Shown: positions 1 to 64,000 of the stretch, in pieces
Layout of the letters: every line of letters starts with the position of its first letter
Numbering within the stretch: position 1 is the stretch's first letter
Source of the DNA: Callorhinchus milii
Lineage: Eukaryota
DNA length: 64,000 nt
Assembly: GCF_018977255.1 (NCBI RefSeq)
Contig: NW_024704743.1
Coordinates: 24,430,001 to 24,494,000 of the forward strand
Reading direction: 5' to 3'
Program-made: the position numbers and the translations under genes
Notes under the pieces: generated by a model
What the model was told of the DNA's origin: nothing
Database searches by the model: none
The model's input: the letters and a program-made list of their open reading frames with translations, nothing else

Positions 1-62
1 GAATTGAACTCAGGTCTCTCACTTGCAAAGCAAGTGCTCTAACCACTGAGCTACAGGACTCC
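1..62 (-). mobile_element. tRNA-derived SINE head (truncated by window edge)
   Basis: Reverse complement GGAGTCCTGTAGCTCAGTGGTTAGAGCAC...GAGTTCAATTC with A and B boxes; same as other copies. Confidence 0.85.
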
Positions 63-640
63 AAGGGATCTATATATATGTAAGTTGTTGTCTTTTACAG
101 AACTCCAAGGGAGTACATTTATATAGATCCCTTCACGTAAGATAAGGTCTCAAAGATTGCTGGGCCGATACGGAGCAAGGGAGAAGGAGGTAGGGGAGGA
201 TGATCATTGGTGTGGTCAAATAGGTAGGTTTTAAGGTGGAATTAAAAGACAGCTAGAAATTGAGTAAAACAGAGGGATGGAGGAAGAATTGTAGAAATTA
301 CTGGTGCTGCAGTGCTACCTATTTACTGCAGTGTCATTGTAGGTAACCCCATTAAAACTGATCTTCATTGGTTTTCATACTTGGGTAGAGTATTTTACCT
401 TCTTAAAACTGTTTTGCCCTATTTCCAGTCTAAGCTAGTCCTAATGTATGTTATTGGTACGTTTTATTTGAAGAACAAAGCAGAAGTTATTAAAATGGGT
501 AATCTGTCTTTTTGTGTATGAATAACTGCCAATCCATTTTTAAATGTATCAACCCTAACCCATTCTTTCATAGTGGTGAAATAATTATTTGTCGGTGAGA
601 TAGTTATTTTAACTGAACATTAAATTATTATGCAATATAA

Positions 641-990
641 TTATAATCCTTGCATTTGATATAGCAGCTTATCACATTTTCGAGACGTCTCAAAACGTTT
701 CATAGAATATAATGTAAAGTGAATTGACTGTATATTTTGTGGGCGAAATGCGGCAGCCAATGTCCCACAAACAGTCGTGGATTGAAGTGACCAATCTATT
801 ATTATTTTTGAAGGAATTATTACCCCTGGAAAAGTGATCTGCCATCCACTAACAACCGGGTTCCCACTTACTGCTAGGTAAACAGAGGCATGTGGAGTAG
901 GGAAACTTGCCCAAGATTATATCCTGCCGGGAAACAAACCCAGGTGTTTCGCATGCGAGGCGAGTGTTCAAACCCTGAGCTGCAGGATGA
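641..990 (-). mobile_element. tRNA/Deu-type SINE, older long subfamily
   Basis: Similar to 31497-31850 and 35033-35389; aaatgcaagga(tta)n tail. Confidence 0.8.
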
Positions 991-3431
991 CCCCCACAGG
1001 ACAGAATATACTGTTACAAACAGAGGATGCTTGCTAAAATCCAAGGCATCAATTGTAAAGTGTTTTGTTTGTTTTAATAGGTAAGAACCACACTCCAGTT
1101 AAGACTAGGATTGAAGAGACAGTTGATGCGAAATGGAGGAAGAAATATGAAAGAAGAGAGGCTTTTCTAAATGCTGGCTTCTTTACAGCTATTGATAAGT
1201 AATTGTCTTTTGACCTTTTTTCAACCAGATTGCACAGAAAGACTTATCCTCAAATCTTAAATGAAAAGGTTCCCTAAGAATTTCTGGAAAAGTTAAATGT
1301 TTGAAAATTCTAGTACAAATTGTGTATTGTGTATCTACAATTTGTTAATCATCAAAATGTCAGAAGTATTGCTCCTGAGAAAAAACGTTAGAATTTTTTT
1401 CATAAACCTTCATATCATATGAATTACATTATGGGTGGAATTCCATTTATGAAAATTAAGAACAATGCCTTAGTGCATGAAAATGGGTGGACATTTTGAT
1501 TCTGTTCAAAGAGCAGTTACACGAGGTAGGTTTCTCTTTATTATCATCCAATTTTCTTGCATGAATTACCTACTGATATATTTAGTTTGTTCCTGCAATT
1601 TTTCTCAATAACCAAAGTCCCAGGCAGAGAGGGGATAAAAGGATTTACAAAAAGATAACTGAAGAAAACAGAAAATACCTACGTGGCTGTTTGATTACAC
1701 AGATGCACAGATTTAACTGATGAGCAATGATTAAGATACATTAAGGTACAGAGCGAAGCCATTACTGAGCTTTGTAATCTTACCCATGAGGAATTTAAAA
1801 CACACAATAAAATCAACATAGCTTTGCTTCTTGATGTATGTTTCACTGTTTACTTAAGGTTTTATCCGATCTAGTTAATTCTAAAACATTATGGATGGCA
1901 TAAGAACAGTTGGTCATTTTGGGGTCGACGTTGTTGTTGGCCAAGTCATTAATGATTTGTACTCAGAAGACATCCTGATGCCATACAATTTGTAAAATAA
2001 TTGAAGTATCTTTCCAACAAAATCGAAATGCATCATCATAAGGTACACTTATCACAAAATTGGTAAAAGTAGAAATAAACAACTAACATTTTTTTCTGGT
2101 ACATATTACATCAAAACACTTCACAGTGTCTCATAGTAATTACAGATAAGAGCAAAACCTGATTTTTTTCAGCAAATATGGAACCCATTTTTTGCACACA
2201 ACAGAGACCAGCAAACAGCTATGATGTGAAACCAGTTTATCTCATGAATTGTTGGCAGGATATCAGGAAACACTCTTTTTTGAATGTTATGTATATTTGA
2301 TAAACACCTGAAGAACAGACAGACAAAACAGTGGTTTGCCTTACCCAAAATACTGAACATCCAACAACATAGCAGACGATACTTTGAGTTCATATCCCAA
2401 TGTGAGGCTTCAGGGCACGTTCTGAACCAATGGCAAGAGTGCTACCATGAGTAGGCTAGGTTGACACCTAGGGGCATCAATATAGTTATCAATAAATAGC
2501 AATGCAGAGCTTCAGCATCACCATAAAACAGTGGATTGCTAGAAAAAAACGATTGAAGCTCATTGGCCATTATCATGAGATAGTCATGAAAAGTATTTTT
2601 TTAAATTGTACAATGATATGCAGACAAGCACACTATATATTAATGCAGATAATCCTTTACCTTTATCTATGCATGTGTTTAAATCAGCATTGTGATTTCT
2701 TCAGTTTGTTTAATATTATTCAAGTATAATAAAGAGAGCAGGTGGGCTGGGACTGCATGTTTGTAGGACAGAGCGTACTAGGGTAGGAGGAGAAGGCTGA
2801 CACTGTGGGAGAGGAAAAAGGAATGTGGGGGTGACAGAAGAGGTGGCACTATGAGTATGTGTGGGGTGTGTATTGGGGAGAGGGAAGGCCTGGAATACTG
2901 TGCGTGACAAGGGAGGTGAGAATGGCTGGCACAGTCTGAAGATTTTAACCTCTCTAATTTACTCAAATACAATGCAGCTTTTTTTTATTGGTGAGCGAGG
3001 TTAGGCCTGCTCTCCCCCATTAACCAAATTAGACCGAAACGTTTTCCACTTTGGGAATGAGGGTTGCCCCTGCAGACAAAATCTTCTAGGCCCCAAATTG
3101 TCAAAGGACAATGTGGACCTGAACCATGTCTTCACGACCACCCGAGCAAGTCAAGTGACCAGATCACCTGTCCCGCCTGTGCCTAGTGACCAGATGCTCA
3201 AGTGAGCTCTGAGTTCCAGTATCTCCGCTTCCTCTTTGTAAGGGAAGATCAAACTCCTCAGATCAGAAGTACTGCAATACCAATCCCAACCAACAGAGGT
3301 CTGAAAGCATAGCTGTAGCCAGGCGCTCAATCCTTCCCATATCCAGTTATTATGGGTGAGATTTAGTCATGGCAACCAAACAAGCAAATCTCAACAGATT
3401 AACTTTTCTAGCATCGCCTAGCTCAAGGGGT

Positions 3432-3485
3432 AACTGATGTGAACAGAAACTACACTCGATCTTAGCCGAAAGACCGAGAAGCGTT
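3432..3485 (-). pseudogene. U2 snRNA 5' fragment (~54 nt), head of a candidate chimeric retroposon
   Basis: Reverse complement ACGCTTCTCGGTCTTTCGGCTAAGATCGAGTGTAGTTTCTGTTCACATCAGTT matches the U2 5' end (ATCGCTTCTCGGCCTTTTGGCTAAGATCAAGTGTAGTATCTGTTCTTATCAGTT) with a few substitutions. The Sm site and 3' half are absent. Confidence 0.9.
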
Positions 3486-3957
3486 TTAATGTAGAGGTAG
3501 ATAACTCATTATGTCCACTGGCAGAATTGTCATCCACTACCTACAAATCACTGGTTATGGATTTGTCTTCCCTTGTGTTATTCCTTTACAAGACAACAGA
3601 GGAATGCATTGTCACTTGTATCAAATCACTCAGTAATTCAAGGCTAAAAATAAGATTTCATATTTTACGCTGGCACTAATTAACACAACAAATAGGTCAA
3701 GGAAAGTTGACACCAATGAAGGATGACACCTCTAAAAATGCAGCACTCATTGTGGAGTGTTTAGCCTAGAATATGAGCTCAAGAAAGTCTTGACATGGGG
3801 TTTGAATCCACAACCTCTGCTTCAGAGATGAGAGTGCTATCAAGTGAGCCAAGCTGATACACAACCTGCAGTCAGATCACAAATTATTGATTAGTTCTGT
3901 ACATTTAAGGAAGTACTGGGTTTTCCAACATTTAAAGGGGTTCTTTTGTACTTGCAG

Positions 3958-4836
3958 GCCATACCGTTGTCTAGGAAATGTTATTCTGGATAATCAAGAT
4001 CTGTTTGCACCACACCTTACCTCTGAAGATCAAATAAATTTAAAGGTGATTGTTACTTGGAAGTACAGTTAAGTTGATTAGAATATAGTGTGGAATGTTT
4101 TAGAAATCTTGTTTGCTATGACAGCTTATCAACATATCAGGAGCCAGATGATTGGATGGGTAATTTTCTTGTTCTCTATTAGAACCCTTAAAGAGAAGTT
4201 TGGTCAAACTGTTCAATTCATGAACATACAATAGTGCAAAAAATTGCTGTCAGCATAAATGGTAGTTTGTTCTTATGCATTGGAATAGCGCTTATGACAA
4301 CTTGGCACAACTTGACTCAAATATCTTTGAGTAGCAGTTGTACAAGAGGAGGTACAGAGCCATCTGCCTTGGCGTACACAGCAGATGTCTCAAAGCCAGG
4401 AGCAACTTTAGACTTTCGTTTTCCATTCATTGGGGATTGCACAAAAAATACAGAAGTTGTTGTTGACAAGGGTATTCTGCCTAATGCTGGGCCTGCTGTG
4501 CAACAGGAGAATGAACCAATCTGACAACTCATGAAGGTGCACCAACAACAACAACAACAAGATTCCATTTATTGAGCGCCTTTCACGTCGGGAGGACGTC
4601 CCAAGGCGCTGTACAATTGGGTCAGGACCTGAGCATTGGGGGGAAATGGTGAGGGGAGGGAAGGGAGGGAGCGATGAGGGGGTAGAGAGTCGAGAGGGGA
4701 GCTGAAGGCACGGTCAAAGAGAAAGGTCTTGAGACCGGCCTTGAAGGAGGAAAGGGAGGAGGCGGCGAAGGCACTGGGGGATAGAGTTCCAAGGTAGAAA
4801 GCACCAAGGCATACTGCACTGTTGAGTGCAAGGAAG
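3958..4836 (+). pseudogene. Decayed armadillo-repeat-like coding exon interrupted by an L2 insertion
   Basis: ttttgtacttgcag acceptor. Translation across stops and a frameshift gives YRCLGNVILDNQDL, VAVVQ/RGGTEP and FIGDCTKNTEVVVDKGILP, which resemble ARM repeat helices. Confidence 0.4.
4543..4800 (-). mobile_element. L2-clade LINE 3' end, 5'-truncated, with TSD GCACCAA
   Basis: [10 protein letters not shown] motif, stem-loop tail, (TTG)n end; GCACCAA at 4539-4545 and 4801-4807; near-identical to 23137-23370. Confidence 0.85.
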
Positions 4837-5340
4837 GTCAAATACACCCAATAGCACACTAATAGATACACATGTTGAACAATAATTGACTTCATACTGA
4901 GCACACACTAGTTGTCAACTTATTTATAACATGAATGTCAATGTACGGCATAGCATAGTATTCTCATAAGTAACAATATTTACTCTTCCCTTATCTGCCA
5001 GGACGCTGGCTGCTGCAACTAGTTCAGCTCCACCTCAAACGTCGTGTTTACTGCTGAAGGTCCCGCTCCCATTCTGTCCAAATTAGAGTCACCTAACCGT
5101 TACAATTAGTAAAAATTACCTAGTAATAAGTCTGAAGATTCAGTATTTCTCAAATATAACTTTACACAATGCCTGTAAATTATTCACTTTTGTTTCAAGC
5201 ATACCATAATTTTGACTCATTAATTGGAAAACTGAAGTGTTAATTCTACTTTCTAATCATCTTTTGATACTTTGCATCGTATTTATAATTATATCAATGA
5301 AAAATACATACCTAATTCTTTTTATTTTTTATTGCACTAG

Positions 5341-5409
5341 AACATACTTGAAAGTAAATATGGAGAAAAACAATTACAAAATAGGCTTATTCAAGAAAGA
5401 GCAGAGCAG
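5341..5409 (+). CDS. CCDC60-like exon ([23 protein letters not shown])
   Basis: ttgcactag acceptor, CAG|gtaagg donor, phase 0-0, open. Confidence 0.7.
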
Positions 5410-8400
5410 GTAAGGGATAGATGAAAATGAGTAAAATGAATGCTTCTCTAACAAAGACTACACGAGAAAAATCAATTCCTTATGAAAAGTATACCCGTCC
5501 CATATGGGACCACAATTTTCACAATAAATAATAAATCCATATATCAGTTAACTCCAGTTATCTTTTTCTAATGTTTTTAACACTTTTTTAACTTGGTTTT
5601 TGTTCTCATTTATAGTACCATACACATCTAGTCACAGTTTTATGTGGAGTATGAACATCAGTATGGACTAATTAACTCCAACACTGTTAAGCTCTCTGAG
5701 ACTCTAACCTGCTTGCAGGATGCAATGTAAATGCAAATTAATGTCAGTGGACTGATGGGTTGCTTCTATGCTTTAACATTCTGTGTAATTCTATGCAAAG
5801 ACAATTGCTTCTGCAGGCAATCAATTAGGTTTCGATTGATCACTATCTTGTTAGTCCAGCTGAACATATATATCTTTCCCATGCTGTATGATTTTCACTA
5901 ATTGTTCTTTCTAGTTACTTTGTACTTTACCTCCACAAACGTTTGGGGAGGTGGGGGAAGGCAGAGTGGGTCATGGCATGGATGTGGGGTAGAAAGGACA
6001 ATGAAAGGTCAAACATGATGCCAAGCATCCGGACTAGCTTGGTGAGGTGTAGAGTGCATCCATGGATAATAATAATAATATTGCATTTGATATAGCACCT
6101 TATCACATCTTCGAGACATCTCAAAGCACTTCACATAATATAATGTAAAGTGAATTGACTGTATATTTTGTGGGCGAAACGCAGCAGCCAATTGCACACA
6201 GACAGATGAATCCTAAAGGAACGATCAGCCTTTGGTTTAATTTGTATCCAGTTGTCTGTCGCTCTTCTAAACATTCCTTTCCTGTTCCTGTCGAGCTTAA
6301 AATAAATCTTCCTCTTTTCTGAATCAACTATGTTCAAATTGAAACTCATTCCATTGCTTTCTAATTTAACTCATTCTTTCTCGGGTTCTCAAAATTGTGG
6401 AACTCCAAACCCTGAGAACCTGAGAAAGAACTGAGTTTTAAATCATGACTTTGGCATCATCAAAAAACTTCATGATTGCTTACCTAATACTCTTTTCATC
6501 TTGGCAGTGAACTGAATTTGGGGCCTCAAAGATTCTCATTTTAAAAAAACACTGGTGCTATTTACTTCTTTCCACTAAATTCAGAAAAAGTTCAGGTTAT
6601 GGTATTATTTAATGACTGGTCAGTTTCACAATAATTGCAAAAGATACTGCAGATAATCCATAAGATAAATTACAAAGTTGGTTTTATATTCTTACATTAA
6701 GGTTATCTATGAACAAAAAAAAACTGCCTTCTTAACATTTCTATATTTAATTATTTCTAAGTTGCCCATTCTATTCCAAAAAGACCTGTGGAAACAACAG
6801 AATGGATTCATCCACATCAAACGGTATTTAAATCAAACCGATTGGATTCGAAATGCAATGAATACGGGGCAGCCTCTTTCACATTGCCTACAAGAAGTGG
6901 TAAGAGAAAGAAATCACAAAAGGGTTAAACTGATATCTTTGCAAGCTCAAGTATATTTTAAAATAAATTTTCTTGGATGTGTAGTTTACCTGTAGCAAAT
7001 AAGGCATTTTGGAGCATATTATTCAGATAGCGACTATAGTACAATCATTTTATGAAATGATTACCCTAAGCATTCTGGAGTAATAGTTGCTTTGTTTTGT
7101 TAGCAATTGTACAGTCAGTTAATAATATGATTAAGTTTCAGAGAGAGGCTAGACAGGTTACTGATCAGTTAAGTGTTGAAAATCTTTAGTACATTTTAGA
7201 AATAAAAAACAAGGGTGAGACTTACACTCTACTCATGATATAGTAATATTAAGGAACAGAGAGACCTAAGAGTGCACCAAGAGTGCATCTTTAAAGATGA
7301 AAGCCCTTTCAGAAAAGTTATAGAAAGGTATTCTGGGTTTTAAATAAAAAAGGCTTTGAAGTGACACATCAGCAAGGAAATACTGTTAAATTTCTGAGAC
7401 ATTGGTTAAGCCACAGTTGGAGTACTTTATAAAAATCTGGCTACCCCATTAGAGAAGGGTCATCAGTATCATGGAAAGAATTCAGTGTAGCTTCAAATAA
7501 CAGATACCAAGGATGAGGGGGTTATTATCAAGATAGGTTCCAATATATGGGTCTAGTTTCACCAGAATATAGATACCTAAATGGGGATTTAATGCAGGTC
7601 AGCCTAATTTTGACAAGTTTTAAGGACTGATAGTGAAAGTTTATTCCTGCTGATTGATAAATTTGTAACACGGGAGCATAAATTTAGTATTGTCACTGGA
7701 AGATTTCAGGGGACGGTTAGAAAAAAATCCTTTTTATACAGGTGACTAACAGTAGATGGGATGTTTTAACACAGTGACTCTTTATGCTTCAATAATAATA
7801 TTATACAGCGAATTGGATAAACATTTCAAACAGAAGAATATGAAGAGTAGGGAGTTGCAATTAGATAGTTTCAGTGGAGGAGATAGCACCAACAAAGCTC
7901 AAATGGCCTAATGGAATACTATACTGTAATTGCTACGATTCTCTGAAATGAATTCTCTGAAAGTCATTTATATATTTTAGTGAAGTCTATAAGAACTTAT
8001 TGATATATATAAGAACACAAAAACATACAAATTTGCTAGATGAAACCATTCTGCACATAAATCTGTAATCTATTTGATACCAAAACAGCAAAAATGGGTT
8101 CCAAATTTCAGGACTTCGGATTTATTAATAATGACTGAGTTGTAATTGACAATTCCTTTACTGGAAGTGGAACTGGAAGTACATCATCCCAACCTGTGGA
8201 TACTCTGCTTCAGAGATAAATCATGTATATCATTAAGGTATATGGAGAAAAAAAATGGAAAGTGGGATCAATAAGAAGATTTAGAAAAAACAGTAAAAGT
8301 GGCACAAACATTTTGCATTGAATGAACTTCTCAGATAATAAAGAGGAATTATGGGCTGTATTGCCCAATCAGTTGAGTTCAGATTCCCAGATGTCATACT

Positions 8401-11400
8401 GAAATTCTATATTCTCTGGTCAGGCCACATCTTAGAATATTGTTTATAGTTATGCTAACTGCAACATAAGTGGAATACATGCTGGCCCTTAGAGGGAATG
8501 CAGAGGAGAATGGAAAGGATAAATACATTAGAAGTATATTTTGTAAACTTTATCAATATTATCTGTGATCTGTTTTGCAATGTAATATTTTCATATTTTA
8601 CAGGACCATATTTTTTCAGCTTCCAGAAAGCTGGCGAGCTTCAGAGTTTTGCCTGTAGTTCAAAGCAAGGTTAATTCTGGTAAATATAACTTGCAAAATA
8701 TTCTTTGATCATCCCGTGTGCAGCATAACACTAGAAATGAACAAATGAACCTTTAGAAACCGTGAAAGGTTAATTGTTAGTAAACATACTCTCACATAAT
8801 CCTCAGTATTATATATAGTGTAGGTTGGAATGTGCTACAAGAGAGCAACACATTGAGATGCTCAGGATAATATCATAAACTGTGAGATCTCTTGTAGTTT
8901 ATAATAATAATAATAATAATCCTTGCATTTGATATAGTGCCCACCATGTCTTTGAGACGTATGAAAGTGCTTCACAGAATATACAGTAAAGTGAATTGAC
9001 TTTATATTTTGTGGGTGAAATGCAGCAGCCAATTGCGCACAGCGGTGTATCTGAGCCCCTGAAGTGTTACGTCCTTGAAATACATTCAACCTATGTTTGC
9101 CAAACAATACAGATCCATTGATGATTGATCGCTAGTTTGTAAAAATTATATAGGTTGCACCACTGTCTCATGCCGTCACATAAGCATCAAGTGCCTGATG
9201 TGCAGGGTTCAAACATTGTGTTAAATGCACTTGCACTGTTGTGGCGGCTAGCAGCTTGTACAAGGTGATGTGAGTGCTTGTGAAATTTGCCTCAGTAAGA
9301 AGGTGATAATTGAAGGAAAATATTGAGTAGCTATCAACCTGCTCCAAACCATCAAGCACTAAATCCACTTCCAATCTGTTCAGCCATGCCACTGACTCTT
9401 CATCACTCCAAACCATTCCCAGCCTGCTTGGAGTCAACAGAAGTGATGGCTCAGCCTGGCTCAATCGGTAGCATTCTTGCCTCTGAATCAGAATGTTGTG
9501 GGTTCAATCCCACTTCAGCCACGCATATCTACGCTGACACTCTAGTGCAGTTTTAAGGTTGTGTTATTTTGTTGAAGGTGTCAGCCTTTGGATCAGATGT
9601 TAAACAGGTCCTTTCCAACAGCCTGGTAGGGTGAATGGTAAAGTTCCCCTGCACTATCCAAAAGAGAATGAATATCTCCCATTGTTGTGGGAGAACAACA
9701 ATGTCCCAAACAAAATTGGTCAACAATATCCCAAATAATATTGGTCATTTACATCATGGTTGTTTATGGGTTATTTCTCTGCACAAATGGGCTGCTGCCT
9801 TTGCCTACAAATGCACAATCATTAAACTTTACAGTATATCCTGTGAAGCACTTTGAGTCATCCTCCTGACATGAAAGGCACTAATATTAAATGCAATTTT
9901 TATGATTATTATTTAAATTAGTGATTTGTATAATGTTAGTAACAGGTAATATTTCAAATTCTTAGTGTCTAATGCCACCACAAATTTAATATTTCCCATA
10001 CAGTTTCATTCCTTCCGATGCATCATCTTAAACTGTGTTAAGAATACTTAAGACTTCTCTTAATAATAATTCTCCATTTTTTTAATAGGAGCAGCCCGTG
10101 CAAAATGGAAAAAATTAGTTTATGCAACTACCATATTAGGAAGAAAGAAAAAAGAAAATATTCTCTTACTTGGAGATATACCTAGCGATCTTGAAGATGA
10201 GGACACAATAAAGTATGAAAATGTTATACAAATATGATTTTTGTTAAAACCCATCACTATGTTTAAGAGTATCCAAACGAGACTGAGAGTTCCATGTATG
10301 TCACCGTTCAGTCAGTGTCTAAGTATACCGGCCAGAACCTGATTTAATAATAGATCCAGACAACTACTACAAATAATAAGTAGGTCACTTAATCCACAAC
10401 TGTTTGTGGGACATTGCTGTCTCAATTGGCTGCTATGTTTTGCTCACAAAAAAATAAGTCAATTCATTTTACGGTAAATTTCATGAAGCACTTTGAGACG
10501 TCTAGAAGACATGATAAGCCACTATATCAAATGCAAGGATCATTATTTCATTAGTCACTTGCTTTCAGTTCTCTTATGTAAATGTGATGACTTAGTGCCT
10601 TCAGCTTACCTATTACCTCTTTATTTGTGATATTATTTGGCATGCAAAAGGCAGTAAGTATATGATATAAGAAATATCACCTGTGATAACGATAACATTC
10701 CTGAAAAGTGTGATCAGTACTGGTATTTAATTTGACATTGTTAGGAATGACCACCATCCAACTTCAGTACAGTAGTTTTGCCTGAAGCCGCCATGAATTC
10801 TAACTTTGTCGTCCCTATCATCTGTGATCTGTCACAAGATCACAAGATTGGTTTGTAGAAGGCTCTTCAAATCATCTCATCTAAACCATCCTTCCAGAAC
10901 AGCCACTCTGCCCCTTCCCCATCAAAGAATTCAAATTGCTTTTTAAATGAGCCCAGCATTGTGGCCTTCACCACCATCCTTCCTGGAAACCTGTTCCAGT
11001 TATTAATTAACCTCTAAGAAAAGCTTCTTGGTATCTGTCCTGAAATTGCCCTTTACCACATCCTCTTCTTCTACTGACTTGGTGTATCCTAAGGTATTGA
11101 GATGGGTTCACTTTTTCAATCCCATTTAAAATTTTATACATCTCTATGAGGTTCCCTGTGAGTCATCTTCTCGGGATTGAAGACCCCTAGATTGTCTAAT
11201 GTTGCTCATAGCCTGGGCCAATAGAAAAGTGTGGCTGCAATTTTTCTGCAGAATCCGCCATAAACACCCCCCCTATGCTAAAAACAACCCCCTCCGCTAC
11301 AAACACTCTGTGTTCAGAGCCCCTGGCCTTTGCGTGGTGCTGCCGGCTGTTTACTCAACGTAGATACTGTAAGCAGAGCAGCTCTGGACCGCATGCGTGG

Positions 11401-14400
11401 TGCAGCATGAGCGGGAAATGGGCTTCACTCACCCTGAATCCCCGCTGTTGAGCTTGGCTGTGTGTCTCCCTCCTCTGTCTGCATGTGTATGTCTGTGAGT
11501 GTGTATGTGTCTGTGAGCGTGTGTCTCTGTGAGTGTGTGTGTGTGTGTCTGAGTATGTGTCTCCCTGTGTCTGTCTGTAGAGATAAGAAAATATATGTCT
11601 ACATTAAAAAAGTTGTACTGGGTTCCATTGTATACAGTGGATAGATTCAAAATGTTCTAGACTAGCTTGCTTAACATCGTATAATGGAATGTTTTATGCT
11701 GTTTCACAAAGGAGAATACAGGCCAGAAGGAGGGAGCATTTCATTGAAAAACTGAAAATCATTTACAGTGTATTGTGCGGGCTTCTGAATATGAGATGCA
11801 GAGATCTCAAACGTTCTGTAAGTCCATAAATTCTCTGTGTGATGTTCAATCAATTGCAGGAGGATTAGTATGAAAAGTAACCATTTAATTAAATATAGTG
11901 AGTATCATACTAATTGTATTTATGAATTAGTGTTACAAAATTAAAGGAATATTGAATTGCCAACAATTGGCATATATCCAGTCTCAGCTGGGGCTGCTTT
12001 TGCTTTCTTCAAGCCAGGTAACTGATGCATGCAGAAACCCATCACTGTGCTTGAATGTATCCAAACCAGAAAGAGTTCCACGTATGTACACCATCTACGT
12101 TTGGAACATTTTTTATGTCTGGAATAGAATGCACACTTGCTCCCTGGAGGGATATGCGCTGCATTCCTAATTCCAGTGAAATATTAGGTGTAGGCTGGAG
12201 AGAGATGAGGCTTGGGGATTTGAGTGTGTGTTCAGGTACTACTAAAACCGCATAGCTTGCCTTTGAGAGCATTGTCTGGTAAGCTTCCCACTACCTATCC
12301 AGCTAGGACCAACCTACCACTTAGAGCTTTGACTTGCGTGGTTAAGGGAAACTGAGTGGGAAGAATCTCTGTGACTAGTCCGCTTCTCCAAATCTTAACA
12401 ATGAGCCAGACTGGTTGGGCTGTAGTCAGCAGTGCTCTGGAGCATTGCAGATCTGCCTGGCTCAGGAACCGGACTGCTAAGAGCATCACATAGGATTGAC
12501 TTGATTCCAACATTCCATTGCCAAGCATGTTACCTTGGGAGACAACTCAACTCCAAGGAAACCTTGCTAACCAACTTTTAATCTCGGATACGGAAAAAAT
12601 TCCATATAAAATAAAATGTAATTTTTATGGAATTTCAAGTTTGTTCTGACTTGTGTTTTTTGTTAGTTAAAAGTGCAAACATCATATTCAAATTGCACAT
12701 TATAATTAAACAATGTAAAAATAAGTTCAAATACTACACAATAATTCCACAGTGCTAATTGAGAGGCTAATTTACAGCTAATAAGCAAATAACCAACCAA
12801 CTAACTAAACAATAATAATATGAAATAATATATAACAGCCAACATGACAACAGAAAGTGTAGATTCAAAGACCAACTTTTTGAGAATATTGGCATCACAA
12901 TTGATGGAGAATCTATATGATATGCAGTAGTTATTAAGATAAATGCGTAATAGGAAATTAAATAGGAGGTACACATGTTCCATGGATCAGACAAAATTAA
13001 ATAGACTAATTTTTAAGACATAACATTTTTTAAAAAAATCTAATAGTTTAGAATGGGCTGATTGTACTACAGCAAAAGTAAAGCAAATTCTTAAAGAAAT
13101 TTCTGCAGTATGCTAAACGTAAGGAAAATGGGCAGTAGAAGCAAACTTTCTAGAAGATCCAGAAGAAATATCAGGAAAAACCTGGAGCTGCCTCCAGCTT
13201 TAGGGGAGTTTGTTCACTCAGCATCATTGAAGGCCTAAAATTTCATCTGGTCTCAGCACTCAGGACCATTTGTCATAAAATGTAAGATTATGCGGATATA
13301 TGTGTGAATGACTTAGCAATATCTAAAAGTTTGCAGATGACACAAAACTTGGGAACATGGTAAACAGTGAGGAAGATGGTAGCAGACTGCAGGAGGAAAT
13401 AGACAGAATGGCAAAATGGGCAGACACATGGCAGATGAACTTTAATGCAGAAAAATGTGAGATGATCCTTTTTTGGAGGAAGAATAATGAGAGGCAATAT
13501 ACAATAAATTGTACCGTTTTAAAGGGTAGGAGCAGAGAGACATGGGAGGTTATTCACATACACAGGTCTTTGAAGGTGGCAGGACAGGTTGATAGAGCTG
13601 TTAAAAACATGGGATCCTTGAGTTTATAAATAGAGGCATAGAGTACAAAAGCGAGGAGGTTCTTCTAAACCTTTATAAGTCATTGGTTAGGCCTCAGCTG
13701 GAGGATCATGTCCAATTCTGGGCACCACACTTTAGGAAGGATGTCAAAGCCTTGGAGAGGGTGTAGAAGAGATTTACCAGAATGGTACCAGGGATGATGG
13801 ACTTTAGGTATGTGGAGAGACTAGAGAAGCTAGGATTGTCCTTATTGGAGCAGAGAAGGTTAAAGGGGATTTAATAGAGGTGTTCAAAATTATGAGGGCA
13901 TTTGATAGAGTAGATAAGGTAAACTGGCTGGTGGGTCAGTAACCAGGGCACATAGATATAAGATAATTGGCAAAAGAACCAGAGGGCAAATGAGAATGTT
14001 TTTTTACACAGAGAATTGTTACGGTCTGGAATCCACTGCCTGAAAGGGTAGTGGAAACAGATTCAATAACAACTTTCAAAAGGGAATTAGATAGGTGCAG
14101 GGGCATAGAGAAAGAGGGGGGGATGGAACTGATTGCTTAGCTCTTCTGAAGAGCCGGCACAGGCACGATGGGCCGAATGGCCTCCTTCTGTCTTGTAATA
14201 TTCTGTGATTCTATGCATTGTGGAAAATTATTTAATTCAGTTTTAATTTGGAAGCCATGTTCTTTGTAATAACTGGAAAACTGACCTCCAAATTGTAAGA
14301 ATTTTTCAGAATTCTGCAACATCTTAAATTTTTACAATAAATCGTTTTAAAGGTAAAGGCTCGGTGGAATTACAGCATCCAATTTATCTGCCCTGCAGTT

Positions 14401-17400
14401 TCTTTAATACTGATATGGTATTGTACTCTCTTGCAACTGACTTCCCACTTCTTGAATTATGTATGTGTACTACCTCATTAATATACTTGGTTTTACTTTT
14501 TCTAAACAATTGATTATTAAAGTTAGACCTACAAGGGGAAAAATAATTTACAACTGGAATTCCAGGAACTGATACTAAAGTACTCTGCACCTGAATTACA
14601 TTCATTGCAGAATACTTTGCCAGCAAAATTAGAATATTTTGTTACTAGAATTGTTTAAATATTTGTATCAAATTTGCATTGACAAACAAAACATATCTTT
14701 CAATTAGACGCCACTGTCCAGTGATTATATACAATATCTAATGAAAGATCTTCAAACTGAAAGGAATGCGAGGCCTCTCAGACCCTTGCAAAAAGAAAGG
14801 TAAGAACAAATCTTATATAAAATGTTATCATGTGTCGAAAAGAATTACTGTATATTCATATTGTTTGTCACTAAAGCAGCTAGATTGTTAGAATAGATAT
14901 GATTTGTTCAGTAACCTGCACATCAAATGACCTGTAAATCTGCTCTGCTAAAGAAATGTATCCCCTTTATAACTTCATAGTATTATATAATAATAATACT
15001 TATATTGGATATAGTGCCTTTCACGTCAGAGGATGTCTCAAAGCAGCTCATATGATTTACCGTAAAGTGCAGTGACTGTATTCTGTAGAGGAGCATGGCA
15101 GCTAGTTTGCATATAGCAATGTCCCACAAACAGACAAGAGGTGAATGATCAATTATATCTGGGGAATTGTTGGCCAGGACACTGGGTGGAAACTTCCTTC
15201 TCTTTTCAGATAGTGCCATGGGATCTTTAATGGATGTTTCATCTCAAAAATGACACTTCTAACAACACATCACTCCCCAGCGCTGCACTGAAGCGTCAGC
15301 CTAGATTATGAATTCAAAATTCCAAAAGGGGTAGGGTGTCAAACCCACAACCTTCATGACTCAGAGGCAAGAATGCTACCAGTTAAACCAGACTAGCACA
15401 CAAATGATGGGTAAGGTAATTCGAAAGTGGAGAGAGAAGGAAGAAGTGTGAATTTACGTAGATATTGTGAAACATTGGCACTGTGTGTGTGGGTGGTGGT
15501 GGTGGGGAGTGGGGGGAGAGAAGGTTGGTAGGTGGAAAATGAGAGGATTGAGGATAAGGACTGTGACAGTGCATGAGAGGGAGAATCTACCTTGCATTGC
15601 TAGGATTTTCTGTTGTTTCCAACCATTCAGTAAGGTTTAGTTTATTGACAATTTGTGTAGTATACTAGTGACAGTAAGAATCTTTTGATTGAATTAAAGA
15701 TGGTACACAAAGCATATTATATTTCATTTAGTGACTTGGTAATGTAACCATTTTCTCTCTGTTGTTACATGTGTCAGCCTCTCTCAGATGATGACACACT
15801 TGACTCTGAGCCAGAAGGTTGTGGGTTCAAGCCCCATGTTAAGACTTTGAGGTCATAGTCTACGCTGGCACTCACCTAGTCTAGGCTGGGAGTGTGCTGC
15901 ATTGTTAGATGTGTTCTCCTTTAGATGAGATGTTGCCCCCTTAGGTGGACGTTAAAGATATTGACTCTTCTAAAAAAAAAATGATTTTTTACCAGTACCC
16001 TGGCCAGCAATCTCCCAGATTAAATCAGTTATTCACTTCATTGCTATTTGTGGAGTTCTGTGGTTTAGTGGTTAGCGCACTCACCTCGCAAGTGAGAGAC
16101 CTGGGTTCGATTCCCGGCAGGGCGAAATATTGGGCAAGTTTCAGTATTCCACACGCCTCTGTTTACCTAACCTGTGGAGTCCTGTAGCTCAGTGGTTAGA
16201 GCACTCGTTTTGCAAGCGAGAGACCTGAGTTCAATTCCAGGCAGAGGGCGAAACTTTGGGCAAGTTTCCTTACTCCACACAGAGCCTAATAATAATCCCT
16301 CCAAAACCAAAAACAATAATAAATTGGTCATTTTCAATCCACGACAGTTTGTGGGACATTGCTGTGCTCAATTGGCTGCCGCGTTCGCCCACAAATATAG
16401 AGTCAATTCACTTTACATTGTGTTCTGTGAAGCGCTTTGGGACGTCCTCCCGAAGTGAAAAGCGCTATATCAAATGCAAGGATTATTATTATTATAACAG
16501 TAAGTAGGAACCCGTCTGTTAGTTGATTGGTGGATCGCTTTTCCGGTGGTAATATATAATAGTCCTTGCATTTGATATAGGGGTTTTCACGTCTTCTCGA
16601 CATCCCAAAGTGCTTAAAAGAATAGACTGTAAAGTGAATTGACCATATATTTGTGGGCGAAACACAGCAGCCAATTGCGCACAGCAGTGTCCCACAAACA
16701 GTCATGGATTGAAAATGACCAATTTTTTATTATTGTTTATTTTTGGAGGGATTATTTCTTCAAAAAAATCATTCCTTCAAAAAAAAATTGGTAACTTCAA
16801 TCCACGACTCTTTGTGGGCCACTGCTGTGCGCAATTGGCTGCCGCATTTCGCCCACAAAATATACAGTCAATTCCCTTTACAGTATATTCTGTGAGGCGC
16901 TTTGAAAGGTCTCGAAGGCGTGATAAGGCGCTATATTGAATGCAAGGATTAGTTTTATTATTATTTGTGGAATATTGTGTGTGGAAATTAGTTGCCGTGT
17001 TCACTGACAAAGTAGTCACTACTATGTTTGATGTGATAAGACATAATATCAAATGCATCATCTATATTGGGACTAATCTCAAGTAATATAGATTTTAAAC
17101 TCTACAGGATGCTGTGGTAGTATTTGCTTGCACTGAACACTATTGCTTGCACTGGTAAAAATAGAATTTAGATATCAAAATTCAGTTGAGCATCTTTGAA
17201 ATTAGTCAAGAAGGTTGGAGGCACATTTTACCATAGAGCTCTCATATTGATGGATGCAGTTTAATCACTAATAAAGTACAAAAACACAAAGATATGTAGT
17301 GGAAGCATTACGTTGCCTTGAATTATTCTGGGATAATTATAATTCAATCATTGTAACTTTGGAAATAGTGGCTATAAACTCAAAACATCTCGAAGGTGCT

Positions 17401-20400
17401 ACTATTTGTCAGCAAACAGCAGTCAGTTGTATGCACAGTAAGGTTCCATAAACAACCACAAAGTATTTGGGAGATGGTTAGCCAGGATACCTGGGCCCTT
17501 CTCTTTTCAAATTAGTTTTGTGGTAATTGTTAACGTCTACCTGACCAGGCGCATGTATCTAGTTTTAAAATCTCATTTGAAGGATAATGACTTTGAAGCG
17601 AGAGTTCTACAAACTGAAGGGGACATCTATATTGTTTAGGTTTCAACCAAATCAATTAATTCTGCAAATTGTTTTTGCTTGTGGTCTGAAACTGCAGAAG
17701 CTAAGGTAAACCGTGCCTGTATGCTTTGTGTATTTCATGTGTACAGCATTCTGTAGGACCATTTTTAAAATTTTGAAAGTAGCTTGCAAGGTTAATGTTT
17801 ATATACTTCTTAAATTACTTTAGTGCTCGCTCAACTCTGAGGAAGTGTTATCCATCGATCATACTATCACCAGAAGATATGCATACTTCAGATTCTATAT
17901 GGAAATCTTTTGTTCACAGTGAAATTCGACCACCGAGTTCAGGTACTTGAGCTAAAACTGTCATCTTAAAAAAAAATGTTTCCTTGATTTAACAGCTCAT
18001 TCAAAAGAGGGCACCTCAGAAAATCCAGCACTGTATTGGAGTATCAGTCCAGACTGTGACTTTAGGATTTAACTTGAAGCTTGAACCCACAACCTTCTCA
18101 CCCGTCTTTCCTTGATCTCAGTATAGTAAAGTGTACATGTTAGAAATAAAAATATCTAGATGAGAATATATTCTATATTGAAAACCACAAGATTAATAAA
18201 AGATTTAATATTCATAAATCATTGAAAACTAGATACCCTGTAGCTGGTGCAGAAAATAATTCAACTAGATTCTGGAGTTCAAACTAACAGAGAAGGGAAA
18301 GTTGCTTATCTTAATTCTGGTTCTTGCCAAAGAAGGGCCTTAAATGTATGTACTTCCCCAACAGCGTACACACCACCCATCCCCACCCAAACCCTGTTGT
18401 AAAATTATCAGGCCAATTTTTAAAAAAAGAATTTCTGGCATCTAACATGTGCTGGTTCCTAGTGCTAGTATTCCTCATATCTTCACCAGCAATATTTCAC
18501 AACCTGTAATAACCAATGTCCTTTGTTAACCCTTTCATCCTTTGTTGATGCCTTCATCCTCCATTAACCCCTTATTATTATAATAATCCTTACATTTGAT
18601 ATAGCAACTTTCACATTGAGAGAAAGTCCTTCACAATATTTTACTTTTAAGTGCAATTACTGTATTTTATAGGGAAAGTGGCAGCCAATTTGAATATGAT
18701 AATGTCCAACAAACAGTCACAAAGTGATTTTACCTGGGGGATTGTTGAGCAAGACACTGGAGAAACTCCCTTCCCTTTTCAAATAGTGCCATGGGATCTT
18801 TAATGTCCATCTAAACTAGCAGACGGACCTTGGTCTAATGTCTTACCGAAGGACGACACCTCCAACAATGCAGCACACTCCCAACATTGCATTTAAGTGT
18901 TAGCATAGATTTTAAGTTCAAATCCTGATAGACTTAAAGGTAAAAATGCTAGAAACGACACCTATACCTGAAACAGGCTGACACTTAAAGTAATGGGTTG
19001 AATGACCAATTTACTGCTTTTGGATAAGGAATGAATACTCCCTGGAAGTTCATTTTTCGTATAGAGCCATTGGGTTTTAACTTCCACTTCAATGGCCAAG
19101 AAAGACATATGGGATCTTAATTTATTTTATCCTCCAAGGAATGGTATCCCCAGCAATGCATTGTTGGAGTATCAGCCTAGATTATGAACCCAAATCCAGG
19201 TGTGGACCTTTAGGCTAAATTGTTACTAACAGAGCCAAACTGGCATTTTAATAAACCTTAAAATACATTTTCTGTTTAATTCAAAGTATTTTTTCTTCCC
19301 TTTAAATTACAGGTTGTGATTTATCAACTAAAGTATTTGGGTAAGAATTCTTTTAATTGTTTGCTATGAAATATTTAGTTCTATTTTGTTTAGCTTAGAT
19401 TTTTTCTTAGAGCTCAAATCACGACTTGCATTTATATAGCACCTGTCACGTAAAAATACAATTACTATCTAATTTACACATATATAGTGCCTTTCGCCTC
19501 AAGGAGTACATGTCAAAGTGTTTGACAAAACCAACTGGGTGCCTGAGCTGAGGGTGGCAGCTCAGGAGAATGTGAGAGAGAAATTGACCAAAATATTGAA
19601 ATAAACATATAATGGTTTTATGGTTATAAAACATCATTGATTAGAAATGAAGTCAATGTCACAGAGACAATAGCCTTTAACTTGATAGACAGAGGAGTGA
19701 CACTTCCTCACAGAATTGATGTGAATTTAAAAAAATCATTTTTTACAGAATTATAAAGACAAAATCAAAGCCACTTGCAAAAGACGCCAAAGAAATAGAT
19801 GGTGAAATGTCAGACCTTCCTCCCTGGTTAGCACTGATTGAGGCTAAGAAAAGTAAGAAACTTATAAAACGTAACTTATTCTAGCAAAGTAATTTATTGT
19901 TTAAAATGAAGTTTAGCAATGCATTTGTAATAAGAAAAAGAAAATGTAGAGTGTCAAACAGATAGAAGTGTTAAAAGTCATTTGATCCTAACAGGGTTTG
20001 AAATAAAGTTTGTTCTCCCCACACCCTCATCTCTCCAAACATGTAGGATCTGGCTGTTAAGTACTTTCTAGTGGTTTCCAGAGCCAGGTAGTACCCTAAT
20101 ACACGCTCTGGGATACTCAAGCTTTAGCTCTTGACAACCTATACCTAATACTCTCTGGAATTAGGTAGGCAGGGTGGCCTCTCCAGGTTGAGAGTGTACA
20201 TTCCATTCTAGTTTCAGAGAAATTTCCAAGTGTAGGCAAAGTACATATGTGAATGTACATCAGTTTGATTTGGATACTCTAAAGCATTAAGCTAACCAAA
20301 AAGTGTGAATTAAGAATAACTTATAATGTTGGAAAGTCTTCTTCAATGTTATTTGAACCCAAAAATAATGCTCACATTTGTTTGTGGAGATAATATACTG

Positions 20401-23400
20401 TTCTAGAAAATGAGTAACTTGAAAAGTACCAATGATAAGCTAACATTATTGCCTAAATTTCAAATAATTTTTGGAGGTTTCTATTGTGTTTGTCGTTTCC
20501 AGCTGAAGAAGAACGTTTTCAACAGAAGTGAGTATTAATATTCTTCCTAAATTTATATTACATATAATCCATTTCTATATTAATATATATAATGTAAGAT
20601 GGGGTTTGGCCCAGGGAATAATTTCATCCGGCTTGCCATCCACTGTGCTCAATTGGCTGCTGCGTTTTGCCCATAAAATATATAGTCAATCCACTTGTTT
20701 GTGGATCAATCACAATCCACATATTTTGTGAAGCGCTTTGAGATGTCTCAATGATGTGAAAAGGTGCTGTATTAAATACAAGGATTATTACTATTTCCTA
20801 CTTTGGGCCACCCACATCCTCTTCCCGTCCTCTCACTGCAGTAGCTCAATGCACAGGGAGTGAAAATAATACTGGCCATTGCTGCTGGGGTTAGGAAGTC
20901 CCTCCCGAGCTGAGGGGAAGCAAGCAAGTCTCCTCATCAACTGCGGCCTCCACAAATTGCAGGGAAATTTGACAAATTTTGTGGAAAATTGCAGGAAGTT
21001 GATTGATGCTATTGAGAGCTATGTTTTACTGCCAATCTTCATTTTTTCACTTTATTGATAAAGACTAAATATGAAGAAATAACACGTATTAGATTGTTGG
21101 AAAAAAAATTATTAATGCTTTAATAAATACTGGGCGGTCCACTTGTGGGGGTGATGGGGGAGGGGATAGTAACGCAGGCTGAATGGTCAATTTCCACACT
21201 GCACTACACTGGAAGGCCAGTGTCCTGAATGTGTGACTCCAGGAGGTCACCACCTCCTGTCTCTCGGGGCCCGCCACTGCACACAGACATAGAGAAACAC
21301 ACACACACTCACAGAGAGACACCGACACTCACAGAAACACCACAAGTACAGACAGAGGAGAGAGACACTCACAAACACACATACAGAGGAGAGAGATACA
21401 CACAGACAATCTCAACAGCGGGGCCTCAGTGTAAACGAAACCCACTTTGGCGTCTCACCGTGCATGCGGCGAGAAAACAGCAGTGCCCAAAGGAACAGTT
21501 GCCGAGGAAACTTAANTTTTTACAGGTTTTAGCAGAGTGGCGAAGGTTTTAGTGGAGGGTGCTGTTTGAAGCGGCAGGGGGTGTTTGTGGCGGATTCTGC
21601 GGAAAAATTACAGCCGTACTTTTCTATTGCCCCTCGCCATGAGTCTTCAGAAAACCTCATTTTCATTCCTGGGCTATTCTAAGGAAAGCAATGTTGGATT
21701 CATTAACTGGAGTTAGAGAATGAAAAATACAGGGCATTAGTTCCTACCCAGTATCCACTGTATTTATAGAAGGTGCACATATGTGACTACCAGGTAAACA
21801 TCAACAACAGCTTACACATAAATAGCACCCTTCACCTAGGATAGCATCTCAGAATGCTTTACAATGATGGGGCAGTTGCTGAGTAAGGGTGAGGTAACCA
21901 TAGGTACTGTTAAAGAGGTGTTAAGGTGTGATTAAGACAGAGAGGGAATCATGACACAGGAGTAGAGGGAGGGAGCTTCAGAGGTTAGAGACATAGTAGC
22001 TAAAGGCTCGGTCACCAATGGTGGTGTGTGTTTTGCAACCCTACGTTCAAATAAATTACTTTGCCAACATTCAACTTTCAAGAATAATGTTTCAGAGGGC
22101 TTCCTGCAGTAGTAGAACTCCTTTCATGAGAAAAAATGTGTGGTTATAAACTAGTTGCTTCTTTGCCTGATTTATTGATTTTTTTTCTCTTTAGATTAAA
22201 GGAGAGCAAGAATCCAATTGGTACATTGAAATCAAAGTTTATAGAGTTACAAAGTTCCTTGGATAAAGCAACTAGAAAAAAGGTGGCAATGAAAAGGGAG
22301 TAAGTACAAATGCTTAATCATAGTGTAAACAACAGTTTCACAGAATTAGAAAATGCTTTCCAATAACCGATATTTCAATGCAAAGTACAATCATGGAGCG
22401 GTTACAGTGATACTGAAGTCACTACCCAAATGTAATAAGGAACAACAACAACAACAACAAGATTCAATTTATAGAGTGCCTTTCACGTCGGGAGGACGTC
22501 CCAAGGCGCTGAATTAAAGAGGAAGTAAAATAAATAAAAAGTGAAGTTAATCTGGGTACATTTCATTGATAACATTTATACGACAGTGTGAGCACAGGAT
22601 GATTTGGAGAATAGAAGGGAGATTTCTCTCCTCAATCCAAGTTTAAAACGCTTGGGTTACAGATTACAATCGCCTTCAGATCTATTATCGATTCAGGCCA
22701 GCAATATTCAAAGCATTCAGTCTCCTTTAATACAAGAGAGTTTCTGTTTAATGGCAGTAACTTGCAGGTAGCTAAGGAGCAAAGAGATTTGGGAGCATAG
22801 CTACATAAGTTATTAAAAGTGACATCACAACAACAAATTACACTTGTATAGAGCCTTTTACATCCGGAGGACATCCCAAGGCACTGGACAGTCAGGGATT
22901 TGGACCCAAGCGGGTTGGGTTCTGGTGGGGTGGAGGGCAGGAAGGGTAGGAGGGTGGCCAAAAGCGTGGTCGAAAAGGAGTGTCTTAGGATGTGCCTTGA
23001 GGAGGGTTTTGGCCGCTTGAGCAGAGAGGCAGTGTCAGAGCCGGGCAATGTTGCGGGGGTGTGGGAAGTCACAGCGGGTCAGGCATGGATGTGGAGATCA
23101 CAAGTAACAAAGGCTATAAAGAAAGCTAATAGCATACAACAACAACAAGATTCCATTTATTGAGCGCCTTTCACGTCGGGAGGACGTCCCAGGCGCTGTA
23201 CAGTTGGGTCAGGACCCGAGCAGGGGGGAAATGGTTAGGGGGAAGGGAGGGAGCGAGGAGGGGGTAGAGATTCGAGAGGGGAGCTGAAGGCACGGTCAAA
23301 GAGAAAGGTCTTGAGACCGGCCTTGAAGGAGGAAAGGGAGGAGGCAAGGCGAAGGCACTGGGGAATAGAGCGCTATATCAAATGCAAGGATTATTATTAT

Positions 23401-26400
23401 TAATACACACATGCATAGAATACAAAAGGAAACCAATAAAAGCTAAGTTTGCATAAATCATTGATTTGGCAGCGATTGGAGTTTTGCATCCAGTTTGGGG
23501 CACCTCACTTCAGGAAAGTGAGACCTTAGAGGGAGTTGATGAGAATCATTCCAGGCATGAAAGGCTTCAGTTATGAAGAGAGATTGGAGAGGCTGGGTCC
23601 ATTTTCATTGGAGCAGAGAAAGTTGAAGGGGGACCTGATAGAGGTGTAATAATAATAATCCTTGCATTTGATATAGCGCTTTTCACGTCGGGAGGACGTC
23701 CCAAAGCGCTTCACAGAACACACTGTAAAGTGAATTGACTGTATATCTGTGGGTGAACGCGGCAGCCAATTGCGCACAGCAATGTCCCACAAACAGTCGT
23801 AGATTGAAAATGACCAATTTATTATTGTTTTTTTTGGAGGGATTATTATTAGGCTCTGTGTGGAGTAAGGAAACTTGCCCAAGGTTTCGCCCTGCCTGGA
23901 ATTGAACTCAGGTCTCTCGCTTGCAAAGCGAGTGCTCTAACCATGAGCTACAGGACACCATAATGTACAACATTATGAGGGGTTTTATTAGGATAACAGG
24001 GAGAAATTATTTCCATTGATAGGGGAGTCAGTAACTAGAGAACGTAGTTATAAGATAGCCACAAGAATAGTGAATGGAAAACTTAGAAGAAATGTTTTCA
24101 CTTGAGAGTTGTTGGGATGTGGAATGTCCTGCTGAGTAGGGGGATGGAAGTCAGATTCCATTGTAGTTTTCTAGAATGAAGTGAACAGGCATATGAAAGA
24201 GACAGGTTTGAAATAACTTCTTTCTAGAAATAACTTCTCCCTGTAACCTATGGGTATAAGGCGAGGCAATGGTGAGAGTGAAGTGATCTCACTTGTGCCA
24301 GCCTGGTCAGTGGTAGCACTTTCTCTTTTGAGTCAGAAGGTTATGGGTTCAGACAACACTAAATTACACCTGTATGGCGCCCTTCACGTCGGAAAGACAT
24401 CGCAGGGTGCTGGACAATCAGGATTTGTTGGACCCGAGTTGTGGTCAGGAGGGGTGGAGAGTGGCCGAAGGCACGGCTGAAGAGGTAAGTCTTTAGACGG
24501 GACTTGAAGGAAGCAAGAGAGGGGGTGAGGCAGAGGGATTGAGGGATAGAGTTCCAGATTGTGGGGGCAGAAATGCAGAATGCCCGACCACCAGTGGTGT
24601 GGTGGGAAGTGCAGGGGACCTGAAGCAGGCCAAGTGGAGAGAGCGGACAAGCTGATATGGGGTTAGGAGTCCTGTAGAGCACTTGCCTGGCAAGCGAGAG
24701 ACCTGCGTTCAATTCCTAGCAGGGTGAAACCTCGGGCAAGTTTCCTTACACTCCACACACCCGATTTTAAAAAAAATTGTTCACTTTAATCCACGACTGT
24801 TTGTGGGACACTGCTGTGTGCAATTGGCTGCTGCGTTTCGCCCACAAAATATACAGTCAATTCACTTTACAGTCTATTCTGTGAAGCGCTTTGAGACATC
24901 TAGAAGACGTGAAAAGTGCTATATCTAATAGGACTATTATTATTGTTATTAGGAGGTTGGAGAGGTAGGGAAGCAACCCCGCACCGGAACTTGAAATCAA
25001 ATAGTCTAAGCTGACACTCCAATGCAAAGCTGGGGCTATGTTGATTTGTCAGAGCTGTTGTCCTTTGAATGAGATGTTAAACTGAGGTCCTGTCTGCCTG
25101 TTCAGGTGGATGTTCAAGATCCTATGGTACTATTCGAAAAGAGAAGGGAGTTTTTCCGGTGTCCTAGCAAACAAATCTCCCTAATAAAATTGGTCATTCA
25201 CTCATCCCACTGTTTGTGGGATGTAGGTTTGAGCTGGTGTTACAATCGTGTTAATTACCACCAAGATTAGATAGGAAATTTATTTTAATTTTTAGCATTG
25301 GTAATTTTATCAACCAGACTAGACCATGTTCCTCTAGGTTGTGGAGAAGGTTCTGTTTACTCATATATAATAATAATAATCCTTGCATTTGATATAGCGC
25401 TTTTCACGTCTGGAGGACGTCCCAAAGCGCTTCACAGAATATACTGTAAAGTGAATTGACTGTATATTTGTGGGCGAAACGCGGCAGCCAATTGCGCACA
25501 GCAATGTCCCACAAACAGTCGTAGATTGAAAATGACCAATTTATTATTGTTTTTGGTTTTGGAGGGATTATTAGTAGGCTCTGTGTGGAGTAAGGAAACT
25601 TGCCCAAGGTTTCGCCCTCTGCCTGGAATTGAACTCAGGTCTCTCGCTTGCAAAGCGAGTGCTCTAACCACTGAGCTACAGGACTCCACCATATTCATAT
25701 TCTGCACCTATACAACTAACTGGTGAAGGTGCTATCTAACAGGTTAATTACATACTTTGTAGACTTAGTTGTCTAGGAGCATAGTTATGTTTCCATAATG
25801 CTACGGTTATTATAGAGGGAAACACAGGTTCTAAGTTCAGGCAAAAGCTGAACAAACTACCATATACTGACAAAACCCTGGAGATTGTGGATTTCTCTAG
25901 ATCCAAAAGTAGTATCCTTCAGAATTACCTGCGAGACAGTTTTAGAAGTGTGACAATTTTTTCTTCAGAATCAAATAATTTTGAATTCCAATGTCTAGCC
26001 TTACTATCTTTTGAAGACTAGTGTTACGTAAGCCTTACATCAAATGGATGAAAAGGAGCCATTTATGGTCTGATTATAGTGTACATTCTAAACACTTTAA
26101 TGCTGAACATTGTTTCAATAATTACAGACTTTGTAATTAACAGACAAAAACTAATGGTGCAAGAAATAACTACGGCTGCCTTTTGAGTAGGAATATTATT
26201 TAAAAATGTGATTGACTGAGGTAACCATTTTTAAATTCTCTTTATTCAAAGACAAATATAATTTTCTTTTGTTTAAACAGAAATCGTGCAAAGAGACTGG
26301 GTGCCATCCTGACGGTTGTTAATACTGTGCCAGACGTGAATTTCAACTCAATGCTAGAAATACTGAATCATCAGTCTAAATTTTTAGAACCAACCAAACA

Positions 26401-28668
26401 CCCGCCCCTTTGGTGAGTTTTCTTATAATGTATAATATAAATTGCTAATTGACACTTCTTTTGTCCTACTGAAAATAATTATTTTTTCCAGATTCTCAAA
26501 AATTAGAAACTTGTGGATATTTCAACTTTCTTGTTATCTCAAGTTATGAGACTAATTGATTGTGCATGCTGAACCTGAAACTCGTACATATTTGTGGTCT
26601 GTTATTAGACATGTTTGTAGTGAAACTGTGTGGAACTTACTTCAAGGGTTTTGGGGCTCAACTATTGGGAGAGATGAAGATGTGTATTTTTACCTCAAAA
26701 GATAAAAATGTGGTGTCAGGCTGGCTCAGTTAGTAGAATTCTTACCTCTTCATCTTAATTTTGTGGATTCAAGTTGTACATCAACATTTGATCTTGGACC
26801 GCCGATGCTGGACCGGGCGGGGCAGGGGATGTGGAACAGGCCAGAGCGTAGGGAGCGGATAGATTGATATAGGGTCAGAGGGTGACAGAGTTAGGGAAGG
26901 GCAAGGCTGTGGAGGGCCTTGAAGGCGAGGATGAGGATTTTGAACTTTATCTGCTGGGGGTTGGAGAGCCAGTGGAGCCGGGCGAGTATGGGGAGATGGA
27001 GTCACAGAGCCTAGTGCGGGAGAGGACACAAGCTGCAGAGTTCTGGATGATCTGCAGCTTGTGGAGAAGAGAGTCAAGAAAGCCGACAAGTTGGAATAGT
27101 CGAGCCGAGATGTCATGACTGCGTGGATAAGGGTTTCAGATGCCTGAGGGATGAGGAGTGGCAGAGCTGGGCAATGTTGCGGAGATGGGGGAAAACAGAG
27201 CTGGACATGGCACGGATGTGGGATAGAAAGGACAATTGAGGGTCAAACAAGATGCCAAGGTTCTGGATTCACTAGGTGAATGGGTTCCAGGCATGTTTAG
27301 TAGAATTTCAGGTATATTGATAAAATAAACAGTACTTCTTCCGGAAATAAATCTAAGGTAGTTTAAAAGGCAAATGCTTCAGAAATGCTATGCCACAATG
27401 ATTCAGCAAATGTGTAGCGCTGATTATTTGAAACAATTACATCAAGTCCCTGGTAACTCCAAGGAGAAAACAAAACTCAGTGTGTAGCCTTCTCCAGCAC
27501 AAAGTACTTCCTTCCAGGCTCATTGAATCCAAGCAATCTACCCAAACAGATGTTGCCTTGGTACTTAACTTATTAACGGAGTAAATGTAGATATCTTGAC
27601 AGAGCAGCATCACTTTTGCAATATTCACCAGTGGATGCTGGTGTCAGCCATCAGGTTATCCATCCATGAACTTGCTCAATACCTGCAATAGAAGCTGATA
27701 GCATTCCCATTCTCAGGCAATAACTTCTGCACTTCCATTATTGAAAACTTCCTGAACGGTTGCATTTCTCAATACACAAATAAATGTGTTACAAATTGTT
27801 TCATGGAGAAAAGTACCCAACTTGCAACATATTGACATCTTCACAAGGCACACTTCAATAATTCAATATTCCGCCAATATTTTTAAATATATATACTCAT
27901 TTTTATTTACATAACACAAATTAATAAGATAACCCTCTTACATAACTTGCTAAAATGTACCAAGTACAACTAACCCGTAATCCATTTCATTCTTATTTAT
28001 TTGGCTACAGTTAGTTTATCAATTTAAGTTTCTAAGTGTTTTTAAAAGGGCTACCTTGATAAGGAATGTATTAGAATTCCTGTTGACCCACTGTTTGCTC
28101 TACAAATAGTTCAAATCAATATTGTGATCTCTTGATTTAACGTGACATACTTATTAAGGAATCTGATTAAGGAATACTGCAGGTTTACCTCCCCACACAG
28201 AGCAGAAAGTCATAGGTTCGAATACTTGTTTGTGCAGAGTTGGTTGAGCAGAAGTAGAGCACTGCTCTATTTGGCCTCAACGTTTTTGCATGAAGAAAGG
28301 GTTCTTCCTGATTGCTATGCAGAGACCCCTGCTGCTGGGTGTGGGTATGTGCACCTTGGCCGCAGCAAAAAAAACATTCGCTGGTAAAGCTCACGCATGA
28401 ATAATGATAATTTATCATCTGTGGAGCATACCTCAAGAGAAGGAAAAAGAAATAAAGTGACTGTAGGAAAGGTGGAATAGAGGGAAGAACATAGGTGGGG
28501 GGAAAACAAAAAAAGTGTTATTTTTGATTAAACATGCATTATGCTGTGCTGTGCGCAATTGGCTGCCGCGTTCGCCCACAAATATACAGTCAATTCACTT
28601 TACAGTGTGTTCTGTGAAGCGCTTTGGGACGTCCTCCCGACGTGAAAAGCGCTATATCAAATGCAAGG

Positions 28669-28703
<35 letters not shown>

Positions 28704-31700
28704 GTCTATAGTTGTTTAGGATCAATATTAGAGTAATAAAAACACATAAATTCTGAGACGTTTCAGTGCCCTTGTGTATAACCTGAAAGCATACAAAACA
28801 ATCTGGCTCAGGAATATAACTGTTTGTCTACATCTGCTGGTAGGCATTGCTTTTACAGCTTTTAGTTTTGTAAAAAAAAGATATTTGACAATAGTTTGCT
28901 GAAAAAACATTAGGTTTGAAGTGAATCTAATCTATTATTATGTGCCTCTGCAGGTTTAATATACTAAAATTGGAATGTTTAGTAGCTGATGACCCAACTG
29001 AAGAAATCACAAACCAGTTGAAGAAAATTAGATTTTTCCGAAACTTTACTTCACAGGCTTTACCTTCTTCTGAGGTAAAATTTGGGGAAACATAATTGCA
29101 ACCATGTGTTTTTGCAGAAATTATTTATTTCATATAATGCAAGAGTCGACACTCCTCCAGATAAAACGTCATGGTTGTTTGTGGGACATTGCTGTGGCAC
29201 AAATTGGCTGCTGCATTTGCCTACAAAATACACAGTCACTACACTTTACACTATATCCTGTGAAGTGCTTTGAGACTTGTTATATGTGCTGCCAGCAAAT
29301 GAGCTTGGTGACTGAATGTATTGCAGGCACCAATAAAAAAAACTGGCACATGTCTGAAAAAATTACACATTTACAAAAAAGGGCAGAGCATATTTGGCAA
29401 TATTTTTCAAATACTTTGTGTGATTAAGCATTTTGAAAAGTGCATGGAAATATTTATTGTAATAATAATGGCAAATACAAAGCTGGAATAACTGATACAG
29501 ACTACATTAAGTATTGTGGCACAATAGCTCAGAAAGCAAATTTCTTTCTCCAACAATACTATTGTTCCTTTCATTTTTTTTCTTAACTCTGCACCATGCT
29601 GGGAAATACAGGATTAATTAAGCTCTTGTTGCCAACATACAGTAAATATATAACAAAGCACGCTTTTTAAGATTACAATAAAATTCAGTGATGTGCCATT
29701 TTTCATTAACAAATAATTACTTGCTTTGAGACATAACAAAAGATCTTTGTCCTCTTGATGAACAGATTTTCTTTGACTGTGTATGTTTACCGGATTGTGA
29801 TACATCATACAGTGCCATTCGCAAAATAATCTTGGAGGTTCTTCGTATACATATCACTGGCATACGTGGATATTTCCCTTTTGTCTGGAATTAAGTGTAC
29901 TGGAGAGATGCATCTTCCTTGTGTAATTCTAGAAAATAAGTAAACCCTGGATAACTCGTCATTCCAAAGGAAAAGGGCCCAGTGATGTATTATCCGATCT
30001 GACAAGTTAGACATGGAGCCTCACCTTATGTTCCTTGGCCCTCGGCGCTGCTCTCTCGCTCACTCAGCCGGCACCCACTGGCCGCAGACACAGCATCCGA
30101 ACATGCTCACCAAACCTCCACCGAGCACTCACACCCACAGGTTAGGGTGAATGGACACAGCGCACCCCTCCAATAGACCAAAGGCCTCTGCGATGCTTCT
30201 CCGCCAAGTGCCCACGTCAGCATCACAGGATAGGGTGCAAGGCTTCTCCGATCCAGTACTCTAGTTGCAGTCAAAGCACCAAACAGCTTGAGAACATCAT
30301 CTGGGGATCTAAACTAGACTGACTTAGTAATATAGCCCAGCAACCTGTTTGCCTTATTTATTAATAATAATCCCTCCAAAACAAAACAATAATAAATTGG
30401 TCATTTTCAATCTACGACTGTTTGTGGGACACTGCTGTGTGCAATTGGCTGCCGCGTTCGCCCACAAATATGCAGTCAATTCACTTTACAGTATATTCTG
30501 TGAAGCGCTTTGGGACGCCTAGAAGACGTGAAAAGTGCTATATCAAATGCCAGGATTATTATTATTATGTTTCACACTGTTTTAACACAGTGAGTTATGA
30601 CTAACATCATTAGATCTGTTTCATCCATGCTTTTGTCACCTGCCTCGATTTCTCCAATGCACTCTTTGCCGGTCTCCCCAGTTCCACCATTCACAAAATC
30701 AAATTGATTCAAAATTCTGCTGCCCGTATTCTCACCCATACCAAACTCCGCACCCCTTCACCCAGGCTCCACTGATTCCCTGTTGCAGAACGGATCAGTT
30801 TCAAGATCCTCACACTCACCTATAAATTATTTCACACCTCCCTATCTCTCAAACTTGCTCACACATCGATCCTCTACCTATCCCCTTCGCTTAGTCATTG
30901 GTAAGCACTCTGAAGTTAAGCATGAAGGGCATTACATAAATGCTAATACTCCCCTCTGAGTCAGAAGGTCATAGGTTCAGGCATCAAAACTCCTGCACTA
31001 AACAGGTATTTTTCCCACTGATTTCACTGAAAAGCAGTAAAGTGATGTGGTTTAATCAAATGGGCATGAAAATGTAATTAAATGCAATGTTTGAAAAAAT
31101 AGATTTGGGAACATTTTCAGATCAACACATAATAATTTTTATGCATTAAAAACATTTGGAAACTCTTAACTCTCATACTCTCATGGCTCGACTATGCCAA
31201 TGCCTGCTTGTCCCTTCCCAATTCTTTCCTCCACAAGCTGCAGATCATCCAGAACTCTGCACCTCGTGTCCTCTTCTCGCACCAGGCTCCATGACCCTAT
31301 CACCACCACCCTCACCCGGCTCTACTGGCTCTCCAACCCCCAGTTCGAAATACTCATCCTATACAAATGTAATCTTCTTCTTGTTGAATCCTTTCAGTAC
31401 AATGGTTTCATTTCAATTATATTTTTCTGAAATAAAGTGTAGGTTTTAGTCATTTGTGAAAGAACTGGGAAATCATTCTCATATTCAGTATATTGGGAGT
31501 CCTGTAGGTCAGTGGTTAGAGCACTCGCCTCGCAAACGAGAGACCTGGGTTCGATTCCCAGCAGGGCGAAATGTTGGGCAAGTTTCCTTACTCCACACAC
31601 CTGTGTTTACCTAGCAGTAAGTAGGAACCTGATTGTTAGTCGATTAGTTTGCTTTTCCAGGAGTAATAATTCCTTCATAAAAAAATATTCACTAAATTCA

Positions 31701-32083
31701 CGACTGTTTGTGGGACACTGCTGTGCACAATTTGCTACCGCATTTCACCCACAAAATATACATTCAATACACTTTACAGTATATTCTGTGAAGCGCTTTG
31801 AGATGTCTCGAAGATGTGATAAGGTGCTACATCAAATACAAGGATGATTATATTGTATGCAACTTATATATTTTCTTGCATTGGATTTAAATAATTTTCT
31901 TTGAATTCATTCTTTCAGGAAAGGTTGTGTCTCTTGGTGGTTTCACTTTCAGCAGATCAGCTTCTCACCCTTGCTGTTCAGGATGCTCTTCTCTTTATCA
32001 TGGAAAATATTTTCAAGTGCTCTACAAAACACCTGATTCAGTGGTACCAGTATAAGCAAATACCCTTTACACTTATTTATTGA
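5341..32083 (+). CDS. Spliced gene, CCDC60-like (DUF4698-like) coiled-coil protein; 14 exons, 467 aa, 5' start exon unresolved
   Basis: Exons 5341-5409, 6762-6899, 8604-8679, 10089-10212, 11712-11817, 14708-14799, 17824-17942, 19313-19340, 19749-19852, 20503-20527, 22195-22299, 26281-26412, 28954-29074 and 31919-32083 all have AG/GT ends. Phases chain 0-0-0-1-2-0-2-1-2-1-2-2-2-0 into 1404 nt with one terminal [30 protein letters not shown] and the C-terminal W..L..L.KI..F...LL...[13 protein letters not shown]......IQW resemble CCDC60 segments as recalled. Gene structure is firm; family name is moderate. Confidence 0.85.
5935..6200 (-). mobile_element. L2 fragment joined to SINE 3' part
   Basis: [15 protein letters not shown] matches the L2 at 50.8 kb; SINE tail at 6067-6200. 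Confidence 0.7.
6762..6899 (+). CDS. CCDC60-like exon ([10 protein letters not shown]...HCLQEV)
   Basis: tttctaag acceptor, GTG|gtaaga donor, 46 codons. Confidence 0.8.
7255..7940 (+). mobile_element. Degenerate CR1 LINE 3' fragment
   Basis: Collinear with CR1 13290-14215 (ttggttaagccacagttggagtact...). Confidence 0.6.
8604..8679 (+). CDS. CCDC60-like exon (DHIFSASRK...SKVNS)
   Basis: ttttacag acceptor, CTG|gtaaat donor, phase 0-1; alternative donor after 8669. Confidence 0.75.
8903..9042 (-). mobile_element. SINE 3' part
   Basis: (TAA)n plus ccttgcatttgatatag...gcagccaattgcgcacagc. Confidence 0.8.
9443..9910 (+). mobile_element. Old SacSINE1/DeuSINE-like element
   Basis: tRNA-like head (ggctcaatcggtagcattcttgcctctgaatcagaatgttgtgggttcaatccc), Deu-like body and shared tail. 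Confidence 0.65.
10089..10212 (+). CDS. CCDC60-like exon ([10 protein letters not shown]...EDEDTI)
   Basis: tttttaatag acceptor, AA|gtatga donor, phase 1-2. Confidence 0.85.
10370..10548 (+). mobile_element. SINE 3' part
   Basis: ctgtttgtgggacattgctg...aaatgcaagga. Confidence 0.75.
11214..11580 (+). repeat. Unclassified dispersed repeat with (TG/TC) microsatellite; inverted copy at ~21275-21633
   Basis: gggccaatagaaaagtgtggctgcaatttttctgcagaatccgccataaacacccc matches the reverse complement of 21575-21633. Confidence 0.75.
11712..11817 (+). CDS. CCDC60-like exon ([10 protein letters not shown]...DLKRS)
   Basis: tttcacaaag acceptor, TCT|gtaagt donor, phase 2-0. Confidence 0.85.
12030..12575 (+). 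repeat. Unclassified ~550-bp repeat family X
   Basis: Homologous to 41930-42170 plus 43590-43920, with partial copies at 10250-10300, 49470-49650 and 20040-20290 (inverted). Confidence 0.75.
13290..14215 (+). mobile_element. CR1 LINE 3' fragment (RT C-terminus and 3'UTR)
   Basis: [13 protein letters not shown] motif, [16 protein letters not shown]1-type gggccgaatggcctccttctgt...attctgtgattct tail. Confidence 0.9.
14708..14799 (+). CDS. CCDC60-like exon ([10 protein letters not shown]...LQKE)
   Basis: tttcaattag acceptor, AG|gtaaga donor, phase 0-2. Confidence 0.85.
14990..15400 (-). mobile_element. Old SacSINE1/DeuSINE-like element
   Basis: Reverse-complement match to the 9443-9910 family. 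Confidence 0.65.
15772..17060 (+). mobile_element. Nested cluster of four SINEs
   Basis: Old Deu-type SINE interrupted by a long tRNA-SINE (16052-16965), which is interrupted by 16176-16495 (+) and 16553-16757 (-). Confidence 0.8.
16176..16495 (+). mobile_element. Young full-length tRNA(Ala-like)-headed SINE with L2-type tail
   Basis: A box TAGCTCAGTGG, TTGCA loop, B box GAGTTCAATTCC, (TTA)n tail; near-identical to 25368-25687 and 45940-46255. Confidence 0.9.
17824..17942 (+). CDS. CCDC60-like exon ([10 protein letters not shown]...RPPSS)
   Basis: tactttag acceptor, CAG|gtactt donor, phase 2-1. Confidence 0.85.
18575..18985 (-). mobile_element. Old SacSINE1/DeuSINE-like element
   Basis: aatagtgccatgggatctttaatgtccatc...gacacctccaacaatgcagcac shared with 14990-15400. 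Confidence 0.65.
19313..19340 (+). CDS. CCDC60-like micro-exon, 28 nt (CDLSTKVF)
   Basis: ttttcttccctttaaattacag acceptor, GG|gtaaga donor, phase 1-2, needed to keep frame. Confidence 0.8.
19749..19852 (+). CDS. CCDC60-like exon ([10 protein letters not shown]...IEAKK)
   Basis: ttttttacag acceptor, A|gtaaga donor, phase 2-1. Confidence 0.85.
20503..20527 (+). CDS. CCDC60-like micro-exon, 25 nt (EEERFQQ)
   Basis: gtttccag acceptor, AA|gtgagt donor, phase 1-2, needed to keep frame. Confidence 0.8.
21275..21633 (-). repeat. Second copy of the 11214-11580 repeat
   Basis: Reverse-complement similarity including ccccgctgttgag and the (CA/GA) tract. Confidence 0.75.
22195..22299 (+). CDS. CCDC60-like exon ([10 protein letters not shown]...AMKR)
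   Basis: ttctctttag acceptor, GA|gtaagt donor, phase 2-2. Confidence 0.85.
22441..23402 (-). mobile_element. Cluster of L2 3'-end fragments inserted in CR1 remnants
   Basis: (CAA)n tails at ~22441, ~22828 and ~23137, each followed by tttcacgtcgggaggacgtccc-like sequence. Confidence 0.75.
23647..23957 (-). mobile_element. Young SINE inserted in a CR1 fragment (~23400-24210, +)
   Basis: Full head and tail; splits CR1 gatagaggtgta|caacattatgagg. Confidence 0.9.
24295..25225 (+). mobile_element. Old Deu-type SINE interrupted by an L2 fragment (~24355-24660, -) and a tRNA-SINE (~24665-24950, +)
   Basis: Head at 24295-24352, body resumes at ~24970; [11 protein letters not shown]2 motif. Confidence 0.7.
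25368..25687 (-). mobile_element. Young full-length tRNA-headed SINE
   Basis: Near-identical to 16176-16495. Confidence 0.9.
26281..26412 (+). CDS. CCDC60-like exon ([10 protein letters not shown]...KHPPL)
   Basis: tttaaacag acceptor, TG|gtgagt donor, phase 2-2. Confidence 0.85.
26790..27270 (-). mobile_element. L2 LINE ORF2 C-terminal fragment
   Basis: TSRLDYSN motif; homologous to 50.5-50.9 kb. Confidence 0.8.
28543..28701 (+). mobile_element. Young SINE 3' half with long (TTA)n tail
   Basis: Matches the consensus tail of the young subfamily. Confidence 0.9.
28954..29074 (+). CDS. CCDC60-like exon ([10 protein letters not shown]...LPSSE)
   Basis: cctctgcag acceptor, GAG|gtaaaa donor, phase 2-0. 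Confidence 0.85.
30360..30568 (+). mobile_element. SINE 3' part; L2 fragments follow at ~30615-30950 and ~31175-31360
   Basis: SINE tail, then attcaaaattctgctgcccgtattctc (IQNSAARIL) L2 motif. Confidence 0.75.
31497..31850 (+). mobile_element. tRNA-headed SINE, older long subfamily
   Basis: Head, gtttacctagcagtaagtaggaacc insert and tail. Confidence 0.85.
31919..32083 (+). CDS. CCDC60-like terminal exon ([10 protein letters not shown]...PFTLIY*)
   Basis: ttctttcag acceptor, phase 0, TGA stop; matches ORF-track 31901-32083. Confidence 0.85.
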   Translation, partial: ERLCLLVVSLSADQLLTLAVQDALLFIMENIFKCSTKHLIQWYQYKQIPFTLIY

Positions 32084-32215
32084 ATGCAGAAAAAGTGCAT
32101 AAGTATTGCCGAGAATACAATATATATGTAAAAGTACACTCTTTAGTGTGCGATTTAACAATGTGCTTAAGGAGAATTTTCCTTTCGTATGTTTCCATAA
32201 TAATCCATAATCGAA

Positions 32216-32221
32216 AATAAA
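32216..32221 (+). terminator. Polyadenylation signal AATAAA of the + strand gene
   Basis: Canonical AATAAA about 130 nt after the stop codon. Confidence 0.5.
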
Positions 32222-35032
32222 AGTGTGACCTGGCAAAGGAAATGTATATTTTTGTACAATTAGTCTCTTTAGAGACATTCGGTGGGAATGGTTGCATTTA
32301 AATTTTCCTTAAACTTCATCCTACTACAGTTATTTTCATGATAATTTGCAGTATAAACTATGTTCAGGAATCGTGAATTATGATCAATCCTATTCCTTAG
32401 CCCATTTTAAGGAGTGGTTTCAAAAGCACTTAAATTTCCATAAATCCAGGATCATCATTGATAGATTTAAGGGGGACTTAGAATTTTCTCAAGATAGTTG
32501 TTATACAAGGAACTTTTTACCCAAGGAGTTACTGAAGCTGAGACTACTAAACTTTAAAAAGAAATTGGGAAACATTTAAGATTGATATCAGCGGGAATGT
32601 GGAAGGAGCAGGGAATTGAAATTAAAGCAGTTGGATCCAATGGAGGAGCTGGCACCCTTTACTAAAATGGATGTATAATCTAGATACATATTTATGGAGA
32701 TTATGAATCATTATTTCAAGTGAGGCAGTAAAGATTGTAAGATTTGGATAATAATCATGATGGTACAGTAAAAATGAAATTCATGAGAAGAAACTGCTAA
32801 ATGTAAAGATTGAGTGCAGATATTCAAAATATTGTGATCATGCAGTGAAGGATTTCCTTTGGCACAGTTTTGAATTATAGAACCAAACAGTTAATTGGAT
32901 TTGTCATAACAAGGGGAAGTCGCTGAAGGGAAGGAGGGCTCCAGCCTGCACTGTTTGAGCATCCCAGAAAATACGTACAAATTATAGTACAGCCCGACCC
33001 GAGCCAACCCCCCAAAATGCCCCAAGTTCTACTCTGCCTCCCTCACCCCTCCCACCTCTCCACTACTTTTATCAACCTTTATCCTTCTCTCACTGTCCTC
33101 CTCGTCTTCTCTCTCTCCAGGACTCCACCACTGCCTCCCTCTGCTCCACTCTAGGCATCCTCCGCCATGCTCATTGTGGCACACGTCAACGGTTGTCCCA
33201 AAGGAGCCATCGCGACTGTCCCATCACCCACTCTCTCCGCAAGACCTTCCCCTGCCTCCACACAATATGTTGGCTATTCCACCGTAGCATCTACTTTTTG
33301 TAATAGAAATACACTAGTTGCAACCAAGCAACAAAACAGCAATTTCCCATAGCTGGAACATGTACTGAATCTAGAATAACTGGACACGTGATTTGTAGAT
33401 GTGGGCTGGATTATAGGGATATTACAGTCCGTTTGCAAGAGCTAAATTATGAGTCTTCCAAAACCATTCTCAGTACTAACTCCCACCAGTATCTGTAGCA
33501 GCCTGAAAAGTCATGGACAATGTGCAGACAAGAATGTTATGCCTTCCATGCTGAAACAGGAATGTAGCAGTGAAAGGAAAAAAAAAAGTAGCAATTAATC
33601 AGATTTTAAAAAAAATCAGGTCTTAAAAGAGGCAAGTACTGTAGTTAACGAGGCAGTTACAATTATTTGAATTTTTGTAACTTGCTCGCTACCATTTAAT
33701 AACAGCATATCAAGAACACATTCCAGTTAAGAAACGTCTGAAATGTGTTATTTTGCATAGATATTTGAATTCTCACAAATTTAGCAATTAAAATATTTAA
33801 AAGTATTGTTCCACAACTTCAAAATTTGCTTCAAAACATTATGTAAGCTACAATATACTCCATTTGTGGAGCTGTTTCTGCATTTAGAGATTGTGCTTTG
33901 GTCTTTCACAGATACAATAAAGAAATCCGGCCATTAGAATTTTTAAGACTTTCTTGCAAGGAAGTTTAAGGATACCCATCCAAGGTTACTGCTATAACTA
34001 CAAAAGTTTTAGATCTTTTAACATATTCAGTTCACAAAAATAAAGGTCGAATAGATAAATCTTGCTTGATTAGGACAGTCACAAAATTCTAAAGAGATTT
34101 GTATTTAGCATTTGTAACAAACACACCATCCGTAACAAACAACAGCTTGCATTTATATAGCACCCTTCCCGTGGGTAACGTCTCAGAGCTCTTTAGCGGT
34201 GGTGGAGGTCGATGTTAAGATGAGGGGAGGTTAACGGAGATATGGTCAAACATCCAGGTTTGTAATACTGGTTAATAATGATTTTTTGTATTAAAATAAC
34301 TGAATGCAAACATCAACATCAAAAAACTGATATAAACAGATAGGAATGAGAAATATAATTTATATTAAGATGCAGGAGTTGAGGGAATATTAACTACATT
34401 TATGGACGATTCATAAATAGGTGTTAACAGCAACAAAGAATGTAAAAAGCTACAGGTAGACAGATTAGTGGAAAATGAAGTTCAATATAGAAAAATGCAA
34501 AGTTTGGAAGAAAGAATAGGGAGTGGAATTAAACCCTGGAGAAGAGATGTTTTAAGACAATGTAAAGGAATGAAACAATTGTAAGAAACATTCTGCAAGT
34601 AGGTGATTTGTGGACATGAGGGCATCAATTCAAGATTGTGAATAGAGTGTAAAAGGACATTTAGAACTTCTTCCAAAGAATTGTTTGGGTATGGAATAAT
34701 TTGCCATGGTGGCTGTCTGAACAGTCATTTGTGAATTAAAAAAAAGAATTGGACAAACGCATGCCAACATGATATTGGAGCATACGGGGAAGGAGTAGGG
34801 AATTTTGGATGAATGGCTTCTTGGAGGAGAAAAATAATAATTGGCTGAATGGCCTCCTCCTGCGTCCCACATTTCTATGGTTCTACATGTTTTTATTGGA
34901 TATATTTAACTTTGTTGATTTTACTAATTTGTTCAAAATGGAAAGTTAAATTGAAAGACCATGTTGAAACTTAAATGTTCAGTAACTGCAACCTGCTTCC
35001 AGTTTACTGGTGTTTTCACAACTTGAGCCAGT

Positions 35033-35389
35033 GGAGTCCGATAGCTCAGATGTTAGAGAACTCGCCTCAAAAGCAAGTTCAATTCCTGGTAGGGTGAAAC
35101 ATTGGGCAAGTTTCCTTACTCCACATGCCACCGTTTAGCTAGCCTTAAGTAGGAACCCCGTTGTTAGTCGATTGGCAGATCGCTTTTCCCGGGGTAATAA
35201 TTCCTTCAAAATAATAATAATAAATTGGTCACTGAATCCACAATTGTTTCTGGGACACTGCTCTGTGCAATTGGCTGTGATTTCGTTCACAAAATATGCA
35301 TTCAATTCACTTTACAGTATATTCTGTGAAGCGCTTTGAGACATCTCGAAGACATGACAAGGCACTAAATGAAATGCAAGGATTATTAT
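35033..35389 (+). mobile_element. tRNA-headed SINE, older long subfamily
   Basis: Same structure as 31497-31850. Confidence 0.85.
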
Positions 35390-37132
35390 GTCTATAAAGG
35401 TTTTTGCTTGAATTGCAAAATAGAATTGTAAAACACATCCAACTCGTGAATATCTACAAATCTAGAATTCTTTGGACAAACTGAACATGTTTTGAAATAG
35501 AAAATAGCACAGAACAAAACTAGTTGAGATTGAAATAGCAAACTGTATTTGTTGCTTAAGAAGCTACATAAGTCAGCAAGTCCAAGAAGGTGAACTGAAA
35601 TATTTATGTACATCTAAATCCTATTTTAATTTGGATTGAAACTCTTAAGCTCTATAAAGGTGAACATAAAACAATTTAAGTCAGTGAAAATACTGAAAGC
35701 ACCACCCACCCAAAGCAAAAACATCATCCTTACAGCAAAGTGGTTGTTGTGTGCAAAGCCTATTTGCAAGGCAACAAATATTTTAAATTATTCATTAAAA
35801 ATATCAATTAAGCTAAAATTATTCCATAAATTATTTTTTTTTTGACTTAGTGTGAGTCTTCAAATTATTTCTGTTTAATTGTCTTAATCGACTCAACTTT
35901 GGATTGGTTGCAAAGGTGAAAAAAATGTACAAAGAGAAAAGAGAAACTAATTGAACTCTGATAGAAATGTGACTTAAACCAACATTATGATAATATTCGT
36001 ACTAATAATCTACTTATTCCACAGATTTGTAGTCATACAATGCTGTGAAAAGGTTGTGGGGGGAAAAAACTAATTGTTTAGAGACTGTTTAACACAGGGG
36101 CTGACACATTTAGCAATACTCTCATATTGTGTGAGAAATTTATGGGTTATAATCAGGCATGTACTACAATAAATATCTGAGAACACAGTAAATATTAAAG
36201 GTTCTGAACCAAAAAGCCTTATATATTGTGACAGATTGCTTTGGAATTGAAATGGGTTAGGTGGATGCAACTCTGTGCATCTACACATATTCGCACACTT
36301 CTCGGTCATCACCTCTAAACTGTACAGCATTATACACAATAAATCCATAATAAAGGCTTCAACTTTACATGCAGTCATCAAGAGGGGAAAAAACAGCTAA
36401 GAATATTTAATACCCCAAAGATTTTGCTTGTGGGTATCTACACAATGTTGAATGACATAAAAGCTTAAAAAAATATAAAAATACATTTTTTCAGAAATAA
36501 GCATTTAAATGCTACGGCAGAATGGTCTTTTTAAAAAGTCTGACATCTGTAAGATTCTCTAAAATTGGAAATGCCCTCTCTTAATGTGAGACGACTTTTC
36601 CTTTGGGTGAATAACGAGGTCTTGGCAAAGCTACAGAAAGCAGAGCCAGAGAATGTTAGGAATGACCTCGCAGACATGCCGATAACAGCAGAGTACAAGT
36701 CGATTCCGGCGACTACCATCTACTAGCTAAGTCTTGTCGCTAAACTCCTGAAACACCAAAATAGATACAGAATTTGCAGTCTCTGGCCACATGCTGACTA
36801 TCGCTCACCTCCTCTATGACAGGGGCAGGGGAGAGTTACAAGTTATAAACATCAACAGTCACTGGCAAACATACGAGCTGTTAAAACACGGTGGTACCCT
36901 TCTCCGTGAGCTCCTCCTTGCAAAATGCAGTCACTGCATAATAAAAAGAAAGTAGTGCTGATAGCAGCAGTAAGGGAAAACTCCATTATATGTAGTGCGT
37001 CACTGTAAACATCTTCAATTGCAGAGAAATAAAATCTGTCCAAAAAAAGTTGAGGCGCTTTGGACTTACTTCCCCCCCATTTAAGGAAAGATAAGTTAAC
37101 TTCACAGGAGTCCCAGGAAGTGCATTTTGTGT

Positions 37133-37359
37133 TCAGATTTGATATGCTGAGCCGATTGCAGTGGCACGGTCTGTCTCTTGGACAGTGGATGATGTCACAT
37201 TATCTGGTTGTTCGTTCTCAGCCGATGGACTAGGAGTATATGGAGGTGGAGCATCACTCAAGCTGCAAGCATCGTAACCCTCTGGGACAGACAGAGCACG
37301 AGCGTCCTCAATACTCCCAGCAGTAGCATACTCTGTGTATGGCGGAGGCTTTAAATCAT
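37133..37359 (-). CDS. PY-motif protein terminal exon (DLKPPPY...APPPY...SAYQI*)
   Basis: ttattgctgcag acceptor, phase 1, TGA stop; matches ORF-track 37133-37381. Confidence 0.88.
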
Positions 37360-40300
37360 CTGCAGCAATAAGAAAATCCAAAGGATAAGATCATTCTCCA
37401 CATTAAAACACTCAGAAATAGCATTTAAGAATTAAGTACAGGTTTTCACAATTGAGTAATGAATAAGATCTGAGATAAGTGCAAGTTGTCTATAAACAAA
37501 GCCTGTTGAATGAATGAATGAATCCTGAAAAGATTTGCCAAAATGAATTTGCACATTTTACTGCTTTCAACGTCAGCAGCACAAAGTGTCAGAGAATGTT
37601 TGCTCTATATTTACTTAAGCAGAGTTGGAGTCAGGATAATACAGGACAACCTTTATTGTGCTTTACTAGAGTGGAAGACATCTTAAAATACGAGTGCCTG
37701 TGGGCTCGGGGTTACTTGACGGGCAATAAATTCCCGTTGCGGACTGGCTAGTTTTCTGTGCGCCCACTGGGTGAAGGAAGCCAACCAGTCAGTCACAACT
37801 TGTATGCGTTTCTAGTGCTAGAACTGTCGTGGCCTGTTGACTGGTCCAGTTTCCTTGTTATTATATTAAGTTATATTAACAGTGACCCATTTGCCATTTT
37901 TCACAGTACTATTACAATATGAGATTTAATTTTATGGATCCAAAACACTATTATAAGTGGAGGGGGTGGGGGGAAGGGTGCTCTGTAGTAGTCAGTCAGC
38001 TCCATCTTCCAATAACTGCTCTTAGCAGTATTGAATATTGTGCTACTCTTAAATACAGTTTTGTTTCTAAACTGAAATCAAAGGCAGTTTCTTTTTGGTG
38101 AAAAGTAGATACCAACATAGTTTCACAATGGAGCTCCATTTCTAATAAAGGAAATGTTATCTTGGTGAAAATTAAAGCTATAAAATTTCTAAAGTACCCG
38201 TCTGACCTCTCGACACCGCTTCATATGGAGGTGGCACCTCCAGCTGGCTGTAGGAAGGAGCAGGAGGTAGGGACCCAGAGGGTTCTCCAATGGAGCCGTC
38301 ATCTTGACCCCCATACCAACTATACCACATAGGACTCTGTAAAGAAAGCAATACACTTTTAACCAACATTGTTTTTTTTCGCTGAACCTGTCAATAAAAA
38401 GGTACTGAATTTCAATTTTAGATTTCAATTGCATCGTTTGCTCAAAAAGAAATGAAAGAGCAATAAAAGATATAAACATGCAGAGAAACTATTTTCATTT
38501 ACTTAACTTCTTCCTCAGAAACTCACAGTCATCATGAGATGCTTGAAACTACAGACCTACCACAAATTCCACTGTTCCAATCAGATTTATTTAAAGGGTA
38601 AGATTGCTTTTGATCTGGACTGCATAGTACCAGGTAGGGGAGCACAGAGCTCTACAAAAAATAAATGAAGGGACAAACACAAGATACTGCAGTATAAATA
38701 CTGCAATGAAGTAATTGGACCAATGCACCCATCACCCTTTGATTTTGCTGCTTTAGGATATACTATAGACTGAATATTACCCTATATAATATACAATTGA
38801 CACCAGGCTGTCACAATCATGATATGAAAACAAAACTGGATTAAACCGTGCATCAAAGATTTAACCAATGACAGGAATCTTATAGCTTGAGTCTCATTAC
38901 TGTCAGCTATTACTTACTATATTTGTTCCTCTACTGGTATAAACATATTATGTTTTGGATCTGTACACAATCATTATTCTGAGTTTTGCTGCAAATATGG
39001 CAGTTGCAGCTGAAGTTACAACCTCAACTGGTGGAACCATCGCTCATCGCCCACAAATAAACAGTCAATTCACTTTACAGTGTGTTCTGTGAAGCGCTTT
39101 GGGACGTCCTCCTGACGTGAAAAACGCTATATCAAATGCAAGGATTATTATTATTATTAAATGGGTAGGGATACATGTCTGAGCTGTGGGCAGGAAGATT
39201 TCATGCTAAATTGCACTGTTCAACAGAGTCTTGCAGGGGATTACTATTACCTGCTATCCACTAAAGGAGGGCTCAAAGATGCGCTTGTAGGATATCAACT
39301 GACCATTTAATGACTCTTGGGAAGGAAAGGGGATAAGGTAAATGAGTATCCTTGGGGCTGAGATGACATGCCTGGCAATGGAATATCAAAATCAAGTTGA
39401 TCCTCTTGGGCGGTAATGGTAGTTTGGTTCCTGAGCCCGGCGAGTTTGTGGTACTCCATGTCACTGCTGATGACAGGTCAGCCAGCCTGACTCATCAACA
39501 GGACTCGAAGGGGCAAACCAGTCACTGTTGGCAGACATAGTTACTGTTAACGCAGCAAGCCAGTGCCCTAATGGATAGAGTGATCTTTTTTGGATAAACT
39601 GGAAAGCTTGGCAGACAGTGCTCTCAACGGTAAGCTATGTGGTTTCAGCTGGTTTAACTCCAGCAGTGCCCCAACACACACTCTGGGGTCCCTAAGTCTT
39701 CACTTGTCAACCTGCGCCTCATACTTTCTAGAATTAGGTAAGCAGGGTACATCCTTCGGGAAGAAAATAACACATTCCAGTCCAGACTACAAGGAATTTA
39801 CCATGTGTAAGTAAAATGCATACGTGGAACTTGTCTGGTTTGGATACTCATAACAGAGCAGTAGATTTCTGAATGTGTTAATACACCTGGCTGACAAAAG
39901 AAAAATGTGGTGGTGGGGGAGAAGAAGAAAGTAGGAGGATAGACCAATTTCCATGGGGGTGAAGAGGAAGATAGGAGGAGAAGAAGATAGGAGGAGAGAT
40001 CAGGGTTCATCAGGGTTAGAGTAAGGTAAAGAATACTGAGGTGAACTTTGCATTTCTTATATAAATAAACTTGCATTGATGTAGGGCCCTTTGTGCAGGA
40101 AAGCACCTTGGAGTGCCATAGTGGTGGAGGTGGTCACTGAGCAAGGGAGAAGGAGGTGACCATACGCATGGTTGAAGAGCTAGGTCTCTAGGTGGGATTT
40201 AAAAATAAAGAGGAGATGAGGCAGAGGGATTGAGGCAGGGAGTTCCAGAAATTAGGGACACTGCCACTGAAAGCATGGCCACCTGCACAAGAATTATTTC

Positions 40301-43300
40301 GGAAACCAGAAGAATGCCACCCTTGCTACTCTGACATGAGAGACTTCCGCTGGAAGTAGATTAAGCTACAGTGGCATTTTTGTGAGTGCGCATCACAGAT
40401 TTCTTAATTTTAAAATAATCTCTATTACATGCAATGTTCTATAATTAATGCTGCAACTTGGGATATTGTAGTTACTTTGGTTGAAAACAATTTTTAAAAA
40501 ATGCGAAGCATCTGTGTAAAATGCAGTGTTCAGTTTGTTAATTTCAGCAATGGTGTACCATCGATACTGCTCAGATTTCAGGGCTGTTTATATCAAATTA
40601 CCTTCTTAGAACTTTGTTTAGACCCGGGAGAATATTTGATTTCAGAATGTCTTGCATCTACTCAAACATTTCCTGTAATTACCCAATTATAATTTTTCCA
40701 CTTCCAGCATTTCTCTATCAAATGTTAAGACTGTTGAAATAATCACAATGGGATAAGCAAGTCGTGTTTCATCTCATGTGGGATAATGACATTTAATCTG
40801 ATTTCACTTTTTACTGTGGCACCAATGTTCTGCCAACTCAGCATTCTTTAAACTGTCCCAACTTAATCCTGAGCCCAGAGCTGCAGTTTTTCTTGTTTTT
40901 TTTAAAAAGCAGAGATTCTGTATGGAAACTCTTGCTGAGCAATTTCCTTTCGCAAATCATTTAAAGCTACATTTGTGATACATGATTGCTTAGTTTTTTT
41001 AAAAAAATCTTCCAATATTTTTTCTTACAAGTGCAGATGCTCATCAGCATCATTTGTTGAATCAGACCTAAATGTTGATTTGAGTTGATTACCCATCAAT
41101 AGGTCACACCAAGACAGACTGGTAGGAGACATTAACAAACAAGGCAAGCCTCTTTCCATTGCTCAAATTCCCCTTAGTCACCCCACACTGGGGTAATCCC
41201 AGCCTGGCACTGGCATTCTTGCCTCTGAGTCAGAAGGTTGTGTGTTGAAGAATCATGTTGGGATTGGAACATATATGGTCCATGTTCATAATCCAGTGCA
41301 TACATGGAATTCTCAGTTGGGGCCCCCTGAATGGTTACTTTATCCTTCAGATGAGAAGTTAAACTGAGGTCCCCTCTGCCCATTCAGGTGGACGTTAAAG
41401 ATCCCATTGCACTATTTGAAAAGAGAGGGAGTTTCTCCCAGTGTGCTGGGCAATAATCCCCTAGATAAAACTGGTCACTCACTTCAAGGTTGTTTGTGGG
41501 ACATTGCTGTGTGCAAATTGGCTGTTGTACACTTTACAGTAATATCCTGGGAAGAACTTTGAGATGTCTCGACAACATGATAAGGCGCTAACTCAAATGC
41601 AAGAATTACTGTATTTTACTTTGGAGAATTTCTCACTGTTGTGCAAGATAATGAATATCAGTTGGAAATGGATGTCATTTAGCTAGGGACAGTTTCTACC
41701 AACCAGAACTCAAATCCATGTCTTTTGGACAAGAAGTCTGCATTCTGTTGTCTGAGCAATCAGATTGAAAAGCACAGCCAGATCTCATAATGTCAATGGC
41801 AATACAATTTGCATATCAGAGTTATAATCCGCATCTTTGGCAGCATAGCAGTACTATATCTTTCATGCAGCCCAGAAATAGATATCATGATTTTTTTTGG
41901 TCAGCCAATGCCTGACACTGGTGGAAACTCATCACCGTGCTTAAGAGTATCCAAACTGAGAATTCTATGTATCCCACTTACACATGGAAATTCCAGAGAC
42001 AGATTGTTGGAATGTAATGTGCACTCTCTCCCTGGAGGGACACATCCCGCTTTACCTAATACAAAAAGCATTATACGCAGGTTGGCAAGAGCCAAGGCTT
42101 GGGGACCCCAGAATGTGCGTTGGGGTACTGCTGGAGTCTAACCCGCTAAAACCACATAGCTTGCCCTTGATAATAGAATCATAGAATTATACAGCACAAA
42201 AGGAGGCCATTCGGCCCATCGTGTCTGTGCTAGCTCTTTGAAAAGAGCTATCTAAATCAATCCCACTCCCCCGCTCTCTCCCCATAGCCCTGCAAACTTG
42301 TCGTCACCAAATAATTATAATAATATAGCGCTTTTCACGTCTTCTAGATGTCTCAAAGTTCTTCACAGAATAGACTGTAAAGTGAATTGACTGTATATTT
42401 GTGGGCAAAATGCGCAGCCAATTGCACTTAGCAGTGTCCCACAAACAGTTGTGGATTGAAGTGACCAATTTATTATTGTTTTTTTTTGAGGGATTATTAT
42501 TAGGCGTGTGGAGTAAGGAAACTTGCCCAAGGTTTCCCCTGCCGGGAATCAAACCCAGGTCTCTCGCTTGCAAAGCGAATGCTCTAACCACTGAGCTACA
42601 GGACTCCACATCTACCTCTCTCTTAAAAACTGTTATCGAATCGGCTTCCACCACCCTTTCAAGCAATGCATTCCAGATCTGAACAATTCGTTGTGTAAAA
42701 AAAATTCTCCTCTCCTCTGCTTCTTTTAACAACTATTTTAAATCGGTGTCCTCGGGTTAACGACCCACCCACCAGAGGAAACAGTTTCTCCTTGTTCACC
42801 CTATCGAATCTCCTCATAATTTTAGAAACTTCTATTAAGTCTCCTCTTAACCTTCTCTGCTCTAAGGAGAATAATCCTAGCTTCTCCAGCCTCTCCTGAT
42901 AACTGAAGTTCCTCATTCCTGGTACTATCCTGGTAAATCTCCCGTTTGCACCCTCTCCAATGCCTTGACATCCTTCCTAAAGTCTGGTTCCCAGAGCTGA
43001 ACACAGTACTCTAGCTGAGTCCTAACCAATGTTTTATAAAGGTTCATCATAACTTCCTGACTTTTGTATTCTCTGCCCCTGTTTATAAAGCCTGGTATCC
43101 CATTTGCTTTTTTAACAGCTTTATCTGCCTGTCCTGCCACCTTCAAAGATTTGCTTATATGAACCCCCAGGTCTCCCTGTTCCTTCACCCCTTTTAGATT
43201 GGACCATCAGCTTATACTGGCTCTCCTCATTCTTCCTCCTAAAATGCATCACTTCGCATTTCTCCACATTAAACTCCATCTGCCACGTGTCTGCCCATTT

Positions 43301-46300
43301 TACCAGTCTATCTATGACTTTTGGAGTCTGCTACTATCCTCACTGTTTACTACTTTTCCTGCTTAGTATTAGCTGCAAACTTGGAAATTGTACTCCCTAT
43401 AACCAAGTACAGGTTATTTATATACATCAAAAACAGCAGTGGTCCCAATACTGACCTCTGGGGGACACCACTGCACACTTCACTCCAGTCAGAAAACAAT
43501 CGTTCACCACCACTCTCTGCTTTCTGTCTCCCAGCCGTCCTGTATCCATGTTGCTACTGTCCCTTTAATACCGCGGGTTTCTATTTTGTATATCACTGTG
43601 TAGCAAGCTGTTCCGCTTCTTGTCCAGCTGGGACCACCCTACTAGTTAGGGCTTTCGCTTGCAGGGTTAAAAGGAACTAAGTGGGATGACTCCTTGCCCC
43701 CATTGACTAGTCTGCCCTTCTAATTCCTGCCGATGAGCCAGACTGGTTATGCTGTCATCAGCAATGCCCTGGAATACTGGGGATCCGCCTGGCTCAGGAA
43801 CCGGACTATCAAGACCACCACAAAGGGCTGGTTTGTTTCTGATATTCTGTTGCCAAACATGTCATCTTGGAGCCAGTTCAGCTCCAATGAGACCCAGCTT
43901 ACCAAGTCCTCACTCAGTACCAGCTGCTTAATCATGACATTTACTCATTCTTGGATCGGCTGTTGTGAAAATCCTTCATCTAATAGGAGAGGTAAAAAAA
44001 CTATTTAATCTACAGGATTCATCAGGCACTTATTAACATCAAATAATGCTCCTAGTGCCTGAAGAAAAATGTATTTGTAAATAAACATCAACTGGGGTCC
44101 GGGGGGAGAGTTAGTGAAAGAGAAACAAAGAAGTCGATAAAATGAGAGGAATTCATGGTGAAACATGAGTGCATTTAAAATGTTTAGTTTTGTTTTGTGG
44201 AAAGCCTCACCTAAAGCAGCAGATTTAAACACGGATTACAAGTCTGCGCAAACCAAATCCCATCTGTGGTACTCCTTTCACTCCAGTGATTTAAGTCTAT
44301 GCTGACCTAGTTGTCCTGGAGACTATTTGTAACTTTATATTCCACATTTTGAGTTTGGGATTTATTGCTTATAGTATTTAAGTGAGAACATTTTAACATA
44401 GAGACTTTATTTTCTAAAATTGTCCATATCGCTAAGAAAAATGTTCAAGAAGCATATAGCTACGGTTAAAAACAAATTGCAGGATTGATGTCAAACCTGC
44501 TAATCCCACAGATGAATGCCAGTATCTAGCAGAATTCACCAGCTGTGCTATATCCATAGTGCAAAACAAAGAGACCCGAAAGAATGAGTGCCTTTCTTAA
44601 AATGTAAAAACAAATCAAAATTGAAAGAGCCTTTATGACGTTACCTCATTAACAGGGCAAAAACTATTTTGATTTCAACAATTTATGCCCTATTCATACT
44701 GCTGGAAGTGATCAGAAGACAAATATATTTCCCCTTTACTCAATATCTGATTTGCTGGGAATCAATGAAACCTGCACGTGGGGAGCAAAGTGCTGGCTTT
44801 CAAAGGTAAAATCTCCAGTGCAATTCACTACAAGCTTGCAAATTCCAAACTCAATTTACACAGCATTTTTAGCATTGATTTGTGCCATTCAGTTTCACAC
44901 AATTTAATCTAGAGATTGCATACTCTGTTATTTTGAGAGAGGAAGGAAAGGAAAGCAAACCCACAGGGAGACAAGACTGACTCCAGTGAGGGAGACAGAC
45001 CGGAAATGAGGGAGAGAAAAGCAGAAATGGGCTAAATCAAATAAGAGATGTGAGCAACATCGACCACTTGCATTTCCATAGTACTCTTCATGTAAGATAA
45101 TGCCTTAAAGAGTGCTGCACAGTGGCAATTGGACACTGAGCAAGGCAGAAGGGACAGGTGGCCATAAGCAGTCAAAAAGGTAGGTTTTCAGATGGGACTT
45201 GGATAGATAAGGGGTGATGAGGGAGCAAACAGAAGGACTGAGGCAGGGAGTGCAGAGATTACAGACATAGTGGCTGAAGGCACAGCCACTGAGTGTGTTT
45301 CAGAGTGGTTGGGGGATGTGCAGCAGGCCCTTGTTACAACAATAACAAGATTACATTTGTATAGCGCCTTTCACGTCGGGAGGACGTCCCAAGGCGCTGG
45401 ACAGTACAGCATTTCAGACCCGAGCTGGGGTCAGTGGGGGCTAAGGGAGCTGGCTGATGGCAAGGTCGAAGAGGAGGGTCTTGAGGCGGGACATGAAGAA
45501 GGCTAAGGAGGGTGCGAGGCGGAGTGACCTGGGGATGGATTTCCAGAGGTTGGGGGCAGAGTGGCTGAAGGCTCTCCCGCCAATGGTGGGGCGGGTGGGT
45601 CGGGGGATGTGGAGCAGGCCAGAGCCGGCTGAGCGGAGGAAACGAGCGGGTTGGTAGGGGGATAGGAGGTCGCAGAGGTAGGGTGGGGCGAGGCCATGGA
45701 GGGCTTTGTATGTGAAGACCAGGATCTTGAACTGGATCCTCTGAAGGATAGTGAGCCAGTGGAGTCGGACTGTTAGCTGAGCAAAGGGAGCCAGCAGGAG
45801 TGGAGTATGAACAGGTCAGAGAGGGAGAGGAGTGGCAGAGCAGTGCCAGAGAGTGAAGAGATTTGTATGTGAAGGTGAGCAACTCTTATGTTTCAAAAAA
45901 TCATTATCACATCAATGGCCGAGGTTCAAAACAGTCCCTTAATAATAATAATCCTTGCATTTGATATAGCGCTTTTCACGTCGGGAGGACGTCCCAAAGC
46001 GCTTCACAGAACACACTGTAAAGTGAATTGACTGTATATTTGTGGGCGAACGCGGCAGCCAATTGCGCACAGCAATGTCCCACAAACAGTCGTAGATTGA
46101 AAATGACCAATTTATTATTGTTTTTGGTTTTGGAGGGATTATTATTAGGCTCTGTGTGGAGTAAGGAAACTTGCCCAAGGTTTCGCCCTCTGCCTGGAAT
46201 TGAACTCAGGTCTCTCACTTGCAAAGCGAGTGCTCTAACCACTGAGCTACAGGACAGTGTCACTTAATTTGAGGTCACTCAGACATCTTCCACCATTGAA

Positions 46301-49288
46301 TGATGGACTCCAGAATTTCAATCGTTTCACTTTAGACAAGTGACAAATTTGGGGAGGTGGAGGGTGGGGAGCATTTACCCACTAGGAAATGGGTCCAAAA
46401 AAAGATATTTTAAACGTTACAAGAAGTATAAATTTATAAGTTATAAGAACATTTTCACTTGCTCTGTGGAGGTTGGAATCTGTGGCGTCTGCAAGTATTT
46501 ACTAATTTTCTCTGATAGGAACAGAAGAAAGAACACTGCAGATTCAAACTCCAATTGGCTTATGGAGGTGGAAACCATGGACAGAACAGCTGGCTTGCAG
46601 GAGATCACCGGTGAAGGTGCCTTGTTACAAGCACAGCTGTTGTAAAAGATCCCCCACTCAAATAATGTCTAATAATTTACAAATCAGTTAAGTGTGCAAA
46701 CAGGATTCTCAATTAAAAACTACCCAGCCAACACAGAAAACTTACATTTTGCCGCTCGCAGAGCTGATGTAGATAAGCTCTGCCTCCAACAATCACTATC
46801 TGAGTGTTTCGGGGATTGCTAAGATAGGCATCCAGCTGTCGTTGCCGTGAACGATACCAGCAAATGTAGAAGAAGATTTTGACGATAATAAATATTATCA
46901 CTATTCTGTGGGGAGTGAAAGAAAATTCATTAATAGGAAACATCCACCCTCTGCTTTACAGTACGCCTGCCCGTCAAATTACAAAATATTGGTTATAAAA
47001 GAAAAATCAACTCATTTTTATAAAACCATACTAACCACAGAAGTATTGGCATTATATATACACAGTCTATTTACTTGATTAGCAATAAATAAATAGAATT
47101 AATAAGCAAGGAATATTCAGTTTTAACTAGGGAGGTGGCATATATCAGGTTTCGTTGCAATTAATTAATGCCTTTTGTTCCCCCAAAATGTTTCAAAGAT
47201 GCAATCGTGATGTGAAAGTACATTTTCACACACCCACCAGTATTTGAGATTTTGTGGCACTGAAAATAAATGTCTCGACTATTACATTCCCTCTTTCAAA
47301 CACACAAAATCTACCTTGACAAAACTGTTCCGCCAAATTTTCACTGAATGGGGAAGTAAAAAAAAGACCAAGAAAGATCACCCAAAAACATTTCCTCACT
47401 TGGTCTCAACTCTCCTGAATACAACGATACCTGAAGGATAAGAGGAATTGTGGGGTCACGATTTCTCAGACGTTGATGGGGTAAGGTCTCAAATTCAGAA
47501 AGGCAAATACATGTTTATATTTTTAAACTACTTTACACAGAGTGGCTATAGGAAGTTGTATTTCGAACGGACCACCTAAGGAGGCAAATTGGGTCTATAA
47601 ACTCGAGAAGAAATTAAATAGCTGTTTGGCAAAGAAATCATTCGGGGAATATGAGAGGAAATTGTGCACGATTTTGTTTTAAATTTGAGATGGACCACAA
47701 TGCTCTTTTCTGGTTCTGTACATTCCTTTATAACACATACAACATTGCTTAATCTCTAACTTGTCTGCGAGAAAAATGCAGATAATCTCAGAACCCATAC
47801 GCGTTATATGTTGACTGTTCAGCTCTTTGGGACGTGTGCCCAAAGCATTCAATGTGCCCAAAGCATAAGCATACTAAATGGAAATCAGATTGCTTTAAAT
47901 TTGGATACAAACTCCTTTGCCCTGCTTTGTATATCTCAAAGTTTGTGGACTAGGCAGTACTAAATGGCCTTGTATGGTTCCCGTTTAGAAATACTAATTT
48001 CACCCTCAGATCTTCTAAAGATCAGGTCAATTTGCTGCTGCTGCTTTTTAATTGCTAAATACAATAGTCAGATATCGGAGGAATGAGGGTCGAACAGTAG
48101 GTGCAGGGATTCCCTTCCAGTGTCCTTTGGGAACTTGTGGAATAATTGCTCGAATGCAGACATTTACAACATTTTAGTTAACCAGGCCCTTTTTCATTTT
48201 CCTGGGAAAATCCATTGAACCTGCCTTTCCTGTGCATAAGTGCCTTTTTCCACCTCTTTTTGCATTTCCTCCACCTGACTTTCCGACTATTGGTCCCTAC
48301 TCAGAAATGTAACTATACAGCTTATTGATTTCACTCATTTATATTTGATGGAAAATAAGTCATGGTAATACATGTGAAGAATTGGACACTCATTTTTTAC
48401 ATTAACCACTAAAGGACGACTAGTATTTCCATAATGGCAATCACACGTACTCCAAACGTGAATTTCAAGGTTACCTGTCACTTGAGCGCTCATTTGCTTG
48501 GCCACTGGATGTTGAACTAAGGAAGAACACAAACTTGGGACTGAAAAGGCGAGATGTCATCCAACTGGCCCAACTCAATCTCAACTGGGCATCACCTAAC
48601 CAGCCTGCTTTAAAAGGGAATGGGTTCATGCAATGAATCAGCCAGAAACCCATTATAGCACCAGAGATTTACAAACACAGAAGAAGGACATTCGGCCCAT
48701 CGTGTCTGTGCTGGATGGGTAAGTTTGTAAAATTCACTCTGAAAAATTGTAATTCGATATATACATGCTTGTAAACAAAATATTTGCAAACTATGGGGAA
48801 AGAGCAGGGTTGTGAGACTAACTGGATAGCTCTTTAAAAGAGTTAGTACAAGCACGATGGGCCGAATGGCTTCCTTCTGTGCTGTAAGATTGATTCCATG
48901 AAAAGCTGTTGGTATGAAAACAGATTCAGTGTGAAGGAAAACCAAGCAAACAGGTAGGATAACACACCTACATTCATCGAGGCATGGCTAACCATAGTCC
49001 AATTGTTTACATGCAGCAGTTTAGCCCAGTTAGCCTGTTTGATTATCAGAACATGAAGTTTTGGCAAAATAATCTCTTTCAAATCTGCACATCCTCAAGT
49101 CCTTCAGCAGAATCAATCTAGGAGTAGTTCAAACTATTTGTATTGTTATTTTTAAGTCTGAATTTAATCCTAATATGGATTCTTTCCAGAGAAAATGTGT
49201 GCTATGGATATTAGATTTTAAAACCCAAAATTATCTGGCACAGTCCCGATTTGATTTAACATACTTACATGTACCAATAGAGTTCCAT
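37133..49288 (-). CDS. Spliced gene, 178-aa single-pass membrane protein with three PPPY (PY) motifs; WBP1/VOPP1/PRR7-like architecture
   Basis: Coding exons 49288-49269, 46905-46746, 38336-38207 and 37359-37133 join in phases 2-0-1 to give MELYWYIIVIIFIIVKIFFYICWYRSRQRQL...VPPPYEAV...KPPPYTEY...APPPYTPS...SAYQI*. Start context AATCATGG has A at -3 and G at +4. Confidence 0.88.
38207..38336 (-). CDS. PY-motif protein exon 3 (SPMWYSW...PPPYEAVSR)
   Basis: ttctttacag acceptor, AG|gtcaga donor; alternative in-phase donor after 38198. Confidence 0.85.
39048..39158 (+). mobile_element. Young SINE 3' end
   Basis: Consensus tail plus (TTA)n. Confidence 0.85.
41200..41615 (+). mobile_element. Old SacSINE1/DeuSINE-like element
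   Basis: ttgcctctgagtcagaaggttg head; caggtggacgttaaagatcccattgcactatttg body. Confidence 0.65.
42172..43590 (-). mobile_element. CR1 LINE 3' portion (RT) containing a SINE at 42310-42607
   Basis: GVPQRSVLGP-like motif, LYKTLVRTQLEYCVQLW, LEKLGLFSLEQRRLRGDLIEV, CR1 tail. Confidence 0.9.
45335..45770 (-). mobile_element. L2 LINE 3' end
   Basis: gcgccttgggacgtcctcccgacgtgaaaggcgct tail plus ORF2 C-terminus. Confidence 0.85.
45940..46255 (-). mobile_element. Young full-length tRNA-headed SINE
   Basis: Near-identical to 25368-25687. Confidence 0.9.
46746..46905 (-). CDS. PY-motif protein exon 2 (TM helix and juxtamembrane region)
   Basis: ccccacag acceptor, AAT|gtaagt donor, hydrophobic IVIIFIIVKIFFYICW followed by RSRQR. 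Confidence 0.88.
49269..49288 (-). CDS. PY-motif protein coding exon 1 (MELYWY); whole exon 49332-49269
   Basis: ttttctttttttacag acceptor, AT|gtaagt donor, ATG in strong Kozak context. Confidence 0.8.
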
Positions 49289-50114
49289 GATTTATTCAAA
49301 CGAAGTTACTTCTCATTAGTGCAGATCAGATGCTGTAAAAAAAGAAAATAGAAACTCAGATGCATAGGCACAGTACTCAAATCAATAATAATAGAATAAT
49401 AGAAACACTGGGGATAATGTTCACTACAACAGAACAGCACATCCCCCGAAGGATGCTTACCTATTTCAAGAAACTACTACGCACAGGTTAGCAAAAGGTA
49501 GCCAAGGGTTAGGGATCCCAGAGTGTGCCCTTGGGTACTTCTGAAGTTTAACCATTGGGATCTCTGTCTAGCTAGCTTCCTGCTGCTTGTCCAGTTGGGA
49601 TCATCCTACCCATTAGGGCTTGAGCTTGCATGATTAACAGGAGCCAAGTGAAGCACTTTGAGATGTCCACCTGATGTCAAGACCGCTATACCAGATGCAA
49701 ACATTGTTATTATTAGGATTGGCCAATCAATAAAATTGAATGAATGAAACACTAGACAATCTACCAGATCACAAGTGGAAATAGGCAAAATAATATTTTG
49801 CTTTCTCACTGGACAGCATTTCCACAAGTTTGATTGGTGTTTGGTTTTTAAAAAAATGTTTTGGGAAGTGGGGGTGGATGACTTCAAACATATAATATGC
49901 ATTTCCCCATCGTATTTTTACTTTCATGCAACACATTTAGCTGTCCTTGCATTTGATATAGAGCTTTTCACATCGTGTCGGCTTCCCAATTGCTTCACAA
50001 GATATATTGTGCCGTGGAGAGACTGCATAATCGTAGGCAATCGCACCAGCCCAATTGCACACAGCAATGTCCCCGTGACCAATTATTTTTTTTATTTGCA
50101 GGATTGCTGGCCAG

Positions 50115-53100
50115 AACAACAACCCAACAACAAAATTACATTTGTGTAGCGCCTTACACGTCGGGAGCACGTCCCAAGTCGCTAGACAGTTAAGTGTTTC
50201 GGACCTGAGCTGGAGGTCGGGGTTGAGGAGAGTGGAGGGCAGGGGGGAAGCAGGATGATCGAAAGCACGTTCAAAGAGGAGGGTCTTGAGATGGATCCTG
50301 AAGGAGGAAAGTGAGGGGGCGAGGCGGAGGGACTGCGGGATGGAGTTCCAGAGGGTAGGGGCAGGATGGCAGAAGACCCGCCCACCAATGGTGGGGTGGG
50401 CGAGGCAGGGGACGTGAAGCAGGCCAGAGCCCACTGAGCGGAGGGAGTGGGCAGCATGGTAAGGGGTTAGGAGGTCTCAGAGGTAGGGGGAGCAAGGCCA
50501 TGGGGGGCTTTGAAGGTGAGGACCAGGATCTTGAACTGTATCCTCTGTGTGATGGGAAGCCAATGGAGTCGGGCAAGGATGAGAGTGACAGGATCACGGA
50601 GCCTGGTGTGGGAGAGGACTTGGGCTGCAGAGTTCTGGATGATCTGCAGCCTACGGAGGGAGGAGTTGGGGAGGCCAACAAGCAGGGAGTTTGTATAATC
50701 AAACCTGGATGTTATGAATGTGTGTATGAGGATTTTGGCAGTCTGCGGTGTAAGACGGTGGCGGAGCCGGGCGATGTTGTGGAGGTGGGGGAAGGCAGAG
50801 CAGGTCATGGCATGGATGTGGGGTAGAAAGGATAGTTGAGGGTCAAACAAGACCCCAAGGTTCCGGACTGGCTCAGTGAGGTGGAGTGTGCAACCATGGA
50901 TGGTGATGCTGTCAGCGCCTGAGTTGTGGAGGCGCTGACGGGAGCCAATCAGGAGAGCCTCGGTCTTGTTGACTTTCAACTGAGGAAAGTTAGCTCTCAT
51001 CCAGGACTTGATGTCCGACAGACATTCTGTCAGCACAGCAGTGGTCCTGGAGTCAAGGATGGAGGCAGAGAGGTACAGTTGGGTGTCATCAAGAGGGAGC
51101 ATCTAGATATTGAAGAAGAGGACCATGGACAGAGCCCCAAGGAATGCCGCACAAGACGGTTCGGGGGCCAAAAGAGAAACCGTTTGTAGAGATGAAGTGG
51201 AGGCGGTGTGAGAGGTAGAATCTGAATCAGTCAAGGACAGGGCCGTGAAGGTTGAGGTGAGAGGAGAGGCAATGGATGAGGATAAAGTGGTCAAAGGTGT
51301 CAAAGGCAGCAGAGAGGTCGAGGAGGACCAGGAGGCAGAGGGAGCCCTGGTTGCAGATGGACAGAATGTCATTTGAAACTTTGACAAGTGCTGGGTGGCA
51401 CGGAAACCTGATTGGAGGGGTTTGTGAAGAAAGTGGCATGAGGGGAAGGAGCGAAGCTGGGAAGCAACAACGTGTTCCAGGATGTTGGAGAGGAAAGGGA
51501 GGTAGGAGATGGGGCAGTAGTTTCAGAGCAGGAATGGGTCCAGGGAGGGGGTTTTAAGGATAGTGATGATGACCATTTTTAAAGGAGTGGGAAAAATGCC
51601 AGTGGACAGGGAGAGGTTTATGATGTCTGTGAGTAGAGGGGCAAGGAGGTGGAGCTGGGAGATAATGAAACGAGTAGGAATGGGGTTGAGGGTGCAGGTG
51701 GTTGGTTTCACGTGGGTTATAGTGGTGATAAGAGAGTGGGAGACAGGTTTGAAGGTGTGGAGGGAGGGATGGGTAGGGCCTGGGGTGAGAGGGAGAGATG
51801 TGGAGAGGGTGGTAGACAGAAGGGCAGAGGCAGCTGAGCGAATCCCCTCGACTTTGGATTCGAGCAAGTCCAGTATAGCCTCGCAATTGGAATTGGAGGT
51901 GAGGATAGGTGAGGAGTGAGAGGGTGGGCAGAGGAGTCGATTGGTGATGGAGAAGAGGAGCTTGGGGTTGTCCTTGGCCTCCAAAATTGTCTTGGAGCAG
52001 AACTCGGCGGAGGCGAGGGAGGAGCAATAAGATTTGATAGGTCCAGCCAGATCTGTTGATGGATTGTTAGGTTTGATTTAAGCCAGGTGTTTTCAGCGAC
52101 ACCCACCTCTGCTTTAAGGGAGTGGAGGCGGCTGGTGTACCATGGTGACTTTCGTGTGTAAGAGATGTTTTGGGAAGTTATGTGGAGCAAGGGAATCGAG
52201 AGTGGTGAAGAGGGAGCTGTGGAGAAAAATGACTGAGGAATAGGTCATTGCAGGAGGAAGCCCAGAGGAGAAGGAGTTCAGATGACTTCAAGGCAGCCGA
52301 GAGGGAGGGGGAGAGATTTTTTTCCAGGGGCGGTCGGAGATGAAGGTGGGTTGGGTGGCAATGGGAAGAAAAATTGAAGAGTTGAGAGAGATGAAGTGAT
52401 GGTCCGTGATTCCTTTGTCAATGATGGTGAGGTCATAGACGGTGAGGCCCCGAGTGATCACTAGGTCGAGGGGGTGACCGCGGATAATAATAATAATAAT
52501 CCTTGCATTTGATATAACGCTTTTCACTTCGGGAGGACGTCCCAAAGCGCTTCACAGAACACACTGTAAAGTGAATTGACTGCATATTTGTGGGCGAACG
52601 CGGCAGCCAATTGCACACAGCAGTGTCCCACAAACAGTCGTAGATTGAAAATGACCAATTTTTTTTATTATTGTTTTTGGAGAGATTATTATTAGACGTG
52701 TGGAGTAAGGAAACCTGCCCAAGGTTTCGCCCTGCCTGGAATTGAACTCAGGTCTCTTGCTTGCAAAGCGAGTGCTCTAACCATGGGTGGATGTGGGTGG
52801 AGGAGTGGATTTGGAGGGAGAGGTTGAGGGAGGAGATAAGGGAGGAGAAGGCAGCAGAAGTAGAGCAGGAGGAGGTGAAGTGAAGGTTGAAATCACCGTG
52901 GATGAGGAGGCGTTCAGAGGAGAGGGAAGATAGGAGGGTGGAGATGTTGGGGAGGAAAGTGGGGGAGGGCTTGGGGGAGCGATAACTAAGGAGAATTTTG
53001 AGGGAAAGGTTGGAGGGGGTGATAAAGGGTAAGTAGCTCAAAGGAGGGAAAGGTTCCAGAGGAGTAAGGGGATAGGCTGAGCAGGAGACCAGGAGAGCCA

Positions 53101-53690
53101 CCCACTAGTTAGGTGGAAGGTGTAGCCAGGTGGTGTTGCCTCTATCAGGGGGAAGGTGTCGTCTGGAATGATCCAGGTTTCAGTGAGGGAGAGAATGTCG
53201 ATGTTTTCGTCGACAATGAGGTTTGGGATGATGAGTGTTTTGTTGGAGAGGGAGCGGACATTTTGTAGGCCGATGCAGAAGGGACAGTTGATGGCAGAGT
53301 GTGGGGGCGAGGGGGGGAGAGTAGAGGATTGACAGGGAGGGTGGGGATGTGGATGAGGGAGGAGAGATTGGCCCCAGTGGTCAGGGACCGATGAGCCTTG
53401 CGGCAAGAGTAGGGGATAGAGCAGTCAGTGTGGCTGCTGGTGGACAGCCAGCTGCGACTCCCACGATGGGCCCGACGGAGGATTCACAGGCTGGAGCAGA
53501 GGGAGGCTATGGGACGGTCGAGCAGGGATAAGAGTCGGTGAGGGCGGTGGGAGAGGAGGACCGAGCCGGAGTAATGGAGAGGAGAGGGACATAGGTGGGA
53601 GCATTATGGGGAAGCAGCTCAGGTTGGTGGCGGCAGCCAAAATGCGCACTCCGAGACTAAGAGCAAATGGGGGTTCAAACGGGGGTCCGA
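50115..53690 (-). mobile_element. Near-complete decayed L2-clade LINE ORF2 (APE + RT), interrupted by a SINE at 52484-52783
   Basis: APE motifs GLQNVRSL, LSLTETWI, IHGDFNLH, GHPLDLVITRG, TDHH; RT motifs LLDLSAAFDT, DDTQLY; frameshifted; (TTG)n-like tail. Confidence 0.92.
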
Positions 53691-53704
53691 GCAAATCGGA
53701 ACAC

Positions 53705-53985
53705 CAGTAGATGGTTCAGATGTCCTGGTCAACAATCCCACAAATAAATCTCACTTCCTTCTCTTTGAATAGTGCCATGGGATGTTTAATGTCCACCTGA
53801 ATAGGCAGACAGGACCTCGGTTTAACATCTCATCTGAAGGATGGCACTTCTAACAATGCAACACGCCCCAGCACTGCATTAGAGTGTCTGCTTAGCCTAT
53901 GCGAGTTTAAGTCCTGATGTGGTGATTGAACCCACAACCTTCCGACTCAGATGCCAGGGTGCGACCACTGAGCTCGGCTGACACA
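53705..53985 (-). mobile_element. Old SacSINE1/DeuSINE-like element
   Basis: gaatagtgccatgggatgtttaatgtccacc...ttgaacccacaaccttccgactcag. Confidence 0.65.
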
Positions 53986-55523
53986 CTAGTTACCGCACTA
54001 CATGACTGAACAAAAGGAATTTCCATCATGCAAGCTGAATGCAACAATATCGCCAGGGTTCAAGACAGAAACATTCTCATCCGCTTTCGCTATGTAAACG
54101 ACAACTTTGCGGCAAAACAGCCAAGGTTACCCTGATCCCACACTGTTCCCAGATTAAATCTACTGCAGTTTGATAGAATAATGAGTCAGCAGCTGATCCA
54201 TAGGAATAACTGATCTGGCAACAGTGGAAACATGTTGCAGGTTGACAACAGGCAAAGAAATGTGGGAGGATATGAAATGGAGGGATGGAGGCCACAGCAA
54301 GTAGGTTTAATCAAATGTACTAACCATGTTATTTTAACTTTTCTTTAATAAAATTATACAATGAGACTCGCAAGGCAACAAAGTCAACAGCCTGCATCAG
54401 ATCATAGACAGGCATTGATCTTTGAGGCGTTATCAACGTGAGCGCTAAGAAAAAGCCTTCTCACTATAAAGAAAACAAAGACACTTTTCTATCAATTTTT
54501 ACTATAAATAGTACAATCAACAAGCACAAGTACAGCATAACTCTGGACTCACTGATAGCTTTGCCATAAAAATACATTGATCACATCATTGCAGTTCAAA
54601 GTAACTTCAGTTTGAACAGTGACTTGGATATTTGTGCCTAATTGAAACTGAACTACAATAGTGTCTTGTATATATTTAGTGTAAAAATCCTCATGAAATA
54701 AAACCTATTATATAGAATACAAGATCACCTTGAAAGGCAGCAGCAGATGTCAGTTCAGGTTATTACTAAACAAATTGAGCTTTGCCTTTGGTTTATAACG
54801 CAATTAGACTGGCTTAATGTTTTACTAACTGCTTGGCTATTGGAACAACCCATTGAACTGGATACAGTAAAGCATAGAATTATTAACTGCTGCTGGTACA
54901 AGACTGTATAAAAAAAATAATAGAAATACTTTAGTGGACATTATAGAAAACAATAAATATTTTTAGTGGGCAATGTGCCTTATGGGCACCAATGATCTCT
55001 CTCAAGAAATGGAAAGCAGCTGGGTCCAATTTTCAGTTAGCAACAAAATTGTAATCAATATATGGAACCCCGCTTAGGAGCAGAGGATTGCACAAAATTA
55101 ATAAGAATGCTATGATCTAAGAAGCAAAACAGAAATATGATAAATAAAGAAAACTTTCAAAATGTATGAGAACAGGTCTTTTTAAAATAAACAGTCAAAA
55201 CTGTGTGTGCATGGTGTGTGTGTGCATATATAAAAATATCTCCATGTGCAGTCAACAGTAATTCCATTACTTCTGGGACAAGTTTGGAAAATATTTTCCA
55301 AATTTCTCACACCGTCCTGTTAATCAGCTAAAGTCTTAAGATATTCCATGGTCACTATCCGAAAGACAATGGCCAAGACCTTTCACATGTTGAATTGAAT
55401 CAGTACTTTGAAGCGTCCCAGATGACACTTCGATCAAAGATTTTTTTCCTAGTGGTGGGAGACAGCTGAAACTGTTTTTATCAAGAATCTTCTCAAGAAA
55501 GGGTATGACCGGTCTGAAGGTCA

Positions 55524-55870
55524 AAACAACAACAACAAAATTACATTTATAGAGCGCCTTTCACGTTGGGAGGACATCCCAAAGCGCTGATCAGTTCAGG
55601 TGTCGGGGCCCGAGCATGGGGGAAGGGGGGGTGTAGGGGTGAGGGATGGCGGAGAGGTGGGAGGGAGACTGAAGGCACGGTCGAAGAGAAGGGTTCTTGA
55701 GACCAGCTTTGAAGGAGGCAAGGGAGGAAGCGAGGCGAAGGGACCGTGGAATGGAGTTCCACAGTGTGGGGGCAGAGAGGCTGAAAGCCCGGCCACCGAT
55801 GGTCGGGCGGGAGGCATGGAGCAGACCGGAGCACGCTGAACGGAGGGAGCGGGCAGGTTGGTAGGGAACA
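55524..55870 (-). mobile_element. L2 LINE 3' end
   Basis: (CAA)n plus stem-loop tail plus ORF2 end. Confidence 0.85.
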
Positions 55871-57169
55871 GAACAAGAGAGAGAACAAAATGCCGGATTA
55901 TTTCTTTGTTTGTGTACTCCTCAAATGAAGTTCATAACATCATTCATGTAGCTTCGTAAATTCCTTCAGTGAGACTAGTCAATAGGATTAATTATTCCAT
56001 CTTTAAGGGAAGCTGCATCATTACTCAATGATAAATTTATCAAATGCTTTCAAAAATGCCCAAACGTCAGTTCACCAGCGTACTGAACTCTGTACAAGGC
56101 ACAATACAAAGGCCACAACTGTATTACTGCAGGATATTCAGCAGTCCACACAAGATCAACTGTTCAGGCAAAATATTTTCTTTATCCTATATACTTTGCC
56201 ACAAGTTAAAACATTTACTGAAAATACATGAGATAAATAGACAGCAAAAAACAGACCACACTATTACCAACTATATATTGTGTTTATTCAACATCTCAAA
56301 AGCTGCAACTAATGTTACACTGTAATGCCATTACTTTTTTGAGGTCATAGAAATTGGTAAGATATGTGAACCCTCGAGTAAGTGCATAGTGTGTGGGCTG
56401 ACACTCCAATACAGAGCTGGGAGAGTGCTGCAATTTCAGAGATGATGTTGTTTGGATGAGCGACATTAAAGCTGAGTCTCATCTGTCTGTTCACATGGAT
56501 TTTACAGATCCCTTGACACTAATCAGAAAAGAGAAGTCTCTCTTAATGTCCTGACGAACAATTCTCCAGAAAAAAATGATTTATTCATTTCACAGCTGTT
56601 TGTGGGACGTTTCAGCACCTTGGGACATCCTGCTGATGTGAAAGGCGCTATGTAAATGCAATTTGTTGTTGATGTTGCTGTGCAAGAGCTGGTGTATCAT
56701 CATATTACAACCATATTAAGGGCTCTGAATTAACCGTGAAGATGATGCTTTACTCAGCAGTGCTTTGACAGTGTGCATCGACCTGGTTCCCATGCCAGTC
56801 TGTCTAAAACCCTTGATGAGATTTGAGTCTCCATCCATTTTAACAAATCAATAGATTCTAATCCACAGTAATTTACAGAATGTTTGCTGAATCCCATTTA
56901 CTTTACCTGGCCAACAATCCCATCATATAAATTGGTCATTCATTTAACTGCTTTGTGGGATACAATGTGTGCAGCAAATGGCTGCCACATTTGCCTACAA
57001 ATAGCCAGTACACTTGACATCAATCTCCCGTGAAACACTTTGAGATGTTTTAACAGAATGGGCGCTTTTTATCAAATAAAAATGCAATGACCTCAGTTTA
57101 ATACCTCATCCGACAGATGGCACGTGCGACAATGTAGCTTCCTCAGTACTGCACTGGTTGTTAGCTCGC

Positions 57170-58350
57170 CCTACAACAACAACAACTTGGATTTATATAG
57201 CGCCCTCCATGCCAGAGGGATTTGAAGACAAGAGTGAGGATCTTGAAATCGATCCTCTCTGGAATAGGCAGCCAGTGCAGTCTGGCAAGGACTGGAGCGA
57301 TCGGGAAGCAAAGTTTGGTGCGGGTGAGAATGCGGGCGGCAGAGTTTTGAATGATTTGGATTTTATGGATGGTAGTGGATGGGAGACCGGCGAGGAGGGC
57401 ATTGGAGTAGTCCAGCCGAGAAGTGACAAAGGCATGGACCAGGGTTTCAGCGGCTTTTGGGGAGAGGTATTGGTGGAGACAGGCGATGCGTCGGAGGTGG
57501 TAGAAGGCGGTGCTGGTGATGGACCAGATGTGGGGGAGGAAGGATAATTGGAGGTCGAACCTGACACCTAGGTTGCGAATGGGTTTGGAGAGTTTTAGGG
57601 GGAGGTCGGGTAGGTGGAGGAGGTGAGAGCCGTGAGATTTTAGACATTGACGAGAGCCAAAGAGTATGGCTTCCGTCTTATCAACGTTCAGCTGAAGGAA
57701 GTTTGCACTCATCCAGCCCCTGAGATCTGACAGGCAGGCTGACACAACATCAGGGGACTGGGGGTCGCAAAGAGAAATGGAAAAATAGAGTTGGGTGTCA
57801 TCTGCATACATGTGGAAATGTACCCCATGTCTACAGATGACATCCCGAAGAGGGAGCATATTGATTAGAAAGAGGAGGGGGCCAAGAATGGATCCTTGGG
57901 GTAGCCCGTAGGTGACCGGGTGAGAACGGGAGGAGAAGCCGTTTGTGCAGATGTACTGCTGGCGGTTTGTGAGGTAGGACTCGAACCAGGCGAGTGCGGT
58001 CACACTGAGGTGGATGAAGGAAGAAAGGCGGTGGAGGGTGGCGTGATCGACTGTGTCGAACGCGGCGGAGAGGTCCAGGAGGACAAGGAGGGAGAGGGAG
58101 CCTTGGTCACAGATAGAGAGGATGTCATTTGTGACTTTCACAAGCGCAGTCTCTGTACTGTGGGCAGAGCGGAAACCGGACTGGAGGGGTTCGAAGAGGA
58201 AGTGGGAGGAGAGGTGTGCGCAGAGTTGGTTGGCAACAACGCGTTCTAGAACTTTTGAGAGGAAGGGCAGGTTAGAAATAGGGCGGTAGTGGCCGGGGTT
58301 TGAGGGATCTAGGGAGGGTTTTTTGAGGAGGGGGGTGATGACAGCAGTAG
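57170..58350 (-). mobile_element. L2 LINE RT fragment with a 326-codon open frame
   Basis: LLDLSAAFDTVDH, GLPQGSILGP, MYADDTQLY, SRLDYSN motifs; joined directly to the terminal tail. Confidence 0.92.
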
Positions 58351-58934
58351 CTCACCCTAGACTGTGAGCTAAAGTCCCAATGTGGGGCTTAAATCCAAAA
58401 AAAGTTACAGCTCCCCAATGGTCCACTGGATAAGGCTATGCTCAATGTGGCAGAGGGGCAGAAAATGGTTTATAACAACTAGTATACAGTTGGATATGCT
58501 GAGGTGGATCTCCTCCAAGTAGAAAATTAATGAAATCTCAACCCAATGTTAAAGCTTCAGCAATGATAATAATAACTCATACTTCATGTACTTTGACTTG
58601 AGGCTGACATCACAAACCGCTTCACAGGATATACTGTAAAGTGAAGTGACTGTGTATTTTGGGGGCGAATACAGCCACTGAGTCAATTCTGATGAGCAAA
58701 CATCTGGTGTGTAAAGTCTAACTTATTTCTAGAATTAAAGAAATGTAGAATATTCCACCAGTGACCAAACCTTCCATCATGAAACTGTGGGTTGCTACCA
58801 AGAGTGGTGGTGCATCAGTCTTCTTTTGGGGGAAAAAGGAACAAATATTAAAATATCCACTGATGTCTATTTCAATAGAGTTTCGTAAAGAGAAATGCAA
58901 GTCTTTTTCATCTCAATTTTCCTAATTCATCAGA

Positions 58935-59100
58935 GATAATAATAATACTTGCATTTGATGTAATACCTTATCACGACTTTGAGATGTCTCAAAACATTTC
59001 ACTGAATATATTGAAAAAGTGAATTGACTATATTTTCTGGGGGAAAAGCGGCAGCCAATTGCACACAGCAGCGTCCCACAAACAGTCGTGGATTGAGTGA
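58935..59100 (-). mobile_element. SINE 3' part
   Basis: Consensus tail; another partial copy at ~62850-62960. Confidence 0.75.
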
Positions 59101-61241
59101 TTATATTATTTTAAATTAATATTAAAGATTTAATAAATATATTAAAGAGATATTAACGTATATCAGTGCCTAACAACAGCCTTCAGTACAACAACGTAAT
59201 CTCATGACAGAGACCAACTATGGAAAGGTTTGGTTAATAAACAATGCTTTTCCAAGATTAGGTTCAAAATTAGATAAGAACTAGAAATCTAACCACTTTT
59301 ACAATGACAACCTGACCTCTACAATAATACCGAGGGAATAAAGTAAAGCAACATTGAGGGAGCAGTTCAAGTCTTGCTTTAGTCTAGAAAGGAAGTGGAA
59401 AAGAAGAGGGGGAATGATGGAAAAGATGGTTAGACTACATATTATCCGTATTTTCAGTGTAGTGAAGCCACCATTCACATCTGTACAATTAGATAAAAGG
59501 GATGCAACAAGATGAGGAAAAAACGGGAGCAAGAAAATAATGTATGATCTTTGATTGCGTCAGAAAATTTGTCATTGCTATAACTTAAGGAGAATGAAGA
59601 AGTGATCCTCTTTGAAGAGAAGTTTCCTGTTAAGTGTCAAATGAGCAATACACTGTTAGGTTGTGTCAAACTTTCATATTATCAGGAATCCTCAGAGAAA
59701 TTGTAAATAACTGAAAAGTGACTGGATCAAAAGCTAAAACCTAGACTACGAATACTTGGCTTTTAGACTAGGAATACTTTTAGACTAGGAATACGGCTGT
59801 AATTGGCTGTAATTAAGACTAAAATATTGTATGTCATACCAAAATTAAGAATATTTTGAACTAGAAAAACTGGCTTAATTTTTATCTGCAAATTCAATTA
59901 AAACTTACTTAGCCGGGTTTTATCCCTGGTCCCTGCTGAGCCAGCCTGGTACTACAACTGACCTCATTGTCTCTGGGTTGGTAGGAGACAAATCTGCCAA
60001 GTTTCCAATTCTTATTCAGTTATCCAGATTGGAAAGTATACTTGTGTGAAAATCAGGTGAAAGCAGGATTAGACTCCAACTAAGATCCTCTTCCCCACAG
60101 CCTCTTCCCGTTCCCTAAAAGCTGATGCCTTCACCTTCACAGTTCTAGACTTGCATGAAGGTTGGCCACTTGGGCCATGTACCTGTGGCCGATGACAAGG
60201 ACCCACAGCTTTGAGGAGTCGGGTAGAAAGTTTGCACTAATCAAGTCCTTATGTTTTCTATCAGATCCAAATTGTAACTGACACTTTTGGTAAAATCTCC
60301 ACTGATGATTTAATAAACAATGTAATGTAGCATAGGTTGACAACAGCACTCTTGTGAATACACAGATAATCCTCATTAAGCAAGAAACAAGGAAGCTCTT
60401 CCCAAGCAGTTATGAATTTCCTGCATACACAAGCTATTTGTGTTGCCTAAAACAACACTGCACAACACACCAACTACATCTGAAGTGCAAAAATCCAGCC
60501 TGGCTTTTAATGTTGCATGTAAGACTATTCTGTGTTTGATTCTATAGTCTATAGAATTATTTCTTAAAAAGATATCTTTAGATTAGGTTTTAGGACAGAG
60601 AACCAACCAAACCTCCCTTGCTCCTTATTATTGGTCTTCAAAGTCCAACTTACCCTCCTCTTCAATGATGATAATTTAAGTATTCCCGCAATAGTGCAAG
60701 AACAATTTGCATTTATATAGCAACTTTCATGTGGGATAGTGTCACGGGACACTGAACAATGACAGTGTTTGATGCTTTTTTGCTACACTGGGGATTCCAT
60801 TCATGTGGTCAGTAAAGGAGGAACTGCACTATTAAGATACTGAAGAGTCCCTTTAAAAAATATGTGCAATCTGTTTGAACTCGGTGCTGACTCTACAAGC
60901 ATTAGTTAGGGTTAAGACCCTTAATCAAGTGCATAAGGAACATGATTTCTCAGCTGTCTCTACAACCTGTACCCCTCCCCTAACACATTTCGACCCAGTC
61001 TCCCCTTGTCCCTCTCCATTAAAAATATGAAACAGGAAATCATACAATAAGTCATTGGTGCATTTGGTTTAATTTCTCCGAGTCAGTCCTTGGTGAAGGA
61101 CCAGCCCGTCAGACACTTTAGAGAGGTCAGTCATTTTATTTCTCCTGCAAATACACTATAACTAGGCTCTACTGTAAAATCCCATAGAGCACTTTGAGAC
61201 ATTGAGACAGGCGCCTTGAGATCAAGAAGACCGTTACTCAC

Positions 61242-61261
61242 TGCATGCGAGGTCTGTGGAA
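61242..61261 (-). other. Possible 5'UTR exon (or exon 3' end) of the PY-motif gene
   Basis: tgttttcag acceptor and CA|gtgagt donor only; no other support. Confidence 0.25.
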
Positions 61262-64000
61262 CTGAAAACACATGGAATAAGCTTTAAATTCGTCAGGCCT
61301 TTGAAAAGCTCAACATGAACTCAGGAAATGAGTAATGTAAAACTGGATGTAAATTATACTTTGGAAAAGATTAAGTATTCATCTTTTAATAGTAGGAATT
61401 GCTAATCAGGGTGGGGTTACAGCTTTTCATCAGATAAATCTTACCATCTTTAGTGGAATTAATTCTCCTGTGGACATGATTGAACCTCCTAGTTGTTGAC
61501 ATAGGGAATGTTTTGCCACCTATTTGTATTTAGCAAGTTGATTCAATTTTAAAGGTTTAATGTTTAGTCAGTGGTTTTGTCACATGTTAACTGGGCCAAG
61601 CTCAGCATGCAGTTTATTAAATTGTAAGTTTGTTTTTATTCCAGAGGATTATCTAGTTTTTTTGTTAAAACTATGCAGTGCATTTGAATCTACGATTTCA
61701 CTTTATGTGCATTGCATAAAGTATTTGCCTGATTTTTAATACAATGCATCTCTGCATTTATTTCTTGGACCTCTAGCATTATCCCACTTTTGACTGACAT
61801 TCATGTATTCCAGATATTCATTTTTTCCTTCATCTGAAAATCTCAATTTACATAATGTTGCCCAGATTTTGCACAGCAACTTTATAAGCACTTGGATTTA
61901 ATGGGGACTGAGTTGTTTGGGGACTGAGCCATCCAGTTTGGCTCCTCTCCTACCTCAAGTTATTTTGTATTTTCTTCTTGTGATTTAGTGCTTTTTCTGA
62001 GTGTTTGTAGTGGCTGTTCTTTCTGCTGTTAAAACATGACCAATTTTACAATTCTTTTGGTCTTGAATGTGTACAATTTTGGCATATGTATCAACACTTC
62101 GTATTATATTAGTTCAAAAGATGAAAAGTTTATATTTGGAAAGGGCTTGTGTGGTGCCAAAGTAGAATTGATGCCATACATTGTGTTATTGCTGAGGTAG
62201 AACTTGGTCAGGCATCAAATTAAAAGCAGTTGACAACGAGAAGGGCAGCAACTCTCCGCCACTAAGATTTGTTTGTGTAGGGGTGTGACACATCAATGAC
62301 TTATGAAACTAACTTTGAAACTATCTTATACAAACTCAAACTGCAGAAAGTTGGTTTGAATTTCTGTTAAGTATCTGAACAGTGAAACTACTAACGTGGA
62401 ATTATATTGGTTGGTTTTGAGTAGAGTGTCTTCTGCTTCTTGTAATGGTTAAGAGCAAGCATCAAATTCAGTTAGGCGAGGGGGACTCTGGTAAACAAGA
62501 ATCAGTGAAATAAACAGTATGTTTTTGCAAGGAAAGAGTTGGGAGACTCACATGTGTGGTCCCAATGCAGCACTGAACTTCAGTGAGATTCCCACTCAGT
62601 TACAAGCACAAATTGCTGTAGATTAGAAAACAGTCTATCCAGACTAGCAATAATAGTTAATGGTTCCATTTAAGCTATATTACAATTTACATTCTAAACC
62701 TTTGTTAAAACAAAAAACAATCAACTATAGTCATCTCCCTCGGCTTTTGACTTCCAACTCTTTACCAAAACACTCATGGTACTCGAGATTCATTTCTTCA
62801 CCCATAGGTTTCAGAATCATTCTTTCTGAACCCTTCTCCACCTCATCACACAGTTATAATAATAATCCTCTCAAAGTGCTTCACCAGATATACTATAAAG
62901 TGGATTGACTGTATTTTGTGGGCGAAACACAGCAGCCAGTTTGAGTACAGCAACGTTCCACACTGCATTCAATAAAAAAAATAGAGGTCTGCCTTGGATC
63001 ATTATCAGCAATGTGACGGTTACACAAGCTCAGAAATGCTAAACTACTAAATTTGGATTTTGTTGGCCAAAATATTGCCGCTTCTTGCTGGAAAACACAT
63101 TTTGGGCTACAAAGTGCATCTGAACAGAGAATACCAGGAACATCACATAGGGTCAGAGCGGAGTTCTTCCTAATTAATGCATGTTTGACAACAAATGCCC
63201 TAATGTGAGTACTTGGGTAAAAAAAATATAGCTCCACGTCCAAGAAGTTGAAAAAAAATCACAGGCATCATGATGGGAGTATCCAGTTTGTGATACTGTA
63301 CTGGCCTCAATGTATGAAGAATGTAACACTGAACAGGAAACGAGCCAGGAAACTATGATTGATTACAAACTGCAAGAAACAATTTGCAAAAAATCTCAAG
63401 GCAGAAAGTATTTGTGTTGAACAAGTTATACAAGTTGATTCGATTTGGAAGGCTGAATAGTTATTCAATGTTTTGTCACAAATTAACCGGGTTTGAGATC
63501 AAGTCTCGGTGCTCCCTTGGACTTTCCTATCACCCGCCGTAAAACTCACTTTGGTTTTCCAAATAAACAATCATTTTCAGGCGGAGGTCAAAGGTAGAGA
63601 TGGGGAAAGAGTAGAATATTCCCCACTGAGTATAGAATTTTAAAAATGGAATTAGATATACTTAAAATAATTTCTGTTTATGTTGGAGGTGGGGGCAGTG
63701 TAGGGAAATGCAGAGAACAAATGACCAATACAGTGATGCTATAATAATTCAACAACAGAGAAAAACTTGTCACCTTTCTTAGCTTTTACTAAACATGCTC
63801 ATAAACACGAGGAAGAAAAACATCTATCGTCTCCAGAGAGGATGAGGAACCCATTTGTTGTGATGGTGAGTCATCGTCGCACTGTGCTGTCAGGACAATC
63901 GCATCTAAGTTGCAGCGATAACCTCTGGACTGCAGATCGTTTTGGATCGAGTGACTGATGATCAGGCTCCTTTACTGTTGGTGTGCCACATTAAATGAAT

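What the first reader, a model, noticed from the sequence alone, without database searches (positions are those of the whole stretch)
2971..3494. Candidate U2 snRNA-headed retroposon (SINEU-like) in a cartilaginous-fish-type genome
Seen on the - strand: a ~54-nt U2 5' segment (3485-3432), then ~440 nt of non-U2 body that looks less AT-rich than its flanks, ending in CAATAAAAAAAA (T-run 2979-2986 on +). The unit is bracketed by near-identical AATGCAG (2971-2977) and AATGTAG (3488-3494), a possible decayed TSD. Established: snRNA-headed SINEs (SINEU) are described from crocodilians, U-snRNA/LINE chimeras from mammals, and Keno/Utopia retrotransposons insert into U2 genes. Inference: this is a U2-headed poly(A) element mobilised by a LINE other than the L2/CR1 partners seen here, whose tails are microsatellites.
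Basis: partly seen in the sequence, partly recalled or inferred. Interest (0 to 1): 0.7.

Follow-up and report, generated by a model that had tools for sequence, protein, structure and literature searches.

The report
U2-derived retroposon family, cartilaginous fish
This is one old copy of a many-copy, poly(A)-tailed mobile element built from a remodelled U2 splicing RNA (possibly fused to a remodelled U1), a kind of element that the papers found describe only from crocodilians.

Summary
The element is real and belongs to a dispersed family. It spans 3485-2979 (- strand): a U2 5' end (47/54 identical to fish-like U2), a probably U2-derived, much remodelled 3' part to 3247 (28-nt insert, Sm site lost, stem-loop IV motif kept), a ~260-nt tail, a terminal hairpin, AATAAA and A8. 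Laying public-run contigs on the locus gave 585 pieces in the window's species and 195 in a second species, confined to the element; flanks are single-copy, 3' ends continue into unrelated flanks, and 11 of 32 listed pieces bridge the U2/tail junction. Only a few pieces show the U2 5' head on other copies. The insertion is shared with the second species, so it is old. The 7-bp TSD is weak (p about 0.03). The last ~170 nt may be remodelled U1 (alignment tests suggestive, covariance models negative). It works like crocodilian SINEU; an L1/Tx1-type partner and an external promoter are inferred, not shown. Repbase/Dfam could not be searched.

The parts
3488..3494 (-). 5' copy of the candidate 7-bp target-site duplication
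   Evidence: chance about 0.03
3432..3485 (-). U2 snRNA nt 1-54: stem-loop I, branch-point recognition region (one change at nt 38), 5' arm of stem IIa
   Evidence: 47/54 identical to three fish-like U2 genes; Rfam. At 3484 and 3457 other contigs read the canonical U2 letter (table 3)
3404..3431 (-). ~28-nt insertion in the loop of U2 stem IIa, shared with other copies
   Evidence: cmscan shows 34 nt for 6 model positions; bridged by 4 of 32 listed pieces, 2 of them from other loci
3357..3393 (-). lengthened hairpin at the place of U2 stem-loop IIb
   Evidence: cmscan; local fold -9.7 kcal/mol
3336..3342 (-). place of the U2 Sm site, U-run lost
   Evidence: alignments; one X13 loose end also lacks the U-run (table 7)
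3269..3282 (-). U2 stem-loop IV loop motif (binding site of U2B''/U2A' from own knowledge)
   Evidence: only match in 64 kb with up to 1 mismatch, 0.45 expected in the whole window (pattern chosen after seeing the alignment)
3159..3246 (-). spacer of unknown origin; other copies carry about 12 more nt near 3164-3175
   Evidence: junction 3247/3246 bridged by 11 of 32 listed pieces; loose ends at 3159-3175 (table 7)
2987..3158 (-). 3' part, tentatively a remodelled U1 snRNA; Sm-like AATTTG at 3030-3025; other copies carry a ~25-nt G-rich tract near 3077
   Evidence: whole-U1 alignment summed z 2.7-3.6, 1-6 of 500 shuffles, 0-1 of 484 tiles; not found by Rfam U1, custom model or nhmmer
2990..3015 (-). 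terminal hairpin directly before AATAAA; the letter most copies read at 3013 closes the one mismatch in its stem
   Evidence: fold -10.9 kcal/mol; other letter at 3013 in 54 X1, 24 X5, 5 X13, 13 X9 contigs (table 3)
2979..2989 (-). AATAAA running directly into an A8 tail; 3' end of the family
   Evidence: loose ends of 23 X1 contigs at 2979 with agreement 0.39, 0.377 expected for unrelated flanks
2971..2977 (-). 3' copy of the candidate target-site duplication

Best explanation
An old, near full-length copy of a non-autonomous, SINEU-type retroposon family of a cartilaginous fish. Shown: a ~510-nt unit (about 545 nt in other copies) made of a U2 5' end, a remodelled U2 3' part, a shared tail, a terminal hairpin and an A-tail, present at many unrelated sites in two lineages. 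Inferred mechanism: one or a few source copies are transcribed from a promoter outside the element (it has no A/B box by motif scan, and this copy has no snRNA-type element upstream), most simply an snRNA-type promoter kept by a U2-derived source gene that reads on into the tail. The RNA ends in an A-tail and is copied into new sites by target-primed reverse transcription with the protein of an A-tail-recognising LINE of the L1/Tx1 superfamily, leaving short duplications and often shortened 5' ends. The copy here has no promoter of its own and is a fossil. Odds by step: multi-copy U2-derived retroposon about 0.9; U2 3' half genuinely U2-derived about 0.9; L1/Tx1 partner about 0.6; tail derived from U1 about 0.5.
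For: Depth on the element is 52-2339 per bin against about 7 on both flanks in X1, with edges at the A-tail and the U2 5' end; same shape in X5, X9, X13 (summed contig depth is no copy number, but as a ratio to the single flank contig it is 104 at 3013 and 173 at 3245 in X1). Unrelated 3' flanks behind the A-tail. 11 of 32 listed pieces bridge the U2/tail junction in all four runs; X5 records 21 and 23 join U2 nt 22 onward, the insert and the U2 3' part at loci with other 5' flanks. Copies share derived letters absent from this copy (3013, 3240, 3245, 3324), so they descend from a common remodelled source. No terminal inverted repeat is visible and the end is an A-tail. Real U2/U1 genes show a CACCG-like motif about 55 nt upstream in 4 of 5 shown; this copy does not. 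The window's other repeats end in trinucleotide microsatellites. L1 elements mobilise RNAs through the poly(A) tail (PMC3472496, abstract and opening text); the LINE1 superfamily is reported in all vertebrate lineages examined, elephant shark among the genomes (PMC4350176, passages).
Against: Depth falls to 5-10 times single-copy at 3350-3419, and no contig other than the locus itself covers 3484, so an intact U2 5' end is shown for no second copy; the tool drops human-like contigs, which should hit the U2 5' end, and a dip is no finding, but the alternative that most copies start inside U2 stays open. The TSD is weak (0.03) and does not start with the A-rich cut site recalled for mammalian L1. 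No partner LINE was seen. No target preference was seen, unlike crocodilian SINEU-3. The 3' flank is not covered in X5 or X9, and no empty site was found. Whether daughter copies ever became sources is not shown. No other copy's full sequence could be fetched.
Confidence: 0.66

Rival explanations
1. Retrocopies of a functional host RNA gene: a variant, lengthened U2 (or U2-U1 fusion) gene under an snRNA promoter whose polyadenylated transcript was retroposed many times; no copy is itself mobile.
For: Stems I, IIa, IIb-like, III, the loop IV motif and a terminal hairpin are kept; whole element folds at z -2.97; no internal Pol III box; pieces are present in a run guessed to be RNA (X13).
Against: The U2 Sm site is lost and the 3' half is far from any U2 seen; subsets of contigs share their own indels and letters (3042, 3346, 3379), as expected of successive sources; the RNA status of X13 is a guess.
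Confidence: 0.18
2. The family is mainly a repeat made of the U2 3' half plus tail (or the 3' end of an unseen LINE), and the U2 5' head sits only on a minority subfamily or was added by template switching.
For: Depth ratio 173 at 3245, 70 at 3324, 10 at 3364, 5 at 3409 in X1; template switching to snRNAs is common to several LINE clades (PMC4476161, abstract); crocodilian SINEUs gained heads repeatedly (PMC4494074).
Against: U2 similarity is colinear through insert, Sm region and stem-loop IV, which fits one remodelled U2 rather than separate captures; the loose ends shown at 3299 and 3316 are diverged homologues of this element, not foreign sequence; depth does not peak at the 3' end as a shared LINE tail would make it (602 loose-end rows were not shown).
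Confidence: 0.12
3. A Keno or Utopia insertion into a U2 gene.
For: Both target U2 genes, Keno in fish among others (PMC4640811, passages).
Against: Those elements are followed by U2 from nt 39 on. Here U2 runs unbroken past nt 38 to nt 54, the A-tail lies behind the U2 3' part, and no U2 follows the tail.
Confidence: 0.02
4. A single truncated U2 pseudogene beside unrelated sequence, with a chance A-run and direct repeat.
For: No second copy in the 64-kb window; TSD weak.
Against: Hundreds of contig pieces limited to the element in four runs, with many bridging the U2/tail junction.
Confidence: 0.01

Closest known systems
SINEU-1, -2, -3 of crocodilians (Kojima 2015, PMC4494074; parts 1-4 of 5 of the text read, figures and supplements not seen)
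   Same: snRNA-derived 5' part, poly(A) tail, about 500 nt, many copies, no internal Pol III promoter, no LINE sharing the 3' end found; SINEU-2 joins U1 and U2, SINEU-3 is a remodelled U2.
   Different: Lineage (the paper found none outside crocodilians). A whole U2 lengthened by insertions rather than U2 fragments or an internally deleted U2. If the tail is U1, the order is U2 then U1, the reverse of SINEU-2. No preference for a Mariner-like target: the flanks here are single-copy and other copies' flanks are unrelated. Only one T4 run in this copy, whereas most SINEUs hold oligo-T. Sequence homology to SINEU could not be tested.
snRNA processed pseudogenes and snRNA/LINE chimeras (PMC4476161, abstract; discussion in PMC4494074)
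   Same: snRNA 5' end at the 5' boundary, A-tail, short duplication, no promoter upstream.
   Different: Those are independent copies of normal snRNA; here copies share one remodelled U2 and one tail.
CmiSINEs and SacSINE1-CM of the elephant shark (Luchetti 2017, PMC5499810; parts 1-2 of 6 read, term search of the whole main text)
   Same: Non-autonomous retroposons of the same kind of genome.
   Different: tRNA heads with A/B boxes and an L2-2_CM tail; the paper has no occurrence of 'snRNA'; no BLAST similarity between this element and the window's tRNA-SINE or L2 copies.
Keno (Tx1 clade) and Utopia, U2-targeting LINEs (PMC4640811, passages)
   Same: Association of a retroelement with U2 sequence.
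   Different: They split U2 after nt 38 and are followed by its 3' part; they encode proteins. Neither holds here.

Membership tests
SINEU (class) | 5' part derived from U1 or U2 snRNA | tested here: met
   Rfam U2 48.9 bits; 47/54 identity; 3' half supported more weakly
SINEU (class) | 3' poly(A) tail | tested here: met
   A8 after AATAAA; other contigs leave the element at 2979-2981
SINEU (class) | many dispersed copies with a shared structure, not independent chimeras | tested here: met
   585/195/97/95 pieces; 11 of 32 listed pieces bridge U2 and tail; unrelated 3' flanks
SINEU (class) | the snRNA 5' end is carried by most full-length copies | tested here: inconclusive
   2 non-orthologous pieces reach 3464, none but the locus reaches 3484; human-like contigs are filtered by the tool
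SINEU (class) | short, non-coding, no internal Pol III promoter | tested here: met
   507 nt; no stop-free frame of 72 aa or more lies inside it (list); no A or B box by simple recalled motifs
SINEU (class) | target-site duplication or alteration from TPRT, confirmed by an empty orthologous site | tested here: inconclusive
   7-mer with one mismatch, p about 0.03; the second species carries the filled site
SINEU (class) | more than one source copy (copies themselves transpose) | tested here: inconclusive
   shared indels in subsets of contigs (tables 3-4); no copy sequences available for a tree
crocodilian SINEU-1/-2/-3 (families) | sequence homology to the family consensus beyond the snRNA parts | not testable with these tools
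   Repbase is not held; the paper's figures are not held and no supplement could be read
crocodilian SINEU-3 / Tx1-Mar system | preferred insertion into a Mariner-N4_AMi-like repeat | tested here: not met
   both flanks single-copy at 80% likeness in X1; 3' flanks of other copies agree no better than chance (variable A-tail length could blur a short motif)
Keno / Utopia | insertion after U2 nt 38 with U2 3' part behind the element | tested here: not met
U2 snRNA gene (functional) | Sm site and upstream snRNA promoter element | tested here: not met
   U-run of the Sm site lost; no CACCG-like motif in the 90 nt upstream
U1-derived segment | significant match to U1 sequence and structure | tested here: inconclusive
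   positive in end-to-end alignment, mixed in local alignment, z -1.3 to 4.9, negative in Rfam, custom model and nhmmer

The most novel reading that the evidence does not exclude
The element is a U2-spacer-U1 dimer that arose from a read-through transcript of linked U2 and U1 genes (such head-to-tail pairs lie on fish-like contigs L035 and L036), kept the U2 5' end, the stem-loop IV protein site and a single Sm-like site before a terminal hairpin, and so still assembles as an snRNP-like particle from an snRNA promoter. It would be an independently born SINEU whose source is a live, spliceosome-related fusion RNA in cartilaginous fishes.
Probability: 0.1. Interest if true: 0.85.

Novelty: new variant of a known kind. 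Interest (0 to 1): 0.6.

Why it matters
SINEU is the fourth SINE class and, in the papers found, rests on crocodilians alone; how such elements are transcribed without an internal promoter is left open by the describing paper. A second vertebrate lineage, with a different build and an insertion shared between two species, would show that snRNA-derived retroposons arise repeatedly. It makes the transcription question testable by looking for promoter-bearing source copies and for the RNA 5' end. It also marks past activity of an A-tail-recognising LINE in a genome dominated by L2-driven SINEs. The value drops if Repbase or Dfam already hold the family.

Tried and rejected
No whole genome is held, so no genome-wide BLAST. 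No second copy in the window; the 15-mer at 29328-29342 matches only the last 15 nt. Motif scans for family copies found none: viral contigs (one 22-mer hit L001, 24-nt BLAST match only, taken as chance), metagenome contigs, genome contigs; these are prokaryotic or viral collections, so the blanks say nothing. Look-ups of earlier scan findings by sequence and relatives were empty. No RNA holder was listed among the runs; X13 is only guessed to be RNA. The 3' flank (2650-2964) has no cover in X5, X9 or X13, so the TSD could not be checked there. Tail against U6, U5, U3, 5S and U2 from the fetched loci: z 0.7-2.2, not pursued. Rfam's Chlorobi-1 hit on the tail (15.7 bits, gathering 50) is taken as chance hairpins. 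The spacer does not resemble the fish-like U2-U1 spacers (best E 0.06). The idea that both U2 T-runs were removed to allow Pol III read-through was dropped as evidence: by rough hand estimate the loss is likely by drift at this divergence. No absolute date is given: the flank shared with X5 and X9 differs at 44 of 328 and 42 of 341 letters, but the species and rate are not established. 146 of 160 stop-free frames of 72 aa or more were scanned against Pfam; no host gene passed a cut-off, so the gene context is unknown. Ten paper searches found no report of an snRNA-headed SINE in cartilaginous fish; Repbase Reports, Dfam and subscription papers are not covered.

Full report
Observation. The minus strand reads, from 3494: a 7-mer, two extra bases, U2 nt 1 at 3485, about 500 nt, AATAAA running into A8 (2986-2979), one G, and the 7-mer again with one transition (2977-2971). 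The element is 47% GC and its last 260 nt 51%, against 38-40% in the flanks. The direct repeat is only modest evidence: 2.9% of 5000 random flank pairs did as well.

The U2 part is longer than reported. Rfam aligns the entire U2 model to 3485-3247 (48.9 bits, gathering 46); the 5' part alone scores 35.8. To test the remainder I used real U2 genes that lie on eukaryotic contaminant contigs in prokaryote assemblies (33 loci; 18 of them scanned and confirmed as U2). The first 54 nt are 47/54 identical to three fish-like genes. Aligned end to end, U2 nt 55-190 of five genes fits 3431-3241 with summed z 3.9-4.3; 0-1 of 500 shuffles and 0 of 662 other window tiles reach the score under three scoring schemes, and cross-controls give z at most 0.5. 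Local alignment of 19 distinct U2 genes gave z from -0.6 to 4.8, 3.0-3.7 for the three fish-like ones. Against this, the 3' part alone gives no Rfam U2 hit, nhmmer E 0.76 at best, and a custom covariance model finds only stem-loop IV, ranked fourth of seven at E 3.2. The loop IV motif occurs once in 64 kb, at 3282-3269 (pattern chosen after the fact). I read this as one whole U2 that was remodelled: a 28-nt insert in loop IIa, a lengthened IIb-like hairpin, no Sm U-run, loop IV kept. It is not a working U2 gene: the CACCG-like motif seen about 55 nt upstream in 4 of 5 real U1/U2 genes shown is missing here.

It is a family. No genome was held and the window has no second copy, so I laid contigs of four public runs on 2650-3699 at 80% likeness (4 of the 24 runs listed). 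In X1 (organism A, the best holder) 585 pieces were laid; each flank is covered by one contig (depth about 7, 0-2 differences), while bins inside 2965-3489 have 52-2339. X5 (organism B) gave 195 pieces, X9 95, and X13 (organism A, guessed RNA) 97, with the same limits. Summed depth is not a copy number, but its ratio to the flank is 104 at 3013 and 173 at 3245 in X1, 52 and 56 in X5, pointing to the order of a hundred copies or more. At 2979, 23 X1 contigs leave the element into sequences that agree at 0.39; unrelated sequences give 0.377 (0.354-0.404), and the smaller sets in the other runs also match chance or its upper edge. Of 32 pieces listed (1049 more not shown), 11 bridge the U2/tail junction by at least 31 nt on each side, in all four runs; 4 bridge the insert, two of them (X5 records 21, 23) at loci with other 5' flanks. 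One X1 contig joins the U2 5' part and the start of the insert directly to 3173, an internally deleted copy. Most copies differ from this one at the same places (3013, 3081, 3180, 3194, 3240, 3245, 3324); the letter at 3013 completes a 10-bp hairpin just before AATAAA. Loose ends show that other copies have about 12 more nt near 3164-3175 and a G-rich tract near 3077 that this copy lacks.

Limits of that result. Cover is low at 3350-3419 (5-10 times the flank in X1) and only the locus itself covers 3484. 5' truncation, divergence beyond the 80% limit and the tool's silent removal of human-like contigs (the U2 5' end is such a stretch) would all produce this, but the data do not show what share of copies has an intact U2 5' end. 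Cover at 3420-3480 may include ordinary U2 genes and pseudogenes.

Age. X5 and X9 each have one contig running from inside the element across the 5' junction into 200 nt of flank (44 of 328 and 42 of 341 letters differ); they share nearly all differences, so they count as one lineage. They read the canonical U2 letter at nt 2. The insertion therefore predates the split of organisms A and B. Their 3' flank is not covered, which is unexplained.

Lineage. The window's longest reverse-transcriptase frame (57164-58351; Pfam RVT_1) has its most similar named relatives in Callorhinchus milii (66-73% identity; 61% for a fourth) against 50-56% for the teleost entries. This fits a cartilaginous fish, not a crocodilian. 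The window's common repeats have tRNA-like heads (9 Rfam hits) and the seven ends inspected carry (ATT)n or (TTG)n, like the L2-driven SINEs described for the elephant shark (PMC5499810); the element shares no BLAST similarity with them.

The tail. By eye its last 170 nt recalled U1. With five real U1 genes, end-to-end alignment to 3246-2986 gave summed z 2.7-3.6, 1-6 of 500 shuffles, 0-1 of 484 tiles; two of the five genes were weak on their own, and reversed U1 ranked 16-24 of 484 tiles, so composition helps a little. The U1 3' end falls at the element's 3' end without being forced there. Local alignments were mixed, and Rfam, nhmmer and a custom U1 model found nothing on that strand. Since the same models barely see the U2 3' half, I leave this at about even odds. 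If true, the unit is U2-spacer-U1; U2 and U1 lie head to tail on two fish-like contigs, and U2 is linked to other snRNA genes in several fishes (PMC3544641, passages), so read-through of a gene pair is a possible origin beside template switching. Both are inference.

Mechanism. Shown: a dispersed, non-coding, A-tailed family with a U2-derived front. Inferred: transcription from an outside promoter, since no A or B box was found; retroposition by an A-tail-recognising L1/Tx1-type protein (PMC3472496; LINE1 superfamily in all vertebrate lineages, PMC4350176; PMC5203782 passages do not mention sharks). No partner was seen, depth does not peak at the 3' end as a shared LINE tail would cause, and no target preference is apparent. 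The main rival is a set of retrocopies of one functional variant-U2 gene; only copy sequences can separate the two.

Comparison. It works like crocodilian SINEU (PMC4494074), which the author found nowhere else, and meets the class features that could be tested; it fails the Mariner target preference of SINEU-3 and the anatomy of Keno/Utopia (PMC4640811). Homology to the crocodilian families is untested. Passages in PMC5381603, PMC5753468, PMC5786205 and PMC7245038 name no snRNA-headed SINE in cartilaginous fish, nor did ten searches; Repbase and Dfam were out of reach, and supplements of PMC4494074 could not be read. Two unchecked notes of this scan report U2-derived SINE-like elements in other genomes, which suggests recurrence and makes this case less singular.

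Verdict. A real, old member of an apparently undescribed SINEU-type family in a cartilaginous fish; new variant of a known kind; interest 0.6.

Noticed in passing
L002-L034 (genome contigs): 33 loci in prokaryote MAGs hold eukaryotic U2 genes, some beside U1, U3, U5, U6, 5S or tRNA genes: host or other eukaryote contamination of these assemblies.
   Followed up: partly
L035:805-968 and 1284-1474; L036:314-477 and 1368-1557: U2 followed by U1 on the same strand, about 316 and 890 nt apart, on fish-like contaminant contigs.
   Followed up: partly
window 2650-2964: The 3' flank has no cover in X5 or X9 although the 5' flank does; it holds a pyrimidine-rich stretch (about 2740-2930 on the minus strand) that may be a later insertion or simply diverged below 80%.
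   Followed up: no
window 57164-58351 (-), 52751-53104 (-), 13327-13626 (+): LINE remains: a 396-codon open reverse-transcriptase frame, a weak endonuclease hit and a weak RT hit.
   Followed up: partly
window 1-60, 919-989, 16054-16244, 23887-23957, 25619-25681, 31498-31569, 42538-42602, 46190-46252: Nine Rfam tRNA hits that lie in high-copy window repeats, most likely SINE heads.
   Followed up: partly
window 29617-29853 (-): Weak Pfam hit to a CATSPERB Ig-like domain (E 0.003, below cut-off); possibly an exon, possibly chance.
   Followed up: no
window 3471-3468 and 3342-3336 (-): Both T-runs of normal U2 are broken in this copy, leaving one T4 at 3081 that most copies also lack; compatible with Pol III read-through but not beyond chance.
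   Followed up: partly
earlier finding e1-7791182 (same genome): A 239-letter stretch judged a truncated U2 pseudogene has the same length as the U2-like part here; it may be another copy of this family.
   Followed up: no
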